Of a DNA stretch of 64,000 nt, positions 1 through 64,000 are shown one piece after another. This DNA comes from Actinomycetes bacterium. GTDB taxonomy: Bacteria > Actinomycetota > Acidimicrobiia > Acidimicrobiales > JAJZXF01. Where the stretch lies: positions 1,162 through 65,161 of the forward strand of contig JAJZXF010000004.1 in NCBI GenBank assembly GCA_021802485.1, read 5' to 3'. Numbering within the stretch: position 1 is the stretch's first letter; each line of letters begins with the position of its first letter. Position numbers and translations under genes: made by a program. The notes under the pieces are model-generated. The model had not been told where the DNA came from and searched no databases. It saw nothing but the letters and a program-made list of their open reading frames with translations.

Positions 1-370
1 TCGAGATGCCTGGATGCTCTCGATGGAATCGCACCAAGGCCTCCGGGAGCAGAGCTCTTGCCAATGAAGGCGTCGCGCCTATGCGGAGCCGGCCCGTTCG
101 CAGACCCGCCAGCTCCCGTACCCGCTCGACGGCCTCTTCAGCTCCTGAGAGTACGTTGCGAGCAAGCGGCAGGAGGGTCTGTCCAGCCTCGGTGAGCTGC
201 ATGCCAGTCGGGTCTCGGTGAAACAATGCTACGCCGAGCTCGGCCTCGAGCTTGAGGATTTGGGCACTGACCGATGGCTGTGCGATGTGGACCAGAGCAG
301 CAGCGCGCGTCACGTTCCCCGTGTCTGCGACAGCGACGAAGTATTTCAGACGGTGCAGCTGGATGTCCAT
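1..370 (-). CDS. LysR-family transcriptional regulator, N-terminal part only (gene continues beyond the left window edge)
   Basis: Absent from the ORF track because it is open at the edge. Reverse complement from ATG (370-368) reads MDIQLHRLKYFVAVADTGNVTRAAALVHIAQPSVSAQILKLEAELGVALFHRDPTGMQLTEAGQTLLPLAR..., the canonical LysR winged-HTH N-terminus. Confidence 0.8.
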   Translation of the reverse strand, partial: MDIQLHRLKYFVAVADTGNVTRAAALVHIAQPSVSAQILKLEAELGVALFHRDPTGMQLTEAGQTLLPLARNVLSGAEEAVERVRELAGLRTGRLRIGATPSLARALLPEALVRFHREHPGIS

Positions 371-565
371 GGAGTACTCCAGTCTCGGAACCCAAGGTGG
401 CTCAAGAGTGTTCTGGTGTCAATGATAGCCAATAGGCAGAAGCTATTACAACTAGTCTAGATATATCTTGGACATATAACACGACGTGGCTTACCCTAAT
501 AAGAGATGATGCAAGACATGTTCAACATGCTTTCCAGTTGAACAAGAGAGAAGGGAGCAAACGGA

Positions 566-1147
566 ATGCGGCGCAAGACACTTGATACGTTATTGGTGGC
601 AGGTGGTGGCGTGCTCTTCGTGGTGCTTCTCGCGGTCGGCGCCGTCGCGACTTGGGGTTATATGTACGCGAACGGAACTGTCCACGATCAGCTTGCCGCT
701 CAGAAGATATATTTTCCCCCCGCAGGAAGCCAAGAGCTTGCGAGTCCAAAGATCGGCCCGTATTTGAACAAGTACGCAGGCCAGCAGGTTGTGAACGGTG
801 CTCAGGCCGAAGCATACGCGAACCACTTCATCGCTGTGCATCTACAGGGCATCGGCGGCGGTCGGACCTATTCCGAGCTCAGTGCGCTTTCTCGCAAGAA
901 CCCGGCTAATGCTGCTCTGAAGGCGGACGTAACCAGCGTCTTCATGGGAACGACGCTGAGGGGCTTGCTCCTGGAAGCATATGCATTCTGGATGATCGGC
1001 CAGGTTGCGTTCTGGGTCGGGCTAAGCGCATGGGTACTTGCATTCTTGATGCTGGTTTTGGTGGCGCTCGGTATCCTGCACTCCCGACGGGTATCCGCCG
1101 ACGCGACTGTCCTGGTCGGGAAAGGCCTCACGGCAGCTGCTGCGTGA
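566..1147 (+). CDS. Membrane protein of unknown function (N-terminal TM anchor, C-terminal pair of TM helices)
   Basis: 193-aa ORF divergent from the LysR gene. Hydrophobic segments LLVAGGGVLFVVLLAVGAVATW and FWMIGQVAFWVGLSAWVLAFLMLVLVALGIL. GGGAG upstream of the ATG. Confidence 0.6.
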   Translation: MRRKTLDTLLVAGGGVLFVVLLAVGAVATWGYMYANGTVHDQLAAQKIYFPPAGSQELASPKIGPYLNKYAGQQVVNGAQAEAYANHFIAVHLQGIGGGRTYSELSALSRKNPANAALKADVTSVFMGTTLRGLLLEAYAFWMIGQVAFWVGLSAWVLAFLMLVLVALGILHSRRVSADATVLVGKGLTAAAA

Positions 1148-1412
1148 TCAAGCTGGCAATCGAGTCCGTCACCGTTCCCCAGCTGGGCCTCTGGATGTGT
1201 TCAAAGGCCCAGCTGGCGCGACTGTTGCATGCCCCACGCTGGTTGGACGTGGTCCGCGCAGCCTGTGTGAGTGCTGCGATGTAGGGAGTCAGAGGCGGGA
1301 GTGGCGCGTCAGGATCTGGGAGCAGACCTCTGGGCCATAGAGCAGTCCACGCAGATCATGACGCCTCGCGCATCAACGGAAAGCAGCCCGCAAGCTTCTC
1401 AGGATGAAATGC

Positions 1413-1440
1413 TCAACCCGGCCGACACTACAGCCGATCC
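1413..1440 (+). promoter_or_regulatory. Candidate sigma-28 (FliA/WhiG)-type promoter upstream of flhA
   Basis: TCAA (1413-1416), 16-nt spacer, GCCGATCC (1433-1440), about 70 nt before the flhA start. Same motif as four other sites in the flagellar locus. Confidence 0.35.
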
Positions 1441-1509
1441 TATCTAAGACGCCAGGAAGGCAAAGTACACTCGCGGCCACGGAGCAGGCCGGGACCATGT
1501 GGAGGTGCG

Positions 1510-3576
1510 ATGCGTTCCAGGCGGATGGGAACTATTGGAATTCCTGCAGCGATCGTGACGATCGTCGTCATGATGGTTGTCCCAATGCCCTCCTTCGTGC
1601 TGGACGTCCTCATCACCGCCAATATCACCATGGCGATCATCGTCTTGATCATGAGCATGCACGTTCAACGCCCGCTCGACTTCTCGGTGTTCCCATCGCT
1701 GCTTCTTGTTGCGACGATGTTCCGGCTCGCTTTGAATGTAAGCGCGACGCGCCTTGTGCTTTTGCACGCGTACGCGGGGACTGTGATCCAGTCCTTTGGC
1801 CACTTCGTGGTCGGCCAGTCGATTGTAGTTGGCCTTGTTGTCTTCTTGATCCTTATCATCATCCAGTTCGTCGTCATCACAAACGGTTCCGGCCGGGTCG
1901 CGGAGGTAGCGGCCCGCTTCACCCTGGACGCGATGCCTGGCAAGCAGATGGCGATAGATGCGGACCTCAACTCCGGCTTGATCGACTCTGCAGAGGCGCG
2001 GCGTCGTAGGGCCGAGGTCGGTGACGAAGCGGACTTTTACGGAGCGATGGATGGAGCGTCAAAGTTCGTAAAGGGTGATGCAATGGCGGCGGTGGTGATC
2101 ACCGCAGTCAACCTGATAGGCGGGTTCGTGGTAGGGGTCGTCGAGCACCACATGCCTATTGGCCAGGCAGCGGACACCTATAGCCTGCTGAGCGTAGGTG
2201 ACGGGCTTGTCTCCCAGATACCAGCGTTGCTGCTGTCCATCTCCACGGGCTTGGTGGTGACCCGAGCTGCGAGCGAGAACGACTTTGGCTCCTCGCTCGT
2301 CGCACAGTTCTCTTCGCAGCATCGCGCAGTGCGGATGGCCGGGGCGATCATCGCGATAGTTGGCCTCGTGCCTGGCCTTCCAACGCTGGCTTTTCTCGTC
2401 GTTGGCGGCGGGATCTTCCTTGTGGGTCTGAAAGCGAAGCACGGCCTCGTGGATAAGTTGGAGTTGCAGGCAACCCCGGCAGTGGATGGCGAAGATGGGA
2501 GTGGCACCGATGTCGCGGCTGAGCTAACTCCGCAGTCCCTCGCCCGGGAGATGCGAGCGGAGCCACTCGAGTTGGAGCTGGCATTCGATCTCATAGATCT
2601 TGTGGACAGGTCACGGGGTGGCGATCTCTTGGACCGGGTGCAAGGCCTCAGGCGAAAGGTCGCTTCGGAGCTTGGCTTCGTGTTTCCAGCGGTCAGGACC
2701 AGGGACAACCTATCCCTTGCGGCGTCGAAGTACGTGATCCGGCTTCACGGCGTCGAAGTCGTGCGAGGGGAGGCGCCACCAGGGAAGATACTGGTTATTG
2801 GCAACAAGCTCGACGAACTTCCGGGAGTGGAGACCAACGAGCCTGTGTTCGGCCTTCCAGCTCGCTGGGTTCCGATGGAGATGCGCCACCTTGCTGCATC
2901 AGGTGCAAGGACCGTCGTCGATCGTTCCTCGGTCATCGCTACCCACCTTGGCGAGGTGGTAGCGGCCAACGCGGGCCGATTGCTGTCGCGCCAGCAGGTT
3001 CAGAGCCTGATTGAAGTCGCTCGGGGAACCGATCCGGTGGTTGTGGACGAGATGGCGGGTGTGCCGCTGTCACTGGGTGAGGTCCAAAAGGTGCTCTGCG
3101 GTCTGCTCGACGAAGGGGTGTCTATCAAGAGCCTCGTTCCGATACTCGAGGCGATCACAGAGCGGGCGCGCCAGAACAAGAGCCCAGAGGCACTGATGGA
3201 GGCCGCGCGAAAGGCGATCGGCCCGGCGATCTCAGCGAAGTACCAGACGGATGGTCGGATGCATGTCATCACGCTGGATGGCGTCCTTGAACAGACGCTC
3301 TCCGAGGCTGTCCGGAGCGGTGAAGATGGCTCTGTGCTTGCATGTGATCCTGCGGTTGCCGAGACTGTCGTTACCGAGGTGGCGCGCCTTTCAACCACCG
3401 CGGAGGAAGCTGGGCAGGTCCCGGTGCTCGTGTGCTCGGCAAGGCTCAGACCTGCTCTGTGGCGCTTGCTCAAGCCGCTGCTACCACGTTTGGGCGTGCT
3501 CTCTGTCGAAGAGCTCGGGAACCGGGCGGTGCTCGAAAGGGTTGGGGAGGTGAGCCTTGCCAGAGTTGCGGTTTGA
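1510..3576 (+). CDS. flhA: Flagellar export gate protein FlhA
   Basis: 688 aa. The polytopic N-terminal domain carries ...FVVITNGSGRVAEVAARFTLDAMPGKQMAIDADLNSG...GAMDGASKFVKGDA..., the FHIPEP signature, plus a large cytoplasmic C-domain. GGAGG RBS. Confidence 0.97.
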   Translation: MRSRRMGTIGIPAAIVTIVVMMVVPMPSFVLDVLITANITMAIIVLIMSMHVQRPLDFSVFPSLLLVATMFRLALNVSATRLVLLHAYAGTVIQSFGHFVVGQSIVVGLVVFLILIIIQFVVITNGSGRVAEVAARFTLDAMPGKQMAIDADLNSGLIDSAEARRRRAEVGDEADFYGAMDGASKFVKGDAMAAVVITAVNLIGGFVVGVVEHHMPIGQAADTYSLLSVGDGLVSQIPALLLSISTGLVVTRAASENDFGSSLVAQFSSQHRAVRMAGAIIAIVGLVPGLPTLAFLVVGGGIFLVGLKAKHGLVDKLELQATPAVDGEDGSGTDVAAELTPQSLAREMRAEPLELELAFDLIDLVDRSRGGDLLDRVQGLRRKVASELGFVFPAVRTRDNLSLAASKYVIRLHGVEVVRGEAPPGKILVIGNKLDELPGVETNEPVFGLPARWVPMEMRHLAASGARTVVDRSSVIATHLGEVVAANAGRLLSRQQVQSLIEVARGTDPVVVDEMAGVPLSLGEVQKVLCGLLDEGVSIKSLVPILEAITERARQNKSPEALMEAARKAIGPAISAKYQTDGRMHVITLDGVLEQTLSEAVRSGEDGSVLACDPAVAETVVTEVARLSTTAEEAGQVPVLVCSARLRPALWRLLKPLLPRLGVLSVEELGNRAVLERVGEVSLARVAV

Positions 3577-5053
3577 AGGAACTTCCCTAGCGCCGCTGCT
3601 GGAGAGGATCAGGACGGATCTCGGCGAGGGATGCTCGATTACGAGAGCCGTGAAGAAGCGCAAGGGGGGCATTTGGGGCTTCTACGCACGTGAGTACTTT
3701 GAAATCACAGTAGCGAAGGACGATTTGGCTCGAGACGGGATGCTCGGAGAAAGCATCCCGTCTGGTGTGCCCGAAGGGAACGAAGCGGACTCCGAAACCG
3801 CTCCGGAGGTTGCGAGTCGAGGACCGATCCTCGCGGAGCACGTACCTCACGTCCCAGAAAAGGGCCTGACGGGCACGCAGTTAAGCGTGTTGCCGGGTTC
3901 CGGGCCGCTCGGAAGCATTTACTGCTCGCCTGGTGCAAGCACCGCGGCGGCGGTTGGCGGTGATCCTGAGGGGACATCCTCGCCGAGTGGCCACAGCCTA
4001 GCGGCGAGGACCTGGTCCCCAAACGGTCATCGTGGTTCGTACCTTGCCAGGGATGTCGAGGATGATTCCAACATCGTTGCAGGAACACCGGAGGCTCTCG
4101 GCGATTACCTCGGGGTTCCTCTGGACCAAGGCGACCCCGCTACCTCTCCCTTTGCTGACATGCTTGATGCTTTCACCGCGAGAGCCCCTGATGGTGGGGA
4201 TGGTCTCGCTACCGAGATGCGGGATGTCTCTGATCCCAGGCTAGAGAGCAAGGCCCCTGTGCTTGGCGGTGGAGTGCAGATGAGCGCGGGTCTCGCAGCG
4301 AGCGACGTATCCGGGGAGCTTGAAGCGTTGGGCCTGGCGGAGCAGGTCTCGTCCTGGCCAGCATCGGAAGTCGCTTGGCTTGTGTCGGATGGGCAGCTGG
4401 GGTTGACCGAAGTGCACGATTTGCTGCTGAAGAGGTTGCCGGAACTGTTGAGCGACAGCGTTCAGTTTGCTCCCGCACCGCTGTCGCCAGGAAGCCTTTT
4501 AGTTATAGCTGGCGATCTCCCACAGGCGCGCCGTGCTGCTGAAGAGGTGGCTCGAGATGTAGGTTCTCGCCCCGACGAGGTGCTGGTCGCGACGCGTGAT
4601 TCCAGTAGAGCAAGCGATGTCTACGCCTGGCTGGTCGTAGCATCGGAGGAGGCCGTGGTACAGAGACGTCGTCGCTGGAGAAACTCTTCTGGTGTGGTGA
4701 TCCTTGCACTCGATGCTCCAATTACCGAGATCGAGCGCGCCTGGGCTAGGGGTCTCATCGCTATGTCCGAGCCCACTGCTGTTTGGGGAGTTGCTGATGC
4801 TACGAGAAAGGCTTCTGACGTGCTGTCCTGGTCCCAGGACCTCGGAGGCTTCGATGCTCTGGCGATCTCGGACAGCACTTCGAGCAGATCCCCGTTCTCG
4901 GTGTTGTCGACTGGCATCCCGCTGGCTCGCCTCGATGGCGCTCTGGCAGAGCCAGACTCTCTCGCGTCAGTCATTGCCTCGAGGGTGAACGATGCGGCTA
5001 GGAAGGCTATTGTCGGAGACGGTGCAAACCGCGTCATGCGGGTGGCTACCTGA
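3557..5053 (+). CDS. flhF: FlhF-like protein with degenerate (GTPase-dead) SRP-type G domain
   Basis: TTG start 6 nt after GGGGAGGTGAG, overlapping the flhA end. The basic N-terminus (LERIRTDLGEGCSITRAVKKRKGGIWGF...EITVAKD) is FlhF-like. The C-terminal 180 aa keep the G-domain layout but with LLVIAGDLPQARR in place of the P-loop, ILALDAP for DTAG and AISDST for TKLD. There is no GK[ST] anywhere in the protein. Confidence 0.7.
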   Translation: MPELRFEGTSLAPLLERIRTDLGEGCSITRAVKKRKGGIWGFYAREYFEITVAKDDLARDGMLGESIPSGVPEGNEADSETAPEVASRGPILAEHVPHVPEKGLTGTQLSVLPGSGPLGSIYCSPGASTAAAVGGDPEGTSSPSGHSLAARTWSPNGHRGSYLARDVEDDSNIVAGTPEALGDYLGVPLDQGDPATSPFADMLDAFTARAPDGGDGLATEMRDVSDPRLESKAPVLGGGVQMSAGLAASDVSGELEALGLAEQVSSWPASEVAWLVSDGQLGLTEVHDLLLKRLPELLSDSVQFAPAPLSPGSLLVIAGDLPQARRAAEEVARDVGSRPDEVLVATRDSSRASDVYAWLVVASEEAVVQRRRRWRNSSGVVILALDAPITEIERAWARGLIAMSEPTAVWGVADATRKASDVLSWSQDLGGFDALAISDSTSSRSPFSVLSTGIPLARLDGALAEPDSLASVIASRVNDAARKAIVGDGANRVMRVAT

Positions 5054-5445
5054 TGAGCGTCTCCGCGGTGGACTACGTGCCAGAGTCCGGAGGCCGTTTC
5101 AAGATCGTCCTTGCGGTCTCAGTCCTGCTTTCTCTGCCAGCCGCTCATCAGTTCCTTGTAGGTCAGATCGGGCTGACCAGCATCCTCGAACGCTACTTGC
5201 TGGCACTCGTGCTCGCGTGGTTAGGGGTGAGCGCGGTTGCTGGTGTGCTCAACGCGTACTCGCGTAGGAACCCCGACGATGCCGAGGACCCGAGCAAAAT
5301 GGGGACCTCCGAGCAGACCCACCTAGCTGGCGGCGCAACTGGCCCAGCAAGCAGCCCCGGTTCGCAGAGCTCGGATGGGATTGGCGGAGCGGGCGGTCCA
5401 GCTAACGCTGGTGAGCACACAGGCACCCCGGGCAGCACCAATTAA
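5053..5445 (+). CDS. Small 2-TM protein of unknown function, translationally coupled to the flhF-like gene
   Basis: 130 aa. Its ATG overlaps the flhF-like stop (TGATG). Two hydrophobic helices are followed by a Gly/Ser/Pro-rich tail. It occupies the slot where flhG usually sits. Confidence 0.5.
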   Translation: MSVSAVDYVPESGGRFKIVLAVSVLLSLPAAHQFLVGQIGLTSILERYLLALVLAWLGVSAVAGVLNAYSRRNPDDAEDPSKMGTSEQTHLAGGATGPASSPGSQSSDGIGGAGGPANAGEHTGTPGSTN

Positions 5446-5491
5446 CGCAAACCAGCTAAGGTGGCTACGTGGTTGCCCTTGAGGAGTGCAT

Positions 5492-5830
5492 GTGCTGGTA
5501 TTGAGTCGCAAGGTCGGGCAGCGGGTGATCATAGAGCAGGGCATAGTGATCACAATCCTCGGAGCGAGTGGCGATTCCGTGCGGGTCGGTATAGAGGCTC
5601 CGCGGTCCGTGCAGGTATATCGCGAGGAAGTGTACACGGCGATGCAGGAGGCAAACAGAGCTGCTGCTTTGTCGCCAGCTTGGGCAGTCAACGCCCTCGA
5701 GATGCTTGCTCCGCTGCGAGCTGGCGATCCTGTTCCAGCTCCTTCGGAGACCGCTTCGGGGGGTAGCCCTGCTTACACAGAGGGCGTTACGGGCGCTGAC
5801 GGCGGTACGGGTTCGTCCGAGCCCGCCTAG
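5492..5830 (+). CDS. csrA: Carbon storage regulator CsrA (flagellar type) with long C-terminal extension
   Basis: The in-frame GTG at 5492, 5 nt after GAGGAG, gives MLVLSRKVGQRVIIEQGIVITILGASGDSVRVGIEAPRSVQVYREEVY, a textbook CsrA core, followed by about 50 extra residues. The ORF-track start at 5486 overlaps the RBS. Confidence 0.9.
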   Translation: MLVLSRKVGQRVIIEQGIVITILGASGDSVRVGIEAPRSVQVYREEVYTAMQEANRAAALSPAWAVNALEMLAPLRAGDPVPAPSETASGGSPAYTEGVTGADGGTGSSEPA

Positions 5831-6309
5831 CGTGCTCGGACCATCGGCGCAGCAACGCTGTAGTCCGAATCGTGCAGCACGATCTGTCGTGCTGCACGGG
5901 TCTGTCTGTTCACGATGATTGGACCGAGCAGGTTGACTGTCGGGGTGCTGTTCTGGCCAGGCGCCGGTAGTGTGACGATGTTGAGGATAAGGGCGTCCTT
6001 GGGGTTTGTGATCTCGAGTTCAGTCGCTGTGTCTTCGTCAATTCGGACAGTGTAATCAGAGAATATGACCTCTGGTGGGACAGCGACGAACTCGACTCCG
6101 TTGCGGTCCGCACAGACCAACCTGCAGAACGGATCCATGCCTTTGCCGAGCGAGGCGAGGGTGAAGTGGTGAGCTTCGGGGAACCCGGGCAACCCGGTGC
6201 TGAACGTCAGTACCGCTACGTCCTCGCCGACATCGGTGCTCTGTGTTCCCGGCTCTTCGCTGACGATAGTTGGATTGCAACGCTCGGGTGCCGTGGGCAT
6301 CTCATACAT
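5827..6309 (-). CDS. fliW: Flagellar assembly factor FliW (CsrA antagonist)
   Basis: 160 aa with ...LTFSTGLPGFPEAHHFTL...DPFCRLVCAD...FVAVPPEVIFSDYTVRIDEDT...LNIVTLP...TVNLLGPIIVNRQTRAARQIVL..., matching the FliW family pattern. Confidence 0.9.
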   Translation of the reverse strand: MYEMPTAPERCNPTIVSEEPGTQSTDVGEDVAVLTFSTGLPGFPEAHHFTLASLGKGMDPFCRLVCADRNGVEFVAVPPEVIFSDYTVRIDEDTATELEITNPKDALILNIVTLPAPGQNSTPTVNLLGPIIVNRQTRAARQIVLHDSDYSVAAPMVRAR

Positions 6310-6375
6310 CCTTTTCCATCTTGAGCTCTTGTCATCTTAGGCAATCTGCAAGGCAGTGGCTTGGCTGAATTTCGT

Positions 6376-7269
6376 TCATCCGAGGAACTTCAACAACGAT
6401 GGCTGCAGCACCTGCGAGGCTGCCCAGAGAGCCTCCTGGTAGGAGGACTGCATGAGGCTCAGCTTGCTGATCGCCTCAGCGGGGTTGATGTTCTCCAGGG
6501 TTGACATCGTGCTCTGAAGGGTGGATTGGGTGGTCGTGGCGTGATCGCTTGCTGCCTGCATCGCCTGGTAATAGTCACCAATTTGCCCAGCCTGGGTGGC
6601 GACCTGCTTTGTCGCTGCCTCCAGATTGGATAGGTCGGTGCCGAGGACCGCGGGTGTGTTGCCGGCCTGGATATCAGAGGCCATCTTCTTGAGCACGCCA
6701 AAGACCCCAGCTGCGCCGGAACCGAAGACAGCATCGCCGGTCGCAGCGATCGGCATCTGCACTCCGTCCGCGACGGTGCGGGTAGCGACCACGCTGTTTC
6801 CAAGGTAGTTGCCCGCGGCGTTGAATGCCTCGGAACCTGCTGCGGTCCCTGAAAATATCGCTTGCCCGGAGTACGTCGTGTTCGCGAGTGTTAGCAGGCT
6901 CGCTCCAATTGAGCCGACCTGTCCTGCAAGTGCCTGAAGGGACGTCGAGCCACCGATCGAGGCGGTTGAAATCGATAGTGCAAGGTTCTTCGCTTGAGCG
7001 AGCTCGGTCATTGCCTGGTTGAGCGTTGTGTTGGCAACTTGAAGACGCGACAAGCCATCCTTCGCGTTTGCGACGTACTGGTTCGCACGTTCGATTGATG
7101 CCTGGGCGTTCATGATCTGGACAGCGAGTGGGGGGTTGTCCGACGGCACGTTCACTTTCTTGCCAGATGAGATCTGCTGCTGCAGGTTCGAGATCTGAGT
7201 CTGGTCTGCGGTGATGTTGGCGAGGACCTGCTGGCTGGTGGACTCCATGGTCGGGCGCAGGTAAGTCAT
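6376..7269 (-). CDS. flgL: Flagellar hook-associated protein 3 FlgL
   Basis: 297 aa. Flagellin-like N-terminus (QISSGKKVNVPSDNPPLAV...) and C-terminus (...INPAEAISKLSLMQSSYQEALWAASQVLQPSLLKFL). Located directly downstream of flgK. Confidence 0.85.
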   Translation of the reverse strand: MTYLRPTMESTSQQVLANITADQTQISNLQQQISSGKKVNVPSDNPPLAVQIMNAQASIERANQYVANAKDGLSRLQVANTTLNQAMTELAQAKNLALSISTASIGGSTSLQALAGQVGSIGASLLTLANTTYSGQAIFSGTAAGSEAFNAAGNYLGNSVVATRTVADGVQMPIAATGDAVFGSGAAGVFGVLKKMASDIQAGNTPAVLGTDLSNLEAATKQVATQAGQIGDYYQAMQAASDHATTTQSTLQSTMSTLENINPAEAISKLSLMQSSYQEALWAASQVLQPSLLKFLG

Positions 7270-7275
7270 CGGGAC

Positions 7276-8958
7276 TCAAGCCGCCTGGATGAGGGACTGG
7301 ACCAGGCTGTCCATCGCTGAGAGCATTTTTGCAGCGGCTTGGTAGGCCTCCTGGTACTTCAGCATGTCGATAGTCTCCTGGTTAACGCTCACTCCCGAGT
7401 TGCTCTGCAGGGCAGCCTGGGCTGCTGACGAGAGTGCCGATTGGTTCTGAACTTGCTGGTTCGCGGATTGGGTTAGTGTCCCGATCTGGCCGATGAGAGT
7501 CCTGTAGGTGCTGTCGGGCCCCGCCGAGGAATTGTAGAGAGCCGCCATCGCCTGAGCGTTGGAGCCGTCAAGTGGCCCTGAGGACACCGAGGATCCCGCT
7601 GAAAGCGCCAGCGGGTTGCTCGTGAGAGCGGGGTTGACCGAGATGTTGGCTGCATCGATGCCAGTGCTGGAGCCGCTGGAGGAGTTTACGAAGAACGCAG
7701 GTGGTGCTCCGAGAGCGTCAGGGGTAGGTGTCGCGCTACTGGACGCGCTGAGTCCGAGCGCGCCCAGCGCAGTCCCTCCGGTGACTGTGAGGGAACTCGC
7801 AGCTTGGGCATCTGATGCCGCGATGACTAGAGCTCCAGAGGAGTTGACACTTGCAGTGAGGGCTCCTGATGAAGATGACTGAACAGCGCTTGCGAGCTGG
7901 GCAGGGGTGTAGGTGCCCGCAGGGATCGTATAGGTCGAAGCTACCCCTGCTGAGGTGACCGCGAGGGTCTGGCCGCCAGATGGAATGGTCACCGTGCTGG
8001 CGAGCGCGGATGAGCCGGCAATTGCAGGATACCAGTAGGCGCCGTTGGCCTGGGAGGTATTGACCAGGCCAGCGAGGCTGGACGCAACTGTGTTGAGCTG
8101 TCCCTGAAACCCGCTGATCTTGGACATTCCCGCGAGGAGCCCAGCAATGCTGCCTGAGGTCACCGCTACCGGTCCGGTCGTCGACGACGATGTCACGCTT
8201 GCCGAGAGACCCGCGCCCGCTCCGGTTGCCGAGATGCCCAAGGTCGCGGCCACTGTCGACCCCTCGACTAGGGTGATCCCACCCATGTACAGGTTTGTGC
8301 TGCCGTTAGGCTGCTGGCGCACACTTACGTTGATGAGCTTCCCAAGCTGGTTGATCACCTGGTTCAACTGGTTCGAGAGCGAGTTCGCATCCCCGCCACC
8401 CGTCTTTGCGGAGAGGATCGAGTTGTTCAGCGAAGCTGCCTGGACAAGGAGGGAATTTACCTGGCCTGTTTGATCCTGGAGCTGAAGGACTGTTTGGTGT
8501 CCCAGGCTCGCGAGCTGTATCGCTGCTTCGTTGAGAGAGGTTGCGACCTGGCTTGCGTAGCTGAGCGTCTCGCTTCTCGGAGCAAGCGATGACGGGTTGT
8601 TGGCGATGTTGTCGAACGAGGACCACATCTGGGACAGCTGTGCTGCGATCCCGGTGCTGCTCGGTTCGCCAAAGGCACTCTGGGCCTCGTTGAGGAGCGT
8701 TCCATAGGCAGTGAGCTGCGAGCTTCCAGACGCGCCAGCCCGAGCATCCGCGGCGAGGATCGAATTTTGCACCAGTGTGATGTTCGCGACCATTGCCCCG
8801 TTGCCAACCGCGCTCGAACCCGGCATTGTTGTGAGGTTGGCTCGCGCCCTCACATAGCCGGGCGTTGTGGCATTTGCGAGGTTCTCAGCAATGACGTCCA
8901 TCGCGGTCTGCTGGGCGAGAAGTCCCGAAGCCGCAATGTTGATGCCGGCATTGCTCAT
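7276..8958 (-). CDS. flgK: Flagellar hook-associated protein 1 FlgK
   Basis: 560 aa. N-terminus MSNAGINIAASGLLAQQTAMDVIAENLANATTPGYVR is the rod/hook family motif. C-terminus ...ETIDMLKYQEAYQAAAKMLSAMDSLVQSLI. Confidence 0.9.
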   Translation of the reverse strand: MSNAGINIAASGLLAQQTAMDVIAENLANATTPGYVRARANLTTMPGSSAVGNGAMVANITLVQNSILAADARAGASGSSQLTAYGTLLNEAQSAFGEPSSTGIAAQLSQMWSSFDNIANNPSSLAPRSETLSYASQVATSLNEAAIQLASLGHQTVLQLQDQTGQVNSLLVQAASLNNSILSAKTGGGDANSLSNQLNQVINQLGKLINVSVRQQPNGSTNLYMGGITLVEGSTVAATLGISATGAGAGLSASVTSSSTTGPVAVTSGSIAGLLAGMSKISGFQGQLNTVASSLAGLVNTSQANGAYWYPAIAGSSALASTVTIPSGGQTLAVTSAGVASTYTIPAGTYTPAQLASAVQSSSSGALTASVNSSGALVIAASDAQAASSLTVTGGTALGALGLSASSSATPTPDALGAPPAFFVNSSSGSSTGIDAANISVNPALTSNPLALSAGSSVSSGPLDGSNAQAMAALYNSSAGPDSTYRTLIGQIGTLTQSANQQVQNQSALSSAAQAALQSNSGVSVNQETIDMLKYQEAYQAAAKMLSAMDSLVQSLIQAA

Positions 8959-9440
8959 GCTGAAGAGTCCACGAGCCTCGACGGAGCCACGTTGGTGCTC
9001 GGCGCTCCAGCGCGGTCGTAGGATCCGCCGGTCACCTCTCCCAGCATGGAAAGGGTGTCTGCGATTGCGCTGAGGTGGCGGGTAAGGATGCTGCGGTTCA
9101 ACTCCGCGAGATCAGCGATCTTTGCGAGAGCGGCCATCAATCCGGATTTGTGGTCACTGAATGTCTGATGCCAGGCGGCTGGCGTAGCTTGTGCCAGCTC
9201 GTCCAGGGTTGGCATCGGATCGAGGCCGAATTCCATGATCAGATCCTGGGTCTCAAGCGCCCGTGACAGCTCCGCAGCCTTGATGGCTTCGAGCACCTCG
9301 GTGACCTCAAGGGTTGCTTTCGAGAGCCACTGCTGTTCTCCAGCAAGGAGCAACAGGTGCTCTTCTTTGAGTTTGAATGCAAGAGTGTCGAGCAACTGGC
9401 GTTCCCGCCACAAGATTGCTGAGACTTCGCTCAGGCCCAT
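8955..9440 (-). CDS. flgN: FlgN-like flagellar export chaperone
   Basis: 161-aa helical protein (ILWRERQLLDTLAFKLKEEHLLLLAGEQQWL...) immediately upstream of flgK and overlapping it by ATGA. Position and composition fit FlgN. The family call is weaker than for the neighbouring genes. Confidence 0.6.
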   Translation of the reverse strand: MGLSEVSAILWRERQLLDTLAFKLKEEHLLLLAGEQQWLSKATLEVTEVLEAIKAAELSRALETQDLIMEFGLDPMPTLDELAQATPAAWHQTFSDHKSGLMAALAKIADLAELNRSILTRHLSAIADTLSMLGEVTGGSYDRAGAPSTNVAPSRLVDSSA

Positions 9441-10543
9441 GTGGTATTTATCGGCAGCGCAGCACCCGACTTGAACGATACCGTTCTGCCTTTGCTCCAG
9501 CGCGGCAGGGAGTAGACGAAAGCAAGCAGGCGTGCGACAGCGAGGTACATCTCCTTCGGGATCAGGTCCTCGACTTCGCAGGCTCCGTAGATCGCCCTGG
9601 CAAGGGGAGGATCCTCGACGATAGGGACGCTATGGGACATCGCCTCGGTCCGAATTCTCGCTGCAAGCTCCCCGCTTCCCTTCGCTACGACCACGGGAGC
9701 ACTGTTTACCTCCCGTGCGTACCTGATAGCTACTGCGACGTGTGTCGGGTTCGTGATCACGACGTTGGCCCTTGCGACCTCTGCCATCATCCGCAGCCGG
9801 CTGATTCGCCTCTGACGGCGCCTGAGGAGTCCCTTGACTGCTGGGTCTCCCTCACTCATGCGGGTCTCTTCCTTCACCTCCTGCTTGGTCATCATCATCT
9901 CTTTGTTCACCCGCCGGCGCTGGAACAGGTAGTCCATCACAGCGAAGGCGAGCCCTGCAGCTGCTGTGGTTCGCACCAGGCTCAAGATGGACTGCCCGCC
10001 AAAGGCAAGCACCGGGCCGATTGTAGTGGGCCTCGATCCAACGACTGCGTGTGCGAGTCCGAAGACAGTCCGGTAGCCGAGAAGCCCGACGGCAGCGACC
10101 TGGACCGTGGAGCGAACCAGGCTCCACAGGCCGGTTGGAGACACGATTCGTTTCAGTCCCTTTATGGGATTGAGCTTCGAAGCTGATGGCTTCGCTGCCT
10201 TCCAGGCAAGGACGAAGCCGACTTGTGCTGTGGTCGCGAACAGTGAGATCGCTAATGCGATACCACACAGTGGTGCAACGATTTCTCCAGCATCTGAGAG
10301 TCCAAGCGCCAGCAGTCGCATAGCGCCTTGGGTGCTCGGGTGTGCGATCACTTGAGATGACTGCTGTTCCAGCTCGACCAGGCGAGTACCTGCAGCGCGC
10401 ATTACCAGTGGTACCGCAAAGCTGGTCGCGAGCACGACCAACCATGCCGCTAGGTCAGCTGAACGTGCGATCTGGCCTTGCTGGCGCGCATCGTGGCGCC
10501 GCTTTGGTGTCGCCTTTTCGGTGCGTTGGCTTCGATCGGCCAC
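9431..10543 (-). CDS. flhB: Flagellar export switch protein FlhB
   Basis: 370 aa. N-terminus SQRTEKATPKRRHDARQQGQIARSADL, four TM segments, and the NPTH autocleavage site (VVITNPTHVAVAIRY). Confidence 0.95.
   Translation of the reverse strand: MADRSQRTEKATPKRRHDARQQGQIARSADLAAWLVVLATSFAVPLVMRAAGTRLVELEQQSSQVIAHPSTQGAMRLLALGLSDAGEIVAPLCGIALAISLFATTAQVGFVLAWKAAKPSASKLNPIKGLKRIVSPTGLWSLVRSTVQVAAVGLLGYRTVFGLAHAVVGSRPTTIGPVLAFGGQSILSLVRTTAAAGLAFAVMDYLFQRRRVNKEMMMTKQEVKEETRMSEGDPAVKGLLRRRQRRISRLRMMAEVARANVVITNPTHVAVAIRYAREVNSAPVVVAKGSGELAARIRTEAMSHSVPIVEDPPLARAIYGACEVEDLIPKEMYLAVARLLAFVYSLPRWSKGRTVSFKSGAALPINTTWA
9448..9474 (-). promoter_or_regulatory. Candidate sigma-28-type promoter for flgN-flgK-flgL-fliW, embedded in the 3' end of flhB
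   Basis: Minus strand reads TCAA (9474-9471), 15-nt spacer, GCCGATAA (9455-9448). The flgN ATG (9440) begins 7 nt after the -10 element, which predicts a leaderless mRNA. Confidence 0.45.
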
Positions 10544-10556
10544 GCTGTAAGCCTCC

Positions 10557-11312
10557 TCAGCCGCCGAGCATTCTGGAGGTCTGCCTCAGGGCATCCTCGA
10601 TGATGTGTGTGAAGAACGCAGGTATCGTCGCAATACTTATTGCGACAAGCACCAGCGCAATAAGGATCTGAAGCGGGAAGCCGAACATGAACACGTTGAG
10701 CTGTGGTGCAGCCTTGGCCGCAAGTCCGAGGACCACCTGGGTCGCGAAGAGGCAGATCAGGACCGGTGCCGCGATCTCCAGGGCTGCGAGGAAGAGGGTA
10801 GCGACGCCGCTGGTCAAGAGGTGGGCGATGTTGGCGAGCGAGGCGATGCTCGTACCGAGGACAGAAAAGGAGCGCAAGAAGCCGTCAACAAGGATCAGGT
10901 CCGCTCCGCTTACAAACAATAGGATCATTGCTACCAGGTTGTAGAGCTGGCCTATCAGCGGAGTCTGGTTCTCTGAGAGCGGATCGAGTGATGGTGGCAG
11001 GACGATGCCGCCGAGCATGTCGGTGAGGGATCCTGCGGCGCTGATCGCACTGAACAGGATCTGGACCATGAATCCGAGTGCTGCGCCGATCACGACCTGC
11101 ATGACGATCGAGCCGATGAACGAGCCGGTGCTTGATGGCAAAGGCCCCGCGGCCAGAGACTTGCTCACGACCAAAGCGAGGCCCCCCGCGAGGCCAACCT
11201 TCGTGATCATTGGGATCGACTGGTTGTTGAACGGGGGAACCATGAGAATCCACGCTGCTGCCCTCACGAGCGCGAGGAAGAACGCGATCAGCTCTGCGGA
11301 CGGGAGCGCCAT
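10557..11312 (-). CDS. fliR: Flagellar export apparatus protein FliR
   Basis: 251-aa polytopic membrane protein between fliQ and flhB, with a FliR-like pattern (LVRAAAWILMVPPFN...). Confidence 0.9.
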   Translation of the reverse strand: MALPSAELIAFFLALVRAAAWILMVPPFNNQSIPMITKVGLAGGLALVVSKSLAAGPLPSSTGSFIGSIVMQVVIGAALGFMVQILFSAISAAGSLTDMLGGIVLPPSLDPLSENQTPLIGQLYNLVAMILLFVSGADLILVDGFLRSFSVLGTSIASLANIAHLLTSGVATLFLAALEIAAPVLICLFATQVVLGLAAKAAPQLNVFMFGFPLQILIALVLVAISIATIPAFFTHIIEDALRQTSRMLGG

Positions 11313-11343
11313 CAGCGGAAGGGTCTTGTGTTATAGCGCACGG

Positions 11344-11616
11344 TCATCCTCTGAGGAGGTGGGGCAACTGGCTGAAGAGGCTGTGCACGAAGGAGATCAT
11401 CTCGGTCATCATCCAGTGGCCGCTGAACAGCAGGACCAAGACGATGACGATCAGCTTTGGCACGAACGTGAGCGTGAACTCTTGCAGCTGGGTCACCGAT
11501 TGGAACAGCGATATCGTAAGGCCGACCACCAAAGACGCGATAAGTATCGGTCCGCCGAGTTTGATCGCGAGGGTGAGCGCCTGGGCAGCGATGTGCATTA
11601 CCGTGCTTTCATGCAT
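11344..11616 (-). CDS. fliQ: Flagellar export apparatus protein FliQ
   Basis: 90 aa. ...ALTLAIKLGGPILIASLVVGLTISLFQSVTQLQEFTLTFVPKLIVIVLVLL... is the FliQ/SpaQ signature. Confidence 0.93.
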   Translation of the reverse strand: MHESTVMHIAAQALTLAIKLGGPILIASLVVGLTISLFQSVTQLQEFTLTFVPKLIVIVLVLLFSGHWMMTEMISFVHSLFSQLPHLLRG

Positions 11617-11626
11617 GAGGGCTCCT

Positions 11627-12481
11627 TCACCTGAAGCTTGCTAGGAGTGACTGCGACAGCAGCGCCCACCCATCGACCATCACGAACAGCAGGACCTTGA
11701 ACGGGAGCGATATCAGTGTTGGCGGCAGCATGACTATCCCCATGGACATGAGCGTCGCGCTCACTATGAGGTCAATGACCAGGAATGGGATGAAGATCAC
11801 GAAGCCGATGATGAACGCACTCTCCAACTCCGAGATAATGAAGGCCGGAATGAGCTCCCGAAGGCTTACGTTCTTTGGGGTCCTTGGGCTCTTCTTTGGC
11901 TTTGAGTGTGGGTGGCTCTCGGTTGTGAATAAAGCGAGGTCCCCGGTACGGGTCTGGGCCAGCATCCAGGACTTGAGTGGGACCTCTGCTGCCCGGTAAG
12001 CCTGGGTCGCGTTCTTCTTTCCGTGCAGGTAAGGCTGCAGGCCGACGTGGTTCATCTTCGAAAGCGTGGGTCCCATCACGAACAGGCTCAAGAAGATCGC
12101 AAGGCCGATGATGACCTGGTTCGGCGGTATGGTGTTGAGGCCGAGAGCATTGCGCGTGATTGCGAGGACCACGACGATCCGCGGGAACGCAGTGAGCATC
12201 ATCAACAGCGCGGGTGCTGCACCAAGGAGCGTGATCGCGATGATTATCACCACGCTCTCGGACGGCTTTGTGAGACTCTTGCCGAGGTGAACCGTCACCG
12301 ACGGCGCGTGTGATGCCGCAGCGAGGATCAGCGGCATCTTCGTGCCCCAGTTCTTGCAATGTCCTCGCGATGTGTCGCGAGCGTTCGTAGAGATCGAGAT
12401 CTCTGCATCTTCGGTATGGCCCCTTCCCTTGTCGCGATGGCCGGTGCCGCTGCCCAGGTGGGCTGCGATACCGGGTTCCAT
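11627..12481 (-). CDS. fliP: Flagellar export apparatus protein FliP
   Basis: Core ...LLMMLTAFPRIVVVLAITRNALGLNTIPPNQVIIGLAIFLSLFVMGP... is diagnostic. The ATG at 12481 abuts the fliO stop (TAAATG). The first 48 codons are hydrophilic, so an internal start at 12337 (MPLILAAAS) is possible. Confidence 0.93.
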   Translation of the reverse strand: MEPGIAAHLGSGTGHRDKGRGHTEDAEISISTNARDTSRGHCKNWGTKMPLILAAASHAPSVTVHLGKSLTKPSESVVIIIAITLLGAAPALLMMLTAFPRIVVVLAITRNALGLNTIPPNQVIIGLAIFLSLFVMGPTLSKMNHVGLQPYLHGKKNATQAYRAAEVPLKSWMLAQTRTGDLALFTTESHPHSKPKKSPRTPKNVSLRELIPAFIISELESAFIIGFVIFIPFLVIDLIVSATLMSMGIVMLPPTLISLPFKVLLFVMVDGWALLSQSLLASFR

Positions 12482-13084
12482 TTATGATCGCCGGAGCGTC
12501 AACTCTCTGAGCTGCTCCAGGGTGGCTGTCCATGCCGAACGCCGCAGGCCGAGTGCCGTTGGCAAGGGGGGTCGTCCCTGCCCCTCGATGTCGCTGCGGG
12601 CTAGTATCTGCTTCGCAGCGTTGGTGATGTCGTCTTCGTAAATCGCAGAGCCGGTCGCAGTTTGACGGCCAGCGCGTGATGTCCCAGCTCGCTGGCAAAT
12701 ATCGCGGAAGCTGCTACGTCTGATGTGGTTCGCTTGCGTGTCTACAAGCGGAATGCTGTCTGTTTCACCAGCTGTATCGTGGGCCCTCCGGCCAGTGGGT
12801 GCTCCGTCCGGGGATGCCTTGTACTTGTCTAGAAGCGATACCCCTGAGGAGGTGAGACCTAGCACGAGGGTTTGCTCGCCGACTGCGACCAGCACGAGGT
12901 GGCTGCCCTTTGCAAGAGTGTGGCGCGCTACGACCTTGACCGGGGGGATGTGGCGCGCTGATCCGGGGCCTCCCGCGCCAGAGCGCCTGCGCTGTACGAA
13001 CCTCGCGAGCAGCGCCATGATGGCGACGACAATGCCAATGCCGAGGAGCATCCTTGCAAAGAGGTAGATGACAGAGGGGTGCAT
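12482..13084 (-). CDS. fliO: FliO-like flagellar biosynthesis protein (single N-terminal TM, long C-terminal tail)
   Basis: 200 aa. TM segment YLFARMLLGIGIVVAIMALLA followed by VKVVARHTLAKGSHLVLVAVGEQTLVLGLT, which is the FliO pattern. Sits between fliN and fliP. Confidence 0.65.
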   Translation of the reverse strand: MHPSVIYLFARMLLGIGIVVAIMALLARFVQRRRSGAGGPGSARHIPPVKVVARHTLAKGSHLVLVAVGEQTLVLGLTSSGVSLLDKYKASPDGAPTGRRAHDTAGETDSIPLVDTQANHIRRSSFRDICQRAGTSRAGRQTATGSAIYEDDITNAAKQILARSDIEGQGRPPLPTALGLRRSAWTATLEQLRELTLRRS

Positions 13085-13105
13085 TGTGGGTCTTCTCGGG
13101 CTCCG

Positions 13106-13519
13106 TCAGGTTCCGTCGAGGCTGCCAGGCTCTAGGACCTGCGTGACTCTGAGTGCGAACTCGTCATCGATCACAACTACCTCGCCCTTCGCGATAAGCG
13201 CGTTGTTCGCCAGTAGATCTACGGGGCTCCCCGCAGGCCTGTCGAGCTCGATCAAGCTGCCAACCTGGAGTGCCAGGAGGTCCTTGACGGTGGCCTTCGT
13301 CCTTCCGATCTCGACGCTGACGTTCACCTCGACTCCATGCAGGACCGACAGCGGCCGGTGATTAACAGCACTGTGGTCCTGGGGCGCTGAACTCATCATT
13401 TCTTGGCCGTCGGCCTTCACTGCCGCCGCGTGGTTGTCGAGGGTCGTGCCGCTTGGCTCACTCGCCGTGCCGGCAAGGTGACCGGTGGGCTCTTCTGTCG
13501 AGGTCGCTGTGGTGTTCAT
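13106..13519 (-). CDS. fliN: Flagellar motor switch protein FliN
   Basis: 137 aa. C-terminal SpoA domain VEVNVSVEIGRTKATVKDLLALQVGSLIELDRPAGSPVDLLANNALIAKGEVVVIDDEFALRVTQVL. There is no CheC-like FliY extension. Confidence 0.9.
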   Translation of the reverse strand: MNTTATSTEEPTGHLAGTASEPSGTTLDNHAAAVKADGQEMMSSAPQDHSAVNHRPLSVLHGVEVNVSVEIGRTKATVKDLLALQVGSLIELDRPAGSPVDLLANNALIAKGEVVVIDDEFALRVTQVLEPGSLDGT

Positions 13520-13561
13520 ATCTCTCCTGTTCGCATGTGCGCTTAGTCCTGGTGCGTTCGC

Positions 13562-14632
13562 TCAGAGCATCAGATCTTCGTGTGGTGCCGCACCGATTGC
13601 AGTTGCCATAGCCGCTTGAGCGGGTGGTCTTGTGTCGCCTGGGATTCCGCCGCGGGCCTGGAGTCGCGAAAGGCCACCTGGGTTGCGTGCGGTGATATCG
13701 TCTATCACGGTCACCGCGAGCCGGCGCTGCGCGGTGGTCGGGATCACCCGAAGGAAGGGCATGTCCCCTACGATCAGTTCCATCGGCTGGGTGGTGTCGT
13801 GATGTAGTGGTATGACATCTCCCGCCTGGATGTCTGCGAGGTCGGCAGCACTGAGCATGAGCGGTGCGAACCGCACAGCGATTGGCATTGGCATAGAGAG
13901 GACGTTCGCGAGAACCTTCGCTTTTTCGGCCTCCTCCGGCCGGCTCCGCGCTTGGCTTTCAGCCATCGCGTCCACTACCGAACGCATCATCGAAACGGGG
14001 ATGCAGAGGCTGAACTGGTAGGAGCGCTCTTCTGCCAGCCTTGCGTCAAGATCTGCAACCAGCCAGGTGCCGGGGCTGTTGCCCAACCCGATCACCCCCG
14101 AGCCAGATGCCGTCCGCACAACCTCGACCTTGATCGAGATGATCGGCGAGAACGTGCTCTCGAGCTCGGAGAGCATGGACTCAAAGAGTGGGGTGAGTAC
14201 CTTGAGCTCGATCTCTGTCAAAGATCGTGGCTGGATATCTGAGGCTACAGCGCCGCCCATGCGCAACTCGAAGAGCACGACCGCGAACTCGAATGGAAGC
14301 AGCAAAATGGCCTGGCCTTCGAGGGGATGCATTTCGATCTGCACGACACACATGAACGGGGTGAGCGACTCTACGATGTCGCTCCATGGCTTCTGGGACA
14401 CCTCGTCTAGGTGGACCCGCACCGCGGAGCGCAGTCCGGCGAGGCTCGCTGTAAGGGTATTGCCGGACAGGCGGGCGAAAGCGTCCAGGACGATCCGCAG
14501 GGATCGCATGCTGTCACGATCGAGGCCCATGGAACGCCGGAAGTCGTACTTGATCGCAGCCGACGGGTCCCTCGCGGGCATGGCCGTGACTGGCGTGTGG
14601 GATCCAGTTGAGCGTTTTCGAGTACTCACCAA
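13562..14632 (-). CDS. fliM: Flagellar motor switch protein FliM (no N-terminal CheY-P docking peptide)
   Basis: 356 aa. ...IKYDFRRSMGLDRDSMRSLRIVLDAFARLSGNTLTASL... plus a C-terminal SpoA-like domain. The track start is TTG 14632. GTG 14629 or ATG 14581 are alternative starts. Confidence 0.9.
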   Translation of the reverse strand: MVSTRKRSTGSHTPVTAMPARDPSAAIKYDFRRSMGLDRDSMRSLRIVLDAFARLSGNTLTASLAGLRSAVRVHLDEVSQKPWSDIVESLTPFMCVVQIEMHPLEGQAILLLPFEFAVVLFELRMGGAVASDIQPRSLTEIELKVLTPLFESMLSELESTFSPIISIKVEVVRTASGSGVIGLGNSPGTWLVADLDARLAEERSYQFSLCIPVSMMRSVVDAMAESQARSRPEEAEKAKVLANVLSMPMPIAVRFAPLMLSAADLADIQAGDVIPLHHDTTQPMELIVGDMPFLRVIPTTAQRRLAVTVIDDITARNPGGLSRLQARGGIPGDTRPPAQAAMATAIGAAPHEDLML

Positions 14633-14638
14633 GGTTTG

Positions 14639-14665
14639 TTATCGGCATGTTTGTACCAACATTGA
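14639..14665 (-). promoter_or_regulatory. Candidate sigma-28-type promoter in the fliL-fliM gap
   Basis: Minus strand reads TCAA (14665-14662), 15-nt spacer, GCCGATAA (14646-14639). The fliM TTG/GTG codons start 6-9 nt downstream. Confidence 0.45.
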
Positions 14666-14753
14666 CCGAATATTCAGAAACACCGCGCAGCTGTATTGCG
14701 AACTTGGCCAAAGCTCGTCGCGTGGAACTGGTGAATGGTGGGCCCCGGAGGGC

Positions 14754-15260
14754 TCACTGCATGATAAATGTCGTGAAGTAAACCTCCGAGACTTGCTGGT
14801 AGCCATCCTGCGTGCCGATTATGGCCTGTATGCGCTTTAGCAGTTCTTGTCTTGCTGTCCTCTTGCCCTGAAGGCTTAGGAGCTCACTGTAGTAAAAGCC
14901 ACTGAACACCGATATCTCCGCGTTGTAGATGCGTGGCTCCAGTGGGGTGATGGTCTTCACATTTGCGACCGAAGTCAGCTGGCACGCGACAGTGACCTCC
15001 AGGATGTGCCCATCTGAGAGGTTGAGAGTTGACGATGCCAGCTGGAGGATCGGGCCGTTGTGGACTCCATGGGGAGCATGGACGAGCTTCGGGTAGAAGA
15101 AGGCCGCTGTCCCGCCGACAGCGACGACGACGACCACCAAGCTCAACAGAAGGCGCCTCTTCTTGCGCGGTGGGCTGTCGGGGATTTCCGCCTCTGGTTG
15201 CCCGTTGGCTGGGGACTTCTTGCCCTGGGCAGCGGTCTCGGGAGCCTTTTGCGCCGCCAC
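14754..15260 (-). CDS. fliL: Flagellar basal-body-associated protein FliL
   Basis: 168 aa with a single TM (LLLSLVVVVVAVGGTAAFF) and a C-terminal FliL-like domain (...LNLSDGHILEVTVACQL...VSEVYFTTFIMQ). Located between motB and fliM. Confidence 0.8.
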   Translation of the reverse strand: MAAQKAPETAAQGKKSPANGQPEAEIPDSPPRKKRRLLLSLVVVVVAVGGTAAFFYPKLVHAPHGVHNGPILQLASSTLNLSDGHILEVTVACQLTSVANVKTITPLEPRIYNAEISVFSGFYYSELLSLQGKRTARQELLKRIQAIIGTQDGYQQVSEVYFTTFIMQ

Positions 15261-15262
15261 CT

Positions 15263-16075
15263 TCAGATCCTCGTCTTTCCAGGGGCCAGGACGACCACGT
15301 CTACCCTGCGGTTCAACGCTTGATTCGCTGGGGTGGTGTTGGGGGCCAGTGGATGGTTGCTCGCGTAGCCGATAGCAGAGAACCTCCCGTAGGCGAGATG
15401 GTCTGTGCGTACCAGCCGCAGCAGCACGTTCACCGCCCTCATCGCAGACAGTTGCCAGTTCGAGGAGTAAGGCCCTCCGAGAATGGGTTGATCGTCCGTA
15501 TAGCCTTCGACCGCGACGTTGTTCGTGTAGTGCGCGAGCACGCTTGCAATCGTGTCCACCACCCTCGCTCCGGTGGACCCGAGGGTAGCTGAGTCAGTTG
15601 CGTAAAAGGCCTTGTCTGCAAGGACACGTATGACTAGACCGCGACGTTCAGTGGTGATGCTCGCATTCTGGGCCAGCCCCTGGCTGCTCAGTGCCGCGCT
15701 AATCTGTGCGCCGATCTGCGGCAGAGGGGCTGCGATTGGCTGTCCGGGCGCGGGCTGTGTTGCGGGGGTTGTGCCTTGAGACGCAGCTGGGGCAACGACC
15801 GTGCCGGGGTGGGTGACGAGGCTCGTTTGGTTGAGCAGTCCCGTCCCGCCCTTTGTGAGCGGGTGAGCGTGATGAGAGAACGCGGTCACGACCCCGCTCT
15901 TGAAGGCCTCGAACTTCTTGAGGTTGATTGTCGAGAGTGCGAACAAGACGATGAATAGCGCTAGTAGCAAGGTGATCATGTCGGAGTAGGTAAGGAGCCA
16001 GCGCTCCATCCCGCCCGAACTCTCACCTTCTGGCTCCTCCGTGCGATGCCGGTTGCGGTGTGCCTGAGAGCTCAT
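15263..16075 (-). CDS. motB: Flagellar stator protein MotB
   Basis: 270 aa. ERWLLTYSDMITLLLALFIVLFALS is the plug/TM region with the conserved Asp. OmpA-like C-terminus (VEGYTDDQPI...SNWQLSAMRAVNVLRLL...NRRVDVVVL). Confidence 0.9.
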   Translation of the reverse strand: MSSQAHRNRHRTEEPEGESSGGMERWLLTYSDMITLLLALFIVLFALSTINLKKFEAFKSGVVTAFSHHAHPLTKGGTGLLNQTSLVTHPGTVVAPAASQGTTPATQPAPGQPIAAPLPQIGAQISAALSSQGLAQNASITTERRGLVIRVLADKAFYATDSATLGSTGARVVDTIASVLAHYTNNVAVEGYTDDQPILGGPYSSNWQLSAMRAVNVLLRLVRTDHLAYGRFSAIGYASNHPLAPNTTPANQALNRRVDVVVLAPGKTRI

Positions 16076-16917
16076 GCTGCCCTCCGGTGGTTCAGGTCAT
16101 CGCGTTCTCTCGGCGACAGCCACGACATGAGGCGTGCCTCGACCATCCTTGCGGTGCTGCCGGACTGGATGGCAAGAAGGCCGTCCAGCATCAGTCGCTT
16201 CTGGGCTACCTCGATGCTGCTGACGCGCTTGAGCTTGTTGGAGATGGGGATCCAGAACAGGTTGGCTGAGAGCACTCCCCACAGTGTCGCGGTGAACGCG
16301 GAGGCAATAGCAGGGCCAAGGAGTCCCGGGGAGGAGAGGTTGGCGAGGACCCTGATGAGGCCGATCACGGTGCCGAGTATCCCGAGGGTGGGAGAGAAGC
16401 CGCCCATGTCTGCAAAGAACTTTCCGCCCTCGCTATGGCGCGCTCTGAGCGCATCGATCTCGCCTTCGAGTATGTCCCGGATCTCCTCAGGATCGGTGCC
16501 GTCGACGGTGAGCTCGATGCCTTTCTTGAAGAAAGGATCCGTGATCTCCGCAGAGGCTTTCTCCAGAGCGAGGAGGCCCTCGCGTCGCGCAACCTCTGCG
16601 AGGTGGACCATCACCGGGATGGTGTCCTCCACGACGGTGTCGTTGCCAGAGAGGGCCTTCTTCGCTACAGAGGGGACGTTCTTCGCGTCTTTCATTGTGG
16701 TGCTGGCCAGAGCGGCCAGCGTCGTCCCGCCGAAGACGAGGATGATCGGTGCAGGGAGCAGGAGCGTGAAGGGGTTTCCACCATCCATGATCATCGATAG
16801 CATGACGATGGCGAAGGCCCCGATGCATCCGATCACCGTCGCGCGATCACGCGTGGGAGACTTGCTGCGATTCGCGTCCGGCGCCTGCGCCGGGGTCACG
16901 CCCCTAGGCATCGTCAC
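16072..16917 (-). CDS. motA: Flagellar stator protein MotA
   Basis: 281-aa, 4-TM MotA/TolQ/ExbB family protein (...FSPTLGILGTVIGLIRVLANL...ASAFTATLWGVLSANLFWIPISNKL). Overlaps motB by ATGA-type coupling. Confidence 0.9.
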   Translation of the reverse strand: MTMPRGVTPAQAPDANRSKSPTRDRATVIGCIGAFAIVMLSMIMDGGNPFTLLLPAPIILVFGGTTLAALASTTMKDAKNVPSVAKKALSGNDTVVEDTIPVMVHLAEVARREGLLALEKASAEITDPFFKKGIELTVDGTDPEEIRDILEGEIDALRARHSEGGKFFADMGGFSPTLGILGTVIGLIRVLANLSSPGLLGPAIASAFTATLWGVLSANLFWIPISNKLKRVSSIEVAQKRLMLDGLLAIQSGSTARMVEARLMSWLSPRERDDLNHRRAA

Positions 16918-17227
16918 TGTTCTCAGTAGGCAGCGGCGTGGGCTGCGGAGTGGGTTGTGACACTGGCATTGAAGCGAGATTTACCAGGCGAAGCCGGGCT
17001 TCTTCGGTTGGCGGTGGCGCTTGGAGGCTTGCCAGGCGCCGTGCCTCGACCCGCACGGCTGCCTTGAAGGATACGAGGAGGTCCGAGATCTCCTCGATGC
17101 TCTCCTCCACGACGTACTTTGTTCCGTCGACTAGGGTGATCACGGTGTCAGGGGTGCTCTCCGCTCGCTCGACGCGGTCCGGGTTGAGCGCGATCCTTTC
17201 CCCGTTGAGTCGGGTGAGCACGATCAT
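16904..17227 (-). CDS. flbD: Flagellar protein FlbD
   Basis: The ATG at 17227 lies 7 nt after GGAGG and gives MIVLTRLNGERIALNPDRVERAESTPDTVITLVDGTKYVVEESIEEI, the FlbD signature. The track TTG start at 17239 overlaps the RBS. Confidence 0.85.
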   Translation of the reverse strand: MIVLTRLNGERIALNPDRVERAESTPDTVITLVDGTKYVVEESIEEISDLLVSFKAAVRVEARRLASLQAPPPTEEARLRLVNLASMPVSQPTPQPTPLPTENSDDA

Positions 17228-17296
17228 TATGGCCTCCAAGGTTCATGTCATTGCCGGACTCTTGTGCCCGGCCGGCTTTCCGTAGCCTTCAATCTC

Positions 17297-17324
17297 TGAT
17301 CGGCAGCCCTTGCTGTGGAGTTGA
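17297..17324 (-). promoter_or_regulatory. Candidate sigma-28-type promoter for flbD-motA-motB-fliL
   Basis: Minus strand reads TCAA (17324-17321), 16-nt spacer, GCCGATCA (17304-17297), about 70 nt upstream of the flbD ATG. Confidence 0.4.
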
Positions 17325-17989
17325 GCACTGTCTGCTCTAGCGCCGGGATCGTCAAAGGTGTGCTCGGGTGAGGCGGGCAAGAGCACGCTGGCAGCGGACC
17401 ATTTCTCCTACGTGCCAATATCGTGCATGCGGCTGGTATTACCAGCTATCGCGAGCCCCGGGGGCCTCCGGCACCGGACTTGCTGCTTGGGCCTTGGCAG
17501 GCATCCTTGCAGCTGGTCTGGAGTCGCAGCGAAAAACGACGAGAACGTCAGGCACTTGGCGTTCTCTAGTACTCTTCGGCAACCTCCAACCAGCTCGATT
17601 TCGAGTTCTCTAGGTGCGTTCTTGGGCTAACCGGGTGAGATGTGCAATCTCACGGTCGAGATCTACTCTCTGGCCTTGCGAGGTCACCCTGGCGTAGAGG
17701 CCCAACCCGGTTTGGGATGGGCAGGGTTGTCCTTATTGGACCCGTAAGGACGCTGGGGGACCTTCGTCAGTTGCAAGAAGCGGCAGTGTCGTTGTGGAAC
17801 CACCGGTATGCGCTGTGTCGCGGATGCCCTGCTCTGTGCCCACGGGGTTGGGTTCGCGCCAGCATGGATTCAGGCGAGAGCGTACGTAGGGCTATCAGTG
17901 GGCTTGAAGCTTTGTGCTCGCAGGTATCCCAAGCTGTTCTGCGATAGCGGGACACTCTGGGACGGGAAGTCGTGCGAGAGGATTTCGAC

Positions 17990-18080
17990 AGCCCTGCACG
18001 GAGCGAGGGATAGACCATGGCTGTTGGCTGACATACCTTGGAGGAGGCTGTATCCTACCTTCGCCAATCCGTGCAGGGCT
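17990..18080 (-). repeat. Perfect 12-bp inverted repeat (long hairpin) just downstream of the flgE stop
   Basis: AGCCCTGCACGG (17990-18001) and CCGTGCAGGGCT (18069-18080) are exact reverse complements with a 67-nt spacer. The distal arm begins 36 nt after the flgE stop codon. Confidence 0.7.
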
Positions 18081-18116
18081 GCGACTTGGTTGGGCTTGGT
18101 GCCCAGGTGGCGCTTA

Positions 18117-19430
18117 TTACGGCATCGACACGAGTGCTTGGATGACCTGGCTCGAGGTGGCGACTACCTTGGTGTTTGCCTGGTAAGCCTCCTGGGCGAT
18201 GATCAGGTTTGTGAGCTGGCGGGCGAGGTTCACGTTGGATGTCTCGAGACTCCCGCCGATCAGTGTTCCCCTCCCGCCTGTTCCCGGCGGACCGAGAAGT
18301 GGCTGTCCCGAGTTCGGGCTCGCAGCGTAGTTGAGGCTGCCTACACTCGTCAGCCCACCCGGGTTCGCGAAGCTCGCGAGCGCGATCTGGCCGAGCCCGA
18401 GCGTCTCTCCGTTGGAGAAGGAACCTGTTATGACGCCGTCGTTTCCTATCGAGAATGACTGAAGCGTGCCTCCGGCGTTACCGTCCTGGCTGATTGCAGC
18501 AGCAGTGTTTTGGCCCGCGAACTGGGTTAGCGCGCCTCCGCTGCCCGGAGCAGGAAAGTCGATTTTCCAGATATCTCCGGCTGGGAAGGTGGAGTTCGAT
18601 GGCATATTGGTGACCGGCAGCGAGTAAGAGCCGTTGAGGTTCGGTGTTACGGTCACGCCGGTGTCGTTGTTCTTGATGCTAGCCAGCTGGCCTGTGGAGG
18701 TGTTGAACTGAACCGTCGCGGGGCTGTTCCACAGAGGCTTTGCCGCTCCTGGTATGGTGCCCTGTACCGTCCACTCGCCCGCGACCCCGCTGACCGGCGT
18801 AAAGGTCAGCGTTGTCGGCACCGCGTTCCCAAGGGAGTCGTACGCGTTGATTGTCGAGGTGATCGGGGTGATCGTGCCTGAGCCGCTCCACGCTGGAAGG
18901 TTTCCGCCCATCGTGATCTCAGTTGTCGCAGTTGCTGCGATCACTTCGCCGGTTGGAATGCCAATCGGCGAAGTCGGCGCATTGGTGACGATCGAGCCAG
19001 TGCTGTTTGCCTGCCAGCCCTCAACGATGCCGCCGGTTGGGGTGGCCAGCTCGCCATTTGCGTCCAGGACGAGGTTCCCTGCGCGGGTGTAATAGGTCTG
19101 ACCACCCTGCTTGACCACAAGAAAGCCGTTGCCTTGGATAGCGACGTCGGTTGGCACGTTTGTCTGCTCAATTGAACCTTGAGTGAAGTTCGTGTTTACT
19201 GCCCCAATGCGCACTCCAGAGCCGATGGACATGGGATTTACGCCAGCGCCTACAGCCGGCCCGCCTGGAGCAGCTGCACCAGTTACAAGCTGAGTCAGAA
19301 GATCGACAAAGTCGGCACTTGCCGACTTGAAGCCGACCGTATTCACATTCGCGATGTTATTGCCAATGGTGTTGAGATATGTCTGGTTTGCGTTGATGCC
19401 AGATACGGCTGCGAGGATTGATCGGTCCAT
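18117..19430 (-). CDS. flgE: Flagellar hook protein FlgE
   Basis: 437 aa. N-terminus MDRSILAAVSGINANQTYLNTIGNNIANVNTVGFK. C-terminus ...SLETSNVNLARQLTNLIIAQEAYQANTKVVATSSQVIQALVSM. Confidence 0.93.
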   Translation of the reverse strand: MDRSILAAVSGINANQTYLNTIGNNIANVNTVGFKSASADFVDLLTQLVTGAAAPGGPAVGAGVNPMSIGSGVRIGAVNTNFTQGSIEQTNVPTDVAIQGNGFLVVKQGGQTYYTRAGNLVLDANGELATPTGGIVEGWQANSTGSIVTNAPTSPIGIPTGEVIAATATTEITMGGNLPAWSGSGTITPITSTINAYDSLGNAVPTTLTFTPVSGVAGEWTVQGTIPGAAKPLWNSPATVQFNTSTGQLASIKNNDTGVTVTPNLNGSYSLPVTNMPSNSTFPAGDIWKIDFPAPGSGGALTQFAGQNTAAAISQDGNAGGTLQSFSIGNDGVITGSFSNGETLGLGQIALASFANPGGLTSVGSLNYAASPNSGQPLLGPPGTGGRGTLIGGSLETSNVNLARQLTNLIIAQEAYQANTKVVATSSQVIQALVSMP

Positions 19431-19540
19431 TTAAAGGTCTCCTTTGATATCTCTAAGTAATCGTAAGACTGCGCCTTGAGGTTTAGTTCTTTTCTGAAAT
19501 AGTTGAGACGTGAATAGCTTATAAAGTTGTTGGTGGAAAG

Positions 19541-19978
19541 TCAGGTAATAGTTGAAATACTGCTTAGTGGAACCTGGGTGCTGCCGACCGTCAGGAGTGG
19601 GCTGCCCGAGCCGGTCATATCTACCGCAGTTACAGTGCCCTGGATCGTGCTCCCACTCGACGAACGCGCTGTAACCTGCTTGCCAATTAGACTGGCGGAA
19701 GAGAGCATATTTACAGCTGACACCTGTCGCGTCATCTGCGCGCTCATGGAGGTTATCTGGGTGCTCATTGACTGGATTGCCTCTACCTCGCTCAGCTGTG
19801 CTGTTTGTGAAAGGAACTGCGTGCCTGAAGTCGGATTGAGCGGGTTCTGATATTTCAACTGAGCGACAAGCAATTGAAGAAATGTATTCGGGTTTATAAG
19901 GCTTTGAAGGCCATTTGCCTGACCAGTCGCCGGTGAGGAGGTACTAGCTGATGCTCCGATAGCTCCGATTGAGGTCAT
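19541..19978 (-). CDS. flgD: Flagellar hook capping protein FlgD
   Basis: 145 aa. ...NPNTFLQLLVAQLKYQNPLNPTSGTQFLSQTAQLSEVE... is the FlgD signature. Confidence 0.9.
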   Translation of the reverse strand: MTSIGAIGASASTSSPATGQANGLQSLINPNTFLQLLVAQLKYQNPLNPTSGTQFLSQTAQLSEVEAIQSMSTQITSMSAQMTRQVSAVNMLSSASLIGKQVTARSSSGSTIQGTVTAVDMTGSGSPLLTVGSTQVPLSSISTIT

Positions 19979-20026
19979 TATGGCTCCTATGTGGGTGGTC
20001 TATGGTCTCGGATATATGACTAGTTG

Positions 20027-21556
20027 CTATAGTGTAATGTCTACTAAATTGGTTGCGGCTAAGACGTGCTGTAGTTCCATGCCAGCTTGCGTGTCTTGCA
20101 CACGTCGATCTGTTGTTTGTTGTGGTGGTGTCGATCCGCGATTTCCGAACGATCTGCCTTGGAGGTCGTGGTGGCCCATGAGTTCGACCTGCGCATGATC
20201 GGGTTGGCTGGCAAGCGAGGAGATCTCATTGTGCAGACGGCCTAATGCCTGCTCGATGGCGGTGTGCGTCGCGTCGTTGTATGCGTAGAGGCGGACGGCC
20301 ATCTGCGTGTTTCGGGATACGAGCGAGGCTCGTATGACACCGAGGCCAGGTTCTTCGAGGCGTAGTGCTATCCGTGTGGATCCGTCGCCGGTGCTCGTCA
20401 TTGGCTGGGTGACGCTTAGCCACTGCGGTGGCTGGGCGGTTCCGGCTGGGTCGGTTGGCGTCTCGGGTGGGGTTGGGGTCGAGGTGGGTTGCGATGGCGT
20501 TTGTCGCGCCATGGATTGCGTTCCGGGCTGGGTGGACGCTGTCGTTGGTGCGAGCGTGGGCTGCCCGGGATGCGTCGTGGTTTGCGGGGAGGGTGGTTGT
20601 GGAACGGGTTGCGCCCCAGCTTGAGTTGAAGCCGTCTTTGCTTGTACCGCAGTGAGCTTCGCTGTCAACTGCGTGGCATGAGGGGATACGGTTTCGTTGG
20701 TGCCAGCGCGAAGGGTGCCAGACGGTGTGCTGGTGGGGAGTTGCTGCGCTCGGGGTTGCGCCTGGCTTGTTGGCGGTGCTGCGGAGCTCGTGGGCTGTGG
20801 CTTTGGCGGGGTGAGGAGCGCTTGGGGCTTGTCGCCTACGCAAGGACGTGAAGCCTGCGTCGCTGTTGTCTGGGGAGCATCATTACCAGAACCACTTGGG
20901 ATGCTTTGAGGCGCAATCGGTGAAGCCTGCGTCTGTGTTGGCTGTGATGCACCATTACTAGAACCACTTGGGATGCTCTGAGGTGCAATCGGTGAAGCCT
21001 GCATCTGTGTTGGCTGGGGTGCACCTGGGCCCGCCGTTTCTGTTACCGGCGGTGTTTGGACAGCACCAGGTTGGGGTTCTCGTGCGGTGTTAGCTGTTGC
21101 AGGTGGAACAGGCGTCTGTGTCGCGGACGTAAGGCCGGGAAGCTCTGCCTTTGACTGAGGACCCTGTGGTGACTGAGAACCCTGCGTGCTTGGGAGCTCG
21201 TCGTGTAACGCTGGCGCATTCCCCTCGCGTGAGCTGATGTTTGCCAGCTCGGCGGGACCACTACCGGCTTGGCTTGCTATGGCATTCTGGCTTCGACTTG
21301 CAGAGGAAGCGCTGGGGGCAACTGTAATAGCCTGTGCGGCAGCTGCGAATGTTGCGAAAGACTCTCGGGTGGGCCTGTGGTCAGCTGTTGGGTGAGCGCG
21401 AGCTCGGCGGTTGGCGGAGGTCGTAGGTGTCGGCACACTCCGACTCGTAGCGTTCTTCGGTGCGATCCTCGTACCATGGGAAGTCAGCTGCGCTGCTTGC
21501 CGGCTTACTGCGGGTTTGGGCTGGGCGGAGCAGCAGGGGGGGAGCGGCACGCTCAT
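20027..21556 (-). CDS. fliK: Flagellar hook-length control protein FliK
   Basis: 509 aa. Pro/Gln/Thr-rich ruler region followed by a C-terminal Flg_hook-like domain (RIALRLEEPGLGVIRASLVSRNTQMAVRLYAYNDATHTAIEQALGRLHNEI). The ATG overlaps the stop of the upstream hydrolase gene (ATGA). Confidence 0.8.
   Translation of the reverse strand: MSVPLPPCCSAQPKPAVSRQAAQLTSHGTRIAPKNATSRSVPTPTTSANRRARAHPTADHRPTRESFATFAAAAQAITVAPSASSASRSQNAIASQAGSGPAELANISSREGNAPALHDELPSTQGSQSPQGPQSKAELPGLTSATQTPVPPATANTAREPQPGAVQTPPVTETAGPGAPQPTQMQASPIAPQSIPSGSSNGASQPTQTQASPIAPQSIPSGSGNDAPQTTATQASRPCVGDKPQALLTPPKPQPTSSAAPPTSQAQPRAQQLPTSTPSGTLRAGTNETVSPHATQLTAKLTAVQAKTASTQAGAQPVPQPPSPQTTTHPGQPTLAPTTASTQPGTQSMARQTPSQPTSTPTPPETPTDPAGTAQPPQWLSVTQPMTSTGDGSTRIALRLEEPGLGVIRASLVSRNTQMAVRLYAYNDATHTAIEQALGRLHNEISSLASQPDHAQVELMGHHDLQGRSFGNRGSTPPQQTTDRRVQDTQAGMELQHVLAATNLVDITL
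20848..21024. repeat. 72-bp (24-codon) tandem repeat inside the fliK ruler region, about 2.4 copies
   Basis: 20881-20952 and 20953-21024 are near-identical (QPTQMQASPIAPQSIPSGSSNGAS / QPTQTQASPIAPQSIPSGSGNDAP). 20848-20880 is a partial, diverged third copy. Confidence 0.85.
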
Positions 21557-22653
21557 GCGCTTGTCCCCTGCTGGTAGCCTGCGTAGGCCATCACTGTCTG
21601 TACGTAGTTCTGGGTCTGGGTGTACGGGGGGATGCCCCCATAGCGCTGAACAGCACCGGGACCTGCGTTGTAGGCGGCTAGAGCCAGCGGGATCGAGCCG
21701 AACTGGTGGATGTAGCTGGCGAGGAGTTGAGCTGCGGCGTTGATTGCCTGTGCAGGGTTGAAGGGATCAACGCCGAGGCCGGCCGCAGTCCCGGGCATTA
21801 GCTGCATGATCCCCTCCGCTCCCGCGGAGCTCACCGCATTGGGGTTGTAGCCCGATTCAGCTCTCGCTACTGCAGCAAGGAGCTGGGGTGGGACGCCTGA
21901 TTGGCTGCTTGCTGAGAGGAACAACGGGGCGAGGTTCGCCGGGATGGACCCGAGCCCCGAAGTGCTTGGAGTAGACGACCCCCCTGAGGTCACCAACGCG
22001 CTAGGAGTTCCGTAGGATCCAGCGGTCTGAGCGGCGGTCGTTGTCGGTAGCACCCTGCGTATCTCGCATGGGGTTCCCACCGCCTGGATTTGTACAACCG
22101 TCCCAGTGTAGGGCGCGTCAATCATTTCCCCGTTTCCTATGTAGATCCCGACATGGCCCGGCCCACCGGGTCCTGGTTCGAAGAAGACGAGATCCCCGGG
22201 TTGTGCCGCAGCAAGGCTCGAGACCGGGGTACCGATAGTTGCTTGCTGCTCGCTCGTTCTGGGAAGTGCGATCCCGAGGTTCTGGTAGACGTGCTGGACC
22301 AGCCCTGAGCAGTCGAAACCGGTAGCCCGGCTGGTGCCTCCCCAGGTGTAGCGGACCCCGAGGTAGCGCTCCGCCTCGGTGACGACCTCGTTTCCGGTCG
22401 GCGATGATGGTTGCGAAAGCGTTGTCGAAGCGACGCTCGAAGTGGATCCGGTGGAACCCGAAAAGGTGTCGATCAAAGCGGCGAAGCTCGCCTGGCTCGA
22501 CTCGCTTGCCGGCGGAGCTGCGAGGCGGCTGAGCTCGGAGAACCCGGCCTTGATCGTCCCGATCGTGGTCTGGAAGCTAGCGACGCCGACAGGGAAGGAT
22601 GTGTCAGAACCGACGGATGATGGTGTTGTGACCACGCTGATCACGTTGCTCAT
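21553..22653 (-). CDS. Bifunctional peptidoglycan hydrolase: NlpC/P60 endopeptidase domain plus lytic transglycosylase (SLT) domain
   Basis: The ATG at 22653 overlaps the fliJ stop (ATGA). The NlpC/P60 motifs are RYTWGGTSRATGFDCSGLV...GHVGIYIGNGEMIDAP. The SLT motifs are ARAESGYNPNAVSSAGAEGIMQLMPGTA...AAYNAGPGAV. The N-terminal 110 aa are Ser/Thr-rich with no obvious Sec signal. The 103 extra codons of the track ORF (to 22962) overlap fliJ and were discarded. Confidence 0.85.
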   Translation of the reverse strand: MSNVISVVTTPSSVGSDTSFPVGVASFQTTIGTIKAGFSELSRLAAPPASESSQASFAALIDTFSGSTGSTSSVASTTLSQPSSPTGNEVVTEAERYLGVRYTWGGTSRATGFDCSGLVQHVYQNLGIALPRTSEQQATIGTPVSSLAAAQPGDLVFFEPGPGGPGHVGIYIGNGEMIDAPYTGTVVQIQAVGTPCEIRRVLPTTTAAQTAGSYGTPSALVTSGGSSTPSTSGLGSIPANLAPLFLSASSQSGVPPQLLAAVARAESGYNPNAVSSAGAEGIMQLMPGTAAGLGVDPFNPAQAINAAAQLLASYIHQFGSIPLALAAYNAGPGAVQRYGGIPPYTQTQNYVQTVMAYAGYQQGTSA

Positions 22654-23114
22654 CGAACGCCTCCGCTGGCGGGCGGGGATGAAGCTGCGGATCTCGTTTG
22701 CCAGCGAGTGTTGACGATGTCGTCCACCTCGAGCGCAGCACCCCGATCGAGAGCCAGGCGATGGTCCTCCTTGAGCCTGCTGTCCAGCCTGTCCAGCGCA
22801 GAGACGTTGCGTGCTGCGAGCGACCACTTCTCCATAGCGGCCTCCCTGTCCGCTGCCGTTTGGGCAAGATGCTGCGCGGCTGCGTGCACGCATGAGGCCG
22901 ACAGCTGCCTGCGGGCCTGAGCCTCGGACAGCTGAGGCAGGTCGTAGGGACCGAGCGGCCATGACAGACCTAGATAGGAACTCTCGCGCTCACGGTGTTC
23001 GTCGCCAGCTTTGGTGTGGGCGCGGTTTGCCTCGGCAAGCCTCGCGATTGCCGTACGCTCTTGAGCGCAGCGTACCCGACGCAATGTCTCGAGTGGGAAG
23101 CGGTAGCGTCTCAT
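22650..23114 (-). CDS. fliJ: Flagellar export chaperone/stalk protein FliJ
   Basis: The ATG at 23114 overlaps the fliI stop (ATGA). The 154-aa coiled-coil protein starts MRRYRFPLETLRRVRCAQERTAIARLAEANRA. Position and pattern fit FliJ. Confidence 0.7.
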   Translation of the reverse strand: MRRYRFPLETLRRVRCAQERTAIARLAEANRAHTKAGDEHRERESSYLGLSWPLGPYDLPQLSEAQARRQLSASCVHAAAQHLAQTAADREAAMEKWSLAARNVSALDRLDSRLKEDHRLALDRGAALEVDDIVNTRWQTRSAASSPPASGGVR

Positions 23115-24418
23115 CCCGCGCTCACAAGCCTCTCCAGGTATTCCCAAGACTCTCCAAGTGCTGAAGTCTCCGAGATGTCCTGTCTGCAGAAGGCGTCGAT
23201 GAACGATTTCAGCGCTATCGCGCGGTCGACCTCGGGATCGTTGCCAGCAGTGTAGGCGCCGATCTCGATGATGTCCTTTGCCTCTCTGTAGGCAGCAAGC
23301 AGCGCCCGGAGCTGGCGGGCGCTATCGCGCTGTTCCGGGTTGGTGATCGCACGCTCTAGCCGCGAGACGGATTCGAGGATCTCAATGCTCGGGTAGTGTC
23401 CGGAGGTCGCGAGCCGCCTGGAGAGAACTATGTGACCGTCGAGTATCGCCCTCGTGGTATCGGCTATGGGCTCGTTCATGTCGTCGCCTTCGACGAGGAT
23501 CGTGTAAAGGCCCGTAATGCTGCCCGTCTCTGAGCTACCGGCCCGCTCGAGCAGCCTGGGCAGTATGCCGAATACAGATGGTGGGTAGCCTCTCGTAGCT
23601 GGAGGCTCGCCTGCTGAGAGCCCGATCTCTCGCTGGGCCATTGCAAACCTGGTGAGGCTGTCCATCATTAACAGGACGTCTTTGCCCTGGTCCCTGAACC
23701 ACTCGGCAATCCGCGTGGCTACGAACGCTGCTCTCACGCGCACTGCTGCCGGTTCGTCCGAGGTCGCAACTACAACCACACAGCGGGCAAGGCCTTCGGC
23801 GCCGAGATCGTTGTGAATGAACTCGCTCACCTCACGCCCGCGCTCGCCGACCAAGGCGAGGACCGTCACGTCAGCTCTCGTCCCGCGAGCGATCATCGAT
23901 AGCAGGCTGGACTTGCCGACACCAGAGCCAGCGAAGATGCCGAGCCGCTGCCCTTTGCCACAAGGAACAAGGGTGTCGATCGCCCTGACGCCAAGCGCAA
24001 GCTGCTCGGTGATCGGCTTGCGTCGCAGCGGGTCAGGCGAGCTGGCTGCGACGCTCGCGCGCTCTACGCCTTCGAGCGGGGGACCACCGTCAATGACCTG
24101 GCCGAGGCCACCGAGAACCCGTCCGAGAAGGCTCGGACCGACATCGAGGCCGAGGGGTCTCCCAGCGGTTTCGACCGGGGCGCCGAAGTGAATCCCATCC
24201 AAGTTGCCATACGGCATGCAGGTGAGGCTGGTGCCGGATACCGCTACCACCTCTAGGTCGATCTTGTTGGCTCCTGCATGCAGCGTTGCTGTGTCGCCAA
24301 CCGCGGCCTGAACGCCCTCTACCTCTACGTGAAGGCCGAGCACCCTGCGAACGCGGCCCACGCGTCGCGGCGCAGCGGCTTGCATCGCTGCTTCGGTCAC
24401 GTCGACCGGGATGCTCAC
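23111..24418 (-). CDS. fliI: Flagellum-specific ATPase FliI
   Basis: 435 aa. Walker A GIFAGSGVGKSSLL, Walker B VLLMMDSLTRFA, F1/T3SS-ATPase fold motifs. Confidence 0.97.
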   Translation of the reverse strand: MSIPVDVTEAAMQAAAPRRVGRVRRVLGLHVEVEGVQAAVGDTATLHAGANKIDLEVVAVSGTSLTCMPYGNLDGIHFGAPVETAGRPLGLDVGPSLLGRVLGGLGQVIDGGPPLEGVERASVAASSPDPLRRKPITEQLALGVRAIDTLVPCGKGQRLGIFAGSGVGKSSLLSMIARGTRADVTVLALVGERGREVSEFIHNDLGAEGLARCVVVVATSDEPAAVRVRAAFVATRIAEWFRDQGKDVLLMMDSLTRFAMAQREIGLSAGEPPATRGYPPSVFGILPRLLERAGSSETGSITGLYTILVEGDDMNEPIADTTRAILDGHIVLSRRLATSGHYPSIEILESVSRLERAITNPEQRDSARQLRALLAAYREAKDIIEIGAYTAGNDPEVDRAIALKSFIDAFCRQDISETSALGESWEYLERLVSAG

Positions 24419-25221
24419 TGCTCAGCTCCGCTTAGCTCACCCGGATGGGATGTTCCGCTAGTCGCTGGTTCTGGCGTTCGAGCGGTCCATCGTGTTCCAG
24501 CCGATTGGAGCACGATACGAACTCGTTCAAGCGCGGACCCCATCTGTGCATCGATGTGACATGGACCTGCGTCCAGAGTGCACCCGCTCCGCTCGACCGC
24601 TGGATCGGCGATGATGGTGACGGCTCGCGTCTCACTCTTTGTCTCGAGGGGATCCAGCTCGGCGAGCGTTGACGCGTCATCCGGGTGCACGTGTATACGC
24701 AGTGGCTCGTCGCAGGGCGCAAGCGCAAGGGCGCGTGCGATCGAGTCCATCCCGGGATCCTTGGAGAGCTCGAGCTCCCGGCCGACAAGGATCTCGGTCA
24801 GGCGGAAAGAGAACTCGGTGATGTCTGCTGTAGCGACCCGAGCAGCCTCGACGCGAGCTTTCATCACGGAGATAGCGGCATCCTCTAAGGCCTTGACTGC
24901 TCTGTCGATACGCTCGCTGAGCTCTTGCGACATTCGCGCGATCTCACTTGCGACCTTTTCAGCAGCTTCAGTTGATGCTTGAGTGAGCCCGTCTTGGTAG
25001 CCAGTTGCGTACGCCTCCTCGAGCAGGCCCGAGAATCCGTAGTTCGCAAGAGCTGGCTTGTCGCCTTCTTGCTTGGCGCGTTGCTCTCGCGTTTCCACCA
25101 AATCCCGGGCGCTCGTTGGGAGCCTCACCGCTAGGGTGACGGGCTGGGCCGCGTGGGCATCAGCGCCCTTTAGAACGCAAGGCCGGGTTCCCCCGGGGTG
25201 CTTACTCCACCAGCTCGTCAT
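24415..25221 (-). CDS. fliH: Flagellar assembly protein FliH
   Basis: 268 aa. ...EEAYATGYQDGL..., a coiled-coil region, then LRIHVHPDDASTLAEL...TIIADPAVERSGCTLDAGPCHIDAQMGSALERV, which is the FliH/YscL pattern. Sits between fliG and fliI. Confidence 0.7.
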   Translation of the reverse strand: MTSWWSKHPGGTRPCVLKGADAHAAQPVTLAVRLPTSARDLVETREQRAKQEGDKPALANYGFSGLLEEAYATGYQDGLTQASTEAAEKVASEIARMSQELSERIDRAVKALEDAAISVMKARVEAARVATADITEFSFRLTEILVGRELELSKDPGMDSIARALALAPCDEPLRIHVHPDDASTLAELDPLETKSETRAVTIIADPAVERSGCTLDAGPCHIDAQMGSALERVRIVLQSAGTRWTARTPEPATSGTSHPGELSGAEQ

Positions 25222-26221
25222 TTGCCCTCACAAGGACTATCTCTCCCGCAGCTTCGAGCTCGCGGACTCTCTTCACGAGTTCAGCTTGCGCTGCCTCTAC
25301 GGTCTCTACCCTGGTTGGACCGAGGACGTCCATCTCCTCTTCGAGGTCCGCGGCGGCCCGCTCGGACAGGTTGCGGGTGAACTTCTCTCTCACATCCCCC
25401 GAGGTTCCCTTGAGCGCGATCGCAAGATCCCGTGGTGCAATGTTCCGGAGGACCTTTTGAAGCGAACGATCATCGAGCGCGATTATGTCGTCGAAGACGA
25501 ACAGGAGGTTTCTGACCTCCTCCGCAAGTTCGGGGTCGGTCTGCTCCAGTGTGGTCAGGACCTGCTTTTCCGAGGAGCGGTCAGCGTAGTTCAAGATGTC
25601 GACGAGCGACTTCACGCCGCCGCTCGCGTTATTGCGGTTCTCGAACAGCACTGAAAGCTTCTCAGCGAGTACCTCTGCGGTGTCCCGCAGGACATCCGGC
25701 GAGGTGCGCTTTGTGGTCGCTATCCTGCGGGCTATGTCCGCGCGCAGCTCCTCTGTGATCTGATCGAGCACCGCTGCGCCGTCCCTTGCCGGCAGGTGGG
25801 CAAGGACGGTCGCTACCGTCTGCGGGTGCTCCTCGGCGAGGAAGGTGGCTATCTGCTGTGGATCTATCGAGTCAAGGAAGTTGAACGGTCCCCGTGGGTC
25901 CTGCTTCTCGAGGCTGCGAAGTACCTCGTCCGCACGCTGGGCACCCATGCGAGCCTGGAGGATCTTGCGGGCTGCGTCGAAGCCCCCTTGACCCACCGAG
26001 TGCAGTGCAGCGAGTGTGCGGACGAAGTCGCCGACGAGGTCTGTGACGACGCTATGGTCGAGGGGTGGGAGCTTAGCCAGCGCGGCCATGAGGTCCACCA
26101 CCTCGACATCGCTCATCGATTTCATGATGTTAGCGACCTGATCCTCGTTCATCTGGGCCAGCATCGCGGCCGCCTTCTGGCGTCCGTTCAGGGCGCGGAT
26201 GCTGTTGACTCCCTCGCTCAT
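25202..26221 (-). CDS. fliG: Flagellar motor switch protein FliG
   Basis: 339 aa. ...LNGRQKAAAMLAQMNEDQVANIMKSM..., ...LFVFDDIIALDDRSLQKVLRNI..., ...MDVLGPTRVETVEAAQAELVKRVRELEAAGEI. Confidence 0.95.
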   Translation of the reverse strand: MSEGVNSIRALNGRQKAAAMLAQMNEDQVANIMKSMSDVEVVDLMAALAKLPPLDHSVVTDLVGDFVRTLAALHSVGQGGFDAARKILQARMGAQRADEVLRSLEKQDPRGPFNFLDSIDPQQIATFLAEEHPQTVATVLAHLPARDGAAVLDQITEELRADIARRIATTKRTSPDVLRDTAEVLAEKLSVLFENRNNASGGVKSLVDILNYADRSSEKQVLTTLEQTDPELAEEVRNLLFVFDDIIALDDRSLQKVLRNIAPRDLAIALKGTSGDVREKFTRNLSERAAADLEEEMDVLGPTRVETVEAAQAELVKRVRELEAAGEIVLVRANDELVE

Positions 26222-27819
26222 GCGCCTTCTCCTGTCTCGTGCATCCAGGAGCGCAACAGGCCTGCGACCTCGTCAGGCTGGGAGTCTATGAAGTCCGTCA
26301 AGCTTGCCCCGATACCCCCGGGGCGCTGCGGAAGGAGTGCAAGGTCTTGATTGTCGCCCGCAGTGACCGGAAGCTCGCTCGTCGGGGGGCCCGTGATCGC
26401 CAAGGTGTCCATCCCGTTAAGGGATGCTGGGATCATCGCGAGTCCACGCCGGCGGGCTGACTTACGGCTCGATCTCCAGAGCATTAAAACCACGATCGCG
26501 ATGACAAGCAGTATTGCGAGTGCCTTGATCAGGTTCAGCAGCTGTGCTCTTTGCGCCGCGGCAGCCGCGCTGGCGGCTGCCGCCTGGGCTTGTGCCTGGG
26601 CTTGCGTCGAGAATCGCATTGTCTGCACGCTCAGGACATCGCCCCGTTTTGGCTGCACCCCAGCTGCAGCAGCGATGCTCGTGCGCAACGATGCGAGAGA
26701 GACGCCTCGCGGGAGGGAGTTCACCACGACAGATACACTCATGTGGTTGATCATGCCGGGAGGCTGGCTCACGGTCTGGTCTATCGATCCTGCGGTGTTG
26801 GTAGTCGACGTCTGAGTCTGGGTGTACGTACCGCTTTGTGGAACTGGCATGCCTGGTGCGGTAATCCCACCGAGAGCGCCGCCGGCGGTGGTGCCGGTGC
26901 CAGTGAAGGTCTGATGCGTGGATTGCGAGTTGATCGGGACGGTCACTGGCACCCCAGCAGGAGTTGTCTGGATCCCCTTTGTCGTCGTGGTTGTCGTAGC
27001 GTTATTGAGGCTTACGTTCACCGCGACCGTGGAATTGTTCGTTCCGAGTATGCGCCCGAGCATGCCTTCGATCGAGGCTTTGACCTGATTGTCAACTGCG
27101 AGAGCTGCGTTGCTCGCTGCACCTTGGCCGTTTGCTCCAGGTCCCGCTAGAAGGTTGCCGTTGGAGTCGACGATCGTGACGTTCGATGCGCTCAGGTTCG
27201 CGACGCTTGCTGAGACTAGGTGCACGATCGCTGCGACCTCGCCTGAGCTCAGCACCCCGCCCTGGGCCATGTCCACCAGCACGGAGGCAGACGGGGTCTG
27301 CTGCGGGCCGAGCGCAAAAGCCGATTGGCTCGGCAAGACGAGGCTCACTCGCGCCCCGGTGACGCCGTGGATCGCTTCGATGGTGCGGGTTAGCTCCCCT
27401 TGGAGTGCTTGCTGGTACTCGACTTGTTGGGTGAAGTGTGAAGTCGTGATGCCCTGCTTGTCCAGCAACGACAGCCCGACAGTCCCACCCGAGGGCAGGC
27501 CTTGCTGCGCCATGTCCAAGCGCTGCTGGTAGACCTCGTTCTGGGGCACGAGGATCGTGCTTCCGCCGTTTGCGAGCTGGTAGGGAACCTTGTTAGCGGT
27601 GAGCTTTGCGGTGATGCCTGCTGCGTCAGTCGGCTGAAGGTTGGTGAACAAGGGGCTCCAGGATGGCGTAGATGAGACGTTGACGAAGATGACAGCCGCG
27701 ACTATCACCGCGAGAAGTGCGACGATAGTGACTGCTTTTTGTCCAGTGGTGAATTCGTTCGAGAACCGCCGTACTGCCTGCTTGATCTGCTCGAGGTAGT
27801 CGTTCATTGATGCTGGCAT
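26218..27819 (-). CDS. fliF: Flagellar MS-ring protein FliF
   Basis: 533 aa. N-terminal TM, YscJ/FliF ring-building region (...GITTSHFTQQVEYQQALQGELTRTIEAIHGVTGARVSLVLP...), second TM, and a C-terminal FliG-binding tail. Confidence 0.93.
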   Translation of the reverse strand: MPASMNDYLEQIKQAVRRFSNEFTTGQKAVTIVALLAVIVAAVIFVNVSSTPSWSPLFTNLQPTDAAGITAKLTANKVPYQLANGGSTILVPQNEVYQQRLDMAQQGLPSGGTVGLSLLDKQGITTSHFTQQVEYQQALQGELTRTIEAIHGVTGARVSLVLPSQSAFALGPQQTPSASVLVDMAQGGVLSSGEVAAIVHLVSASVANLSASNVTIVDSNGNLLAGPGANGQGAASNAALAVDNQVKASIEGMLGRILGTNNSTVAVNVSLNNATTTTTTKGIQTTPAGVPVTVPINSQSTHQTFTGTGTTAGGALGGITAPGMPVPQSGTYTQTQTSTTNTAGSIDQTVSQPPGMINHMSVSVVVNSLPRGVSLASLRTSIAAAAGVQPKRGDVLSVQTMRFSTQAQAQAQAAAASAAAAAQRAQLLNLIKALAILLVIAIVVLMLWRSSRKSARRRGLAMIPASLNGMDTLAITGPPTSELPVTAGDNQDLALLPQRPGGIGASLTDFIDSQPDEVAGLLRSWMHETGEGA

Positions 27820-27832
27820 GCTGTCGTACCCC

Positions 27833-28141
27833 TCAGATCTGCATGTTCATTACGGCGTTGAAGGCACTTACAGCCTTGTTCGCTACGGTCATGGTCAACT
27901 GGGTGGAAAGAGATGCCTTCTCTGCCGCGATCATCATGTTTGGCAGGCTTCCCTGCCCTGATGCTGCGGAGAGCTCCTGAGCGTTGGCGGCATTCTGAGT
28001 GTTTTGCAGCCCGTCGAGCGCTTTTGCAAGCGATGCCATGAAGCCACTGGAGTTGCTCGCCGCGGCGGGTGACTTTTGGACAGCGGATGCGCCGGTTGGG
28101 GCCGGGATCGCAGGCAGCGACGGGATCGGCAGTACCCCCAC
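27833..28141 (-). CDS. fliE: Flagellar hook-basal body complex protein FliE
   Basis: 102 aa. C-terminus ...MMIAAEKASLSTQLTMTVANKAVSAFNAVMNMQI matches FliE. Located between flgC and fliF. Confidence 0.85.
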   Translation of the reverse strand: MGVLPIPSLPAIPAPTGASAVQKSPAAASNSSGFMASLAKALDGLQNTQNAANAQELSAASGQGSLPNMMIAAEKASLSTQLTMTVANKAVSAFNAVMNMQI

Positions 28142-28147
28142 TATTGA

Positions 28148-28558
28148 TCAGCTCCCGAGAGTCAGTGCGGACTGGTAGGCGCTGATCGCGTGTGTTGCGA
28201 CGGCGACGTTCGACTGGTAGCTGTCTTGAGCGATGACAAGGTTCACGAGCTGAGTGCCCATGCTGACCGATGGGTACTGCACGTAACCTTGGGCATTCGC
28301 ATACGGGCTCGCCGGATCGTACGCAAGCTTGCCTTTGGGGCCGAGCGCCACTCCTGCCATCGTCACTCCCGCAGCGACCCCGCCCGGCGGGTTGCCTGTT
28401 TGAGCCGGTACAGCGATTGGGGATTCAGAGCGATATCCTGGCTGGCCGACTGGGGAGATGTCGTTCGCGTTCGCTATGTTGCCGGCGATCATGTCCAGCC
28501 AGGTGTGGGCCATGTCCATTCCGGATGCGGCTATCGGCAGTGATTGGAACATGCTCAC
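28148..28558 (-). CDS. flgC: Flagellar proximal rod protein FlgC
   Basis: 136 aa. MSMFQSLPIAASGMDMAHTWLDMIAGNIANAND... and ...MGTQLVNLVIAQDSYQSNVAVATHAISAYQSAL. Confidence 0.93.
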   Translation of the reverse strand: MSMFQSLPIAASGMDMAHTWLDMIAGNIANANDISPVGQPGYRSESPIAVPAQTGNPPGGVAAGVTMAGVALGPKGKLAYDPASPYANAQGYVQYPSVSMGTQLVNLVIAQDSYQSNVAVATHAISAYQSALTLGS

Positions 28559-28905
28559 GTGAAGCTGCCTCCGAGCGAACCGCGCACCAGGCGGATCTGC
28601 GCGTTGAGCGCATTGACCATGGTCTGGTACTGGAGGGTGACTTTTTCCGCTGCAATGAGCTCCGCTGAGAGGTTGACGTTGTTCCCGTCGCTCGCAGGAG
28701 GGGCATTGGATGCCATCTCGGTTGCCGTTGCGGTTGCAGTCGATCCGGGCGAGGAAAGCGCCTGTGTGAGAGACCGCTCGAAGCTCACCCCAGTTGCCGT
28801 GTACCCCGGCGTCGCGTAGTTCGCGATGTTGTTTGCAATTGCCTGTTGCCTGAGCGACAAGCTGTCGATAGAGAACTGGAGCACGTTAACGACCGAGCTC
28901 TGCAT
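28555..28905 (-). CDS. flgB: Flagellar proximal rod protein FlgB
   Basis: The ATG at 28905, 9 nt after AGGAG, gives MQSSVVNVLQFSIDSLSLRQQAIANNIANYATPGY... The C-terminus is NNVNLSAELIAAEKVTLQYQTMVNAL. The track TTG start (28914) is less likely. Confidence 0.9.
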   Translation of the reverse strand: MQSSVVNVLQFSIDSLSLRQQAIANNIANYATPGYTATGVSFERSLTQALSSPGSTATATATEMASNAPPASDGNNVNLSAELIAAEKVTLQYQTMVNALNAQIRLVRGSLGGSFT

Positions 28906-29013
28906 TCTGCACAACTCCTAAGGCTTTTCAAGGGCACGACAAAAATCGCCGTACCGGCTTCGCAGCCATCGTGGCCCTCCGTTGTGAGCAGTCCGTGCTT
29001 CCTTACGAAGTAT

Positions 29014-29041
29014 GTATCGGAAGCGATCGCTCTGTCCTTGA
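29014..29041 (-). promoter_or_regulatory. Candidate sigma-28-type promoter upstream of flgB
   Basis: Minus strand reads TCAA (29041-29038), 16-nt spacer, TCCGATAC (29021-29014), about 108 nt upstream of the flgB ATG. This is the weakest -10 of the five sites. Confidence 0.3.
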
Positions 29042-29178
29042 GCGCATCTCGGGAGAAATTTCTTTTGCCAGGTCCTGCCAGCAGAGCCGTCAAAGCGTGA
29101 TCGGCGTTATCCGCCCTGCTTGCAGCGTGAATACCCGGCGTAGTCATGGATCAGTGGACATCCCAAGCGATCTGCCGA

Positions 29179-29325
29179 TCAGACCCGTACGACCCGAAGG
29201 CCGGGAATGTCATCGTAGTCGCCGTCTTGGGATGCCACCGCCAGGTCGTTGGCGATAGCCGTCGCCGCGATCCACGAGTCGTTGATCGGAATGTTCCTGC
29301 CAGTGTCGCTAAGGGCTAGCAACTG
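29179..29325 (-). pseudogene. C-terminal remnant of a PIN-domain (VapC-type) toxin
   Basis: Minus-strand translation QLLALSDTGRNIPINDSWIAATAIANDLAVASQDGDYDDIPGLRVVRV* carries the VapC C-terminal pattern (G..I..ND.WIAATAI....L.....D.D...IPGL). No matching N-terminal PIN half is present. Confidence 0.6.
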
Positions 29326-29332
29326 CTAGCCC
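29313..29332. repeat. Near-perfect palindrome GGGCTAGCA-AC-TGCTAGCCC at the junction between the 77-codon ORF and the PIN remnant
   Basis: 29313-29321 pairs with 29324-29332 (9 bp). It contains two CTAG tetranucleotides, one of which supplies the TAG stop at 29326-29328. Confidence 0.8.
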
Positions 29333-29559
29333 CTTCCCCGTCTGGCGTCGTAGCCCTCGGCCCGCTGCGCCTCCACCGCTCGCTCGACCAGCTGGAGCGG
29401 GCCCGCGCGGTAGGGATCGATGGTGACGCTCACGTGGTCTCTGTAGCGGCGATGCCAGTCGACAAGGTACATCTCCTCGGTCCGGAGGCCGTCCACTAAG
29501 TCTAGCAGCTCCCGGCGGAGCTCGGCCGCCGACACGCGGCGACCCGTTCCCGCCGCCAC
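29326..29559 (-). CDS. Hypothetical 77-aa protein, in the same reading frame as the downstream PIN remnant
   Basis: The GTG start abuts the stop of the AAA_21 gene. The sequence (VSAAELRRELLDLVDGL...MYLVDWHRRY...) is not recognisably any family. It may be part of a nonsense-inactivated or fused toxin/antitoxin remnant. Confidence 0.35.
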   Translation of the reverse strand: MAAGTGRRVSAAELRRELLDLVDGLRTEEMYLVDWHRRYRDHVSVTIDPYRAGPLQLVERAVEAQRAEGYDARRGRG

Positions 29560-30880
29560 TCACGTCCGATCGCCAGAGGCGATGAGCTCGGCTACGGCGT
29601 CGAACTCCTGGCGCGACAGGATCGGCGTCGCACCGTAACGGCCCGACAGGTACCGGCGACCGACCTCCTCTTCCTTGCGCGGGTCGAGGTCGGCCAGCGC
29701 GTACAGGCGGGTGCTGCCGTCCGCCCGCTTCTCGGTGAACCAGATCTGGTCGCGGCCGAGCAAGCGATCACCGGTCGAGTCGCCGAGCAGCGCGGCATCG
29801 TGGGAGTTGAACACGAGCTGGGCGCTGCGAGGGTTCGTCGCCGGGTCCTGGAATAGGCGGACCAGCTCAGCAACGAGGGCGGGGTGCAAGCTGGCATCGA
29901 GCTCATCAGCCAGGAATACCGCACCGTCGGCGAGGGCCTCGACTACTGGGCCGGCGAGGCCGAACCACACGAGGGTGCCGAGCGACTCGTCGCCTGCGTC
30001 GAGCTCGACCTCCCCGCCGACGCCTCGGTGGAGGAGTCGGACCCCGAGCTCAGCAAAGGTGGGCCCCTTCTCCGAGCCGTCGGGCTCGCCCTCAACCCCG
30101 ACGAGGATCCGCGCGGCGCGCTGGAGACGATCCTTTATCACCGGGTCGAGGTCGTGCTTCCTTGCTCCCGTGACGCCGAGGTCAGCGGCCCGCAGCAGCG
30201 CAAGCACCTGCTCGCTCCGGGCACCCTGGTCGAGCAACTGGTTCGTGAGCGCCTGGCGGAACGGCCGGCCTGTGCGCCTCGGCGAGGCGCAGGTTGCGTT
30301 CGAACCACCCGTACAGCGGGAGTAGCGCCGGGTGGTTGGCCGACGCCGCGGTCGAAAGGAACAACGCGTTCGGTCGGAGCAACTCTGTCACGGCTCGGCC
30401 TTTGGCCCGTTCGCCGGCCCCGAGGTCGACCTGGTCGCGTTGACGGCGGAAGAGCAGCGCCGCCTTCCCATGCGGGTAGCGGTAGGCCCACTCTTGGAGA
30501 ACCCGCTCATCGTCGAGCACGAAGCCGTACTCATGGCGGACGCCGGCGAGCACGAGATCGACCTCGAAACGCGAGGGCGACCGCCGCGCCTCGGGGTCGA
30601 GCAAGAACGGCCGCCGGGCGATCCCGCCGGTGGGGCTCCCCGCCCGGAAGGAGCGCAGGACGTGCACTCGCATGTCTTCCATCGCCTTCACGAGGTTAGA
30701 CTTGCCGGACGCGTTCGCGCCGAACACCCCGGCCGCCGGCAGCACCCCGGCCGGCCGGCCACCCTCTCGCCACGGCACTTGGCGCACCACCTCCTTCTCG
30801 GCTATGGCCGACGCCACCAGGGAGAGCTCGAACTCGTCGCGAAACGACCGGACGTTCTCGCTCCGGAAGGCGAGCAGCAC
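29560..30880 (-). pseudogene. AAA_21/ABC-type ATPase of the abortive-infection class, inactivated by a frameshift
   Basis: Two overlapping ORFs (30182-30880 and 29560-30237) together make one protein. The N-half has FRSENVRSFRDEFELSL...GVFGANASGKSNLVKAME (Walker A). The C-half has VFLADELDASLHPALV (Walker B/D-loop) and ...LLGRDQIWFTEKRADGSTRLYALADL...YLSGRYGATP. The frames switch near 30265-30285. Confidence 0.75.
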
Positions 30881-31139
30881 CGAAGCGTCACGACCCAGGT
30901 TGTGCTCTTCATAGAGGGATTAGTGCAGGAAACCATCGTGATTGCCAGTCTGATACTGAAGAAGGTGCTCACATGGTTCGGGCTGACGTGCGGAGCGACT
31001 GGAGAGCTATGCCGTTCGCGTGCGACAACTTGGTCGAAACGGACACGAGGTCTGACTGCGGCTCACACCGGAGACGCCAGCGCCCGCGGCTCACGCCTCA
31101 GTCGAGCCCGTGGAGAGTCGGACGGACCGGCCCCCGGAC

Positions 31140-31590
31140 CGACGAGGACTGGGATGCCCATGTCGTGGACTCGATCCAGCCAGCTGTTTCATACCTGCGA
31201 GACGCTCTTCGAAAAGACAATGGCGCAGAGAACGTTCTAGCGTGCCTGGTCGAACTGATCGAGCGAGTACCACCCGAACTGCGCAGAACCCTCACATGGG
31301 ACAAGGGCCGCGAGATAGCGCGCTGTCCCGAGCTCGTCGAGCTCTCCGGCATCGCTGTCTACTTCGCCGAGCCGGACAGCCCTTGGCAGCGGCCGAGCAC
31401 CGAGGCGTTCAACGGCCTGGTATGTCGCTCGTTGCCGAAGTCCCCCGATCCGTCGGTCTACGACCAAGACGACCTCGATCGAATCAGCCGCTAGATCAAC
31501 CTCACGCCCCGTCGTTCACTCGGGTGGCAGAGTGCCAACGCCCGCTATCATAGGGTCGTCGTTGCCCTCACCGGTTGAGATGGGCAACAG
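31140..31590 (+). pseudogene. IS30-family transposase remnant (C-terminal catalytic region, in-frame stop)
   Basis: ...VELIERVPPELRRTLTWDKGREIARCPELVELSGIAVYFAEPDSPWQRPSTEAFNGLVCRSLPKSPD...DLDRISR*INLTPRRSLGW follows the IS30 pattern (TWDNG.E...VYFA.P.SPWQRG.NEN.NGLLRQY.PKG.DLS....LN.RPRK.LG) with many substitutions. No N-terminal HTH half is present. Confidence 0.65.
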
Positions 31591-31686
31591 AGACCTTGGC
31601 TCGCAACTCCTGGCCGTCGGCCTGGCTGGCGGCGTCACAACGGAAACCCATCAACGCATCCCAAGTGTCGACGGTGATAACATTAG

Positions 31687-32838
31687 GTGGTTGACCCGAA
31701 TGCCGACATGTCCGGAGTGGATGTGACAGCTGAGACTGACGGTCTCGCACGAGCCCAATTGCTCCTATCAACGGGGCGCTACCAAGATGCATCCGCGCTT
31801 GCCTATCAGTGCGCTGCATCCAAGCCGGGCGATCCTCGACCATTGATCATCGCAGCGTGGGCTGAGATCGGACTCCGAAGATTCGACGCTGGTGAGCAAG
31901 CTGCGCGGGCTGCTATTGCCGTCGCACCTACCCTGGCGGAAGCTCACCGGGCGCTGGTTGCGGTCCTGACTAACCGTGCGTACAGTGCTGGGCGATACGC
32001 GACCGGGCAAGCAGGACGACGCGCTGTTGCCGCTGCCAAACGCCTCGTTCGGCTCGCACCAACCGAGGTGTCCTCGCATTGGGCCTTGATTGATTCCTGC
32101 GTTGCAGCGAGCCGAGTACGGTCCGCCGTCGCCGCGTCTAACACCGCACTTGCCATGGCCCCGGAGTCGACTCATACGTGGTTTCTTCGTGGCCGTGCTG
32201 CGCGACTTGCCGGTGACCTCCAGGTGGCCGAGTCGGCAATTCGCGAGGCTTTGCGCTTAGAGCCAGACAGCTACGAAGCCAACAACGAGCTCGGAATCAT
32301 CATGAGGGGCCGTGGACGTACCGCCCAGGCTCTGCAGCAGCTCACATCAACCGCATCCATGAACCCAATAGCGCGGCCTGCTCGGGCCAATCTGGTCCGC
32401 TACGGAGCCGCACCCTTCCAAGTCATAATCCTTCTGCTCACATTGCCCATATTGCTGGTCGTACACCCCATCATCGTATGGATTTTGGTGTCGATTGCGA
32501 TCAATACGGCACTGTGGAGGTTCGAGCCGACAAAGCGACGGCTCGAACGTCGGGCCCTGGCAATAGCGATCTGGCGAAGCCGTCGACCAGCTAGGCGCTC
32601 ACAACGCAAAGAAGCCCTTGTGCCACCCCACACCCCGATCCAGAGCTACCGGAACAACCGCACAGTGCTCGTTCTGTCCCTCTTGTTTCTCATCTGGATG
32701 TCCGCGCTGGCAACGGGTGCTGCTGCTCAACTCGCTCCCGATTTCCTTCCGCTATGTCTTTTCATTGATGTCCCGACTTGTGCATTCGCCTGGTTCGTCT
32801 ACAAGAGATTCCGGCCAAGACCAGCTGTGGAGCCATGA
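31687..32838 (+). CDS. TPR-repeat protein with C-terminal 4-TM membrane domain
   Basis: 383 aa. About 230 aa of TPR-like helical repeats, then two TM hairpins (QVIILLLTLPILLVVHPIIVWILVSIAINTALW and VLVLSLLFLIWMSALATGAAAQL...CAFAWFVYKRF) separated by an Arg-rich loop. Confidence 0.7.
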   Translation: MVDPNADMSGVDVTAETDGLARAQLLLSTGRYQDASALAYQCAASKPGDPRPLIIAAWAEIGLRRFDAGEQAARAAIAVAPTLAEAHRALVAVLTNRAYSAGRYATGQAGRRAVAAAKRLVRLAPTEVSSHWALIDSCVAASRVRSAVAASNTALAMAPESTHTWFLRGRAARLAGDLQVAESAIREALRLEPDSYEANNELGIIMRGRGRTAQALQQLTSTASMNPIARPARANLVRYGAAPFQVIILLLTLPILLVVHPIIVWILVSIAINTALWRFEPTKRRLERRALAIAIWRSRRPARRSQRKEALVPPHTPIQSYRNNRTVLVLSLLFLIWMSALATGAAAQLAPDFLPLCLFIDVPTCAFAWFVYKRFRPRPAVEP

Positions 32839-34103
32839 CCAGCGAAGACTTCCCGCCTCTATTGCAGAGTCTGTTGTCTGCAGTATCGAACGCCCCCCAG
32901 GATGTGGCGCTCCGCGTCCACGTCGCACGGCTTCTCTTCGAGGCCGGACACGCCGCCCAAGCCCTTGAGCATTGCGGCGCCGCACTTCAAATCGATCCGA
33001 GGAATCCCGAGGCAGCTGACCTGTTGTCACGCATCACGACGACCCTCACCGACAAACCCAAGGCAGGATCGCCGCCATCCCTATCACCTTCCCGACGGTC
33101 TGAGCGAGGACCAGCCACAAGCCAGCCTCCGCTCGGAGACGGCTTCGACTGGGAGCACGCCGAGCAACAGATGGCTTCCCCTGAGCCTTCGGTCGCTGCT
33201 GCGCCGCCGAATTCTCCACACGACCCAACGGTCGAGCGTCCCCAGGTCCGCCTCGCTGACGTAGGCGGGATGGAGGGTGTCAAACATGAGATAGAAGTTT
33301 CGTTCCTGCTCCCGATGCTGCAACCGGAACTTCGAGCGACCTACAACGCCACCGTCGGAGGCGGACTGCTGCTCTACGGTCCACCGGGCTGCGGAAAGAC
33401 GTTCATCGCCCGAGCACTCGCCGGAGAGCTCGGCGCCTGCTTCGCAGCGGTCTCACTCGCCGACGTGCTCGACATGTGGTTGGGACAGAGCGAAAAAAAC
33501 GTACACGCTCTCTTCGAACAGGCCCGCTCAAATCGGCCGGCCGTTATCTTCTTGGACGAGGTAGACGCCATTGGACAGAAGCGGGCCAATCTTCGAAACA
33601 ATCCCACGTTACGCGGAACTGTAAATCAGCTGCTATCAGAGATGGACGGCGCCACCAGCCTCAATGATGGAATCTTCGTCCTCGCCGCAACAAACCAACC
33701 TTGGGATGTCGACCCCGCGCTCCGCCGGCCTGGCCGGTTCGACCGTACCCTTTTCGTCTCACCTCCCGATCGCCCCGCGCGCGAAGCCATACTTCGATTC
33801 CATCTCCAGGGTCGACCTCTTGGGAGCATCGACTTTGGCCGGCTCAGTCGTGACACCGAGAATTTCTCTGGGGCCGACCTGGCTCATCTCTGCACACTCG
33901 CTACTCGATCAGCCCTCACCCAGGCAGCCAGAACGCACGCGGTACAACCGATCACCATGGCCGAACTTGAGGCGGCTCGACGCCAACTGAAGCCATCGAC
34001 CTTGGAATGGTTCGCCACTGCACGCCACGCTGCGACGTTTGCCAACACCGACGGCACGTACGACGACCTGATCGCCCACCTTAAGTCCCGAAAGCTCTGG
34101 TAG
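32835..34103 (+). CDS. TPR-domain AAA+ ATPase (classical-clade, CDC48/FtsH-like single AAA module)
   Basis: The ATG at 32835 overlaps the upstream stop (ATGA). TPR-like N-domain, Pro/Ser linker, Walker A LLLYGPPGCGKTF, pore loop MWLGQSE, Walker B VIFLDEVDAIG, SRH VLAATNQPWDVDPALRRPGRFDR, and lid FSGADLAHLC. Confidence 0.85.
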   Translation: MTSEDFPPLLQSLLSAVSNAPQDVALRVHVARLLFEAGHAAQALEHCGAALQIDPRNPEAADLLSRITTTLTDKPKAGSPPSLSPSRRSERGPATSQPPLGDGFDWEHAEQQMASPEPSVAAAPPNSPHDPTVERPQVRLADVGGMEGVKHEIEVSFLLPMLQPELRATYNATVGGGLLLYGPPGCGKTFIARALAGELGACFAAVSLADVLDMWLGQSEKNVHALFEQARSNRPAVIFLDEVDAIGQKRANLRNNPTLRGTVNQLLSEMDGATSLNDGIFVLAATNQPWDVDPALRRPGRFDRTLFVSPPDRPAREAILRFHLQGRPLGSIDFGRLSRDTENFSGADLAHLCTLATRSALTQAARTHAVQPITMAELEAARRQLKPSTLEWFATARHAATFANTDGTYDDLIAHLKSRKLW

Positions 34104-34203
34104 CTAGCGGGACTTTCCGGGCTATCTCGTGAGGACGCTCCATTTGCCCAGATAGAACGCGGGATTCGTAGCGTAGGTTTGTAGTACCTAGGTCCTGGCT
34201 TAC

Positions 34204-35000
34204 CTCAGCGTTTCGGAGCGTAGGAATCGAGGCCGAACAGGTCGTAGAGACGCTCTTGGGTAGTGTCGATCTCGCCTACACCGAAGTTACGCTGGCCAAG
34301 CGGGTGATCACGGCCATCGACCTGGGATGTCTCGTCTGCCGGTGATCGTCGTGGCTACATGATGCGTAGGGGGATTGGGATCCCGAGGAGCTCGAAGGCC
34401 TTTGCCTGGACGCGCGTGGGTATAGCGAGCCGATCGAACGTAACCTCGGTGCCCGCGCTTGGTTGGTGGTACCAGTGAGTGTGGCGACGTGGTCGAGCAG
34501 GCCTTGGAAAGTAGGGAGCGCAGTGCGATCCGGCTGAACTCGCCGCGCAGCGTTCGACGAGGCGGCCTGTGAGCGCTTGGCCAAAGCGACAGTGTCGGCT
34601 CGCTCGAGCGGCCTCTCGTCGGTGAAGCACAGCGGCGCCCACGCCCGGCGCTGGTGCCAGGTGAGATGGGCGCCGACCATGCAGATGAAGGCGTGCGTGC
34701 GCATCCGGTCGGCCAGGCAGTGGCGGATAGGGCGGATCTCCACGTCGACGCTCTTCGGGTGCGGGACGCAGTTGCGCTCCAGGTTGGACAGCGACTTGTA
34801 GGTCCTCAACACCTCTATAGCTGCCACCCTCTCTCTTGAAGCGAGGTGCGGATCACGTAGATCCCGTTCAAGGCGGCCTCGGCGCAGACCGCCTCCTCCT
34901 TGCGAGAGAAGACGAAGCGCCCCTCGGCGATCTCCAAGGAGAAGTGCTTGGCCATCTTGTGGCGATTCACGACGTGTCCGCCTCAACTCCCGATCTTGGT
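34204..35000 (-). pseudogene. IS4/IS1634-like DDE transposase remnant (C-terminal third, multiple frameshifts)
   Basis: Fragments lie in three frames: ...KMAKHFSLEIAEGRFVFSRKEEAVCAEAALNGIYVIRTSL; ...VLRTYKSLSNLERNCVPHPKSVDVEIRPIRHCLADRMRTHAFICMVGAHL; ...TRVQAKAFELLGIPIP; and ...GEIDTTQERLYDLFGLDSYAPKR*. Confidence 0.6.
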
Positions 35001-35331
35001 GGGGTCGTATAGGCGGCCGGCCTCGACCTGTGCCCTCACTCTTACCCACTAACGTGAGTTCCTTACGCTTGCGTTACAAGGGGTGTTCTACTGGTTACCT
35101 GGCCAATAGTGCGCTAACCGCGTCCCGCGCGCCGCCAGCAGAGCGAGAAGGGGCCGAATGAGAGCAGGGAGGAGGTGGGTTATTAGCGATGTATCCGGTG
35201 GGTCAGGCTGGTGGCTGGCGAGTGACGGCAAGTGGTACCCACCAAAGCTGGCTCCGCGCTTGGCTCCCACTGCGCCACCCAGCGGTACTGTCGTCCGGTC
35301 CGGCTCATATATACCGAGCCGACCAATCTCG

Positions 35332-35470
35332 CAGAGATGGCACCGATGCCCTGATTGTGGCAGGGAGGCACGACGAGACCTGTTCTCGGCGTTCCTCGGG
35401 CTCTACGTCCACCCGGTCACCGATGACAACGATGCGTCTAAGAATTTGCTCGACTTAGAGGGAGCTGTAA
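35332..35470 (+). pseudogene. Probable C-terminal fragment of a second TnpB-type (zinc-ribbon) protein
   Basis: Within the junk ORF 35158-35694, ...WHRCPDCGREARRDLFSAFLGLYV... resembles the C.CG....RD(L/N).(S/A)A..(L/I) end of IS607/IS605-associated TnpB proteins. Confidence 0.35.
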
Positions 35471-35766
35471 GCAACTTCGCAGCGTTCGCACCTCACCTCC
35501 AAGAAGCCGGAGGGTTGCCGAGGTCGAGCGGTGCAACATCCAAGGACCGCGGCCGACCTCGCCGTTCGCGACGATCAGCGGCGCGCATAACGTCCCGTCA
35601 CACCCGCCGCAGTCGTGGTGCGACAGAGGTGCTCGGCGACAATCCGGTACTGGTCCACGCAACCCCGGCAGAATCGTACGGGTTGGCGGCATGAGCACCA
35701 TGCCCCGGAAACCAGGCGCTCCCCACGGCCCGCCAGCAGTATCGGCGGGAGACAGCGCGCCGACAC

Positions 35767-36197
35767 GGAATCCAGGACACCTGACATAGTAGCCGGGTCT
35801 ACCGCTGAAATTCGGTCCTGAACAGGGTTCAATCCCCAGGAGGCGCTGGGCTTTCGATTTCAGATGTGATCAACGCAATGTATGGGAATCAACTCAACTG
35901 ACCCGCCACCAGCACAAGGGACGGATTGGCGAGGTGGCCGTGCTCATGACAACTGCGCTGCGAAGCGTGTGCGCTTCCCTGGGGAACACGCGTCGCTGAG
36001 ATGACCAGTAGTGCGCTCCACATCTGCATCAACCCAGTCTCCGCACCCCAGCGCTAGCGGGCGATTGCAGCTCTCTGTGAGAAGCTCACTGATGCGGAGA
36101 TCACCTATCCTGGGACGAACCTCGTGCTGCACTATTTGGCCAAGGACGCCTCTGGCATCACGTGAACTTGATCACCATGTCAGGTGTCCTGGAATCC
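35767..36197. repeat. 431-bp segment bounded by 21-bp terminal inverted repeats (19/21 match)
   Basis: GGAATCCAGGACACCTGACAT (35767-35787) versus ATGTCAGGTGTCCTGGAATCC (36177-36197). The 16-bp core CCAGGACACCTGACAT is perfectly inverted. No convincing ORF lies inside. Confidence 0.6.
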
Positions 36198-36234
36198 TGG
36201 CCCTTTAGGGCCGGGAGGCTTCAAGTGGCACAAC

Positions 36235-36270
36235 GGTTGTGTTTGACAGAACTGGTTGTGTTTGACAGAA
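36235..36270 (+). promoter_or_regulatory. Tandem 17-bp direct repeats (19-bp period) overlapping a TTGACA box: probable TA promoter/operator
   Basis: GGTTGTGTTTGACAGAA occurs at 36235-36251 and again at 36254-36270, followed by TATAAAGGTGGAG and the toxin-like ORF start. Confidence 0.5.
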
Positions 36271-36277
36271 TATAAAG

Positions 36278-36532
36278 GTGGAGTTGCGATTCGCGCAGGC
36301 TGCGCGCAGGCACCGAGTTGGTCGGGCGTCGGTGCGTTGGATGCTCGCTCGCACCCGCCCTATTGCCGCGACAACGAAGGACGGCAGCCAGGCGTGGCTG
36401 TGGGTTGGCCTCGACGACCGAGGTAGAGAACTCGAAGTCATCGCGGTTGAGGTCCAAGGTCCTCAAGATCTGGCCCCGGTCCTGTTGGTCATCCACGTTA
36501 TACCCACGCATTTCAAGAAGGAGGAGTCATGA
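36278..36532 (+). CDS. Small toxin-like protein (toxin-first TA arrangement, BrnT-like organisation)
   Basis: 84 aa. ...ARRHRVGRASVRWML...WLWVGLDDRGRELEVIAVEV...LLVIHVIPT.... Overlaps the downstream RHH gene by ATGA. The family assignment comes from memory of similar actinobacterial pairs and is not verified. Confidence 0.55.
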   Translation: MELRFAQAARRHRVGRASVRWMLARTRPIAATTKDGSQAWLWVGLDDRGRELEVIAVEVQGPQDLAPVLLVIHVIPTHFKKEES

Positions 36533-36837
36533 CCCGATCCAATCGCCCACATATCACCACTGCCACGCAGATCGGTCCCGATGTTGATCTTGACCGCGAT
36601 GATGTCCGTCTTGCGGACGGCACCCGCCTCACGTCCCTGCGGGCGGACCAGATCATCGAGGACGTTCGGCGCAGCGGCGGACGGCCTTCTCTGTCAGGCC
36701 GTGGCGCTCGATCTCCGCAAATAGCGTTTCGAGTTCCGCCCGAGGTTCGCGACCGCGCTGCCGATGTTGCGGCCCGGGAGGGAAAGACCGTCTCTCAGAT
36801 TGCCCGCGAGGCGCTTGAGGCGCGGCTCGCCGTGTAA
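36529..36837 (+). CDS. Ribbon-helix-helix (CopG/BrnA-like) antitoxin
   Basis: 102 aa. ...SGGRPSLSGRGARSPQIAFRVPPEVRDRAADVAAREGKTVSQIAREALEARL is a typical RHH DNA-binding C-terminus. Confidence 0.65.
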   Translation: MTRSNRPHITTATQIGPDVDLDRDDVRLADGTRLTSLRADQIIEDVRRSGGRPSLSGRGARSPQIAFRVPPEVRDRAADVAAREGKTVSQIAREALEARLAV

Positions 36838-36959
36838 ACTCCCTGGAATGGACGCCTGCTCGCTTCGGTTAGGACGAGGAGAGTTGCCTACTAATCCCTA
36901 AGCTTACGATTAAACCTCCGACGCCCTGCCAGGGCTCCTCCTCGAGGAGTCGCGTCGCA

Positions 36960-37700
36960 GCCTCAAACGAGACGCATCGCGTCGAGAGGCTGCGACCACG
37001 AGTCGTTCGCCCAGCTGAACTGGCTTACCCACTGATAACTCCATCCCGCGACGATCGGATGGCCCGCACAGTGTCGTGACGCTGAGTGGCAAGAGCCCCG
37101 TTCCGGGCTCGTCTCTGCATCGCAGCGAGGCCACATGTAGGCATCGACCGCGAAGACGAGCGGCCAGTCCGCTGGCTGGGCCGAGACGAGCGGGTGCCGG
37201 GGCCATGCTCGTCGATGCTGGCGAGTGCAAGCGCCTCGCAAAGGCTTCCGTGCCGACCGGGTGAACTCGGCCTCGAAGCGCAATTTGGGGATAGACCCGG
37301 CCGGCCCCTCGCGCGCAGTGTCGCGTCGCACAGCTCGAAGAGAGCGTCGGCCCATCGTGGTGTTGAGCGACAGGTCATTTGATCACGACAACGACACAGA
37401 GCGCGAGGATGGAATCCATCGCATGGACGCCCACATCGTCGCCGACGAGGAAACTGTCAAGGCCGCAGACGACCCTCACATGCTGGACTTTCGGCCTTGA
37501 CAGGAACGAGAGGCGACGCACAATGTGGCCATGGCGTTGGTGCCGGCCGTGCTCACGTTGAATGTCTCCCCGTGCTCATTTAGCGTGGCGGTCGACACGT
37601 GGCAAGCAGGAGTACAGCTCAGCGCGGAATCCAACCAACGAGGCCAGTGAGTCCGAGGACGATATCGTCGTCATGCTGAGGGCATGACCCTTCGCGTCCC
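36960..37700 (-). pseudogene. N-terminal remnant of a DDE transposase (IS701-like class), disrupted
   Basis: Minus-strand fragments ...SLASLVGFRAELYSCLPR... (about 37600) and ...RWADALFELCDATL...GHGSLCEALALASIDEH... (37378-37200) match the N-terminal pattern of this transposase class. They are separated by about 200 nt of unrelated sequence and frame changes. Confidence 0.45.
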
Positions 37701-37788
37701 CAATAGGTCGCGATACTGCCAGATCATTAAACCCAACACGCTGTGGTCAGTCGGGTCAGATAGATACCCCCAATCGACCTCCTAATGG

Positions 37789-38766
37789 TCAGCAGTTTCG
37801 CGCCCGTGTGAGTGCCAGCGGCGCTCTCACGCGCTCTTCGTATCCGGGAAGCGGTACACGGTGAATGCAGCAGTCGCAGTTGATGGTCGCACGGCCGTTC
37901 AGGGCTTCTGAGTAGCGCTCTAGGACGAGCGCCACTATCCGCGGGTCTGGACCGAGCTCCTTGCCGATCGAGACCTCGACGCCAGAGTGCTTGCTCGCCC
38001 ACTCGCGCGACTTTGCGCCGATGCGATCCACGAGTACGCCCGTGAAGAGGAAGTAGGGGACGACTGCGATGCTCTTGGCCCCAAGGAGTTCGCAGCGGTC
38101 AAGTGCATCCTCGACTGATGGCGCAGCGAGGGATATGAAGGCGGGCTCGATCATAGATAGGTGGCCTGGAGCCACGCGGCTCGATCTCGGATCGATGCTC
38201 TGGGCGTCTCTCGACGCCCGTGAGGCGACTGCGGCATCCTTTGGTGAAGCTGCGGGCATTGCCACCCCTCTTGAGTCGGCCAATAATCTCGCTACCTTGT
38301 AAAGATCCGCGTTGGCATCTGGATCAGTGGACCCTCGTCCCACCAGCACAACAGCATGATCCGCAGCACCAGTGGCTCGCATGCGAGAGGTGTTGGCAGA
38401 GCGGATACGCTCTTCTGCTACCGACAGTACGCTCGGGTCCACGCCGAGCTCCCGGGCGTAGGTGAAGGTTACGCCACGGTGCCTCAGCCTTGCTCGAGCG
38501 AGTGCAGCAGGCCCATCGTCCTTGCGGTGGCCGGCCCCAAGCAGCACCAGTGGCACAGCTACGACAGCTCTCGCCCCTTCGTTTACAAGAGCGTCGATAG
38601 CGTCGTCAAGAGCAGGCTCGGCCCACTCGATGAAGCCGGCTCCTTGCCTCAGATCTGGAGACTTCCTGCGTACTCTGGCCGCCAGCTCCCAGAACTGGGC
38701 TACCCCTGCGCTGGATTGGCTGCCATGGCCTATCAGGAGGAGAGCGGGGCTACGATCGTCAGGCAT
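37789..38766 (-). CDS. cbiX: Sirohydrochlorin cobaltochelatase, long form (two CbiX domains, Cys-rich C-terminus)
   Basis: ALLLIGHGSQSS...AVVAVPLVLLGAGHRKDD and AVVLVGRGSTDPDANA...IAVVPYFLFTGVLVDRI are the two CbiX halves. The C-terminus reads INCDCCIHR. The start is taken at MPDDRS (38766); the track start at 38862 overlaps cbiC. Confidence 0.8.
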   Translation of the reverse strand: MPDDRSPALLLIGHGSQSSAGVAQFWELAARVRRKSPDLRQGAGFIEWAEPALDDAIDALVNEGARAVVAVPLVLLGAGHRKDDGPAALARARLRHRGVTFTYARELGVDPSVLSVAEERIRSANTSRMRATGAADHAVVLVGRGSTDPDANADLYKVARLLADSRGVAMPAASPKDAAVASRASRDAQSIDPRSSRVAPGHLSMIEPAFISLAAPSVEDALDRCELLGAKSIAVVPYFLFTGVLVDRIGAKSREWASKHSGVEVSIGKELGPDPRIVALVLERYSEALNGRATINCDCCIHRVPLPGYEERVRAPLALTRARNC

Positions 38767-39481
38767 GCGGCTCCTTTCGTTCGCGAGCAGCTGAGTCATC
38801 TCCACGTCCGAGCAGAGGCACCCGAGCGGCGCTAGTGGGGCTGGTGTCTCGCGAGCTTGCAATGCGGGTGAGAGCGTTCAATACGGCTGCTGCAGCAGCA
38901 GAGCCACCTTTCTCGCCAGTGTTGGTGATGGTCGTGAGCCGCTCGCAGTTCCTTGCGCGCTCCTTTGCCTCCGCGGCGCCGACGAAGCCCACGGGCATGC
39001 CTATGACCAGTTGCGGGGCGAAGGCCTCCTGCTCTGCAAGGCGCACTACCTCCTCGAGGGCCGTTGGAGCGCATCCCACCACGACGATGGCTCCAGCTGG
39101 GTAACGCTCAGCAGCAAGGCGCATTCCAGCTGCACTCCTCGTTGCGTAGCGGCCAGCTGGTTGCATTGCCTGGTCGAGAAAGCAGTGAGCCTCGAGGTTG
39201 GTTATCCCGGCGCTGACCATCTTGGTGTCGCAGATTACCGGCGCTTTGGACCGCAGTGCTTGTATGCCTGCATCAGCGGCTCCCGCGTCGAACATGATCG
39301 TGTCAATGTACCCGGTGTCAGCTGTCGCATGAACTACCCTGGCCAGTATCCGAGCGTGGAGTTCGTCCCTTCCTGACAGGTCTACCCTTTCCGCGAGGAT
39401 TCGGAAGCTCTCAGCCTCTATCCAGTGCGGTTTCACGCGCCCGCCCGCCTGCTTCGCCCGCTCGTAGCGCATGCGGGGCAC
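38759..39481 (-). CDS. cbiC: Precorrin-8X / cobalt-precorrin-8 methylmutase
   Basis: ...IEAESFRILAERVDL...ARVVHATADTGYIDTIMF...PVICDTKMVSAGI...VVVGCAPTALEEV...VIGMPVGFVGAAEAKE...TNTGEKGGSAAAAAVLNAL. The start is uncertain; GTG 39436 is possible. Confidence 0.9.
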   Translation of the reverse strand: MPRMRYERAKQAGGRVKPHWIEAESFRILAERVDLSGRDELHARILARVVHATADTGYIDTIMFDAGAADAGIQALRSKAPVICDTKMVSAGITNLEAHCFLDQAMQPAGRYATRSAAGMRLAAERYPAGAIVVVGCAPTALEEVVRLAEQEAFAPQLVIGMPVGFVGAAEAKERARNCERLTTITNTGEKGGSAAAAAVLNALTRIASSRDTSPTSAARVPLLGRGDDSAARERKEPHA

Positions 39482-39695
39482 CCTTGATCTCGGTTATGGC
39501 TCCCGTAGGGCAGATCTCTATGCATTCGAAGCACACGCTACAGCGTTCCGCAAAGACAAGCACCCTTGCCGGTCCAGGGGCGAGTGCGCCCTTGGGACAG
39601 GTGACAATGCAGGCGCCGCAGCCGCTACAGCCTTCGCCAACCTGGATCGAGCCGGTCGCAGCCGGAGTTTGTGCGATGAGTGGGTTCGCGCACAT
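39411..39695 (-). CDS. 2x[4Fe-4S] ferredoxin
   Basis: 94 aa with two CxxCxxCxxxCP motifs (CSGCGACIVTCP and CSVCFECIEICP). Confidence 0.8.
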   Translation of the reverse strand: MCANPLIAQTPAATGSIQVGEGCSGCGACIVTCPKGALAPGPARVLVFAERCSVCFECIEICPTGAITEIKGAPHALRAGEAGGRARETALDRG

Positions 39696-39702
39696 GCCCG
39701 GG

Positions 39703-41592
39703 TCAGTGCCGCCGCGGATTCGGGGGATAGCCGCGCGGGGTTACCATCAGCCCGCGGATCACGCGGGTTGTTGCGGAGCCCACGATCACGCACGAGGTCA
39801 TGCCTACCGAGGTTGTGTCGAGGCCCGCTAGCGTGGTGAGGAGAGCCTGCTGGCCATGTCGCGCAGCGTCGGTTACCACACCGACCGGCGTGTCGGGGGG
39901 TCTGTGCTGCAGCAGAAGGTCGCGGGCAGCATCCAGCTGCCACGGCCGGGCAGCTGAGCGAGGGTTGTAGATCGCTACCGTAAGGTCCGTCTCCGCCGCG
40001 GCATCAAGGCGCGACTCGATAAGTTCCCAGGGCGTAAGGTGATCGGAGAGGCTGATTACCAGGTAGTCGTTCGCGAGCGGCGCACCGAGAAGGGATGCTG
40101 CGGTGAGCGAAGCGGTTACGCCTGGCAGGACTCGTATCTCGGGCGGTCCCGAGAGCGGCTCGGTCGTGGTTTGGTCTGCTTCGTGCTCGCTGAGCTGTGG
40201 CATCCTCGCGGACTCCTCCAAGACGATGGATGCCATGCCGTACACGCCGGGGTCCCCTGAGCAGACGACGGCCACCTGTTTCCCTGTTAGCGCAACCTCG
40301 AGCGCACGCTGCGCCCGCTCGACCTCGGCCCCGATTGCGTAAGCCTCCAGCCTCTGGTGAGCGCCAACGAGGTCCTTGCATGCGTCCAGGTAGGGCGCGT
40401 AACCAATTATCACCTCAGCGTTGCGGATAGCGGCTTCTGCTGCGGGTGTACGGTGCGCCCGTTCTCCGGGTCCAATGCCGACTACCGACACCGATCCACG
40501 TGGGGGCTGCCTGCGCGCGAGCGCGACCGTCGCATGGGCTGACTTGCGTTTCTCGAGTACTAGCTGGCCGCCGGGCCCAGCCGCTTCTAGAGCGGCCGCC
40601 TCCGCAACGCTGGGCGTCCCCACCGCCTGGTGCACGGTGGAACTTGGTGTCGGAACCTTCACCGCAGAAAGGGTCTCACTTGAAAAGAACACAGTCTCGA
40701 TTCCGATCCCGGCTATCGCGGGATCCTTCGCGCGCCGCTCGGCCGAAGCTATGAGTCCAAGAGACTTCCGAGACAGGCCAGACTCCTCAAAGCAGGCGTC
40801 GAGGAGGTGCTCGAGCTCTTCTACGGTCGCTCCGGTTGAGGTCCCAACGCCTGCGACGATGCTGGGTGGGCGCAGAAGGACCACCGCTTTGCCAGCGCGT
40901 CCCTCAGCACTTGCGACGATTTCGTCAGTCAGGATCAGGCGGGGCTTGCGCTCTTGATCACTTTCGCTGGCCGCGTGAGGAGCCCGCTCCGGAGGTGACG
41001 GCTCCCCAGGCGTGCCTGTTATCCGCTCGGGAGTCGTGATCACTTCGCTAGCATCCCTCAGCGCGTCGGGAACCGGCCAGGCTAGTTCGTTCTCTAGGAG
41101 CGGGCGAGCGCCATCGAGCATTGCCTTTGAGACCCCTGCAATGTCACCTTCTGCGATGAGGCCGGGCAGCGAGTCGAGTGCACAGGTCCCTGTTGCATCG
41201 GTCGCAGTGGTGATGACCGGCGTGGCTTGAAGGATCGCTGCGACCTCACGAGCGAGTTCGTTTGCCCCTTTGTCCCCGCGGTGCGTGTTCGAAAAGAACT
41301 CGAACCGCCGGTGCCCTCCGATTAGCGGGACGACGAACTCCCCAGCGTCGTCCACGCAGATGATACGGGGCAGGTTCGCGTGCGGTCTGCGATCTGGCTC
41401 GGACTCTTCCCTTGCGATCAGGGGAGCGATGATGCGGACTGCAGCACCAACCGCAATGAACAAAACGAAGCAGTCAACGTCGTTCCAGCGCTCACGGACG
41501 GTCCCGGCCAGGTTGCCGTGGGATCTCTCGTAGGGAAGCCGCGATGCGAGGTCGCGGCCGCGTTCGGTGACCGAGACGGAGAGTATGATCAT
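39703..41592 (-). CDS. cbiGH: Fused cobalt-precorrin-5A hydrolase (CbiG) / precorrin-3B C17-methyltransferase (CbiH)
   Basis: The ATG at 41592 overlaps the cbiET stop (ATGA). The N-half is CbiG-like. The C-half has SVVGIGPGERAHRTPAAEAAIRNAEVIIGY...VAVVCSGDPGVYGMAS...LPGVTASLTAASLLGAPL..., the tetrapyrrole methylase motifs. Confidence 0.9.
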   Translation of the reverse strand: MIILSVSVTERGRDLASRLPYERSHGNLAGTVRERWNDVDCFVLFIAVGAAVRIIAPLIAREESEPDRRPHANLPRIICVDDAGEFVVPLIGGHRRFEFFSNTHRGDKGANELAREVAAILQATPVITTATDATGTCALDSLPGLIAEGDIAGVSKAMLDGARPLLENELAWPVPDALRDASEVITTPERITGTPGEPSPPERAPHAASESDQERKPRLILTDEIVASAEGRAGKAVVLLRPPSIVAGVGTSTGATVEELEHLLDACFEESGLSRKSLGLIASAERRAKDPAIAGIGIETVFFSSETLSAVKVPTPSSTVHQAVGTPSVAEAAALEAAGPGGQLVLEKRKSAHATVALARRQPPRGSVSVVGIGPGERAHRTPAAEAAIRNAEVIIGYAPYLDACKDLVGAHQRLEAYAIGAEVERAQRALEVALTGKQVAVVCSGDPGVYGMASIVLEESARMPQLSEHEADQTTTEPLSGPPEIRVLPGVTASLTAASLLGAPLANDYLVISLSDHLTPWELIESRLDAAAETDLTVAIYNPRSAARPWQLDAARDLLLQHRPPDTPVGVVTDAARHGQQALLTTLAGLDTTSVGMTSCVIVGSATTRVIRGLMVTPRGYPPNPRRH

Positions 41593-42839
41593 CGCGCACC
41601 ACCGTGTGGTCCCCACGTGACGAATACGGGGTTCTCCGCTGCAAGCCTCCAGGAGCCTCCTTCGAGTTTCCTCGCGCGCGCAACGCTCACCTGAGTCATG
41701 GAACCGAGTAAGTCTGCCGCACTGAGGGCGCGGTCCATCGAGGCGAAGGTCGCAACGATGCGACCGCCTTCGCTCAGGCGTGCGAGAGCGGCCTTGATCA
41801 CCGCAGGCCCCCCGCCGCCGACGAAAACCCTGTCAGGGTCGGGGAGGCTGCCAAGAACCTCGGGAGCCAGAGCATTCACCACGTGCACGCTGGAGTTCTT
41901 TGAGCGAGCGTTCTGTGCGATCCGTGAAGCATCCTCGGCTCGAGACTCGACTGCGAACACCTCAAGGTCTGGGCAGACGATCGAGCACTCGATGCCGACG
42001 CTGCCGCTCCCGGCTCCGATGTCCCACAGCACCCCCTTTGTCGGCAGCGAGAGCTTGCTGATTACCACAGCGCGGACCTCTGCTTTGGTTATCACGTTGC
42101 GTCTGTGGGAGTAGGAGCTCTCGGGCATCCCCCAGGTAAGCACGCGCGTCGTTGCTGAGTCGTGCAGCGCGGTGTTCCAGGAGATGGACTTGTTTTCAGC
42201 TACTCCGGTTCCGTTCAGGAGAACTACGACCGCGGTTGGTCTCCACTCGCGCGTAGCCAGCTCTTCCAGTGATACCGAGGAGACCAGTTCGTCGCTACAG
42301 CCGAGGTCGGAGCAGACGACGACGCTCTCGAAGCGGGTTCTCCTTGCGAGCAGCGCCTGGCCGATTGCTTCCGGCGGTGCATCTGGAGAGCAGAGGACTG
42401 CTACCTTTGCAGCGCGACCGATCTCCCTTACGGCATCCTCAACTGGCCTGCCGTGCGCAGAGACGACCCGAGCGTCGTCCCATGCGAGCCCGAGGCGAGC
42501 AAAGGCGAGCGACACCGCGGAGGGCGCAGGATGGATCTCCAGGTGTGACGGTCCAACACGGGCAGCAAGTGCCCTTGTGATGCCAAAGAAGCCAGGATCG
42601 CCAGAGGCGAGCACGCACGCGGCTCCTCTGGTCCGTGCCAAGCGGTCGATAACTAGCTCCAGCCCGTCTTCGAAGCTGAGGTGTTCCACGTGTTGTGCCA
42701 ACCCCGCGTGCGCGACCGCTCGTAGGCGGTCCTCCCGTGCGACGAGGAGGTTGAGATCTGGAATGCGGTTGATGATGCGGGCGCTGTTGCTGAGGTCACA
42801 GCCTTGAACGCCGATGACGACGATCAGCGGATCTACCAC
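41589..42839 (-). CDS. cbiET: Cobalt-precorrin-6B/7 methyltransferase-decarboxylase, CbiE-CbiT fusion (CobL-like)
   Basis: The GTG at 42839 gives (M)VDPLIVVIGVQG...VLASGDPGFFGITRAL (CbiE) and ...VLWDIGAGSGSVGIECS...VFVGGGG (CbiT SAM-MTase). The 124 extra N-terminal codons of the track ORF overlap cbiD and were discarded. Confidence 0.85.
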   Translation of the reverse strand: MVDPLIVVIGVQGCDLSNSARIINRIPDLNLLVAREDRLRAVAHAGLAQHVEHLSFEDGLELVIDRLARTRGAACVLASGDPGFFGITRALAARVGPSHLEIHPAPSAVSLAFARLGLAWDDARVVSAHGRPVEDAVREIGRAAKVAVLCSPDAPPEAIGQALLARRTRFESVVVCSDLGCSDELVSSVSLEELATREWRPTAVVVLLNGTGVAENKSISWNTALHDSATTRVLTWGMPESSYSHRRNVITKAEVRAVVISKLSLPTKGVLWDIGAGSGSVGIECSIVCPDLEVFAVESRAEDASRIAQNARSKNSSVHVVNALAPEVLGSLPDPDRVFVGGGGPAVIKAALARLSEGGRIVATFASMDRALSAADLLGSMTQVSVARARKLEGGSWRLAAENPVFVTWGPHGGAR

Positions 42840-42879
42840 CGCGCGGCCTCGCTGGCCTGGAGCCTCGGTCGCTGTCCGC

Positions 42880-44133
42880 TCAGGCACTGGCAACCACGCG
42901 AGCACCGTCGAAATCGACCATCCACACTCGCACCTGCATTTCGGCCGTGGGAGTCGGGATGCCGTGCTGACTTTCATCGCCGCGTTGGCCAGCATCTTGC
43001 GGTCCTTCCCTCCCGCTGCGGGACCGGGCCCGAGACTCGGATCCCGAGGGAAGAAGCGCGTGTGCTTCACAATTGGTTCGGGCCATCTGGCAAAGCAGTT
43101 CCAGTGGGGCACGTTCCCCCTGCTGCTCGCAGACTTCGAAGAAATGGCGCGCGGTCTCCGTGCCGGTGGCGGCTGCCTGTACTTCGCGGGACGCACCCGA
43201 CGCTTTCGCAACCTCGGCCAGCATGCTGGTGTCCACCTTCGATCGGTGGAAGTGGGTCATCATAACCCCCCCTGCAAGCTTCGCGATCTTTCCAACCATC
43301 GCGACCAGGTGGACGGTCTGCATGCCGGCTGAGGCGGCACGGCGAAACGCGATTCCCGAGAAGTCCCCTACTTCCACAAAGCACACCGAGGCGAGCTCGG
43401 GGAACATGCGCATCGCTGCTGCCTCGGAGCGACTTCCGGTCGAGGCCACGATGACCTTCTCTCCTTGCGCCGCGGCCACATCGATCTGCTGGACAACCGA
43501 CGCTCTGTAGGCCGCGGTGGAGAACGGTCTCACAATCCCGGTTGTCCCAAGTATCGAGATGCCGCCAAGGATACCGAGGCGGAGGTTGCTCGTCCGTCGC
43601 GCCATCTGCTCGCCGCCGGGGACCTCGAAGGTGACCACGAGCGGTCGTGGTGTCACCTCGCTCAGAGCGGCAAGGATCATTCTCCGCGGTACGGGGTTTA
43701 TCGCCGGAGCGCCTGGAGGCAAGCCCAGCCCGGGCTTCGTCACAGTGCCAACTCCATCGCCGGCCGCCAAGACGCTGTGCTGCGCCCCGTCTTGTGCGAA
43801 CTGAACCTCTGCAGTCATGCGAGCGCCGTCGGTGCAGTCGGGATCGTCGCCAGCGTCCTTTACCACTACTGCCCGCGCTTTTTTGGGTTGACCAGAACCG
43901 GCATCCACGATTTCCCGGTCCTCGACCCCGAACGAGACCCGGGTCCCGTTCGGGATGCTGACCTCGACGACCTCAGGCACGCGGCCATGGACGAGCCCTT
44001 CCGCGGCCGCTTTTGCTGCAGCTGAGGCGCAGGTGCCGGTGGTCCAGCCGGTCCTCAAGCCGCGCCGGCGGCGGGCGACTTCCGGGCTCATGTCCGGCTC
44101 TGTGGTTCCTGGGTGTCGCATTACTCCTGGCAC
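42880..44133 (-). CDS. cbiD: Cobalt-precorrin-5B C1-methyltransferase
   Basis: ...LRTGWTTGTCASAAAKAA...VVKDAGDDPDCTDG...GVGTVTKPGLGLPPGAPAINPVPRRMI...GISILGTTGIVRPFSTAAY.... About 40 aa are inserted near the C-terminus. Confidence 0.92.
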   Translation of the reverse strand: MPGVMRHPGTTEPDMSPEVARRRRGLRTGWTTGTCASAAAKAAAEGLVHGRVPEVVEVSIPNGTRVSFGVEDREIVDAGSGQPKKARAVVVKDAGDDPDCTDGARMTAEVQFAQDGAQHSVLAAGDGVGTVTKPGLGLPPGAPAINPVPRRMILAALSEVTPRPLVVTFEVPGGEQMARRTSNLRLGILGGISILGTTGIVRPFSTAAYRASVVQQIDVAAAQGEKVIVASTGSRSEAAAMRMFPELASVCFVEVGDFSGIAFRRAASAGMQTVHLVAMVGKIAKLAGGVMMTHFHRSKVDTSMLAEVAKASGASREVQAAATGTETARHFFEVCEQQGERAPLELLCQMARTNCEAHALLPSGSESRARSRSGREGPQDAGQRGDESQHGIPTPTAEMQVRVWMVDFDGARVVASA

Positions 44134-45017
44134 TAGTTACCGTGTGGTCCGGTCGAGGCGGCATTCTCGCCTTCCCGCCGGTTTGCCTCGCCTTGTCTGC
44201 TTGGGGCCGCTGGACTCGGCCTTTGATTCCGACTCGGCCTACCTGTGGTGGATCCGTCGTGTGATCGCAGGCGGAAGTGGTGGGAGAACCTTGGTGAGTA
44301 GAGGTGGCTGCGTGCGCCGACTTCCGACAGCGCTGGGCCGACTAGCACCAGGACGGTTCGTTTCTCTTTGGTGGCTTCGATGTCCTCTGCTAGCCGCCCA
44401 AGTGTGGTTCGTACGACTCGTTCGTCGGGCCAGGACGCCCTGACTACTATCGCAGCCGGGGTATCGAGGTCGAACGCACTCTCAGGCGCGAGCAGCTGAG
44501 CTTGCAGGTCGCGCGGCTTGGAAGCGGAGAGGAAGATCGCCATAGTGCATCCGTGAGCGGCAAACCCGGCCAATGTCTCAGATTCCGGCATGGAAGCGCT
44601 TGTGCGTCCAGGCACCCGGGTCAGCACCACGCTCTGGGAGATCGTCGGGATGGTGAGCTCCCGGCCAAGGGTAGCGGCAGCTGCAGAGAGCGAGGTGACC
44701 CCCGGGATTACTTCGAAGCTGCGCTCGTGCGCTACACACCAGTCGATCTGCTCCTGGATCGCACCGAAGATCGCTGGGTCCCCCGAGTGGAGCCGAACGG
44801 TTGCTGCCTCGGGATTTGCATCGTAGATGCCTAGTACGTCCTCCAAGGTCATGGTCGAGGAGTCGAGGATGGTAGACCCAGCTCGGCAGTGCTCAAGTAT
44901 CCCCTCCGGAACGAGCGACGATGCCCAGATGACGACATCGGCAGCAGCGAGACGTGCGGCTCCTCGCAGGGTTATGAGGTCGGCGGCGCCGGGACCAGCG
45001 CCCACGAAGCTGATCAC
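44133..45017 (-). CDS. cbiF: Cobalt-precorrin-4 C11-methyltransferase
   Basis: MISFVGAGPGAADLITLRGA...VRLHSGDPAIFGAIQEQI...VIPGVTSLSAAAATLGRELT.... Confidence 0.92.
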   Translation of the reverse strand: MISFVGAGPGAADLITLRGAARLAAADVVIWASSLVPEGILEHCRAGSTILDSSTMTLEDVLGIYDANPEAATVRLHSGDPAIFGAIQEQIDWCVAHERSFEVIPGVTSLSAAAATLGRELTIPTISQSVVLTRVPGRTSASMPESETLAGFAAHGCTMAIFLSASKPRDLQAQLLAPESAFDLDTPAAIVVRASWPDERVVRTTLGRLAEDIEATKEKRTVLVLVGPALSEVGARSHLYSPRFSHHFRLRSHDGSTTGRPSRNQRPSPAAPSRQGEANRREGENAASTGPHGN

Positions 45018-45757
45018 TCGGCTTGCCTTATTCTCGACCCGGGCGGAACGATGACGGTGCTCAGGTAGCTTGCGGGACGGCCATCAAGCTCTCTTGCAGC
45101 TACGACCCGCTCTCCAGGCAAGCCAAGCAGTTCGCCAGCGACCGCGCCTTCAAGTCGCCCGCTTGACTCAATGCAAGAGCGGATCGCGGCTGCGTTCCTG
45201 CCTCCTTTGTAGATCACAACTGCCCTTTGGTCACAACTGAGAGCGCTCTGGATTGGACCCATGCCATCCAGCGCGGTCAAGAGGGTGAGGGACTCCACGC
45301 CATCGAGCAGGACGGTGCCGGACTTCGCTGCAAGCGCCTGGAAGGCCATGATGCCCGGAACCGTGTCGATTGCCACGCACGGATCTGCGGAGCGCACCGC
45401 TGTGGCTACGCTTGAGAAGGTGCTGTACATATTCGGGTCGCCGATCGTGACGAAGGCCACCTGGAGCCCTTGGCGCAGTCGCGGGATTAGTACCGTGGCA
45501 GCGATCTCCCTGCAGGTCGCCTCAGCGTCGACTGACATGTCGAAGCAGACTCGGTCAATCGGGGTACCAGGCGCAGCCTCACGGACTATCGCCTCGGCTC
45601 TGCCGATCGCGTCCGGAGCCGTACTTGGCGCGACAACATGATCCGATTCACGGATGACGCGAATGGCCTTTGTGGTTACAAGCTCCGGATCCCCGGGGCC
45701 TACCCCTACGCCGACGAGGCGTCCGTGCCCGCGGATGGGATGGGAACTCTCGTGCAT
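45014..45757 (-). CDS. cbiL: Cobalt-precorrin-2 C20-methyltransferase
   Basis: The start is taken at MHESSHPIRGHGRLVGVGVGPGDPELVTTKAIRVI (45757), just after the cbiA stop. The track start at 45991 overlaps cbiA. Confidence 0.85.
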   Translation of the reverse strand: MHESSHPIRGHGRLVGVGVGPGDPELVTTKAIRVIRESDHVVAPSTAPDAIGRAEAIVREAAPGTPIDRVCFDMSVDAEATCREIAATVLIPRLRQGLQVAFVTIGDPNMYSTFSSVATAVRSADPCVAIDTVPGIMAFQALAAKSGTVLLDGVESLTLLTALDGMGPIQSALSCDQRAVVIYKGGRNAAAIRSCIESSGRLEGAVAGELLGLPGERVVAARELDGRPASYLSTVIVPPGSRIRQAE

Positions 45758-45762
45758 CGTGT

Positions 45763-47160
45763 TCACGCTAGCCCCGTAGAGGGTTCCGCTGCCGAAGAGA
45801 TGTGTGCGCTGCCTATCCCTCCTGCCCGAGCTGCTGTTGCGGCTACGAAGTGTTCTGCAGCGCTGGGGTCCGCTCCGAGGTGAAGGTGGACATAGGACGC
45901 GATGAGCGATCGCGACGTGTAGCCAGCTTGGCGGGCTACCGTACGGGTACCCGAGCCGGGCGAGCGCTGGACCATGAGCCCATCTCCGCAAGGTTCCAGC
46001 GTCGAGTAGTGGAACTCATGTCCTCGAAGCTGCGCTCCTACCCGCGCGATTGGCGATGGCCCGAGGGTCGAGACGGTCCGGTACCCGAGAGTCAGGGTGC
46101 TGGTCATTCGAGCATCTGCAGGAACCGCCGAGCACATCCGACGGCCATTCAAGGTTCTTGCCAGCCAGAGCATTCCGCCGCATTCAGCCCAGGTCACCAT
46201 ACCCATCGCTATCCGAGTGCGGACATCGTCGCACAGAGCGCGGTTCTCCGCTAGCGCCTCTGCGAACACCTCTGGGAACCCTCCCGCCACGTACAGACCA
46301 GTCGCCTGCTCCGGAAGCCGTTTCTCGGTCAAGGGGTCGAAGGGAGCCAGCTCAGCCCCCGCTTCTTCTAGGCGCTCCAAGTTTTCCGGGTAGATGAAGG
46401 CGAAAGCCGCCCCAGCTGCTACGGCAACCGTGGCTCTTGCGACCCTCCTCGTCTCGGGCAGGCTGCCCGGGGGCATCAGGGTTGCAGATCGGGCAAGCAG
46501 CTCGATCTGCTCCAGGTCGCAAGATCGCTCGACTGCGTCCGCCAAGAGCCTGACCGACTTCGCGACGTCCTGGCGTTGCTCTACGACCGGGATGAGGCCG
46601 AGGTGGCGATCCCGCCAGGTCAGCGAAGGGTCACGTGCGATAGCGCCGAGCACCGGGATCCCCAGCGGGCTAAGCGCGGCACGCAGAGCGTCTTCGTGCG
46701 TAGGGCTTCCCACGCGGTTCAAGATCACTCCCGAAAGGCTTACTTCGCTTGAGAAGGTGTGGTAGCCGTGAACGATTGCGGCGACAGACGTTGACATCGA
46801 TGATCCGTCAACGACGAGGACTACCGGCGCTGCGATGATGCGGGCTACTTCAGCTGTGCTGCTTGGCCCGTCGAAGAGCCCCATGACGCCCTCGACGACA
46901 AGGATGTCTGCACCCGCTGCGGCGTTAGATGCCAGGGCGGGCACCGCCTCTGCTCCGGAGATCCATGAGTCGAGGTTCCTGCCCGGCCTCCCGGTCGCGA
47001 CTTCATGGTACCCAGGGTCGATGAAGTCAGGACCGACTTTGGCCGAAGCCACCTTGTGGCCACGTTTTGACAGCGCTGCCATGAGACCGGTCGCGATGGT
47101 GGTCTTACCTACTCCCGAATGAGTTCCCGCGATGACGATGCGAGCTATGGTGGCTCCCAC
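45763..47160 (-). CDS. cbiA: Cobyrinate a,c-diamide synthase
   Basis: 465 aa. IVIAGTHSGVGKTTIATGLMAAL...KVGPDFIDPGYH..., plus a C-terminal glutamine amidotransferase domain (...TWAECGGMLWL...RGHEFHYS). Confidence 0.93.
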   Translation of the reverse strand: MGATIARIVIAGTHSGVGKTTIATGLMAALSKRGHKVASAKVGPDFIDPGYHEVATGRPGRNLDSWISGAEAVPALASNAAAGADILVVEGVMGLFDGPSSTAEVARIIAAPVVLVVDGSSMSTSVAAIVHGYHTFSSEVSLSGVILNRVGSPTHEDALRAALSPLGIPVLGAIARDPSLTWRDRHLGLIPVVEQRQDVAKSVRLLADAVERSCDLEQIELLARSATLMPPGSLPETRRVARATVAVAAGAAFAFIYPENLERLEEAGAELAPFDPLTEKRLPEQATGLYVAGGFPEVFAEALAENRALCDDVRTRIAMGMVTWAECGGMLWLARTLNGRRMCSAVPADARMTSTLTLGYRTVSTLGPSPIARVGAQLRGHEFHYSTLEPCGDGLMVQRSPGSGTRTVARQAGYTSRSLIASYVHLHLGADPSAAEHFVAATAARAGGIGSAHISSAAEPSTGLA

Positions 47161-47162
47161 GC

Positions 47163-47765
47163 TCAGTACTCGATGCCCTTTTTCGCCCCGATCCCAGCGT
47201 CAAAGGCGTGCTTCACCTTGCGCATCTCGGTGACCGTGTCGGCAATATCGATCAGCTCGCTAGGAGCGTCGCGGCCTGTTATGACCACGTTCGTCTTTGG
47301 TGCGCGTTGGATGATCCCAGTGACGACCTCGCTTACCGGCACCCAGCCGTAGTTGACCGCGTAGGTCAACTCGTCGAGGATGACGAGGTCGTAGGCACCC
47401 GATGAAAGGGCCTTGCGCGCGACTTCCCATGCGTTGCGTCCCTTTGCTGCGGTCTCGTCGGTGTCGGATGATTCCCAGGTGAAGCCATCTCCCAGGGTCT
47501 GAAATTCGATGGACAGGTGCTCGGCAAGCTTGCGCTCGCCAACCTTCCATTTGCCTCCCTTTACGAACTGGATCACGATGACTTTCCAGCCCCTGGCCCA
47601 TGCTCGCCCCATGACCCCAAATGCTGCAGAGGATTTTCCCTTGCCGTGGCCCGTATTGATCAGCACCAGCGACGGCGCTCTGTGTAGGTCCGTGAACCTC
47701 CCCGCCTTGGCGGACGGGGATTGTGCCCCTGCCGTCTGGCTTGGTTTGCCTGGCATCGCGCACAT
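47163..47765 (-). CDS. cobO: Cob(I)yrinic acid a,c-diamide adenosyltransferase
   Basis: ...LVLINTGHGKGKSSAAFGVMGRAWARGWKVIVIQFVKGG...DLVILDELTYAVNYGW...VVITGRDAP.... The ATG at 47765-47763 shares its A with the tnpB TGA (TGATG). ATG 47756 is an alternative start. Confidence 0.9.
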   Translation of the reverse strand: MCAMPGKPSQTAGAQSPSAKAGRFTDLHRAPSLVLINTGHGKGKSSAAFGVMGRAWARGWKVIVIQFVKGGKWKVGERKLAEHLSIEFQTLGDGFTWESSDTDETAAKGRNAWEVARKALSSGAYDLVILDELTYAVNYGWVPVSEVVTGIIQRAPKTNVVITGRDAPSELIDIADTVTEMRKVKHAFDAGIGAKKGIEY

Positions 47766-49189
47766 CACGCCACCGCGACCAACGGAACTCGCTCCGAGGA
47801 GCTGGTGGATGAGATTGCTAGCTTCGGCTTGCACGACGTTTCCGCCGGGGCCTGGTTCTTGGCACTACTTGGGGTTATGGCCTTTCGGCACTGCACCTTG
47901 CGGTATGTGGTGCGCTGATCAGGTGACCAGCGTTTCTCGTCCCGGAGATACGTGACTCGGATCTCTACATCCGCTCCTATAGGGACGTAGTCCCCATGTA
48001 TTGCCTCCTGTAGGATGTTGATCGCTCCAACAGCGTCTCGGTGACAGGTGAAGTTGCACACCTTGCACCGGTAGTCCCGCCCCGAGGGGCAGTTGCGTGC
48101 TCCACACACAGGACATGTCTTCGTGGACCCGGACTCGTTGATGTGCTCGATGTCGAGTCCGGTCTTCTCTGCGAGGTAGCGCTCCTCGGTTCCTCTCGAG
48201 AACTGCGAGAGCTGTTGGCGAGATGAGCGACCCATACGACGCTTCTGCTTGGTCTTGTGCTCGATACCACGCGCATCTCCTATGACGAGCCGTCCGATGG
48301 AGTGCGCTATGACGTGATTCGCTGCTCTCCTTGCAACCTGGTGGTCAAAGTCTCTGAGTTGCAAGCGGGCCTTGCCCTTTGTGCGTTTCTTTGCTGCAAC
48401 GAGTCTACGGTGCTTACGAGAGCCGTTCTTGGTCTTGGAAAGCTTCCTCTGGAGCGCACCCGTAGCCTTGTTCCGCTGTCTCTTGATAGCACGCGCCTCG
48501 CGGCCGTTGACGATGGTGACGTTGATGGTCTGCTCATCTAGCCAAGTCGCAAGTGCCATTGGATTGATGATGCCTTCGTCTATAGCTGTGACCGCTTTGC
48601 CAGCTGAGAACATACGACGCGACATGTAGGGAATATGCAGTGAGAACTGCCGGTTGTCCTGGTCCCAGCAGAGCTGGATCTCGCCCCAGAGTTCAGGGGA
48701 AACCAGCCTGCCGGTTACAGGGTCCTCCACGTTTGGCAATGCCAACACGATGCCAGGCCTTCCCCGTCCGAGAGACAGGTTGAGCTTGTGGTCACAGCGC
48801 ACCCTCCAGCCGTAGCTCTTGGAGAAGCTCAGCGGTCTGTAGTTCTTCTTCCGCCAGGGAGAACGCACTCTCATCCCATTCATGCGGTTGGTGCGAGAGG
48901 TCTTGATCGCTTCGTAGAGGTCGTATCCAATCGCCTCGGTCGTGTGAGCATGAAGCGGGCGCTGCTCTCGTGGGATCGAGGTGAGGAACGCTCGGATGTC
49001 GTACTTGCTTGGGTTGTGTTTCGCTTTCCACTCCGCATGTACCCAGTTCAGCGCCTCACCCCAGAGGCCAGCTGCAATGTGGTGAGCATCGTGGGCTTGC
49101 CGGTAATTGGCACCCGATAACGTGACGGGGACAATGGCTGTGCGTATGACCTCACGGCTTGTTGGCGGACTACTCGGTATTGCGACCAT
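47765..49189 (-). CDS. tnpB: TnpB-type RNA-guided endonuclease candidate (IS200/IS605-family accessory protein), no tnpA
   Basis: 474 aa. RuvC-I is KAVTAIDEGIINP. At the usual RuvC-II glutamate position the protein reads RLVIGDARGI, while a Glu sits in EHINESGSTKTC. The zinc ribbon is CPVCG...CKVCNFTCHRD, and RuvC-III is HRDAVGAINI. There are about 75 residues of C-terminal tail. Confidence 0.9.
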   Translation of the reverse strand: MVAIPSSPPTSREVIRTAIVPVTLSGANYRQAHDAHHIAAGLWGEALNWVHAEWKAKHNPSKYDIRAFLTSIPREQRPLHAHTTEAIGYDLYEAIKTSRTNRMNGMRVRSPWRKKNYRPLSFSKSYGWRVRCDHKLNLSLGRGRPGIVLALPNVEDPVTGRLVSPELWGEIQLCWDQDNRQFSLHIPYMSRRMFSAGKAVTAIDEGIINPMALATWLDEQTINVTIVNGREARAIKRQRNKATGALQRKLSKTKNGSRKHRRLVAAKKRTKGKARLQLRDFDHQVARRAANHVIAHSIGRLVIGDARGIEHKTKQKRRMGRSSRQQLSQFSRGTEERYLAEKTGLDIEHINESGSTKTCPVCGARNCPSGRDYRCKVCNFTCHRDAVGAINILQEAIHGDYVPIGADVEIRVTYLRDEKRWSPDQRTTYRKVQCRKAITPSSAKNQAPAETSCKPKLAISSTSSSERVPLVAVA

Positions 49190-49320
49190 ATGTTTGATAC
49201 TACTCCAGGGGTGTAACAGTTCCTCGGATGGGTGCGTACTTGTCTTATCAGCGGCCTTGACCCCTCCCTTGCGGAAGGGGGTTGCGGGTGGATGTGGTTC
49301 ATACAGAGAAACGGTAGTGT
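47765..49320 (-). mobile_element. Probable non-autonomous IS200/IS605-type (tnpB-only) element; ends not determined
   Basis: A lone tnpB with an imperfect hairpin carrying a GCAA loop upstream (49260-49282; minus strand reads ACCCCCTTCCGCAAGGGAGGGGT). Two GAAA-loop hairpins lie in the 3' coding tail (47834-47847 and 47880-47889), as expected for an LE hairpin and an omega-RNA scaffold. The boundaries are guesses. Confidence 0.45.
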
Positions 49321-49435
49321 TGTTCGATGGAGAACAGGGAACCCGCCGTTCGCCAGCGGTTGTCCTGCGACTGTAACCGAGGAGGCGTGTGGACTCGAGA
49401 GCAGCTAAGCCGACAGCTTCAGCCGGACCGGTGAG
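49315..49435 (+). promoter_or_regulatory. Candidate cobalamin riboswitch in the cobU leader
   Basis: CAGGGAA (49335-49341) followed by a 33-nt stretch ending GTCCTGCGACTGTAACCGAGGAG, compared with the remembered consensus ..CCCGCCACUGU.ACCG.GGAG. A B12-box-like AGCCGGACCGGTG (49421-49433) includes the GTG start of cobU. The GGUG.GAAUCC element is not evident. Confidence 0.35.
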
Positions 49436-49952
49436 GACGCTCGTTCTCGGGGGCGCGCGCTCTGGGAAGTCCGAAATAGCAGAGAATATTGTAGCTCGCC
49501 ACGGGGCGGAGGTGACCTACGTTGCTACCTGCATTGGCGCTGGCGAGGGTGAGAAGGGCTGGCGTGCTCGTATCGAAGCACATCGAAGGCGCCGCCCAGC
49601 GGCCTGGAGGACGGTAGAGGTGCCGGCGGGTGGTGACCTTTCAGCGCTGCTCGTTTCGCTGGACGGCCCGCTGATAATCGACTCCCTCGGCACATGGCTT
49701 GCGGGACTCGATGGCTTCCGAGCAGATGTGGACCGGCTCTGTGCCGCGTTGACGGAACGGGATTCGCCTGCCGTCATCGTCAGCGACGAGGTAGGGCTTG
49801 GGGTTCATCCAGCAAGCTCCGCGGGTATGGAGTTTCGGGATGCGCTGGGAGAGCTGAACCGTCGTGTGGGTATGGTCTGCGACGAGGTGATCCTCGTGGT
49901 CGCGGGCAGGGCGATGTCGTTGCCTGCGTCGCGGCCGGGAGAGGCGTTGTGA
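49431..49952 (+). CDS. cobU: Adenosylcobinamide kinase / adenosylcobinamide-phosphate guanylyltransferase
   Basis: The GTG at 49431 gives (M)RTLVLGGARSGKSEIAE... (P-loop at the extreme N-terminus, as is usual), then ...IDSLGTWL...VIVSDEVGLGVHP...FRDALGELN. The track start at 49389 adds 14 non-conserved codons. Confidence 0.9.
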   Translation: MRTLVLGGARSGKSEIAENIVARHGAEVTYVATCIGAGEGEKGWRARIEAHRRRRPAAWRTVEVPAGGDLSALLVSLDGPLIIDSLGTWLAGLDGFRADVDRLCAALTERDSPAVIVSDEVGLGVHPASSAGMEFRDALGELNRRVGMVCDEVILVVAGRAMSLPASRPGEAL

Positions 49953-50776
49953 ACACATCTCGCGAAGGGGCCAAAGAGCCAGTGATGGTCGCGTTTTACC
50001 GTGTGGTGAGCGGATGGTTCGAGGATGCACGGGTTGCCTTCGGGTTCCTCACGGTCGCGGGCTCCCCACTCGTACCGTCTCCAAGCTCGCTTGCGTGGTT
50101 CCCGATGGTAGGAATTGTGCTGGGAGGTGTGCTGGGCTGCGTATGGTGGCTCTCAGCGAAGATCTTGCCGTTTGGTATGGCCGCTGCAGTGGTCGTCGTT
50201 CTAGACCTTGGTCTCACGGGGATGCTCCACTTTGACGGCCTGTGCGACTCGGCCGATGGTTTGTTGGGCCACCTCTCACCCGAGAGGCGCCTCGAGGTCA
50301 TGAGGGAGCCAGGAGTTGGTGCATGGGGAGTTGGCGCCGGAGCTTCAACTCTCGGGCTGCGCTGGCTGGCTCTGTCCCTGTTACAACCAGCTCCGCTGTT
50401 ACTGGCGGGGTTGTGGTGTCTCTCCAGGAGTGCGATGGCCTTGGCCTCGCTTTCGTTGCCCTACGCGCGGACCGAAGGTGGCTTGTTGAGCGCGTTCAGA
50501 GCTGGCGGTGAAGGCGATCATGCGAGTGGGACCGCTGCGAAGAGCCTGCGCTCAGCTTGCGGTGCCGCAGCAGCCCTGGGCTTGCTCGCAGCTGTAGCGG
50601 TTCTGGAACAGTGGCGACTCGTTCACGGCGCAGAGGTCCTCGCAGCTGGAGCGCTGGCTGGAGCTGCAGTGATCTTGCGCGCAAGGCGCACGATTGGGGG
50701 AGTGACAGGTGATGTGCTCGGAGCGATGGGCGTCGTCTTGGAGACGGTCGGCCTGGTTGCTGCGACGCTCAAGTAA
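49949..50776 (+). CDS. cobS: Adenosylcobinamide-GDP ribazoletransferase (cobalamin synthase)
   Basis: Polytopic membrane protein ...AFGFLTVAGSP...WFPMVGIVLGGV...LGLTGMLHFDGLCDSADGL.... The GTG at 49949 overlaps the cobU stop (GTGA). ATG 49985 is an alternative start. The track ORF start (49694) lies inside cobU. Confidence 0.88.
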   Translation: MNTSREGAKEPVMVAFYRVVSGWFEDARVAFGFLTVAGSPLVPSPSSLAWFPMVGIVLGGVLGCVWWLSAKILPFGMAAAVVVVLDLGLTGMLHFDGLCDSADGLLGHLSPERRLEVMREPGVGAWGVGAGASTLGLRWLALSLLQPAPLLLAGLWCLSRSAMALASLSLPYARTEGGLLSAFRAGGEGDHASGTAAKSLRSACGAAAALGLLAAVAVLEQWRLVHGAEVLAAGALAGAAVILRARRTIGGVTGDVLGAMGVVLETVGLVAATLK

Positions 50777-50907
50777 CCGTTTCTCGCTTATCGCGCTCTC
50801 GATGCCGGCGCAGGCTGCGCGGTGCGCGCGTGGATACCGGGTAACCACGTCACCTTGGCGCCTAGGCGATTCGTCGGGGCTAGGCGGTGGCAGCGTCTGC
50901 GACACCT

Positions 50908-51015
50908 GCGCGTATGGCTGGAATCGCAAGGTAATGGTTCGTCAATCGGGGATCCCACTGTGGTCCCCGCGGTGATTGGGGGCCGTATTCAGCTCAAACG
51001 GATTCGTTTACGCGC
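50908..51015 (+). promoter_or_regulatory. Structured kdp leader; possible c-di-AMP (ydaO-type) riboswitch
   Basis: The closing helix is GCGCGTA (50908-50914) with TACGCGC (51009-51015). An inner helix pairs GAATC with GATTC. The core strings CGGGGATCC, GCGGTGATTG and CCGTATTCAGCTCAAAC resemble the ydaO blocks ACGGAGGAACC, GGGGUGAAUC and CCCGACAGCUAAC recalled from memory. Confidence 0.3.
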
Positions 51016-51160
51016 TGTTAATGGCGCGGGGTCGAACATTAATGCACCGTTGATGTCTGCTGGTGGATAATCATCCCGTGGCTGATTTTCTTTCTGTGAT
51101 CGGGACTGTTGCCTTTGTCGCAGTCTCGCTGGCTCTAGCGAAGGCTCTGGAGCACGTGTG

Positions 51161-51250
51161 ATGAGTGCGTCAGATGCCATCTTGCTTGCCCTGTCGATCG
51201 TACTCTTTGCTTACCTGGGGTTGGCGCTCTTCAATCCCGAGCGGTTCTGA
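51161..51250 (+). CDS. kdpF: K+-transporting ATPase small subunit KdpF
   Basis: Too short for the ORF track. ATG 51161, 8 nt after GGAG, gives MSASDAILLALSIVLFAYLGLALFNPERF*. The stop overlaps the kdpA ATG (TGATG). Confidence 0.8.
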   Translation: MSASDAILLALSIVLFAYLGLALFNPERF

Positions 51251-52947
51251 TGTCAGTAGCGTTCCTCGCAACCCTCGCAGCGATGATCGTATGTCTCGCG
51301 CTTGCGTGGCGTTACCTCGGGTCCTACTTGGTTGCGGTCTACGAAGGAAGGGTGAAGTGGCTCTCGTTTGTTGAAAGGCCCCTCTACAGGCTGCTTGGCA
51401 CGGACCCTGATGCGGAGCAAAGCTGGCAGCGCTACACGCTGTCCTTGATCATCTTTTCGGGTGTGTCAATCCTCGTCACATACGTGCTCCTGCGAGCCCA
51501 GGGTGTGCTGCCGCTAAACCCTCAGCACCTGAAGGGTGTCACGCCTGGTCTCGCCTGGAACACTTCTGTGTCATTTGTCACGAACACCAACTGGCAGAAC
51601 TACGCAGGTGAGTCGACGATGTCCTATCTCTCGCAGATGGTGGCACTCGTGGTGCAGAATTTTGTCAGCCCCGCGGTTGGGATGCTTGTGGCAATTGCAT
51701 TGATCAGGGGGTTTGCACGCCGGAGTGTGAGCTATATCGGGAACTTCTGGGTTGATCTTGTTCGGAGCGTCATCTATATCTTGCTGCCGATATCGTCGGT
51801 CTTCGCCCTTGTCTTCATAGCTCAAGGCGCGGTCCAGACCTTCGGAGGGCCAGTGCACGTCTATGACGCACTGAACCACGTCACCCAGACGATCCCCCGC
51901 GGGCCAGTAGCTTCCCAGGAAGCGATCAAGCAGCTGGGCACCAATGGGGGCGGCTATTTCAATGCGAACGGCGCCCATCCCTTCGAGAACCCGACAGGGT
52001 TGACGAACTTCCTGTCCATCCTTCTATTGCTCTCAATCCCGGTCGCGCTCACCTATACCTTCGGCAAGATGGTTGGGAACGTCCGCCAGGGCGTCGCGGT
52101 GCTCGCGGCGATGACCATCCTCTTTGGAGCGTGGCTCGCGGTGACCGTCGCTGCTGAGCAGGGTCACAACCCAGCTGTCGCTGCAGCTGGCCTTGTGCAT
52201 CAGCCGGGTGGGAACATGCAGGGCAAGGAGACACGCTTCGGCGCCTCGAGTTCTGCTCTGTACGGCGTCGCCTCCACTCAGACATCGACCGGGTCTGCTG
52301 ACTCCTCCTACGACTCCTATACCCCCCTCGGTGGGCTGGGTCTCATGGCCGGGATGGCTCAGGGTGACGTCACCCCAGGTGGCGTGGGCAGCGGGCTGTA
52401 CACAATCCTGCTCTCTGCGATCATCGCCGTGTTCATTGGAGGCTTGATGGTCGGGCGAACCCCGGAGTACCTGGGGAAGAAGATCCAGGCGCGGGAGGTG
52501 AAGCTGGCGTCTTTCGGTGTGCTCGTGATGCCGATCACGGTGTTGGTCCTGACAGGCATCGCGGTAGCGATCCCAGCTGGAGCTTCCGCGGCGCTCAACA
52601 AGGGACCACACGGGTTCTCGGAGGTCTTTTATGCACTTCTGTCCCAAGGGAACAACAATGGCTCCGCGTTCGCTGGCCTGTCTGGGAATACGGCGTTTTA
52701 CAACATCGTGGGCGGTATCGATATGCTCATCGGGCGCTTTGCGATTATCGTGGCGGTACTAGCGCTTGCTGGTGCGCTCGCGAAGAAGGGCATCGTGCCG
52801 GCTTCTGCCGGAACATTCCGCACCGACACACCCATGTTCGTCGGCCTCCTCGTTGGGGTGATCGTGCTGGTTGGAGCGTTGACGTTCTTCCCTGCTCTAT
52901 CGGTCGGCCCTATCGTTGAGCAGTTCCTGCACGGGAGGTTCTTCTAA
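51250..52947 (+). CDS. kdpA: K+-transporting ATPase subunit KdpA
   Basis: 565 aa. ...[20 protein letters not shown]...[21 protein letters not shown]...[14 protein letters not shown]... are the KdpA selectivity-filter-like repeats. Confidence 0.97.
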
Positions 52948-55022
52948 TGGCAAAGGAGATTCAGAGCTCGACGGCAAATGCTCAGCATGGTGTTGCGAAG
53001 GCCCGAGGCTTGTTCGATCCCGAGATACTTGTTCATGCGGGAGCGGGCGCGTTCCGCAAGTTGGATCCGAGGGTTCAGCTGAGGAACCCGGTGATGTTCG
53101 TTGTGCTGGTCGGAACCTGCGTGTGTTTCGTGGAGGCGGTCGCTCATCCATCGATCTTCACCTGGTCGGTCACGGTGTGGCTGGCACTGACCGTACTGTT
53201 TGCCAACTTTGCTGAGGCGATGGCGGAGGGTCGGGGCAAGGCCCAAGCTGACACGCTTCGTAAGATGCGAACGGAGACGGAGGCTCGCCTCCTTGCAGCG
53301 GATGGAACTGAACGGAGGGTGCCTGCATCCCAGCTCGCGAAAGGCGATCGGGTAGTTTGCGAAGCTGGAGACCTGATCCCCTCCGATGGCGAGATAGCCG
53401 AGGGGGTCGCTTCCGTGGACGAGTCAGCTATCACCGGCGAGTCCGCGCCGGTGATCCGCGAGTCCGGCGGAGACCGTTCAGCGGTGACAGGCGGGACGAA
53501 GGTGCTCTCCGATCGGATTGTGGTCGAGATCACCGCCGAGCCAGGACACACCTTCCTCGATCGCATGATCGGTCTAGTGGAAGGTGCGAGTCGCCAGAAG
53601 ACGCCTAATGAGATCGCGCTCACCATACTTCTCGCAGCCTTGACCATCATCTTTCTTCCGGTCGTCGTCGTACTACGCCCGTTTGGCTCGTATGCACATA
53701 GCCAGGTGTCCGTGGTGATCCTGATCGGCCTGCTGGTCTGCCTCATCCCGACCACGATCGGGGCGTTGCTCTCCGCAATTGGCATAGCGGGGATGGATCG
53801 TCTGGTGCAACGGAACGTGCTGGCGATGAGCGGCCGGGCGGTGGAGGCAGCTGGCGATGTCTCGACCCTGCTCTTGGACAAGACTGGCACGATCACCCTT
53901 GGGAATCGCATGGCGTCGGCGTTCCTGCCCGTCGGCGGCAGTGACGAGCAGGCTTTGGCAGATGCAGCCCAGCTTGCCTCGCTCGCGGACGAGACCCCTG
54001 AAGGTCGCTCGATTGTTGTACTGGCCAAGGAGCGTTTCGCTTTACGTGAACGAGAGCTCACGGAGGACCACTCGTTCATCCCGTTCTCTGCGCAGACTCG
54101 GATGTCCGGCCTGGACATTGCGGGCAGGCAAATTCGAAAGGGCGCCGCAGAGGCGGTACGGCGTTTTGTCACCGCGGCGGGAGGCAGTATTCCAGGAGAT
54201 CTGGATGAGATCGTTGAGCGGGTTGCGAAAGCTGGATCAACGCCACTAGCGGTAGCGGACGGGCCGCGGGTGCTGGGTGTTGTGGAGCTTAAGGACGTAG
54301 TAAAGGAGGGGATAGCTGAGCGTTTCGATCAGCTGCGTGCCATAGGCATAAAGACGGTGATGATCACCGGCGACAACCCCCTGACAGCTGCCGCGATCGC
54401 ATCTGAAGCTGGCGTGGACGACTACCTGGCCGAGGCGACTCCTGAGACGAAGATGGCCCTCATCGTCGCGGAGCAGGAGGGCGGCAAGCTGGTGGCGATG
54501 ACCGGAGATGGCACGAACGACGCCCCAGCGCTCGCTCAAGCCGACGTAGGTGTCGCTATGAACACCGGGACGACCGCGGCCAAGGAGGCTGGGAACATGG
54601 TCGATCTCGACTCGAACCCGACGAAGCTCATTGACATAGTAGAGGTCGGCAAGCAGCTCCTAATCACGAGAGGAGCGCTCACCACCTTTTCGATAGCGAA
54701 CGACGTTGCGAAGTACTTCGCGATCATTCCCGCTCTCTTTGCAGAGACGTACGCGCGACCACATCACCCTGGTCCACTCGAGGTGCTGAACGTCATGCAC
54801 CTGCATAGCCCGACCAGCGCAGTCCTGTCAGCGGTGATCTTTAACGCAATCATCATCATCGCGCTCATCCCACTTGCTCTTCGGGGAGTGCGTTTCCGGC
54901 CTGCATCCGCGATGTCGATCTTGCGCAGGAACGTGTGGATCTATGGCGTTGGAGGTCTAGTCATGCCGTTCATCGGGATCAAGCTCATCGACATGCTCCT
55001 TACCGTAACGAGGCTTTACTGA
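52947..55022 (+). CDS. kdpB: K+-transporting P-type ATPase subunit KdpB
   Basis: 691 aa. The phosphorylation site is [13 protein letters not shown]. Also present are [14 protein letters not shown] and [21 protein letters not shown]. Confidence 0.97.
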
Positions 55023-55552
55023 TGCTTCTCCAGCTACGTCGATCGATAGTCGCAGTGGTGTTCTTTGTCATACTGTGCGGCATTTGCTATCCACTCGCAG
55101 AGACTGGGCTCGGACAGCTGTTCTTCCCTCACCAGGCGAATGGCTCGTTGATCCATGGTGGGTCTGCGCTCATCGGGCAGCGCTGGAGCGGCCCGTCGTG
55201 GTTCCATGGGCGGCCGGGGCCCTACGATGCAGCAGCGAGCGGCGCGACAAACCTCGGGCCGCGTTCGAGGGTGCTCAAGGAGCATGTAGCAGCACGCATT
55301 GCCAGGTGGCACCGCCTCGGCGTCAACCCGACACCTGAGCTGGTTGAGAGCTCTGGTAGTGGCCTGGATCCCGACATCAGCCCCGCATCTGCTTATGCCC
55401 AGGTGAAGATGGTCGCGCGAGCGCGGCACCTGCCGGTGTCGACCGTCAGAAGCCTTGTCACGAGGAGCGTTCATGCCAGGGAGTTCGGCTTCCTGGGCGA
55501 GCCGTACGTGAATGTACTGGAGCTTAATCATGCGCTTGCAGGTCTGAGGTAG
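55022..55552 (+). CDS. kdpC: K+-transporting ATPase subunit KdpC
   Basis: The ATG at 55022 overlaps the kdpB stop (TGATG). [43 protein letters not shown]...SSGSGLDPDISPASAYAQV... Confidence 0.93.
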   Translation: MLLQLRRSIVAVVFFVILCGICYPLAETGLGQLFFPHQANGSLIHGGSALIGQRWSGPSWFHGRPGPYDAAASGATNLGPRSRVLKEHVAARIARWHRLGVNPTPELVESSGSGLDPDISPASAYAQVKMVARARHLPVSTVRSLVTRSVHAREFGFLGEPYVNVLELNHALAGLR

Positions 55553-55694
55553 GCTGAACAGCATGAGCTGGACAGATGGCCGGCGCCCGGAGTCTCCGAT
55601 TATGCGGTGGCTGGGTAAGATTCTTCGAGCGCTGTGGTGGTGGGGGTGGTGGTAGGGGGCGTGGGAGCGTAGGCGCCGGGCGTAGTGCGCCTAG

Positions 55695-58600
55695 TCACGC
55701 CCAGGTTCTCCACGCATGGCGAATGTTCTGACGAACGGCCGCGACATGGTCTCGCTTGGTGACCAAGACGGTGGCGAGGCCGATGAGGAGCAACCCTAGG
55801 GTGGCCAGGAAGGTGAACAGAGGGAGACCTCGCGCTGCGTCGCCGAGAGCCCAAAGTCCGCCAGCGGCAATTGCAGCGGCCCCGCCGATGACCGGCACTC
55901 GCCGCCGTAGTGCGATCCCTGCGAAGAGTGATACGACGCCTTCAGCGACGAGAAGCGGAACGGTCACCGTTGGCGGCGGAGCGTAAACACCCAAACGGTG
56001 CACTGCAACCATCTGCACTGCGGTTGTGCCTGCGAGAAGGGCAAGGCCGGCGGCAGCGAGTGTCCTGGCTGCCTGAATGCTTCCTGGAGCGCGTTCAATA
56101 GCCGGCATGACGATTCCAACGAGAATCAGGCAAAGGCCAGGCCCGAGAACGTACCATTGTGGATCTGTTGCCCCTGCGATGCGGGCCAGCGGAAGGCTGA
56201 TCAGAGACGCGATTACGGGTGACGCCCACGCTAGCCACCATGGTCCGCGCAATCGTCTCTCGAGTGCGAGGTCAAGAGCGAGCACAGCGAGAATGCCGGC
56301 CGTGATAGGCAACAGGGCGTCGTTGCGGTGGATCCAGGTGTGGGAGTCTACGAGCATCACAGCCGCGAGGATCGACATTCCAATGATTGCTCCGCTCCTG
56401 TGGGCAGCGCCGTGATCCAGCAGACTCCCGGTTCTTTCTTCCATCCCGATCTCGCGGGTAGCTCTCGGCGTCCCCTGCGACAAGGTCGTTGGTGCTCGCG
56501 GGTGACCCTCTGGGGGGAGTGCGGATCCTCCCGAGTCCGCAAGTGGGCTGTAGCGAGGCGAAGCGCCCGCGCGAGGAAACAGCGTGCCTATAACGACGCC
56601 AGAGAGGTAGCCTATGGTGCAGACTGCAGCAAGTGCGAGCGGGTAGGTTCGTCCAGTGGCGCCTTCTCCCGCTAGGACAGAGACTGTCGCAGCTGCTAGG
56701 AGTGCTATGGCCATGGCGCCTACCTGCGGGACCCTCTCGAGGCTCGCTATTAGTTCAACCGCTACTGCACAAGCGAGGAGAAGCCCCCCGGCAAGGACGT
56801 CCCGGTGGGTCGCGAGTGCGAGGAACACGACGGTAAACCCGACCAACCCGGCAAATGTGTAGGCGGGAGCCGCCCATTCCCGCCCTGAGCGAAGGGAAAT
56901 GATCAGAGCTGCACCAGCGAGGATGAACCCAAGCGGCAGGTACGCGCTCGCTACCGGGCCGGGGGCTAGGCCTGAGAGATGACCGGAGCGCGTTTGAAGG
57001 TGGAGTCCGAGGTGTAGCCCGAGGCTTTGAGCACCCAGAGCGAGGAAGAGCCAAGCCGTCGAGAGGATGGCTCCGGTTCCGAATAGTAGGTTTGGCCTCC
57101 TGTTCCTAACTGCAATGAAGGTTGGTGACGCTGCTGCGACCAGAAGCACGCTGGCCTCAAGCCACCACGGATGGGCGACAATTAGGAACAGCGTTGCGAG
57201 TGCTTGAATCACGGACGCGACGCGCAGGAACTCGAGGAAGCTTTCAACTCCAGACCCAGGTGGTGCCTGCGGGGGTGGCTGTGGAGACCACGGAAACTGG
57301 GGTGGCTGTTGGGGGGCCTGAGACCTTGTCGGCCATGGCAGCCTCTCGAGAACCGGTTGCAGTGAGGTTGAGGACGCTGCCCAAGCGAACAATACCGAGA
57401 GAAATGCAAGCTCACCGCCTGAGGCAACCCGACCCCCATTGAATGCGAGGCCAATTGCCAACACGCTCAGGCTTGTGCCTGCGGCAACCAGCCAGACAAG
57501 GTTGCTCCGTCGGTAGTACCAGCAGGCTAGGGCGAGTTCAAGTGTCACGACGACGAGGGTGCAGGCACGGGGTGTTGCGTAAGGGGCTGACCATGCGACA
57601 GCGATCGTGGCACCCGAGAACGCAAGCGGCTCAGCCAGTTGCCGTGGCATCCTGAGGCGTCTAGTGGAAGGGGTCCCTTCCCCAGTGCTCCGGTGCCCCA
57701 GAGCGCCGTAGACAATAGCTATTGGCGCAAAGCCAGCGCCGTCCCATATCCCTGCATGTGCAGCGACGAGCGCGCTGGACCAGCTGATCGCAAGCGCGAC
57801 GGCCGCTAGGGCGCCGTAAGCAAGGGAACCCGTGGAGAACGCAAGCGCGCCATAGAGCATCATGCAGACGAAGGCACCCGCGAATAGCGCAGTAGCTGGG
57901 CTGATCCCCGTAGTGCCAACGTGTAGGGCGAACCCCTCTGCGACTAGCACCAACGGGAATAGAAGGGACGCGACGCCGAGGTAGACGGTTCCGACCATTG
58001 CGAGGCGCTCGTAGCGACGGCATATTGCGGCACCGATCGCGAACATAGCGTCAAGCGCTGCAAGCGCGAGCAATCTTAGAACCTGCTGGCCGGGTGGCGC
58101 ACCGTATGCTTCGAAGAGGACCGTTGCGATCATGAGCAGGAACGCGCCGGTATAGGCGAGGAGCTGTACCCCGAGATCTGAGGTGAAGCCCCCGGGAGGT
58201 TTGCCGGATTCCCCCGGGTGCACATCGCTGTTTACGGGGCGTTGTGAGCTGGGGGAAGGGCCGGGGAAGGAATGCGGAGGTGTCGGATGCCCGGCATAGG
58301 CCTGGAGCGGAACAGACCCAGGGAACGGCACACGAGATTGAGGAGAATGTGCCCAGGCGCCCGGGGGTGGTCGGGCGGCCGCGCTGGCAAGGAAGGTGTC
58401 TGCGGTCGCGATACGCATTTCGAGCACGTGACGAAGGTGTGCGATTCCATCAGATGTGAGCGCTCCACCTGGAGAAACCCCGTTGATCTCTTCCAGTGAG
58501 GTCGCAGAGCGGTTGCGTTGGATGTATACCGTTCGCAGGTACCGTTCTGGCGGGACTCCCGCGGCGATGAGGGCCATTGCGGCTGCAACCTCAGTGGTCG

Positions 58601-58760
58601 AGCCCCGCTGCAATGAGTTGATTGCAGCTTCAGCTGCTGCGCGAGATGCTGCTTCATCTACGGAGAGGTTGGTCCTTGCCCACCGTTCCCACTGGGAAAC
58701 TGCCGCAGCCCGCGCGTCCTCGGCGCCACGGCTTGCCGACCAATCCCCTTCATCCACCAC
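55695..58760 (-). CDS. Large polytopic membrane protein of unknown function (about 200-aa soluble N-domain, Pro-rich linker, more than 20 predicted TM helices)
   Basis: 1021-aa ORF that is hydrophobic throughout after residue ~200. Internal hydrophilic Pro-rich loops (e.g. SQAPQQPPQFPWSPQPPPQAPPGS). No catalytic motif recognised. Confidence 0.7.
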   Translation of the reverse strand: MVDEGDWSASRGAEDARAAAVSQWERWARTNLSVDEAASRAAAEAAINSLQRGSTTEVAAAMALIAAGVPPERYLRTVYIQRNRSATSLEEINGVSPGGALTSDGIAHLRHVLEMRIATADTFLASAAARPPPGAWAHSPQSRVPFPGSVPLQAYAGHPTPPHSFPGPSPSSQRPVNSDVHPGESGKPPGGFTSDLGVQLLAYTGAFLLMIATVLFEAYGAPPGQQVLRLLALAALDAMFAIGAAICRRYERLAMVGTVYLGVASLLFPLVLVAEGFALHVGTTGISPATALFAGAFVCMMLYGALAFSTGSLAYGALAAVALAISWSSALVAAHAGIWDGAGFAPIAIVYGALGHRSTGEGTPSTRRLRMPRQLAEPLAFSGATIAVAWSAPYATPRACTLVVVTLELALACWYYRRSNLVWLVAAGTSLSVLAIGLAFNGGRVASGGELAFLSVLFAWAASSTSLQPVLERLPWPTRSQAPQQPPQFPWSPQPPPQAPPGSGVESFLEFLRVASVIQALATLFLIVAHPWWLEASVLLVAAASPTFIAVRNRRPNLLFGTGAILSTAWLFLALGAQSLGLHLGLHLQTRSGHLSGLAPGPVASAYLPLGFILAGAALIISLRSGREWAAPAYTFAGLVGFTVVFLALATHRDVLAGGLLLACAVAVELIASLERVPQVGAMAIALLAAATVSVLAGEGATGRTYPLALAAVCTIGYLSGVVIGTLFPRAGASPRYSPLADSGGSALPPEGHPRAPTTLSQGTPRATREIGMEERTGSLLDHGAAHRSGAIIGMSILAAVMLVDSHTWIHRNDALLPITAGILAVLALDLALERRLRGPWWLAWASPVIASLISLPLARIAGATDPQWYVLGPGLCLILVGIVMPAIERAPGSIQAARTLAAAGLALLAGTTAVQMVAVHRLGVYAPPPTVTVPLLVAEGVVSLFAGIALRRRVPVIGGAAAIAAGGLWALGDAARGLPLFTFLATLGLLLIGLATVLVTKRDHVAAVRQNIRHAWRTWA

Positions 58761-58839
58761 GTCGCAAGCCTAGCCTATGTGCTTGATCTCAACTTTGGGA
58801 GATGTCGACGGACCTTGTAGCAGTTGGTAGCCTGGTCGA

Positions 58840-59331
58840 GTGGACATAGCGTTCGCTCCAGCAGCGGGGACCGTATGGACGCCAGTTTCGTCGCAGCTTC
58901 GAGCCATGCGAAGGATTCTTGCGATAGCGGGGCTTGCGGTGCCCACGGGGTTCGGTGTGGTTCTCTGTGAAGTCCAAGGCGGCGGGGGATGGTTCGCGAT
59001 ACCGATCGCAGCGTTCGCACTGGTTGGTACCTATGCGTGGTGGTCCATTGGTCGCAACTGGAGATCTTGGGGATATGCGGAGCGGGCGGACGACCTCTTA
59101 ATCACGCACGGAGCGTTCTTTAGGAGACTGGTCGTTGTCCCCTATGGCAGGATGCAGCTGGTGGATGTTGAGGCCGGACCGATAGAACGGATGTTTGGGC
59201 TGGTCAGAGTCAAGTTGCACACAGCCTCTGCGGGGACCGATGCTTGTATCGAGGGGCTGACCCAAGTCGACGCGGCTGCGCTCAGGGACCGCCTCGCGGC
59301 GCTTGGTGAGGCGAGGGCAGCCGGGCTTTGA
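58840..59331 (+). CDS. YdbS-like membrane protein with one bacterial PH (bPH_2) domain
   Basis: 163 aa. Two TM helices, then ...WGYAERADDLLITHGAFFRRLVVVPYGRMQLVDVEAGPIERMFGLVRVKLHTAS... (bPH_2 pattern). Confidence 0.75.
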   Translation: MDIAFAPAAGTVWTPVSSQLRAMRRILAIAGLAVPTGFGVVLCEVQGGGGWFAIPIAAFALVGTYAWWSIGRNWRSWGYAERADDLLITHGAFFRRLVVVPYGRMQLVDVEAGPIERMFGLVRVKLHTASAGTDACIEGLTQVDAAALRDRLAALGEARAAGL

Positions 59332-60878
59332 CCACGCGGCCGCCTGGCCTGGGGCGTGGGCCGATGGATGGAACTAACCAGGAAACCAGTCGGGCGCAGG
59401 TCTCTCGGCCTGCTCCGGTGGCTGGCTCGTTCGGCCTCGAGTCCCCTGCGCAGATTACGAAACCGCGGCGCCTGCACGCTCTCACGCCTGTGGTGCTTAT
59501 CACCCAGGCTGTGATACCCGCGCTGGTGGTTGCGGGCTTCGACCTTCCCCACTCGCGCGCCTCACAGGCCAGCACTTCGCTCCTTGCACTGCTGCCCTTC
59601 CTGGCTATCCCAGTGGCAGCTGGTATTTTCGGAGCTGTTTCGTGGGTGGTTACCCGATTTCATTTCGAGGCTGGCGAGTTACGCGTCGACTCCGGCATAG
59701 CGTTCCGCCAGTCGAAGCGGGTGCGGTTGGATCGAATGCAGGCCGTTGACGTGCTTCAACCGTTCTTTGCCCGCATGTTCGGCCTTGCGGAGCTGCGGAT
59801 CACGACAGCAGGCGGGTCTCGGCGCTCATTGCGGTTGCGATACCTCTCGCTTGTCGAGGCCCGGGATCTACGGGCTGAGCTTCTTGGACAGGCTGCAGGG
59901 CTCGGGAGCGGAGTAAAAGAGGCGCCGGAGCAGCCTCTTGTAGTTGTACCGCACTCGATGCTCGTGTGGTCGAGTATCTTGCGCCTTCTGCCGGTATGGG
60001 TCGTGCTACTTGCCGGAGTGGCGGCATTGATCACAGCAAGGGTGGCGTCGCAGGCGAGCGCTTCGATGCTCGCACCGCTCCTCGCACTGGTGCCGATTAT
60101 GGTGTTTGTAAGCGGCCAGCTCTTCTGGAGAAGGGTGAGCACCTGGTGGGGCTTCACGGTTGCAGAATCACCCGATGGGCTTCGCCTCCGGCACGGGCTG
60201 CTCTCGATCAGATCACAGACTGTTCCCCCTGGCAGGGTTCAAGCTCTCAAGATCCACCAGCCGCTTGTCTGGCGAATGTTTGGTTGGGCAGAGGTGATGA
60301 TGAACGTGGCAGGCTATAGCGGCGGCGGTGCAAGGAGCAAGGAGGCGCCGAAGACCGTCCTCTTGCCGGTCGCTCCCACAGCGGTCGCGCTTGCGCTGGC
60401 CGGCAGGTTGGTCGGCGCTGATATAGCTAGGGTGCCGATGAGGCGACCCCCTAGGCGAGCCGCGGCCTGCGCACCGCTGTGGTGGAAGCGGATGGGGGTC
60501 GGCAGAGACGACGCCATCTTCGTTACGATGCACGGATTGGTTTCGAGGTCCGTGGATGTCGTCAGGCATGAGCGCACACAGAGCGTTCGCCTGACAGCAG
60601 GTCCATGGCAACGGGCCTGGAGGTTGGCGACGGTGCATCTCGACTCAGCGAAGGGCCCCGTTCATATGCGCGCTGCATTCCGTGATTCAGCAGAGGCGCG
60701 AGACATCCTCTACGACCAAGCGGACCGGGCTCGCTTTGCGAGGCGTTATGCGGTGCCAGATCGCTGGATGCAACCGCAGACGCCGGGGTTTGCTACTGAA
60801 GATCGCTCCGCAGCACAAAGAGGAGGTGGTACGGGCCGCGGCAGCGTCGCGGGCAACGACATGGGAGATATCGGCTAG
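59328..60878 (+). CDS. YdbT-like membrane protein with three bPH_2 repeats
   Basis: 516 aa, overlapping the upstream gene by ATGA. Repeated ...RFHFEAGELRVDSGIAFRQSKRVRLDRMQAVDVLQPFFARMFGLAELRITTAG... units alternate with TM hairpins. Confidence 0.75.
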   Translation: MTTRPPGLGRGPMDGTNQETSRAQVSRPAPVAGSFGLESPAQITKPRRLHALTPVVLITQAVIPALVVAGFDLPHSRASQASTSLLALLPFLAIPVAAGIFGAVSWVVTRFHFEAGELRVDSGIAFRQSKRVRLDRMQAVDVLQPFFARMFGLAELRITTAGGSRRSLRLRYLSLVEARDLRAELLGQAAGLGSGVKEAPEQPLVVVPHSMLVWSSILRLLPVWVVLLAGVAALITARVASQASASMLAPLLALVPIMVFVSGQLFWRRVSTWWGFTVAESPDGLRLRHGLLSIRSQTVPPGRVQALKIHQPLVWRMFGWAEVMMNVAGYSGGGARSKEAPKTVLLPVAPTAVALALAGRLVGADIARVPMRRPPRRAAACAPLWWKRMGVGRDDAIFVTMHGLVSRSVDVVRHERTQSVRLTAGPWQRAWRLATVHLDSAKGPVHMRAAFRDSAEARDILYDQADRARFARRYAVPDRWMQPQTPGFATEDRSAAQRGGGTGRGSVAGNDMGDIG

Positions 60879-61855
60879 CTCTTCTTGGATTCGGCAGCCA
60901 CTTTGACCAGGCTGTCGCCAGCTTGCAGCGTCGGGTTCTCCCGTATACCGATTGTGACTTTGCCGTCTCGAACCATGCCAAGGAGAAGCCCGTCCATCTC
61001 GGCTCGCACGGCTCGCAGCTTCGATCCTATGAACTCTTCTGCGACGGGAGTCTCCGTGAGGCGGTAGCCGTCGTCGTCGATGAGCCTCATCAGCACGTCG
61101 CCTGCGTGCGGAGCCTCAAGGCTCTTTGCAAGCGCATGTCCCAAGAGCTCCTCTGTCGAGACCGTGCGGCGAACTCCGAGGTCGCTCAGCGCATGCGCGA
61201 CGGCTGCAGACTGCGCGAGTGCGATGACCGGCGCCTCGGGAGCGACGTGGCGGACCAGCACCGCGGTGACAAGCACCTCTCCATCATCTTGGGAGATCAA
61301 CAAGACAGCCTCAGCAGCTTCGGGCTTGGTCGCTCTCACGATTCCCTCGTCCGAAGGTGAGCCAGGGATATGGTGCACATGTGACGGGAGTGCAGAGGAT
61401 TCGACGTCAGCGGCCACAACCACTTCATAGCCAGCGCTTTTGAGCTGTCGGGAGACGAGCGGGATTGTCGGGTGCATGCCAAGCAGCACGACGTAACGTC
61501 CGGGTGGCAGATGATGCTGCATCTTCAACAACCTATTCAATCGTGTGGAGGTCGCGATCGCAGCAAGGAGCGCGAACGCGGCTCCAAAGAGCGGGATGGC
61601 CGTAAGCATAACAGCCACGGCTATTATGCGACCCGCGCCATTGTGAGGGCTGACGTCGCCGTATCCGACCGTCGTCGCGGTGGTTACCGCCCAGTAAAGT
61701 CCGGTCCATACTGCAACGTGCTCTGCCAAAGCGAACGCTACGCCGCCTGCGATAACGGCCAGGACGCCGAGCAGCACGACGGTGACGATCTGCGAACGTG
61801 TCACCTTTCCTAGCAGCATTGCCAGGATGGTGAGCACGTGTCCTCCTTTCTGCAA
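60875..61855 (-). CDS. Two-TM potassium channel with C-terminal RCK/TrkA-N domain
   Basis: 326 aa. The selectivity filter is WAVTTATTVGYGDVSP. This is followed by the Rossmann-like VVLLGMHPTIPLVSRQL... region. Confidence 0.85.
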   Translation of the reverse strand: MQKGGHVLTILAMLLGKVTRSQIVTVVLLGVLAVIAGGVAFALAEHVAVWTGLYWAVTTATTVGYGDVSPHNGAGRIIAVAVMLTAIPLFGAAFALLAAIATSTRLNRLLKMQHHLPPGRYVVLLGMHPTIPLVSRQLKSAGYEVVVAADVESSALPSHVHHIPGSPSDEGIVRATKPEAAEAVLLISQDDGEVLVTAVLVRHVAPEAPVIALAQSAAVAHALSDLGVRRTVSTEELLGHALAKSLEAPHAGDVLMRLIDDDGYRLTETPVAEEFIGSKLRAVRAEMDGLLLGMVRDGKVTIGIRENPTLQAGDSLVKVAAESKKS

Positions 61856-61896
61856 ACTCGGCCAGCGCGTGGTCTTTCAGCGAGTGTAGCTCACAG

Positions 61897-62445
61897 CTAC
61901 TTTGTCGTTTGCTCCGCGCTCGCGTTCAAAGCGTCCAGCTTTGCGAGAAGGGAATCGAGCACCTGATCCTGGCTTGCTAGATGGCTTTGTATCTGTACCG
62001 CTTCGTGCAGGACTGCGGCAGCGTCTTCATAGGTCGCCTCCGAACGCTTGTCTGCAGCAGCAGCCAGCACGTTCTGGCCCACGATAATCACCGATAGGAG
62101 CACCAGCTGCAGGAACGTCTGCGATATCCATGAGACCAGCACGACCGGGTTGTGAGATGCGATCGCAGATGGCAGCGACACGATCGCGAGCGCAGCGAAA
62201 GCGTAGGCACACCACATGGTGCCGACGCCGCCGGTGACCTTCACCGCCAGCCACGCATTGAACCTGGTCATGTTGTTGTGCCGCTGGAGTTGGTCCGCTA
62301 TGTGCACCGGCCCAGGGTCTTGGACTGAGAGTCGTTGTGTTGTCCGGGGGTGCTGTTCGTAAGCATAAGCCGTTCCGTCTTCCATTTCCCATCGTCCCTT
62401 CGTGCTCCTTTGTCCGACTGTGGGCAAAGCCTGCCAACAGTCCAA
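61897..62445 (-). CDS. DUF1003-like membrane protein
   Basis: ...FNAWLAVKVTGGVGTMWCAYAFAALAIV...VLVSWISQTFLQLVLLSVIIVGQNV...DKRSEATYEDA... plus a C-terminal coiled coil. The true start is possibly MEDGTAY (62385). Confidence 0.6.
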   Translation of the reverse strand: MDCWQALPTVGQRSTKGRWEMEDGTAYAYEQHPRTTQRLSVQDPGPVHIADQLQRHNNMTRFNAWLAVKVTGGVGTMWCAYAFAALAIVSLPSAIASHNPVVLVSWISQTFLQLVLLSVIIVGQNVLAAAADKRSEATYEDAAAVLHEAVQIQSHLASQDQVLDSLLAKLDALNASAEQTTK

Positions 62446-62555
62446 TACACGCCCAATACCTTGGCAGCGATCAAGCCAGCGGTCCAGCGGTCTTGCATGG
62501 GCTCTGGGTGCTCAGGATGCACTGGCGCGGGAAACAGCGACGAGCGCACTAGTTT

Positions 62556-63734
62556 GTGGATGTAGTGGACATCGTAGACATCATCCTTGCCGTTCTGATC
62601 ATCCTCTCCTTTATCCATGGGATCCGCCTCGGAGCTGCTGTGCAGGTTCTCAGCTTCGGGGGTCTCCTCGCTGGTTTGGTAGCGGGCTCGTTTCTCGCGC
62701 CATCGGCCGCCTCCATCGTTTCGGGATCTACAGCGAAGTCCATCGTCGCGCTCGTCGTCGTGTTCTTGATGGCTGCGGTTCTCGGAGCCGTCGGACGCTT
62801 GGTGGGCCTGAAGATCGTGCCGTACGTAAGGATGATTGGCTTGCGCCCCCTTGACTCGCTGCTTGGCGCCGCTGTAGCGGTCCTTGCCACCCTGACGGTT
62901 GCCTGGTTGCTCTCGGGGCTTCTCGTGACCCAGCGTTTCCCTGCGCTGAGCCGGGACATCCAGCGGTCCGTGATACTGCACGAGATGGACAGCGTCCTGC
63001 CTCCGACGCCGTCGTGGATCTCGCGCCTGCAGAGCCTGGTGGACTCGAAGGGGTTTCCTTCGGTGTTCGCCAACCTGATTCCCGAGGTCGCCCCACCCGT
63101 GAAGGTCGCTGGAGGTCCACAGGTCGCGAAAGCGGTGGCAGCTGATGAGGCTTCGACCGTAAAGGTGGTAGGTGCTGGTTGTGGGCAGATCCAGGAAGGT
63201 TCGGGATTTGTGGTCGCGCCAGGTCTTGTTTTGACGAACGCCCATGTCGTTGCAGGCATAGCGCACCCTTATGTGGTGGATGCAGCAGGACAGCACCGTA
63301 GTGTGGCCGTCTACTTCGACCCGAGGTTCGACCTGTCGCTCCTGCGGGTTCCAGGACTTGCTGACCCGCCATTGCACATTCTCGGGTCGAAGGTCCCCCG
63401 AGGCACGATAGCCGCGGTACTCGGGTATCCAGAAGGTGGTCCGTTCAATGCAAGGCCAGCAGGGGTCATGGCGGAGTTCATGGCTCAAGGACGTGACATC
63501 TACGGCCAAGGGTTGACCGATCGCCATGTCTACGAGGTGCAGGCGGTGGTACAGCCGGGGAACTCTGGTGGCCCGCTCGTAGAGCCAAACGGCTCCGTTA
63601 TCGGCGTGGTCTTTTCCCGCTCGGTGACCAACCCCAACATCGGATTCGCGCTGGCGTCACCCGGGGTGCTTTCCAGGGTCACAAAGGCTGAGAAGTCGAC
63701 AACTCCGAGTGGTACGGGTTCGTGCATTCCTTGA
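62556..63734 (+). CDS. MarP-like membrane serine protease (CvpA-type 4-TM domain fused to a trypsin-like S1 domain)
   Basis: 392 aa. N-terminal CvpA-like TM region. The protease domain has GSGFVVAPGLVLTNAHVV (His), FDLSLLRV (Asp) and QPGNSGGPLV (Ser). Confidence 0.85.
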   Translation: MDVVDIVDIILAVLIILSFIHGIRLGAAVQVLSFGGLLAGLVAGSFLAPSAASIVSGSTAKSIVALVVVFLMAAVLGAVGRLVGLKIVPYVRMIGLRPLDSLLGAAVAVLATLTVAWLLSGLLVTQRFPALSRDIQRSVILHEMDSVLPPTPSWISRLQSLVDSKGFPSVFANLIPEVAPPVKVAGGPQVAKAVAADEASTVKVVGAGCGQIQEGSGFVVAPGLVLTNAHVVAGIAHPYVVDAAGQHRSVAVYFDPRFDLSLLRVPGLADPPLHILGSKVPRGTIAAVLGYPEGGPFNARPAGVMAEFMAQGRDIYGQGLTDRHVYEVQAVVQPGNSGGPLVEPNGSVIGVVFSRSVTNPNIGFALASPGVLSRVTKAEKSTTPSGTGSCIP

Positions 63735-63954
63735 CGCGATTGTCTGAAGGTGCGTTGCCTGGTGCCTCGCGCAGTTGTGGGAGGCTTAGAATTCCTTGGC
63801 AAGCGCGCCAGCGTGCATCCCGCGGCGCCTGTCTACTATCGCAGCTGGAAAGAATAGGGCAGTCAACCACCCCACGGCTAGAGCCGGGGGCTTGAGGGAA
63901 TGTCCCCCAAGTCCAGGTTGACCAGACCAAGATATCGAAAAGGAGGTGAACAAG

Positions 63955-64000
63955 ATGTCTACGTTGTACGAAAGCGAGAAGACCCACCAGCAGATGCTTC
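63955..64000 (+). CDS. Start of an unidentified gene (5' end only)
   Basis: The ATG lies 6 nt after AAAGGAGGTGA and gives MSTLYESEKTHQQML..., running off the window. This is too short to identify. Confidence 0.3.
   Translation, partial: MSTLYESEKTHQQML

Follow-up and report, generated by a model that had tools for sequence, protein, structure and literature searches.

A hydrolase gene inside the fliF-to-fliK block

The window, by which we mean the whole 64-kb stretch of DNA that was analysed, contains a flagellar gene array in the order flgB, flgC, fliE, fliF, fliG, fliH, fliI, fliJ, a hydrolase gene, fliK, flgD and flgE, which continues past an 877-nt gap with flbD, motA, motB, fliL, fliM, fliN, fliO, fliP, fliQ, fliR, flhB, flgN, flgK, flgL and fliW (Table 1). 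Pfam scans of the window revealed no flgF, flgG or flgJ. A possible resolvase remnant in the gap between flgE and flbD scored only E 0.13.

Table 1. Features of the hydrolase gene and its surroundings (window positions).
Feature	Positions	Strand	Basis or remark
Flagellar gene array	5827..28914	(-)	Pfam scans
fliJ-like gene, 154 aa from ATG at 23114	22650..23114	(-)	position, size, orthologous neighbours
NlpC/P60 + SLT bifunctional peptidoglycan hydrolase gene (predicted)	21553..22653	(-)	366 aa
N-terminal region, aa 1-86, candidate type III export/targeting region	22396..22653	(-)	disordered
NlpC/P60 (C40) cysteine endopeptidase domain, aa 87-205	22039..22395	(-)	Pfam, AF2, Foldseek
Ser/Thr/Gly-rich disordered interdomain linker, aa 206-237	21943..22038	(-)	pLDDT <50
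SLT (GH23, family 1) lytic transglycosylase domain, aa 238-366	21556..21942	(-)	Pfam, motifs
fliK, 509 aa; Pro/Thr/Gln-rich spacer and C-terminal Flg_hook	20027..21556	(-)	Flg_hook E 3e-8

Read on the minus strand, the hydrolase gene starts with an ATG at 22653-22651 and stops with a TGA at 21555-21553. A first-pass annotation of this DNA had described ATGA overlaps with the fliJ stop and the fliK start, and both are confirmed by the minus-strand reading: the ATGA at 22653-22650 is common to the hydrolase ATG and the TGA of the fliJ-like ORF (22652-22650), whose 3' end reads GGC GTT CGA TGA, and the hydrolase TGA overlaps the fliK ATG (21556-21554) in the local reading AGC GCA TGA GCG TGC. A longer ORF of 469 aa (start 22962) was rejected as the gene because it crosses fliJ out of frame. 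The start of the fliJ-like gene in turn overlaps the fliI stop (ATGA). Its product is weakly recognised (Pfam E 3e-3 and TIGR02473 E 3.6e-5, both below cutoff), and the name fliJ draws its support from position, size and the Pfam FliJ matches of orthologous upstream genes.

The same annotation took the two overlaps as a lock on the hydrolase gene. Overlaps of 4 nt occur at flgB/flgC, fliF/fliG, fliH/fliI, fliI/fliJ, fliJ/hydrolase and hydrolase/fliK. Because 4-nt overlaps are usual in this operon, they speak for tight operon membership, but not for a trait special to the hydrolase gene. No promoter or terminator-like sites were found in or beside the gene, scanning 16.5-29.8 kb for sigma-70 promoters and terminators returned none exceeding shuffled expectation, and an Rfam scan of the whole window gave no RNA family match.

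Catalytic domains and the N-terminal region

Five catalytic-motif strings had been named at the outset, and all five were located: GFDCSGLV at aa 112, GHVGIYIG at aa 166, ARAES at aa 263, GIMQLMP at aa 281 and AYNAG at aa 327. Pfam places NLPC_P60 (PF00877) at aa 99-194 (E 2.8e-27, 95.2 bits versus a cutoff of 23) and SLT (PF01464) at aa 245-343 (E 8.5e-28, 96.7 bits versus a cutoff of 21.3), and the NLPC_P60 model is matched by 27/27 aligned family members. The NlpC/P60 triad comprises C115, H167 and D179 at papain-like spacing, the Asp lying 12 residues past the His, a spacing that we take to be the same as in Spr and RipA. On the SLT side the GH23 family 1 signature motifs, E266-S267, GIMQLMP and AYNAG, are all in place. 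Across 117 homologues C115, H167, E266 and S267 never vary, and conservation of D179 reaches at least 90% (codons of this gene: Cys115, 22311-22309; His167, 22155-22153; Glu266, 21858-21856). These conserved residues, together with Pfam scores above the cutoffs, bear out the early view that both catalytic domains are intact.

Both domains are also predicted to fold with confidence (AF2, Foldseek). The NlpC/P60 domain has an AF2 pLDDT of about 90 or more over aa 87-205, and Foldseek aligned it to solved NlpC/P60 structures (E down to 8e-10, target TM 0.8-0.9, rmsd 1.3-2.5 A), in line with a papain-like alpha+beta fold. The linker that follows is variable in length and sequence across alignments. 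The best NCBIfam model for the SLT half is the catalytic domain of the Borrelia BB0259 flagellar lytic transglycosylase (NF047373, E 8e-18), a match that covers positions 555-685 of the 705-position model and at 64.6 bits lies below the full-length cutoff of 234. Judged by sequence, the SLT half is of the flagellar type represented by CwlQ and Borrelia BB0259.

The N-terminal region had been described as a 110-aa Ser/Thr-rich stretch; the richness holds (40% Ser+Thr), whereas the length comes down to about 86-98 aa before the domain. The region is mostly disordered, with AF2 pLDDT <50 for most of it and one predicted helix at aa 24-44 (pLDDT 50-67). Within it lies a short, nearly invariant motif, G-x-F-x-x-x-L, represented here by ASFQTTI (aa 25-31); in 117 aligned sequences the positions G25, F27 and L31 each show at least 90% conservation within an otherwise variable region. 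Consistent with the initial remark that no obvious Sec signal is present, simple sequence rules, a heuristic covering n-region charge, hydrophobic core, twin-arginine motif and lipobox, found no Sec, Tat or lipoprotein features in 27 family members.

We compared the N-terminus with the N-termini of proteins that occupy the same slot in other loci and carry an SLT domain only, and hhalign gave a weak match (P 0.004, probability 8%). An N-terminal HMM built from Acidimicrobiales strongly matched one close relative and reached some of these SLT-only same-slot proteins at E 0.003-0.3; it did not recover the Actinomycetes orthologues. These comparisons give no more than a hint of homology of the N-terminus to that of CwlQ-type proteins. 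Exit via the flagellar type III apparatus, guided by the N-terminus, appears the most likely route, and we judge its best support to be the precedent of Bacillus subtilis CwlQ, an SLT protein that has an N-terminal DUF and no Sec/Tat signal, is secreted in a FliF-dependent manner and requires its residues 2-35 for secretion (bioRxiv 10.1101/2021.01.13.426625).

Conservation of the slot between fliJ and fliK

At least 120 two-domain homologues share the architecture of the hydrolase at 49-97% identity. At all 19 two-domain loci with enough flank (17 genome loci with downstream flank and 2 metagenome genomes) the gene lies between fliI/fliJ and fliK/flgD/flgE. It sits directly upstream of flgD-flgE in 17/17 genome loci and has fliI upstream in 16 of them, the exception (L002) having no flagellar gene upstream; fliI is also upstream in the three loci shortened by contig ends (L005, L014 and L074), and in the two further metagenome genomes fliJ and fliK/flgD were called as its neighbours. 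The sources include Acidimicrobiia, Nocardioides, Kineococcus, Geodermatophilus, Pimelobacter and others. A 4-nt overlap with the upstream gene recurs in about 16/17 loci and one with fliK in 12/17. The first-pass annotation had presented the fusion as unfamiliar from flagellar operons, yet all 19 checkable two-domain loci, which span Acidimicrobiia and Actinomycetes, have it in the fliJ-fliK slot, and the linkage of orthologues to flagellar genes, on which the annotation's reading had been made to depend, was kept throughout.

A shorter SLT-only gene occupies the same slot in Thermoleophilia, Egicoccus, Chloroflexota and Armatimonadota, and at least 14 loci from other classes and phyla have such a homologue there. 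Their best NCBIfam SLT model is again the BB0259 catalytic domain. Egicoccus (Nitriliruptoria) also lacks FlgF, FlgG and FlgJ (PMC10746217) yet carries the SLT-only form, so the endopeptidase does not strictly go with a simplified rod.

The combination of a glycan-strand cleaver and a cysteine peptidase in one polypeptide is shared with CwlT (ICEBs1), TraG (pIP501) and PrgK (pCF10), which likewise serve a trans-envelope machine in a thick-walled cell. In these proteins the glycosidase comes first, and they are tied to type IV secretion. By contrast, the hydrolase has the peptidase ahead of the SLT domain and flagellar neighbours at all loci. This opposite order had been put forward as a distinction from the conjugation enzymes, but the NlpC/P60-then-SLT order also occurs in a phage-type protein, the tape-measure-like protein of a Clostridium botulinum plasmid (41% identity), and in Rhodococcus plasmid proteins, so the contrast is not general.

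The same plasmid-borne modules could be taken to mean that the gene is a passenger, a lysin gene of a phage or conjugative element inserted by chance. Its base composition, however, is identical to that of its neighbours (GC 0.63-0.65), it overlaps the adjoining genes on both sides, it occupies one and the same slot in two actinobacterial classes, and its divergence among loci (43-63% identity) is comparable to that of the flanking flagellar proteins. We rejected chance insertion or horizontal transfer on composition and synteny and regard it as effectively refuted. That the gene is an integral cistron, as originally proposed, is upheld by its translational coupling and by its position in the fliF-to-fliK block, a position that is kept in every orthologous locus examined.

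We also considered a general autolysin for growth or cell separation that is co-expressed with motility genes, like B. subtilis LytF, and exported by a non-flagellar route. NlpC/P60 enzymes such as RipA, RipC, CwlO and LytF do work in growth and separation, and the NlpC/P60 half of the hydrolase scores best against the p60/Iap, DIP1281 and RipC models. Against this, the position in the core export/hook block is strictly kept at every locus examined, all two-domain matches in a species-level genome scan are flagellar-linked, and, besides the lack of Sec features under the simple rules, no wall-binding modules (LysM, SH3 or coiled coil) were found in the hydrolase, all of which makes a general autolysin very improbable.

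Flagellar wall enzymes and passage through a thick wall

The crossing of the many-layered Gram-positive wall by flagella is recognised as an open problem. A 2023 survey of actinobacterial flagella raises the question of how a simplified rod assembles in a thick wall, but its text does not discuss the hydrolase gene and its supplements contain no CwlQ, NlpC or SLT (PMC10746217); a paper on thioredoxin and flagellation in A. missouriensis makes no connection to the hydrolase (PMC13083903). According to the Kearns laboratory, Gram-positives have no known dedicated hydrolase; with five candidates knocked out, it proposed that basal bodies of B. subtilis search for pre-existing pores (PMC12153297).

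A familiar point of comparison is Salmonella FlgJ (rod cap plus GH73 glucosaminidase), likewise a flagellum-encoded wall hydrolase with a partly disordered N-terminus. FlgJ is exported by the type III apparatus and acts where the rod meets peptidoglycan, and we propose the same logic for the hydrolase. The analogy drawn in the first-pass annotation stands for function but not for family: the glycan cutter of the hydrolase is a GH23 lytic transglycosylase accompanied by an additional peptidase, Rod-binding (PF10135) had no match at E <= 1 in 27/27 members, and GH73 (PF01832) gave marginal matches in 4/27 members (best E 0.11) to a domain that is SLT/GH23. Lacking both a Rod-binding and a GH73 domain, the hydrolase was rejected as a member of the FlgJ family and is treated as an analogue only. 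The enzymatic activity of Salmonella FlgJ is reported to enhance assembly, not to be required for it (PMC13584718).

The conserved N-terminal motif raises the further prospect that the predicted helix and G-x-F-x-x-x-L bind the growing rod tip and replace the FlgJ cap domain, the enzymes being carried along. Such a substitute would be in keeping with the N-terminal cap domain of Salmonella FlgJ, which is largely disordered too, and with the strong conservation of the motif within an otherwise variable region. In the same direction points the absence of FlgJ from Acidimicrobiia and Actinomycetia, which also lack FlgF and FlgG (PMC10746217); in these classes, therefore, no other rod-associated wall enzyme is known. 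However, the Rod-binding model is unmatched in the family, B. subtilis rods form without any cap, and the motif is equally plausible as an export or chaperone signal, which leaves a cap or scaffold substitute improbable.

Among SLT-family lytic transglycosylases, Borrelia burgdorferi BB0259 (LTaseBb, 705 aa) and Rhodobacter sphaeroides SltF are dedicated to the flagellum, and both, unlike the hydrolase, have no peptidase domain. These two are separate Sec-exported periplasmic proteins of diderms and are recruited by the FlgJ cap.

The closest likeness is to CwlQ (YjbJ). In both proteins a poorly conserved N-terminus without a Sec/Tat signal precedes a family-1 SLT domain with its catalytic Glu, and CwlQ-like proteins of Bacillaceae are 48-57% identical to the SLT half of the hydrolase. 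Both can be placed in the flagellar regulon, the hydrolase by the coupling of its gene inside the operon and by co-regulation of the apparent Actinosynnema orthologue. CwlQ differs in having one catalytic domain in 244 aa, whereas in the hydrolase an NlpC/P60 endopeptidase is placed ahead of the SLT domain, and in its gene, which is late, depends on SigD and stands apart from the fla/che operon, whereas the hydrolase gene is part of the early fliF-to-fliK block. In B. subtilis flagella still assemble without CwlQ, even after deletion of four further hydrolases, and present models hold that the basal bodies locate pores that are already there and do not make them (PMC12153297). That CwlQ is not needed for assembly calls for caution in assigning an assembly role to the hydrolase.

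On the basis of the domains, the export precedent and the conserved position, we consider it probable that the protein is a flagellum-dedicated bifunctional peptidoglycan hydrolase, exported by the type III apparatus, that cuts the wall for passage of the rod and hook. Through the translational coupling of its gene within the fliF-to-fliK block it would be made alongside the proteins of the export gate, rod and hook, and it would leave the cell as an early type III substrate, led by its disordered N-terminus as in CwlQ. Released at the nascent rod tip, it could then attack the thick monoderm wall at both kinds of bond: the NlpC/P60 domain would cleave peptide stems or cross-links, probably, by family, as a gamma-D-Glu-diamino-acid endopeptidase, and the SLT domain would cleave glycan strands to leave 1,6-anhydroMurNAc ends. 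These cuts may make or enlarge an opening through which the rod and hook pass, and leave them room to rotate. In this scheme we infer substrate specificity, export route, timing and the need for assembly.

The CwlQ precedent also lends itself to a different function, in which the enzyme remodels the wall after assembly: it would trim peptidoglycan round the finished basal body, lessening rod drag or aiding MotB stator engagement and so raising torque, with rod penetration being independent of it. Indeed, B. subtilis cwlQ mutants build flagella and swarm poorly, and CwlQ is described as promoting swarming via higher flagellar torque (bioRxiv 10.64898/2026.05.21.726928); the SLT half of the hydrolase falls in this CwlQ-like Bacillaceae subfamily by identity and by a common best NCBIfam model. 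Yet CwlQ is late and separately transcribed, while the hydrolase gene has early genes for export, rod and hook around it, and its coupling to fliJ and fliK there points to action at the rod/hook stage; the additional endopeptidase, moreover, suggests wall opening beyond what trimming needs. We see post-assembly remodelling as a rather unlikely alternative to cutting for rod and hook passage.

A bolder form of the passage reading, which we put forward tentatively and at somewhat less than even odds, is that the hydrolase is the long-sought Gram-positive wall-opening device, an early type III substrate required for rod and hook passage in Actinobacteria with a minimal rod and a thick wall. These Actinomycetota would then make holes where B. 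subtilis seeks them, the N-terminal motif might double as a rod-tip dock or cap, and the SLT-only slot gene would be ancestral. Under the probable reading given above, too, the hydrolase gene looks like a CwlQ-type gene that was already in the fliJ-fliK slot, a state that persists as SLT-only in the four groups with the shorter gene, the NlpC/P60 domain having been inserted later between the N-terminus and the SLT domain in the lineage of Acidimicrobiia and Actinomycetes.

The presence of a two-enzyme hydrolase in the core export/hook operon of the flagellated actinobacterial loci examined offers a concrete and genetically tractable candidate, and the recurrence of an SLT gene between fliJ and fliK in several monoderm or atypical phyla forms a broader pattern; if this holds true, a slot-encoded wall cutter would be an ancient feature of Terrabacteria flagella. 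The pairing of a glycan cutter with a peptidase recurs in phage tails and conjugation systems.

An apparent orthologue, judged by annotation and gene order, exists in Actinosynnema pretiosum, where CNX65_RS11925 ('nlpC', annotated as a Transglycosylase SLT domain-containing protein) lies in the order flgBC-fliEFGHI-tolA(=fliJ)-nlpC-fliK-flgD-flgG(=flgE). Previously known solely as an entry in a transcriptome table, without functional analysis, this gene is up 9.8-fold together with flagellar genes in a phoP mutant (PMC9019756).

The hydrolase gene within its operon

Reading of the minus strand bears out that the hydrolase gene, which encodes the NlpC/P60 + SLT protein, overlaps the fliJ stop and the fliK start by ATGA, as the first-pass annotation had claimed. 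At the start, its ATG (22653-22651) and the TGA that ends the upstream ORF have three bases in common (ATGA at 22653-22650); at the other end, its TGA (21555-21553) runs into the ATG of the next ORF (ATGA at 21556-21553), in which Pfam detects a FliK Flg_hook domain (E 3e-8). The upstream ORF, of 154 aa, follows fliI, begins with an ATGA overlap at 23114 and resembles FliJ only weakly (Pfam E 3e-3; TIGR02473 E 3.6e-5); orthologous upstream genes in other genomes match Pfam FliJ. Overlaps of four bases are the norm in the operon (6 of 11 junctions from flgB to flgE), the GC content of the hydrolase gene (0.63-0.65) equals that of neighbouring genes, and a scan found no terminator-like or promoter-like sites inside or beside it. 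Pfam scans detected no flgF, flgG or flgJ within the window.

Features of the hydrolase and of the flagellar genes in the window
Feature	Position	Strand	Basis or remark
Hydrolase ORF, 366 aa	22653..21553	-	minus-strand reading
N-terminus of hydrolase	aa 1-86		AlphaFold2: disordered, one helix aa 24-44
NlpC/P60 domain	aa 87-205		AlphaFold2: confident
Ser/Thr/Gly linker	aa 206-237		AlphaFold2: disordered
SLT domain	aa 238-360		AlphaFold2: confident, all-helical
First block: flgB flgC fliE fliF fliG fliH fliI fliJ [hydrolase] fliK flgD flgE		-	Pfam scans
Second block, after 877-nt gap: flbD motA motB fliL fliM fliN fliO fliP fliQ fliR flhB flgN flgK flgL fliW		-	Pfam scans
flhA	1510-3576	+	divergent, detached from flhB
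flhB	9431-10543	-	flgN-flgK-flgL-fliW directly after

Several other features of the window were recorded. Within fliK, a 72-nt (24-aa) tandem repeat (20848-21025; 2.5 copies, 87% matches) sits in a Pro/Thr/Gln-rich spacer; FliK is the hook-length ruler, and ruler length could be tunable by the number of repeats. The flgE-flbD gap (17240-18116) holds no credible ORF and no Rfam match, and one of its minus-strand frames, reading 'GLYARVTSQGQRVDLDREIAHL...' then 'DVLVVFRCDSRPAR', resembles a decayed serine-recombinase (resolvase) N-terminus, with Pfam Resolvase at just E 0.13. Just upstream of flgB, two overlapping minus-strand ORFs of 225 and 232 aa (29560-30880) match the AAA_21 ATPase model over a different half each and look like the pieces of an ATPase gene that is split or frameshifted; GC here is about 0.70, above that of the flagellar operon. 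The 498-aa ORF after flhA (3557-5053) has no Pfam match, and a 1021-aa minus-strand ORF (55695-58760) has none at E <= 1e-4. A TnpB-like gene (OrfB_IS605 plus a Cas12f1-like TNB domain; 47765-49189, minus strand) lies among cobalamin biosynthesis genes, which include CbiX, CbiG and tetrapyrrole methylases at 37.8-43.2 kb.

Domains, active sites and probable export route

Both domains proposed from the sequence were recovered by Pfam far above curated cutoffs, NLPC_P60 at aa 99-194 (E 2.8e-27) and SLT at aa 245-343 (E 8.5e-28), and the five motifs named earlier are all present; the N-terminal region, put at 110 aa in the first-pass annotation, measures about 86-98 aa instead. We modelled the hydrolase with AlphaFold2 on an alignment of 27 family sequences (mean pLDDT 76). 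The best Foldseek matches in the PDB were solved NlpC/P60 enzymes (target TM 0.8-0.9), and a sequence profile search of PDB chains matched both NlpC/P60 and Slt70/MltF-type structures. C115, H167, E266 and S267 do not vary among 117 aligned homologues, and D179 is kept in at least 90% of them; both active sites are therefore under purifying selection, in agreement with the earlier view that both catalytic centres are intact. D179 lies at His +12, where Spr and RipA also have their third triad residue. Across the same homologues the N-terminus is variable apart from a G-x-F-x-x-x-L motif that is at least 90% conserved.

The absence of a Sec signal, also noted previously, held throughout the 27 family members in a rule-based test other than SignalP: none has a positively charged n-region (26 of 27 lack any K or R in the first ten residues), a Sec-type hydrophobic core, a twin-arginine motif or a lipobox. 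CwlQ, an SLT protein of the SigD regulon of Bacillus subtilis, is likewise without Sec and Tat signals, and its secretion depends on FliF and needs residues 2-35 (bioRxiv 10.1101/2021.01.13.426625). On this experimental precedent, the actinobacterial hydrolase would most likely be exported by the flagellar type III apparatus.

Two-domain and SLT-only forms in the fliJ-fliK slot

Protein searches returned at least 120 proteins with both Pfam domains (identity 49-97%, from the alignment), and the named relatives are mostly from Acidimicrobiales metagenome genomes and annotated 'NlpC/P60 family protein', so that the window itself probably derives from a member of Acidimicrobiia. We scanned one genome per species and then compared the flagellar proteins of the window with 80 retrieved loci by tblastn. 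Orthologues proved to be linked to flagellar genes: in every two-domain locus with enough flank (17 loci) the fusion gene lies between fliI(-fliJ) and (fliK-)flgD-flgE, and three contig-limited loci have fliI upstream. These taxa comprise Geodermatophilus, Micromonosporaceae, two Nocardioides, Pimelobacter, three Kineococcus, Aquipuribacter, Cellulomonas, a Mycobacteriales MAG and several Acidimicrobiia. A 4-nt overlap with the upstream stop recurs at the fusion start in about 16 of the 17 loci, and one with the fliK start recurs at the fusion stop in 12 of 17; in two more metagenome genomes fliJ and fliK/flgD were called as neighbours, again overlapping by 4 nt. Some orthologues in the slot, among them an open frame of about 650 aa (L006 5653-7627) and the 459-aa protein P0086, are far longer than the 340-400 aa that is usual, which points to additional sequence at the C-terminus.

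In other lineages the same slot (fliI ... SLT ... flgD flgE) holds SLT-only homologues of 170-250 aa. These were found in Solirubrobacterales/Thermoleophilia (retrieved loci L039, L041, L065), Egicoccus (L061), two Actinomycetes-labelled MAGs (L024, L045), Anaerolineae/Chloroflexota (L028, L033, L042), Armatimonadota (L025, L031, L057), a Thermomicrobiales fragment (L023) and one unclassified bacterium (L059). Their SLT domain follows a short N-terminal region in which an amphipathic 'RIxxIQxxI'-like helix precedes a 'sFasaL'-like motif, the order seen in the fusion family, with an N-terminal match between the two forms that is statistically weak (hhalign P 0.004, probability 8%; HMM E 0.003-0.3). 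Bacillaceae proteins of the SLT-only shape show no flagellar linkage and are CwlQ-like in size and layout. Among NCBIfam SLT models, the SLT half of the hydrolase, the SLT-only proteins of the slot and the Bacillaceae proteins all score best against the catalytic domain of BB0259, the Borrelia flagellar lytic transglycosylase. The simplest history would be insertion of NlpC/P60 into an ancestral CwlQ-type gene of the fliJ-fliK slot in the lineage of Acidimicrobiia and Actinomycetes.

Probable wall cutting and the minimal rod

The evidence best fits a wall hydrolase dedicated to the flagellum. It would be co-translated with the proteins of the export gate, rod and hook and let out at the nascent rod, where the SLT half may cut glycan strands and the NlpC/P60 half peptide stems or cross-links, opening or widening the wall for rod and hook. 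The products to be expected are 1,6-anhydroMurNAc ends from SLT and peptides cut at D-iGlu-diamino acid by NlpC/P60. Structure and operon membership are supported, and the export route and 'drilling' are what we infer. The main rival is post-assembly, torque-related wall remodelling, because flagella assemble without CwlQ, and do so even in a quintuple hydrolase mutant (bioRxiv 10.1101/2021.01.13.426625), B. subtilis basal bodies have been proposed to seek pre-existing pores (PMC12153297), and the role now ascribed to CwlQ is to promote swarming via higher torque (bioRxiv 10.64898/2026.05.21.726928). The actinobacterial hydrolase is set apart from CwlQ by its early-operon position and its added peptidase.

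As a putative dedicated wall cutter, the hydrolase is a readily testable candidate for the open question of how flagella cross the wall. FlgF, FlgG and FlgJ are absent from Acidimicrobiia, Nitriliruptoria and Actinomycetia, and the 2023 phylogenomic survey that reported this asks how so simple a rod crosses a thick wall; CwlQ was among its queries, yet it discusses no hydrolase (PMC10746217). The fusion form occurs in two of these three classes, and its correlation with the simplified rod is partial since Egicoccus (Nitriliruptoria) has the SLT-only form. Databases carry the family under generic names, and a literature search found no functional study of it. We regard it as a candidate member of the CwlQ/FlgJ/SltF class of flagellar wall hydrolases, but bifunctional and in the core operon.

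The same NlpC/P60-then-SLT order occurs, at 41% identity, in a 1481-aa tape-measure-like protein of Clostridium botulinum plasmid pRSJ2_2 (L084 6195-10640), whose neighbours are a tape-measure fragment and a distal tail protein. Many Rhodococcus plasmids (L085 5245-6843, Rhodococcus ruber) encode 532-aa proteins with this order too, annotated as M23, peptidoglycan DD-metalloendopeptidase. The pairing of glycan cutter and peptidase is therefore a recurrent tool of machines that must cross thick walls, and the flagellum adds a further case.

Follow-up and report, generated by a model that had tools for sequence, protein, structure and literature searches.

When a TPR membrane protein and an AAA+ ATPase are encoded by overlapping genes in an Acidimicrobiales genome, the question arises of what the two proteins do together and whether they belong to any described system. 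The genes analysed here lie within a stretch of 64,000 nucleotides, hereafter called the window, in a segment flanked by a flagellar operon on one side and a cobalamin operon on the other. The original prediction regarded them as an orphan and candidate undescribed cassette, possibly devoted to anti-phage defence.

The two genes do not constitute a chance arrangement, since their close homologues reach E values as low as 1e-278 and their NCBI accessions, MHB8289967.1/MHB8289968.1, are adjacent. At their junction (...GAG CCA TGA / ATG ACC...), the ATG of gene 2 (32835-32837) overlaps the TGA of gene 1 (32836-32838), and a GGAG sequence is present 6-9 nt upstream of this ATG. These sequence features support a translationally coupled two-gene unit. 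Gene 1 probably starts at the GTG at position 31723, which yields a protein of 371 aa, because this codon is preceded by GGAG 5 nt upstream and agrees with the database representative P0121. The longest ORF in the reading frame of gene 2 begins at a TTG (32778). The coordinates of all features are collected in Table 1. Neither RNA elements nor tRNA genes were found in the window.

Table 1. Features of the gene pair and of its protein products (positions in the window).
Feature	Position	Strand	Details and evidence
Gene 1	31687..32838	+	Longest ORF, 383 aa, GTG start at 31687
TPR superhelix of gene 1	31726..32355	+	Residues ~14-223, 12 helices, AlphaFold2 pLDDT >90
Membrane region of gene 1	32374..32811	+	Hydropathy, AlphaFold2, family conservation, same plan in distant partners
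ATGA overlap, gene 1 stop / gene 2 start	32835..32838	+	Sequence
Gene 2	32835..34103	+	ATG 32835, 422 aa
N-terminal four-helix TPR unit of gene 2	32856..33050	+	Residues 8-72, AlphaFold2 pLDDT ~97
Linker motif FDWxxAExQ with W106/E110	33144..33176	+	Invariant in 114 sequences
AAA+ core and lid	33231..33986	+	Residues ~133-384; Pfam, invariant columns, p97/Cdc48/VAT D2 matches
Family-specific C-terminal helices of gene 2	33999..34100	+	Residues 389-422, alignments and AlphaFold2

The gene 1 protein matches Pfam TPR families, and the helices modelled by AlphaFold2 correspond to six repeats. The best Foldseek matches of this domain are OGT, PEX5, APC/C and consensus-TPR superhelices; the predicted fold is of the peptide-binding type present in OGT, PEX5 and APC/C. 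Hydropathy and AlphaFold2 locate four long hydrophobic helices (residues 230-258, 262-278, 325-349 and 351-375) that make up two transmembrane (TM) hairpins, TM1-TM2 (~230-278) and TM3-TM4 (~325-375), in a region modelled with moderate confidence (pLDDT 50-86). The basic loop between the hairpins (~279-324) is conserved (LERRAL..WRSRR..LVPPxTPIQxYR), the C-terminal tail is also basic, and the external loops are tiny. According to the positive-inside rule, the Arg-rich loop and the basic tail would fit a cytoplasmic location of the TPR domain. The 15 members of the close family are conserved from end to end, and the TPR region shares 31% identity over 226 aa with that of the Pseudonocardia partner. 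The exhaustive profile search with gene 1 was flooded by giant TPR proteins, the informative matches being those of 350-420 aa that align in a single stretch and cover the TM region.

The gene 2 protein is composed of a small TPR N-domain, a disordered linker, a single classical AAA+ module, and C-terminal helices. Pfam recognises TPR_19 (residues 16-67), AAA (PF00004, E 9.7e-42), and AAA_lid_3 (E 7e-8). The AAA+ module carries the Walker A (GPPGCGKT, 182-189) and Walker B (IFLDEVD, 238-244) motifs, sensor-1 (ATN, 285-287), the arginine fingers R298 and R301, and the lid motif FSGADL (344-349). GPPGCGKT, DEVD, N287, R298, and R301 are invariant across 114 sequences. The pore loop MWLG (214-217; family consensus M-W-x-G, with G217 invariant and W conserved) resembles the MWFG loop of p97 D2. 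Walker A/B, sensor-1, the second region of homology and the AAA_lid_3 lid place the protein in the classical clade, and the sequence supports an ATPase that has all the elements for substrate threading and is not degenerate. In both sequence and structure, its best matches are the D2 domains of p97/Cdc48/VAT (34-38% identity); by homology to p97 D2, gene 2 would form a hexameric ring capable of ATP-driven unfolding.

Outside the AAA+ module, the linker motif around W106 is modelled as an isolated short helix (106-114), with flanks of pLDDT <50, in an otherwise variable Pro/Ser linker. The C-terminal helices (389-403 and 410-418, pLDDT >93) contain conserved T389, W392, F402, N404, and G407. 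A proteasome-docking HbYX tail was considered and discarded, the C-termini being basic (RKLW/RKLA). Regarding the anatomy of the pair, the original prediction was accurate: the ORF list and the junction sequence verify both reading frames and their ATGA overlap; Pfam, hydropathy and AlphaFold2 bear out the TPR repeats followed by two TM hairpins with an Arg-rich loop; and all the AAA+ motifs claimed are present, being invariant or nearly so in 114 relatives.

The pair is not an orphan. Full-length relatives of the AAA protein number in the thousands (45-76% identity) and are spread over no fewer than five phyla (Actinomycetota, Chloroflexota, Dormibacterota, Acidobacteriota, and Armatimonadota), between which the motor is 45-57% identical. 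Linkage of both genes elsewhere, which had been set as a test of the prediction, was also found: in at least 57 of 84 loci the motor gene has an adjacent, same-strand partner coding for a soluble N-terminal domain and at least three C-terminal TM segments, mostly four. The profile of the gene 1 family recognises 49 of these partner genes, and at least 20 related loci share the 4-bp overlap, whichever of the two genes comes first. In Capsulimonas (Armatimonadota) the partner has about six TM segments and is located downstream of the AAA gene. An adjacent partner is missing in approximately 25-30% of the loci, some of which are truncated contigs while others carry TM-less TPR proteins.

Clustering of the neighbours in the 84 loci recovered the AAA gene in 76 and the partner in 53 (62 copies), no other family being conserved. 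A third conserved component, sought by all-versus-all clustering, was rejected: genes for an ABC ATPase, an EF-G-like protein and ClpB appear in subsets only. The identity matrices of both proteins correlate (r = 0.62), with a fast-diverging partner (median identity 24%) versus a median of 64% for the motor, and partner paralogues occur in tandem, from one to four per motor. The family is carried by soil and wastewater bacteria and is named only generically in genome annotation. Since the carriers include cultured bacteria (Mycolicibacterium, Microbacterium, Janibacter, Amycolatopsis, Capsulimonas, and Streptomyces, the latter on plasmids that are linear megaplasmids), the system is directly testable.

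The term "undescribed" also has to be withdrawn, because an operon of like type, "VPS4-like AAA+ ATPase → TPR + 6TM protein", had already been noted computationally, for instance in Opitutus terrae (Oter_1429, ACB74714.1), and a "membrane-proximal complex" had been inferred for it (Popp et al., mSystems 2024, PMC11237479, main text, Suppl. Text S2.2 / Table S3). The pair shares with that dyad a single classical AAA+ module, a small helical N-domain, and an adjacent gene for a TPR and multi-TM protein, and this architecture is found in the window, in at least 57 of the 84 loci, in Capsulimonas, and on the Streptomyces plasmids. The Capsulimonas member also has the gene order and the approximate number of TM segments of the published operon. 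However, the phyla are others, and in the window the N-domain is TPR instead of MIT and the partner has four TM segments and is encoded upstream. No PVC or cyanobacterial members were present among the best 120 matches of the profile search on the non-actinobacterial branch. We classify the pair as a variant of this computationally noted, uncharacterised operon type, the comparison with Oter_1429 being one by description.

For the Opitutus-type operon, a Vps4-type role has been proposed (PMC11237479). Transferred to the pair, it would mean bacterial ESCRT-IV-like remodelling, in which the ATPase would disassemble the TPR-TM protein, as polymer or substrate, in place of ESCRT-III. The general layout of gene 2 parallels that of Vps4/CdvC (small helical N-domain, flexible linker, one AAA, C-terminal helices), and both are taken to work at the membrane together with the product of a neighbouring gene. 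Moreover, "MIT+Vps4-AAA → TPR+TM(s)" has been reported in five other phyla, the Capsulimonas partner fits that description (PMC11237479), and Cdc48 D2 is the nearest relative of Vps4 (PMC11188069). Nevertheless, the pair lacks an MIT domain, a β-domain, and an ESCRT-III/Snf7 neighbour. In Pfam scans of the family N-domains (E ≤10), TPR_19/TPR_20 was recognised in 25 of 25 and MIT in none; the profile search against the PDB returned TPR proteins alone; and hhalign gave a probability of 52.7% to the partner TPR array versus 1.1% to the MIT domain of VPS4A/B. An MIT/Vps4 identity of the N-domain was thereby rejected. The lid is all-helical in the AlphaFold2 model, with no β-domain insert, and the Vps4_C match is marginal (2 of 17 members, E ~0.09). 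The CdvC model reaches 154 bits, versus 198 for CDC48 and 208 for FtsH. Snf7, CdvB and PspA genes are not found among the conserved neighbours of the 84 loci, and there is no sign of the partner polymerising. We consider a Vps4-type role unlikely.

Comparison with other known systems places the pair near, but not within, several of them. The best NCBIfam score of gene 2 is that of FtsH (TIGR01241, 208 bits, cutoff 600). CDC48 (TIGR01243) reaches 198 bits, far below its cutoff of 803, and IteA (NF042959) obtains 124 bits versus a cutoff of 510. With the D2 domain of Cdc48/p97/VAT, a substrate-threading unfoldase recruited to membranes by adaptors, gene 2 shares the MW[FL]G pore loop, the double arginine finger, and the C-terminal helix; unlike it, gene 2 has one AAA module rather than a D1-D2 tandem, no double-psi β-barrel N-domain, and no HbYX-type C-terminus. 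FtsH and Msp1/ATAD1 are classical-clade AAA proteins that act at the cytoplasmic membrane face on membrane-associated substrates, as proposed for the pair; in contrast to FtsH, the anchor of the pair would be provided in trans by the TPR-TM protein, and gene 2 lacks an M41 protease and any convincing TM segment. IetAS/IteA also combines a classical AAA ATPase with a second gene, and IetA is the best PADLOC match of gene 2 (122 bits), but this match is restricted to the generic AAA core and the partner is not an IetS subtilase protease. In agreement with the original prediction, which had matched the pair to no named system, the pair is not EccA, IetA or any other curated named system.

EccA, which like gene 2 has an N-terminal TPR region followed by one AAA module, is relevant to a further explanation, in which the pair would be a dedicated assembly chaperone for one envelope machine (such as a pilus or a secretion system, or the adjacent flagellum in the case of the window), in analogy to EccA in T7SS or SpoVK on MurG. 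TPR proteins frequently act in secretion and pilus assembly, gene 1 shows weak NCBIfam similarity to the TPR proteins PilW, TadD-like, SctY, and LcrH, and the flagellar operon is situated about 3 kb from the pair. However, pseudogenes and an integrase fragment lie between the pair and the flagellar genes, and genes for secretion, pili or flagella do not recur around the module in the 84 loci, T7SS/ESX genes being likewise absent from the conserved neighbours. In addition, gene 2 falls outside the CbbX/EccA/SpoVK clade as defined in PMC10659427 (EccA, TIGR03922, 34.5 bits versus a cutoff of 467). Such a dedicated chaperone seems very improbable.

The surroundings of the pair had been interpreted as a decayed island. 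Part of this is confirmed, namely an AAA_21 (Abi-type) ATPase that is split and a fragment of an rve integrase, whereas the IS4/IS1634 remnant, the PIN stub and the toxin-antitoxin pair of that description have weak or no family support. The clade of the window is generally found in mobile or variable settings, with IS fragments among them: one copy (L001) is adjacent to a group II intron reverse transcriptase, and another (L002) belongs to an element with a small terminase subunit, HNH, and DUF3854/DUF3631 genes. The Streptomyces megaplasmid copies are located near TOPRIM and endonuclease genes. An accessory or conflict role would also agree with these contexts, which count in favour of an anti-phage or abortive-infection cassette, in which the TPRs would sense an invader protein, the AAA+ would remodel or activate the partner, and the two TM hairpins would disrupt the membrane. 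Small TM-hairpin proteins are often Abi effectors, and the fast evolution and tandem amplification of the partner point in the same direction.

On the other hand, the motor is conserved across phyla to a degree that differs from typical patchy, fast-evolving defence genes. PADLOC, applied to both proteins and to 144 flanking genes from the 84 loci, returned nothing specific: gene 1 matches no model, the IetA and TRIP13 matches of gene 2 reflect generic AAA similarity, and the matches among the flanking genes, nearly all ordinary metabolic ones, are sporadic, with no defence enrichment. Viral copies were not found in IMG/VR with either protein, and phage GenBank records yield FtsH-level similarity only. 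In several lineages, Intrasporangiaceae and Mycolicibacterium among them, the synteny is conserved and core-like, and clpB is nearby in two lineages. The defence hypothesis has to be judged quite improbable. The mobile or defence-like setting is local to the Acidimicrobiales copies, and the "defence island" context of the window copy should not be extended to the whole family. The original prediction had named, as a finding that would speak against it, a housekeeping module that is conserved in a core-genome setting, and this is largely what exists outside the clade of the window.

The best explanation, in which our confidence is evenly balanced, is that the pair constitutes a self-contained, membrane-proximal AAA+ machine whose TPR adaptor tethers an unfoldase for quality control or remodelling. 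We infer its hexameric state, the physical interaction of the two proteins, their membrane topology, and the proteostasis role as follows. Gene 1 would be an integral inner-membrane adaptor, with two TM hairpins anchoring the cytoplasmic six-repeat TPR superhelix. Gene 2 would be a Cdc48-D2-like ring, most likely hexameric, that threads polypeptides by means of its aromatic MWLG pore loop, with the small TPR N-domains dangling from flexible linkers. The adaptor may bring the ring, or its substrates, to the membrane on its cytoplasmic side, where the ATPase would unfold, extract or disassemble proteins in a stress or proteostasis function; a single motor could serve one to four alternative adaptors. 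This logic would be similar to that of the AAA part of FtsH, of Msp1, or of Cdc48/Vps4 with membrane-bound partners. In favour of this reading are the intact motor, with D2 domains as its nearest matches, the linkage and coupling of the two genes, and their correlated identity matrices. An adaptor role agrees with the rapid divergence and tandem copies of the partner, the peptide-binding type of its TPR fold, its tiny external loops, and its basic cytoplasmic segments, while the clpB neighbours, the ECF sigma factor genes, the metabolic flanks and the conserved synteny speak for proteostasis or housekeeping. The complex inferred in PMC11237479 for a similar operon is an independent opinion to the same effect. 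Against this reading count the loci that have no adjacent partner, the restriction of clpB linkage to 7 of the 84 loci, the mobile or variable contexts in the clade of the window and on the Streptomyces megaplasmids, and the moderate confidence of the TM model.

The bacterial AAA+ proteins usually listed for proteostasis are FtsH, Lon, ClpXP/AP/CP, and ClpB, together with Mpa/ARC and Cpa in actinobacteria. To that list the dyad would add a Cdc48-D2-like motor that lacks a protease and is genetically coupled to a membrane adaptor of its own. A bolder version of the membrane-proximal machine, possible although rather doubtful, is that the dyad is a widespread bacterial machine for membrane-protein extraction and quality control, a "split FtsH/Msp1/Cdc48-like" system in which diversifying TPR adaptors (one to four per genome) feed one protease-less unfoldase, W106/E110 being a docking peptide for the TPR groove of the adaptor, and which is HspR/ClpB-wired in some actinobacteria. 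If extraction or remodelling of membrane proteins were indeed its function, the dyad would be a bacterial counterpart of the Cdc48-, Msp1- or Vps4-type membrane surveillance of eukaryotes, and it would bear on the origin of Vps4-like single-ring ATPases from Cdc48-like ancestors.

With respect to stress regulation, linkage to clpB was observed in 7 of the 84 loci, belonging to two lineages. In Intrasporangiaceae clpB is directly upstream and co-directional, although in Janibacter an unrelated FAD monooxygenase gene ("c39") is interposed between clpB and the module; in Pseudonocardia clpB is divergent. A HAIR-like HspR operator is present 5' of clpB or in the shared intergenic region, and in locus L011 no terminator-like site was found to separate clpB from the AAA gene. 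HAIR-like sites are confined to loci with clpB (L005, L011, L012, and L032), and no CIRCE sites were found, so that heat-shock control is not family-wide; a general HspR/CIRCE regulation of the family was therefore rejected. In three Microbacteriaceae loci, an ECF sigma factor gene is located immediately upstream.

Gene 1 (the partner) and gene 2 (the motor) make up a dyad that may work as a membrane adaptor and an unfoldase in proteostasis or envelope stress, a reading to which we give about even confidence. Both open reading frames of the original prediction were confirmed. Gene 1 probably starts at GTG 31723 (371 aa), since GGAG lies 5 nt upstream and this start agrees with the database representative. 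The junction reads GAG-CCA-TGA / ATG-ACC, where the gene 1 stop and the gene 2 start overlap as ATGA, and is also preceded by GGAG.

Features of the dyad and its surroundings in the window
Feature	Position	Strand	Remarks
Flagellar operon	23111-28914	-	FliI, FliG, FliF, FliE and two small rod-like ORFs; one flank of the accessory segment
AAA_21 (AbiEii-type ATPase) ORFs	29560-30237; 30182-30880	-	C-terminal half; N-terminal half; overlapping
rve integrase-core fragment	30973-31494	+	E 0.002
Gene 1, longest ORF	31687-32838	+	383 aa counted from first GTG
Gene 2	32835-34103	+	Start ATG 32835; 422 aa
257-aa ORF	34276-35049	-	No family match
ORF with weak TnpB/Cas12f-type zinc-ribbon match	35158-35694	+	E 0.045
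Small gene pair	36278-36532; 36529-36837	+	4-bp overlap
Cobalamin operon	37789-44133	-	CbiX, CbiC, CbiG/methylase, CbiD; other flank of the segment

The gene 1 product matches TPR families of Pfam, and its AlphaFold2 model contains 12 confident helices (pLDDT >90), equivalent to six TPR units, at residues 14-223. This superhelix is of the peptide-binding type, its top structural analogues being OGT, PEX5 and APC/C. Four long hydrophobic helices follow (230-258, 262-278, 325-349 and 351-375, from the model and hydropathy), with a basic loop between the two transmembrane (TM) hairpins that is modelled at low confidence. No signal peptide-like sequence is present at the start of the protein. The loop (RRLERRAL…RRPARRSQRK) and the tail (KRFRPRP) are both basic, and turns on the external side are minimal; by the positive-inside rule we infer a cytoplasmic location for these two parts and for the TPR domain. 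The TPR superhelix and the compact four-helix membrane anchor are the only recognisable parts of the protein.

In the AlphaFold2 model of the gene 2 product, residues 8-72 form an N-domain of four helices (pLDDT ~97); a disordered Pro/Ser linker leads from there to the AAA module (133-384), after which come two additional C-terminal helices. The proposal of an intact unfoldase is upheld: all the motifs listed in the original prediction are present, and in 114 relatives the Walker A, the MWLG pore loop, the Walker B, sensor-1 N287, R298/R301 and the FSGADL lid are invariant or nearly so. The protein comes closest to the D2 domains of p97/Cdc48/VAT (34-38% identity; phmmer against the PDB, and Foldseek with the model). 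Curated HMMs gave 208 bits for FtsH, 198 for CDC48, 194 for PAN, 154 for CdvC, 125 for Mpa, 124 for IteA and 34.5 for EccA, all seven falling far short of the family cutoffs. Taken together, these matches and scores place gene 2, as judged from its sequence, among the classical-clade, substrate-threading AAA+ proteins and outside any curated family; at this predictive level it is shown to be a fully competent threading ATPase. The view that the dyad fits no named system is thus upheld, gene 1 having no PADLOC match either.

The N-domain bears on a different possibility, that of a Vps4-like remodelling system in which the TPR-TM protein replaces ESCRT-III. The architecture of the dyad fits this proposal. 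However, tests for the features that define such a system, namely MIT, the β-domain and ESCRT-III, found none of them, and we consider it unlikely. For instance, TPR_19 and TPR_20 were detected in all 25 N-domains of gene 2 family members and the Pfam MIT domain in none of the 25. A profile search of the PDB with the N-domain returned TPR proteins only, including the TPR tail of the chaperedoxin CnoX. In hhalign comparisons the N-domain matched the MIT domain of VPS4A/B with 1.1% probability, versus 52.7% (E 1.4e-4) for the initial TPR repeat of its own partner. The β-domain insert is absent from the gene 2 model. At its C-terminus the protein is similar to Cdc48-D2/Vps4-type proteins in their generic helix, the Vps4_C match being marginal (2 of 17 family members, E ~0.09). 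The C-terminus carries a basic tail instead of an HbYX motif.

Two further elements are conserved in gene 2. The otherwise disordered and highly variable linker contains a single, isolated short helix (106-114) bearing the motif FDWxxAExQ (residues 104-114, window 33144-33176), whose W106 and E110 are invariant in 114 aligned relatives. In non-actinobacterial members the W-E motif lies only ~8 residues ahead of the AAA domain. This motif may be a docking peptide for a TPR groove or a ring-contacting element. The other element is a conserved, family-specific C-terminal signature, T389/W392/F402/N404/G407.

The pair had been regarded as an orphan, a description that no longer holds, since a search with gene 2 scored more than 8000 database clusters and members occur in at least five phyla. 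Full-length relatives in that search are 52-76% identical. Scanning a single genome from each species gave 240 relatives, and the best 80 of these, which were fetched, show 45-72% identity across essentially the whole protein. The majority of these 80 belong to Actinomycetota (Janibacter, Lapillicoccus, Mycolicibacterium, Microbacterium and Subtercola, among others); Amycolatopsis, Pseudofrankia, Marinactinospora and Tsukamurella are further carriers in this phylum. The rest are members of Dormibacterota, Chloroflexota, Acidobacteriota and Armatimonadota, and the matches listed for a profile of non-actinobacterial members include cultured species, among them Capsulimonas corticalis and Fimbriimonas ginsengisoli. 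Gene 1 yielded only ~15 true homologues in a word-seeded search and hence seemed rare at first sight. The contigs carrying these homologues agreed in length with those of the best gene 2 matches.

Linkage of the two genes was followed through 84 non-redundant related loci (L-numbers). An adjacent same-strand ORF matching the gene 1 profile, with C-terminal TM segments, was found in 49 of them, and 57 passed an architectural test (a soluble N-terminal part plus at least three TM segments in the last ~190 residues), four being the commonest TM count. The neighbourhood conservation proposed as a check thus extends to at least 57/84 loci, a lower bound because two known positives lie just under the thresholds and several negatives are on truncated contigs. 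Relative to the AAA gene, the partner follows in 41 loci, precedes in 13, which is the arrangement of the window, and occurs on both sides in three. The 4-bp overlap is retained in at least 20 pairs, in agreement with the coupled unit first described. Direct look-up showed adjacent genes with this overlap in other Acidimicrobiales contigs; in Pseudonocardia, a 53%-identical AAA gene overlaps by 4 bp the next gene, whose 349-aa product is built like gene 1, with TPR over ~220 aa, then four hydrophobic segments and a tail rich in Arg. This product and gene 1 share 31% identity across 226 residues. Independently, in RefSeq records of Streptomyces linear plasmids, an 'ATP-binding protein' overlaps a 373-aa 'tetratricopeptide repeat protein', again by 4 bp; the plasmids of S. 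goshikiensis (L089) and Streptomyces sp. KN37 (L090) that carry the dyad measure 0.4-1.1 Mb. One Streptomyces plasmid dyad lies near TOPRIM-domain and non-specific endonuclease genes.

All-versus-all clustering of neighbours in the 84 loci left the AAA and partner families as the only conserved ones, indicating that there is no third component; the dyad alone is conserved across phyla. The motor is conserved (median identity 64% over the core) whereas the partners evolve fast (24%) and are sometimes multiplied. The two identity matrices nevertheless correlate (r = 0.62), which is what a unit inherited together should show. In several loci, partner paralogues stand in tandem, two to four at a time. 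Up to four copies surround a single AAA gene in L058 (an Intrasporangiaceae MAG), and copies flank the AAA gene on both sides in L012 and L040; this amplification around a single AAA gene suggests alternative adaptors for one motor. Amplified partners also occur in L039, L043, L070 and L081. In Labedaea and Actinoallomurus, the AAA gene is followed by a gene for a longer TPR protein (576-729 aa; L020 7316-9505, L022 7340-9070), which is recognised by the gene 1 profile, has no TM segments and may be a soluble adaptor variant.

The dyad had also been called undescribed. However, an operon of the same logic, by its description, has been noted computationally in Opitutus terrae (Oter_1429, 'VPS4-like AAA -> TPR + 6TM'; PMC11237479), although the two sets of phyla are distinct, the dyad AAA does not have MIT as its N-domain, and in the window variant there are four TM helices and the gene order is inverted. 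Capsulimonas, in which the AAA gene is followed after 15 bp by a gene for a 417-aa TPR protein with ~six hydrophobic segments, bridges the two. Since the C-terminal ATPase domain of Cdc48 is the closest relative of Vps4 (Makarova et al., PMC11188069), the 'VPS4-like' label is reconciled with the p97-D2 best matches. By this shared logic and these differences, the dyad would be a variant of a kind noted so far by computation, and is partly anticipated in print; in full-text literature searches, no paper dealing with a TPR-AAA/TPR-TM pair in actinobacteria came up.

Among the recurrent neighbours of the dyad, clpB is the most informative. It lies directly upstream in the same direction in Phosphoribacter, an Actinomycetales MAG, Janibacter and another Intrasporangiaceae genome, and is divergent from the AAA gene in Pseudonocardia, where hspR-dnaJ-grpE-dnaK is also close by. 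HAIR-like HspR operators (CTTGAGT-N7-ACTCAAG, 2-3 mismatches) occur in the divergent clpB-AAA intergenic region of Pseudonocardia (L005/L006, ~5945) and upstream of the clpB preceding the module in L011 (3184), L012 (2074) and L032 (1153); the clpB-AAA interval of L011 has no terminator-like site. The linkage is a hint of function, present in 7/84 loci of two lineages and loose in Janibacter, where an FAD monooxygenase gene intervenes. In three Microbacteriaceae loci (L028, L060 and L070), an ECF sigma-70 gene (~4900-5540) precedes the AAA gene by ~450 bp on the same strand, an interval in which a small anti-sigma gene could fit.

These clpB/HspR and ECF-sigma associations, with the housekeeping neighbourhoods described below, point to proteostasis or envelope stress. 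The partner would act as a membrane adaptor, recruiting either the hexamer or its clients to the cytoplasmic side of the membrane, where the ring would unfold, extract or disassemble proteins. An assembly chaperone dedicated to an envelope machine is very improbable, since no such machine recurs near the dyad. For this large, cross-phylum AAA+ dyad, a membrane-proteostasis role is plausible and testable.

The original prediction suggested a defence cassette as one hypothesis. Abortive infection with a TM effector draws on the local context of the window copy only; it seems improbable, somewhat more so than the Vps4-like system. Across the family, the genes that flank the module most closely on either side (144 proteins) have ordinary metabolic and regulatory functions, such as those for TPP enzymes, nitronate monooxygenases, methyltransferases, Dyp peroxidases and ECF sigma factors, with sporadic PADLOC matches; the IetA/TRIP13 matches of gene 2 itself reflect similarity of the AAA core. 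Synteny is kept across Intrasporangiaceae genera and across Mycolicibacterium species. No relatives of the dyad were found in the viral contigs searched, and phage genomes showed similarity at the FtsH level only.

In the window, the dyad is located within an ~8.7 kb accessory segment (29.0-37.7 kb). Judged by its flagellar operon, the source is a flagellated member of Acidimicrobiales. The split AAA_21 ORFs, which look like a frameshifted pseudogene, sit at the left end of the segment in the GC peak of the window (0.66-0.68 versus ~0.61-0.63 around). The rve fragment, the zinc-ribbon ORF and the 257-aa ORF look like mobile-element debris, and the small gene pair, whose second protein has weak Arc/ribbon-helix-helix (E 0.008) and Rv0623-like antitoxin matches, could be a toxin-antitoxin pair. 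The decayed island originally described stands as regards the frameshifted Abi-type ATPase and the rve fragment, whereas its IS4/IS1634, PIN and toxin-antitoxin labels found weak family matches or none. Close Acidimicrobiales relatives also occur in variable contexts, one with a group II intron and another with a terminase/HNH/DUF3854 element, which makes an accessory, horizontally moving status plausible for this clade. In two Acidimicrobiia loci, only partner fragments remain beside the AAA gene (L004 5278-5913 and L013 5460-5933, spanning gene 1 profile positions 146-292 and 218-372), and the AAA ORF of L013 is truncated as well; the dyad appears, from these remnants, to decay in some genomes.

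Follow-up and report, generated by a model that had tools for sequence, protein, structure and literature searches.

A lone tnpB insertion sequence that probably entered cobO at its start codon, with right-end ATGs in frame with the gene, in an Acidimicrobiales bacterium

The window, i.e., the whole stretch of 64,000 nucleotides that was analyzed, derives from a member of the Acidimicrobiales and harbors a cobO operon and a divergent cobU gene (Table 1). The order cobU<- ->cobO-cbiA was found in many Acidimicrobiales relatives, and the cobU/cobO synteny is ancestral; the body of cobO and the nine cob genes downstream of it are intact. As stated in the original prediction, a lone and intact tnpB of 474 codons lies between them in the same orientation as cobO, and its TGA stop codon (47767-47765) has its A in common with an ATG at the cobO side (TGATG). 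Neither a tnpA gene nor a second copy of the element was found in the window. The tnpB product exceeds the cut-offs of the Pfam families OrfB_IS605 (33.5 bits) and Cas12f1-like_TNB (51.9 bits); with the NCBIfam model NF040570 (guided_TnpB), it scores 94.5 bits over its full length (E 8e-27), below the cut-off of 100. A TAGTAT sequence 7 nt 5' of the tnpB ATG might represent a -10 box; a scan for sigma-70 promoters gave no minus-strand match, and no terminator-like sites were found in the region 47500-49500.

Table 1. Position of the features of the tnpB element and of the adjoining cob genes in the window.
Feature	Position	Strand	Remarks
IS200/IS605-family tnpB-only insertion sequence	47692..49297	-	~1606 bp; limits from homology with copies at unrelated loci
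Left end (LE)	49190..49297	-	8-bp hairpin CCCCUUCC-GCAA-GGGAGGGG at 49280-49261
5-mers before LE			ATGAA, TTGAG, TTGAG, TTGAA, GTGAG, TTGAA, ATGAA, TTGAA; L004, GCGAG
tnpB CDS	47765..49189	-	474 aa; RuvC-II-rearranged type
TnpB key residues			D204, G304 (canonical Glu position), E352 (alternative Glu), C359/C362/C375/C378, D385
Predicted omega-RNA scaffold	47692..47933	-	covers the final ~56 codons of tnpB plus the 75-nt right end
Omega-RNA scaffold hairpins	47846-47835 (GAAA loop), 47802-47791	-	consensus fold
Right-end ATGs	47765-47763, 47756-47754	-	the first on the tnpB TGA; both in frame with the cobO body
Right-end (RE) subterminal hairpin	47719-47700	-	CCCCGUCCG-CCAA-GGCGGGG, within 47692..47719; kept in all copies
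GGAGG, then terminal TTCAC	47701-47697, 47696-47692	-	3' of the RE hairpin; conserved in all copies
Inferred guide template	47691 to 47672	-	GGACCTACACAGAGCGCCGT; first 20 nt of the right flank, native cobO codons 2-8
Chimeric cobO ORF	47163..47765	-	200 aa; 25 transposon-encoded codons and native body 47691-47163
Orphaned native cobO ATG	49302-49300	-	overlaps the TAM-like TGAA 49301-49298, just 5' of the element
Divergent cobU	49389..49952	+	ancestral neighbor of cobO; arrangement common in relatives

The limits of the element were derived from its comparison with copies 74-88% identical at unrelated loci, lying in ATP-synthase, coxLSM, GH5, RodZ, and GGDEF contexts. The homology extends 75 nt past the tnpB stop codon, so that an element ending at this stop was rejected; read from 49297 to 47692, the element has ...GGAGGTTCAC as its right end. 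DNA homology begins or stops at the element ends in loci L002, L003, L089, L004, L090, and L093-L095, and the GC content is 57-58% for the element and 62-65% for the flanks. The position of the right end, in turn, implies that the fused ATG and the 25 codons attributed to cobO are transposon sequence. At the other end, the hairpin with a GCAA loop, already proposed as a left-end structure, is conserved among the copies and is similar to the hairpin at the RE; in the IS200/IS605 family, the subterminal palindromes of the two ends are indeed alike.

The left boundary, placed with a margin of up to 4 nt, rests on the reading frame and on repeat reconstruction, since no empty site was found in a close relative: a scan of contigs with the CobO core retrieved 80 Acidimicrobiales loci (the best 81% identical), none of them an empty site, and a protein search retrieved only P0121, with the same insertion, the next CobO, without insertion, being 83% identical. 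Two other boundaries, AT|G (with a split start codon) and then TGAAC as flank, were both dropped for TGAA|C, which is favored by the frame constraints in the window and in L002 and by locus L086, where the joined flanks restore the host repeat unit with TGAG as flank and ...TTCAC carrying the last element base. A 5-nt TAM together with an RE ending in ...CAC was also rejected, as every host gene would fall out of frame. The predicted empty site would then read ...GTATGAA|GGACCTAC....

Both junctions are common to six contigs coding for the identical protein and to contig L092 (99.5% nucleotide identity); the seven contigs with the insertion represent one species at this level of identity. Divergence is about five times as fast in the element as in the flanks, and in P0001, a near-identical TnpB variant, an Arg replaces the first Cys of the zinc ribbon; these two aspects are compatible with decay and with gene conversion alike. 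All the loci compared are metagenome assemblies, and some junctions may be chimeric, since L003 and L089 have a common left flank and different right flanks, a pattern that would also fit an assembly artefact across a repeated element. For the window such an origin is hardly credible: its flanks, cobU and cobO, are ancestral neighbors, a sensible cobO results from joining them, and the same junctions occur in seven independently assembled contigs. Judged by these junctions, the feature is a real, simple insertion.

From its organization, the element belongs to the IS200/IS605 family, as an insertion sequence that is non-autonomous and carries tnpB only. This placement is based on the LE and RE hairpins, on covariation in the 3' RNA (see below), and on a relative with a Y1 TnpA: locus L094 harbors a gene for a 148-residue PF01797 Y1_Tnp protein between its LE and its tnpB, the latter 73% identical to that of the window, with the same LE/TAM architecture. 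The hairpins at both ends are subterminal and imperfect, with no terminal inverted repeats, as is the case for the family; moreover, the flanks of L086, L095, and L002 join without target duplication. NTGAR precedes the LE in eight of nine copies (Table 1), and TGAA looks like the TAM of the window element; the insertion motif of ISDra2 is TTGAT. The window element thus shares a lone tnpB and subterminal LE/RE hairpins with IS1341-type tnpB-only elements and with the autonomous parents ISDra2 and IS608; like IS200/IS605 elements, it is inserted 3' of a short motif (here NTGAR), and its predicted omega-RNA overlaps the tnpB 3' end and the RE. As far as mobility is concerned, the copies in related MAGs have ten different right-flank contexts, and other copies were not seen in the window's own genome. 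Probing metagenomes with TnpB retrieved three loci only, and all eight matches of the right-end pattern in viral contigs were spurious.

The motifs attributed to TnpB in the original prediction (AIDEGI, LVIGDARG, INESGSTKTC, CPVC...CKVC, and HRDAVGAINI) were all found, and the relocation of the RuvC-II glutamate was confirmed. In the alignment of 34 homologues, D204, E352, D385, and the CxxC pairs are invariant, and so is G304, 48 residues upstream of E352. Moreover, D204 and E352 align with D324 and E467 of the mimivirus Fanzor2, both shown to be essential in ApmFanzor2 (PMC10530073). The relocated glutamate is not a peculiarity of the window copy, an idea that was rejected because the feature defines an already published clade, in which the canonical RuvC-II Glu is replaced by an inert Gly or Pro and a conserved alternative Glu is found ~45 aa downstream (PMC10530073, PMC10691335); a RuvC-II-rearranged member, TvTnpB, is active with the TAM NTGAC (PMC10530073). 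According to these residues, the window TnpB belongs to the RuvC-II-rearranged clade (TnpB2/RIIr; Fanzor-like). It shares with TvTnpB of Thermoplasma volcanium the Gly at the RuvC-II Glu position and the alternative Glu ~45-48 residues downstream, before the zinc ribbon, and its TAM-like TGAR resembles NTGAC; unlike that of TvTnpB, its host is bacterial (Acidimicrobiales). Among solved structures, the best sequence match is Fanzor2 of Acanthamoeba polyphaga mimivirus (L79; PDB 9b0l; E 2.8e-8), and the structure model of TnpB, which has a TnpB/Cas12f/Fanzor2 fold with residues 435-474 predicted to be disordered, shows the same fold as this protein (Foldseek E 1.2e-13). Fanzor2 differs in being a eukaryotic-virus protein with ~14% identity in the structural alignment and with another N-terminal half and RNA. 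The invariant residues and the model suggest that the nuclease is probably active.

An omega-RNA-like structure had been proposed over the end of the tnpB ORF, and it is supported by covariation in 12 copies: their consensus fold has 56 pairs, with 94.9% of the cells paired, and compensatory changes occur in 12 pairs; none of 500 shuffles reached the observed value (slid controls, 0-7). As for the two GAAA hairpins, that at ~47846-47835 is conserved with compensatory changes, whereas that at 47890-47881 keeps its GNRA loop and stem and is absent from the 12-sequence consensus fold. In IS200/IS605 elements, the TnpB guide is the sequence immediately 3' of the RE. A guide starting at 47765, as originally proposed, does not hold, since the right end extends further; it would instead be templated by 47691 onward, directly 3' of the RE. 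Such a guide would match cobO, and this aspect, together with the single copy in the window and its same place in the seven contigs, recalls TldRs, i.e., TnpB homologues that are fixed beside an operon of the host and whose guide matches host sequence. A domesticated, immobilized TnpB whose guide regulates the cob operon appears, nevertheless, highly improbable: the catalytic D/E/D and the zinc ribbon are intact, the LE and RE hairpins are retained, the seven contigs amount to one species, and the homologues 74-88% identical lie in unrelated loci, one of them with a TnpA. With its catalytic residues intact, its family mobile, and its ends retained, the window TnpB is not a TldR.

The consequences for cobO follow from the position of the junction, which comes after ATGAA and falls in the second codon of the gene (ATG AA|G). 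Joining ...GTATGAA with GGACCTACAC... gives ATG AAG GAC CTA CAC AGA, i.e., MKDLHRAPSLVLINTGHGKGKS, and a protein of 177 aa; CobO homologues are mostly 174-177 aa long and start with M[AT]RAxS[LI]VL[VL]NTGHGKGKS, and in the relatives CobO starts ~10 aa before the P-loop, with no 25-aa leader. In the fused ORF, the Pfam domain CobA_CobO_BtuR starts at residue 33 (NCBIfam cobA, 202 bits). The ATG at 47765 cannot be taken as cobO's own start because it lies within the right end of the transposon, a stretch that is also conserved where copies occupy unrelated loci. The start assigned by PGAP to the 197-aa CobO (P0121) is the second right-end ATG, and the CobO of L092 was called by one gene caller from GTG 47666 (167 aa). 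The claim that no start or promoter of its own is left to cobO, and that reading of the operon has to pass through the element or begin in it, stands. It had also been considered that copies elsewhere with ends well beyond the ATG would reveal another start for cobO: related, not identical, copies do end well past it, and an alternative native start downstream was not revealed.

The original prediction regarded tnpB as a separate first cistron in front of an intact cobO, with codons 1-7 of the latter as guide and with the element retained through the dependence of the operon on it under B12 control. The TGATG overlap is real and is used by gene callers, no other upstream start or promoter for cobO was found, and the insertion is stable across the seven contigs. 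However, this reading is very unlikely: the ATG and the 74 nt behind it recur as conserved transposon sequence at unrelated loci, the 25-aa leader is missing from native CobO homologues, and the candidate riboswitch at 49315-49435 was not found by searching Rfam, either in the whole window at the gathering score or in positions 47000-50000 at E<=10, where no family at all, group I intron included, was retrieved. No riboswitch is detectable in the window; in the relatives, RF00174 (81-92 bits) lies on the opposite strand and serves cobU. Moreover, the dependence is not fixed, since excision of the element would rebuild the native ATG, and the operon would not be irreversibly tied to it.

We consider it probable that a tnpB-only insertion sequence was inserted 3' of TGAA at the cobO start. 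Its right-end ATGs are in frame with the cobO body, and the native ATG and its promoter, whatever that was, now lie upstream of the left end. According to this scenario, the operon would owe its transcription either to read-through from upstream or to a promoter in the LE. CobO would be a chimera whose 22-25 N-terminal residues are transposon-encoded, translated either by re-initiation at TGATG or from the second ATG. In its 3' part, the tnpB transcript would fold into the omega-RNA, with the first ~16-20 nt of native cobO as guide, and TnpB would cut the vacated site (TGAA+GGACCTACACAGAGCGCC), restoring the element, i.e., selfish homing.

The same data might also be read as the loss of the gene, cobO being a 5'-truncated pseudogene or being weakly started at GTG-47666, with the in-frame ATG a coincidence of GC-rich frames and TGAR phase. 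The right end is open in all three frames, the dominant phase of sense TGAR sites (xTG-ARx, 158/307) fixes the frame, L092 was called from a GTG, and the sample consists of ten junctions only. We regard this as unlikely, given that the cobO body and the nine downstream cob genes are intact and that both leader/junction substitutions between the window and L092 (including base 47691, G in the former and A in the latter) are synonymous in the fused frame. Furthermore, the same arrangement occurs at atpH, in the ATP-synthase operon, and at coxS, in coxLSM, where gene loss should have a cost.

Indeed, in four to five of the ten independent junctions, members of the family occupy a host start codon or lie no more than three codons from it, examples being the starts of atpH, coxS, and a GH5 lipoprotein gene; all of these are co-oriented with the host gene, with a right-end ATG in frame into it. 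By comparison, ~1-2% of the TGAR sites in the window overlap starts, and 13% are intergenic. The same right-end ATGs are found at the atpH, coxS, GH5, and chlorite-dismutase-like loci, and gene callers start the host genes there. Four insertions could be placed on starts independently of the frame, and all four have the in-frame 65-nt right end, whereas three of the other six have one of 66 nt, which argues against a merely inactivated cobO. In L095, joining the flanks gives GGGGGAAGGG-ATG AAA GTA..., i.e., MKVSVQVNGERREGDVEPRTLLVHWLRD, with the Fer2 domain from residue 29 of the chimera. In L095 and in L002, the upstream gene (coxL and atpF, respectively) has the TGA of the TAM as its stop codon, and the start assignment in L002 is based on the overlap of TTGA with the atpF stop; there, interpreting the N-terminus as the delta-subunit helix was rejected, since Pfam OSCP starts at residue 168, which makes the protein a b-delta fusion.

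A 50-aa concatenated right-end query gave no candidate chimeras and missed P0121 as well, which carries the peptide, so this search was uninformative. A phmmer search with the 30-aa right-end peptide over 1.84 billion cluster representatives retrieved only a 58-aa RE ORF and a spurious repeat protein; it had no power for chimeras, because these cluster with the host families.

The element itself is an ordinary insertion sequence, its lone TnpB being of a catalytic variant already published; the new point is the start-codon placement of the family members, which might be either adaptive or a matter of survivorship. Unlike the IS200/IS605 parents, the elements have a rearranged RuvC-II and RE start codons reading outward in frame into the host gene, and the sampled insertion sites cluster on host starts and NTGA stop-start overlaps. 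Tentatively, and with more doubt than confidence, we propose that the lineage is adapted to enter genes at the translation start, the right end serving as a replacement initiation site and the translation of the chimera being coupled to that of tnpB. In this case, the NTGAR TAM would match both start codons and the NTGA sequences at which stop and start overlap between coupled genes of an operon, and the right end would provide an initiation kit (the TGATG overlap, the second ATG, the GGAGG 5 nt from the end, and the frame-keeping 65 nt). Even essential genes such as atpH, coxS, and cobO would then continue to be expressed as chimeras extended at the N-terminus, possibly throttled by the translation of tnpB and by TnpB binding to the scaffold that contains the new start codons. 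If true, a selfish RNA-guided transposon would spare the gene it enters and tie the expression of that gene to its own.

IStrons, i.e., IS607/IS605 elements that carry a group I intron (10.1101/2023.11.20.567912), offer a parallel, in that the RNA of a TnpB transposon itself limits the damage to the host gene, in conflict with omega-RNA formation. The window element differs from them in having no intron, and the proposed mitigation is translational, through a putative replacement start codon in the RE; if functional, the in-frame read-out of the right end would represent a translation-level counterpart of IStron splicing. As for annotation, transposon sequence accounts for the "cobO start" and for 22-25 residues of CobO as deposited, and the same applies to other host proteins beside members of this family.

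The 474-aa tnpB ORF is present as claimed in the original prediction. Its product matches Pfam OrfB_IS605 and Cas12f1-like_TNB and aligns over its full length with NCBIfam guided_TnpB, scoring 94.5 bits, below the cut-off of 100. The tnpB TGA (47767-47765) and the ATG at 47765-47763 do have an A in common, and this ATG opens a 200-aa ORF with the CobA/CobO/BtuR domain at its end. Downstream of cobO lie cbiA/cobB, cbiL, cbiF, cbiD, cbiET, and cbiGH, every one intact; cobU and cobS lie upstream of the element, divergent. The tnpB gene is lone, without tnpA in the window, and the whole window contains no second tnpB, no further left (LE) or right end (RE), and no tRNA. Rfam matched no family over the window; as for the candidate riboswitch placed near the element, no Rfam riboswitch reached the gathering score, and nothing was retrieved at E<=10 in 47000-50000. 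Elsewhere in the window, a large ORF adjoins kdpFABC, and a region of this seemingly Acidimicrobiales genome resembles, by eye from the translations, a flagellar gene cluster.

A protein identical to the window TnpB occurs on six contigs, each in cob context, and a 99.5% identical contig (L092) carries the same insertion. Homologues at other loci share 72-85% protein identity with it. The DNA homology among copies extends 75 nt past the tnpB stop, through TGATGTGCGCGATGCCAGGCAAACC...GGCGGGGAGGTTCAC, and then breaks; the last base of the element in the window is 47692, so the element does not end at the tnpB stop. It follows that the annotated CobO takes its "cobO ATG" and 25 codons (MCAMPGKPSQTAGAQSPSAKAGRFT) from the transposon. 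On the left side, the homology starts at (N)TGAR. One copy (L086) sits inside a repeat-protein gene, and joining its flanks (GCG TCT GTG AG + A TGG GAA GTG GCG AAA AAC CCT) reconstitutes the repeat unit DASVRWEVAKNP, so the flank includes TGAG and the element starts right after it. By this boundary, the window element would measure 1606 bp; its left boundary is uncertain by up to 4 nt, because no empty site in a close relative was found in the collections searched (the best CobO without insertion is 83% identical). The GC content is 57-58% in the element and 62-65% around it.

Some copies show further peculiarities. The gene interrupted in L086 seems to require a frameshift a few codons past the junction (...WEVAKNPTYT, then PYDTLSILAGDD in a different frame), which may stem from a sequencing error or from decay of the gene. 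L003 and L089 have left flank and element in common (95% identity) and differ in the right flank (GGDEF versus chlorite-dismutase-family gene), a sign of recombination between copies of the element or of a chimeric assembly across the repeat. L094 is an autonomous family member with the same LE/TAM architecture (AAAGTTGAA abutting CAAACCGCGGCCGCAATCC) and a Y1 (HUH) TnpA divergent from tnpB, a candidate transposase source in trans. The left end of the L091 copy is not recognisable, its tnpB is called at 602 aa with a long N-terminal extension, and a second TnpB-like gene and an ISL3 transposase fragment lie nearby.

Coordinates of the features in the window and in the loci compared; 5-mers are those preceding LE
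Feature	Locus	Position (strand)	Remarks
tnpB ORF	window	49189-47765 (-)
Element, predicted extent	window	49297-47692 (-)
Native cobO ATG	window	49302-49300 (-)	5-mer ATGAA
ORF opened by native ATG	window	49302-49048 (-)	84 codons
LE hairpin	window	49280-49261	GCAA loop
RE hairpin	window	47719-47700
GCC-GAAA-GGC hairpin	window	47890-47881
GAAA hairpin	window	47846-47835
Second covarying helix	window	47802-47791
ORF adjoining kdpFABC	window	55695-58760 (-)	1021 aa; without Pfam hit on record (L001 gene table)
Flagellar-like cluster	window	26218-28914 (-)	FliF-like (533 aa), then small FliE-, FlgC-, FlgB-like proteins
Interrupted repeat-protein gene	L086	2969-3100	5-mer GTGAG
Shared left flank and element	L003, L089	3588-5905 (L003), 1-2314 (L089)
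Y1 TnpA	L094	2007-2453	148 aa; copy next to it; 5-mer TTGAA
Second TnpB-like gene	L091	6376-7193 (-)
ISL3 transposase fragment	L091	1284-1595
Element beside small gene	L091	4884-5353
Element beside small gene	L087	1099 onward
Copy	L002		between atpF and b-delta ATP-synthase gene; 5-mer TTGAG
Copy	L003		before PAS-GGDEF-EAL gene; 5-mer TTGAG
Copy	L004/L005		before RodZ_C gene
Copy	L089		before chlorite-dismutase-family gene
Copy	L090		5-mer TTGAA
Copy	L093		before GH5 cellulase gene; 5-mer TTGAA
Copy	L095/L096		between coxL-like and coxS-like genes; 5-mer ATGAA (L095)
Cobalamin riboswitch	L016	5820-5985	cobO on + orientation
Cobalamin riboswitch	L019	5724-5847	cobO on + orientation

In 80 Acidimicrobiales relatives, the CobO N-terminus reads M[AT]RAxS[LI]VL[VL]NTGHGKGKS, about 10 residues ahead of the P-loop, and database homologues are mostly 174-177 aa long. 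The window CobO reads ...GRFT followed by DLHRAPSLVLINTGHGKGKS; joining the window flanks (...GTATGAA to GGACCTACAC) gives ATG AAG GAC CTA CAC AGA GCG, that is MKDLHRAPS..., a CobO of 177 aa. This implies that the native start is the ATG five bases upstream of the element, with the insertion in codon 2, and not the ATG at 47765. Since the divergent cobU/cobO-cbiA arrangement is ancestral, the event at cobO was a simple insertion. The native ATG now opens an ORF running through LE and, out of frame, over the tnpB start; it is probably non-functional, because equivalent ORFs in other copies vary in length (19 codons in L095).

Many Acidimicrobiales relatives (L006, L016, L019, L021, L024, L042, and others) have a cobalamin riboswitch (81-92 bits) immediately ahead of cobO but encoded on the opposite strand, so that it serves the divergent cobU unit; sometimes less than 20 nt separates its 5' end from the cobO start, and it is absent from the window. 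In three others (L007, L081, L085), cobU begins within 10-45 nt of the cobO match, too close for a riboswitch to fit in between, and L007 gave no Rfam hit.

Placement at a start codon recurs at other genes. In L095, the left flank GGGGGAAGGG-ATGAA and the right flank AGTATCCGTCCAGGTGAACGGG... join to give MKVSVQVNGERREGDVEPRTLLVHWLRD; the TGA in ATGAA is the coxL stop codon, and in the chimera, the Fer2 domain begins at residue 29. In L002 (TTGAG/GGAGCTG, the slash marking the junction), the insertion falls on the TTGA overlap of the atpF stop and the next gene's start, and in L093, joining (ATG CAG) TTGAA to A CTA CGC... yields a lipoprotein signal peptide, (MQ)LKLRLATLSLLVSIIVVATSC. At L089, the right end reads in frame into the host ORF; the apparent left flank there is shared with L003. 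In L091/L087, L004, and L094, a co-oriented start codon follows the right end at 1-21 nt; in L003, it follows at 93 nt. In eight copies, all the fused ones among them, 65 nt separate the conserved second ATG of the right end from the end of the element, a length that fits the frame of the host AR/N codon; three unfused copies have 66 nt.

At all ten independent junctions, the element is co-oriented with the downstream gene. The window holds 867 TGAR sites on both strands, 449 antisense within genes and 111 intergenic; only a dozen or so could overlap a start (59 crude genes). Three exact start-codon insertions out of ten suggest, within this small sample, a frequency far above uniform expectation and somewhat above survivorship among intergenic sites. 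The family itself is known; for its recurrent insertion on start codons with the right end in frame, no description was found in the literature searched. The two diverged elements in L091 and L087 (TnpBs 64-79% identical to the window's; right-end termini GGTTCAC versus AATAAAAC) precede the ATG of orthologous small genes (M.MREDC..FQS.TY..GEVA.FC...) by 1-2 nt, which could mean either an ancient insertion common to both or that the same site was used repeatedly.

The consensus fold of the last ~270 nt of 12 copies comprises 56 pairs, with 94.9% of cells paired and compensatory changes in 12 pairs; 500 shuffles produced no value as high, and the slid controls ranged from 0 to 7. The GAAA hairpin predicted in the tnpB tail is borne out: it is the strongest covarying helix, variable in length and with GNRA-type loops kept, and a second helix also covaries strongly. 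The GCC-GAAA-GGC hairpin is kept with GNRA variation and extended by an insertion in L093; it is absent from the final consensus. In this fold, the tnpB stop and first ATG lie in a predicted loop and the second ATG in a stem. The LE hairpin resembles the RE hairpin and co-varies with it between elements, as in IS200/IS605 ends, which upholds its reading as a left-end structure. Characterised TnpB elements suggest, by analogy, a guide templated from 47691 onward and not from 47765.

Among 34 TnpB homologues (45-98% identity), D204 (AIDEGI), G304-D305 (LVIGDARG), E352 (INE), D385 (HRDAVGA), and both CxxC pairs are invariant or nearly so. The best solved-structure match by sequence is mimivirus Fanzor2 (9b0l, E 2.8e-8), whose D324 and E467 align with D204 and E352. 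All Fanzors and a subset of TnpBs have Gly or Pro for the RuvC-II glutamate and an alternative glutamate ~45 residues away; D324A and E467A each inactivate ApmFNuc, and TvTnpB, which carries the rearrangement, is active and uses the TAM NTGAC (Jiang, Saito et al., PMC10530073). The same rearrangement defines large clades, as mobile as the others, the largest being RIIr-5, with Gly at the RuvC-II position (Altae-Tran et al., PMC10691335). The relocated glutamate, correctly likened to published lineages in the original prediction, is an already known feature. The AlphaFold model (pLDDT 79, pTM 0.64) has the TnpB/Cas12f/Fanzor2 fold with residues 435-474 disordered; for this modelled tail, conservation imposed by the overlapping RNA would fit.

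The anatomy of the element, its family assignment, the displaced native start, the in-frame chimera, and the recurrence at other genes are demonstrated by these data. The original observation is largely real and its interpretation partly right, misplacing the element end, the cobO start, and the guide, and invoking an absent riboswitch. Regarding expression, no terminator-like site was found in 47500-49500; a TAGTAT box lies 7 nt before the tnpB ATG, conserved in several copies, and was not called in the promoter scan. cobO could simply be crippled by the insertion, and one gene caller places its start at GTG 47666. In the expression model that we propose, cobO and the operon would be transcribed through or from the element, CobO translation would begin by re-initiation at TGATG or at the second ATG, and homing cleavage may act on the vacated TGAA+cobO site.

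Over 6.8 kb, 35 positions distinguish the window from L092, the two being strain-level variants; 22 of them lie within the element (window 48929-47700), where divergence is 1.4% versus ~0.25% in the flanks, about five times higher; 12 differences cluster at 48115-47991. The near-identical TnpB variant P0001 is closer to the family consensus at several variant residues and has Arg at the first zinc-ribbon Cys (C359R). Both gene conversion from other copies and relaxed constraint would account for these changes. In the fused frame, 47700 and 47691 carry synonymous substitutions.
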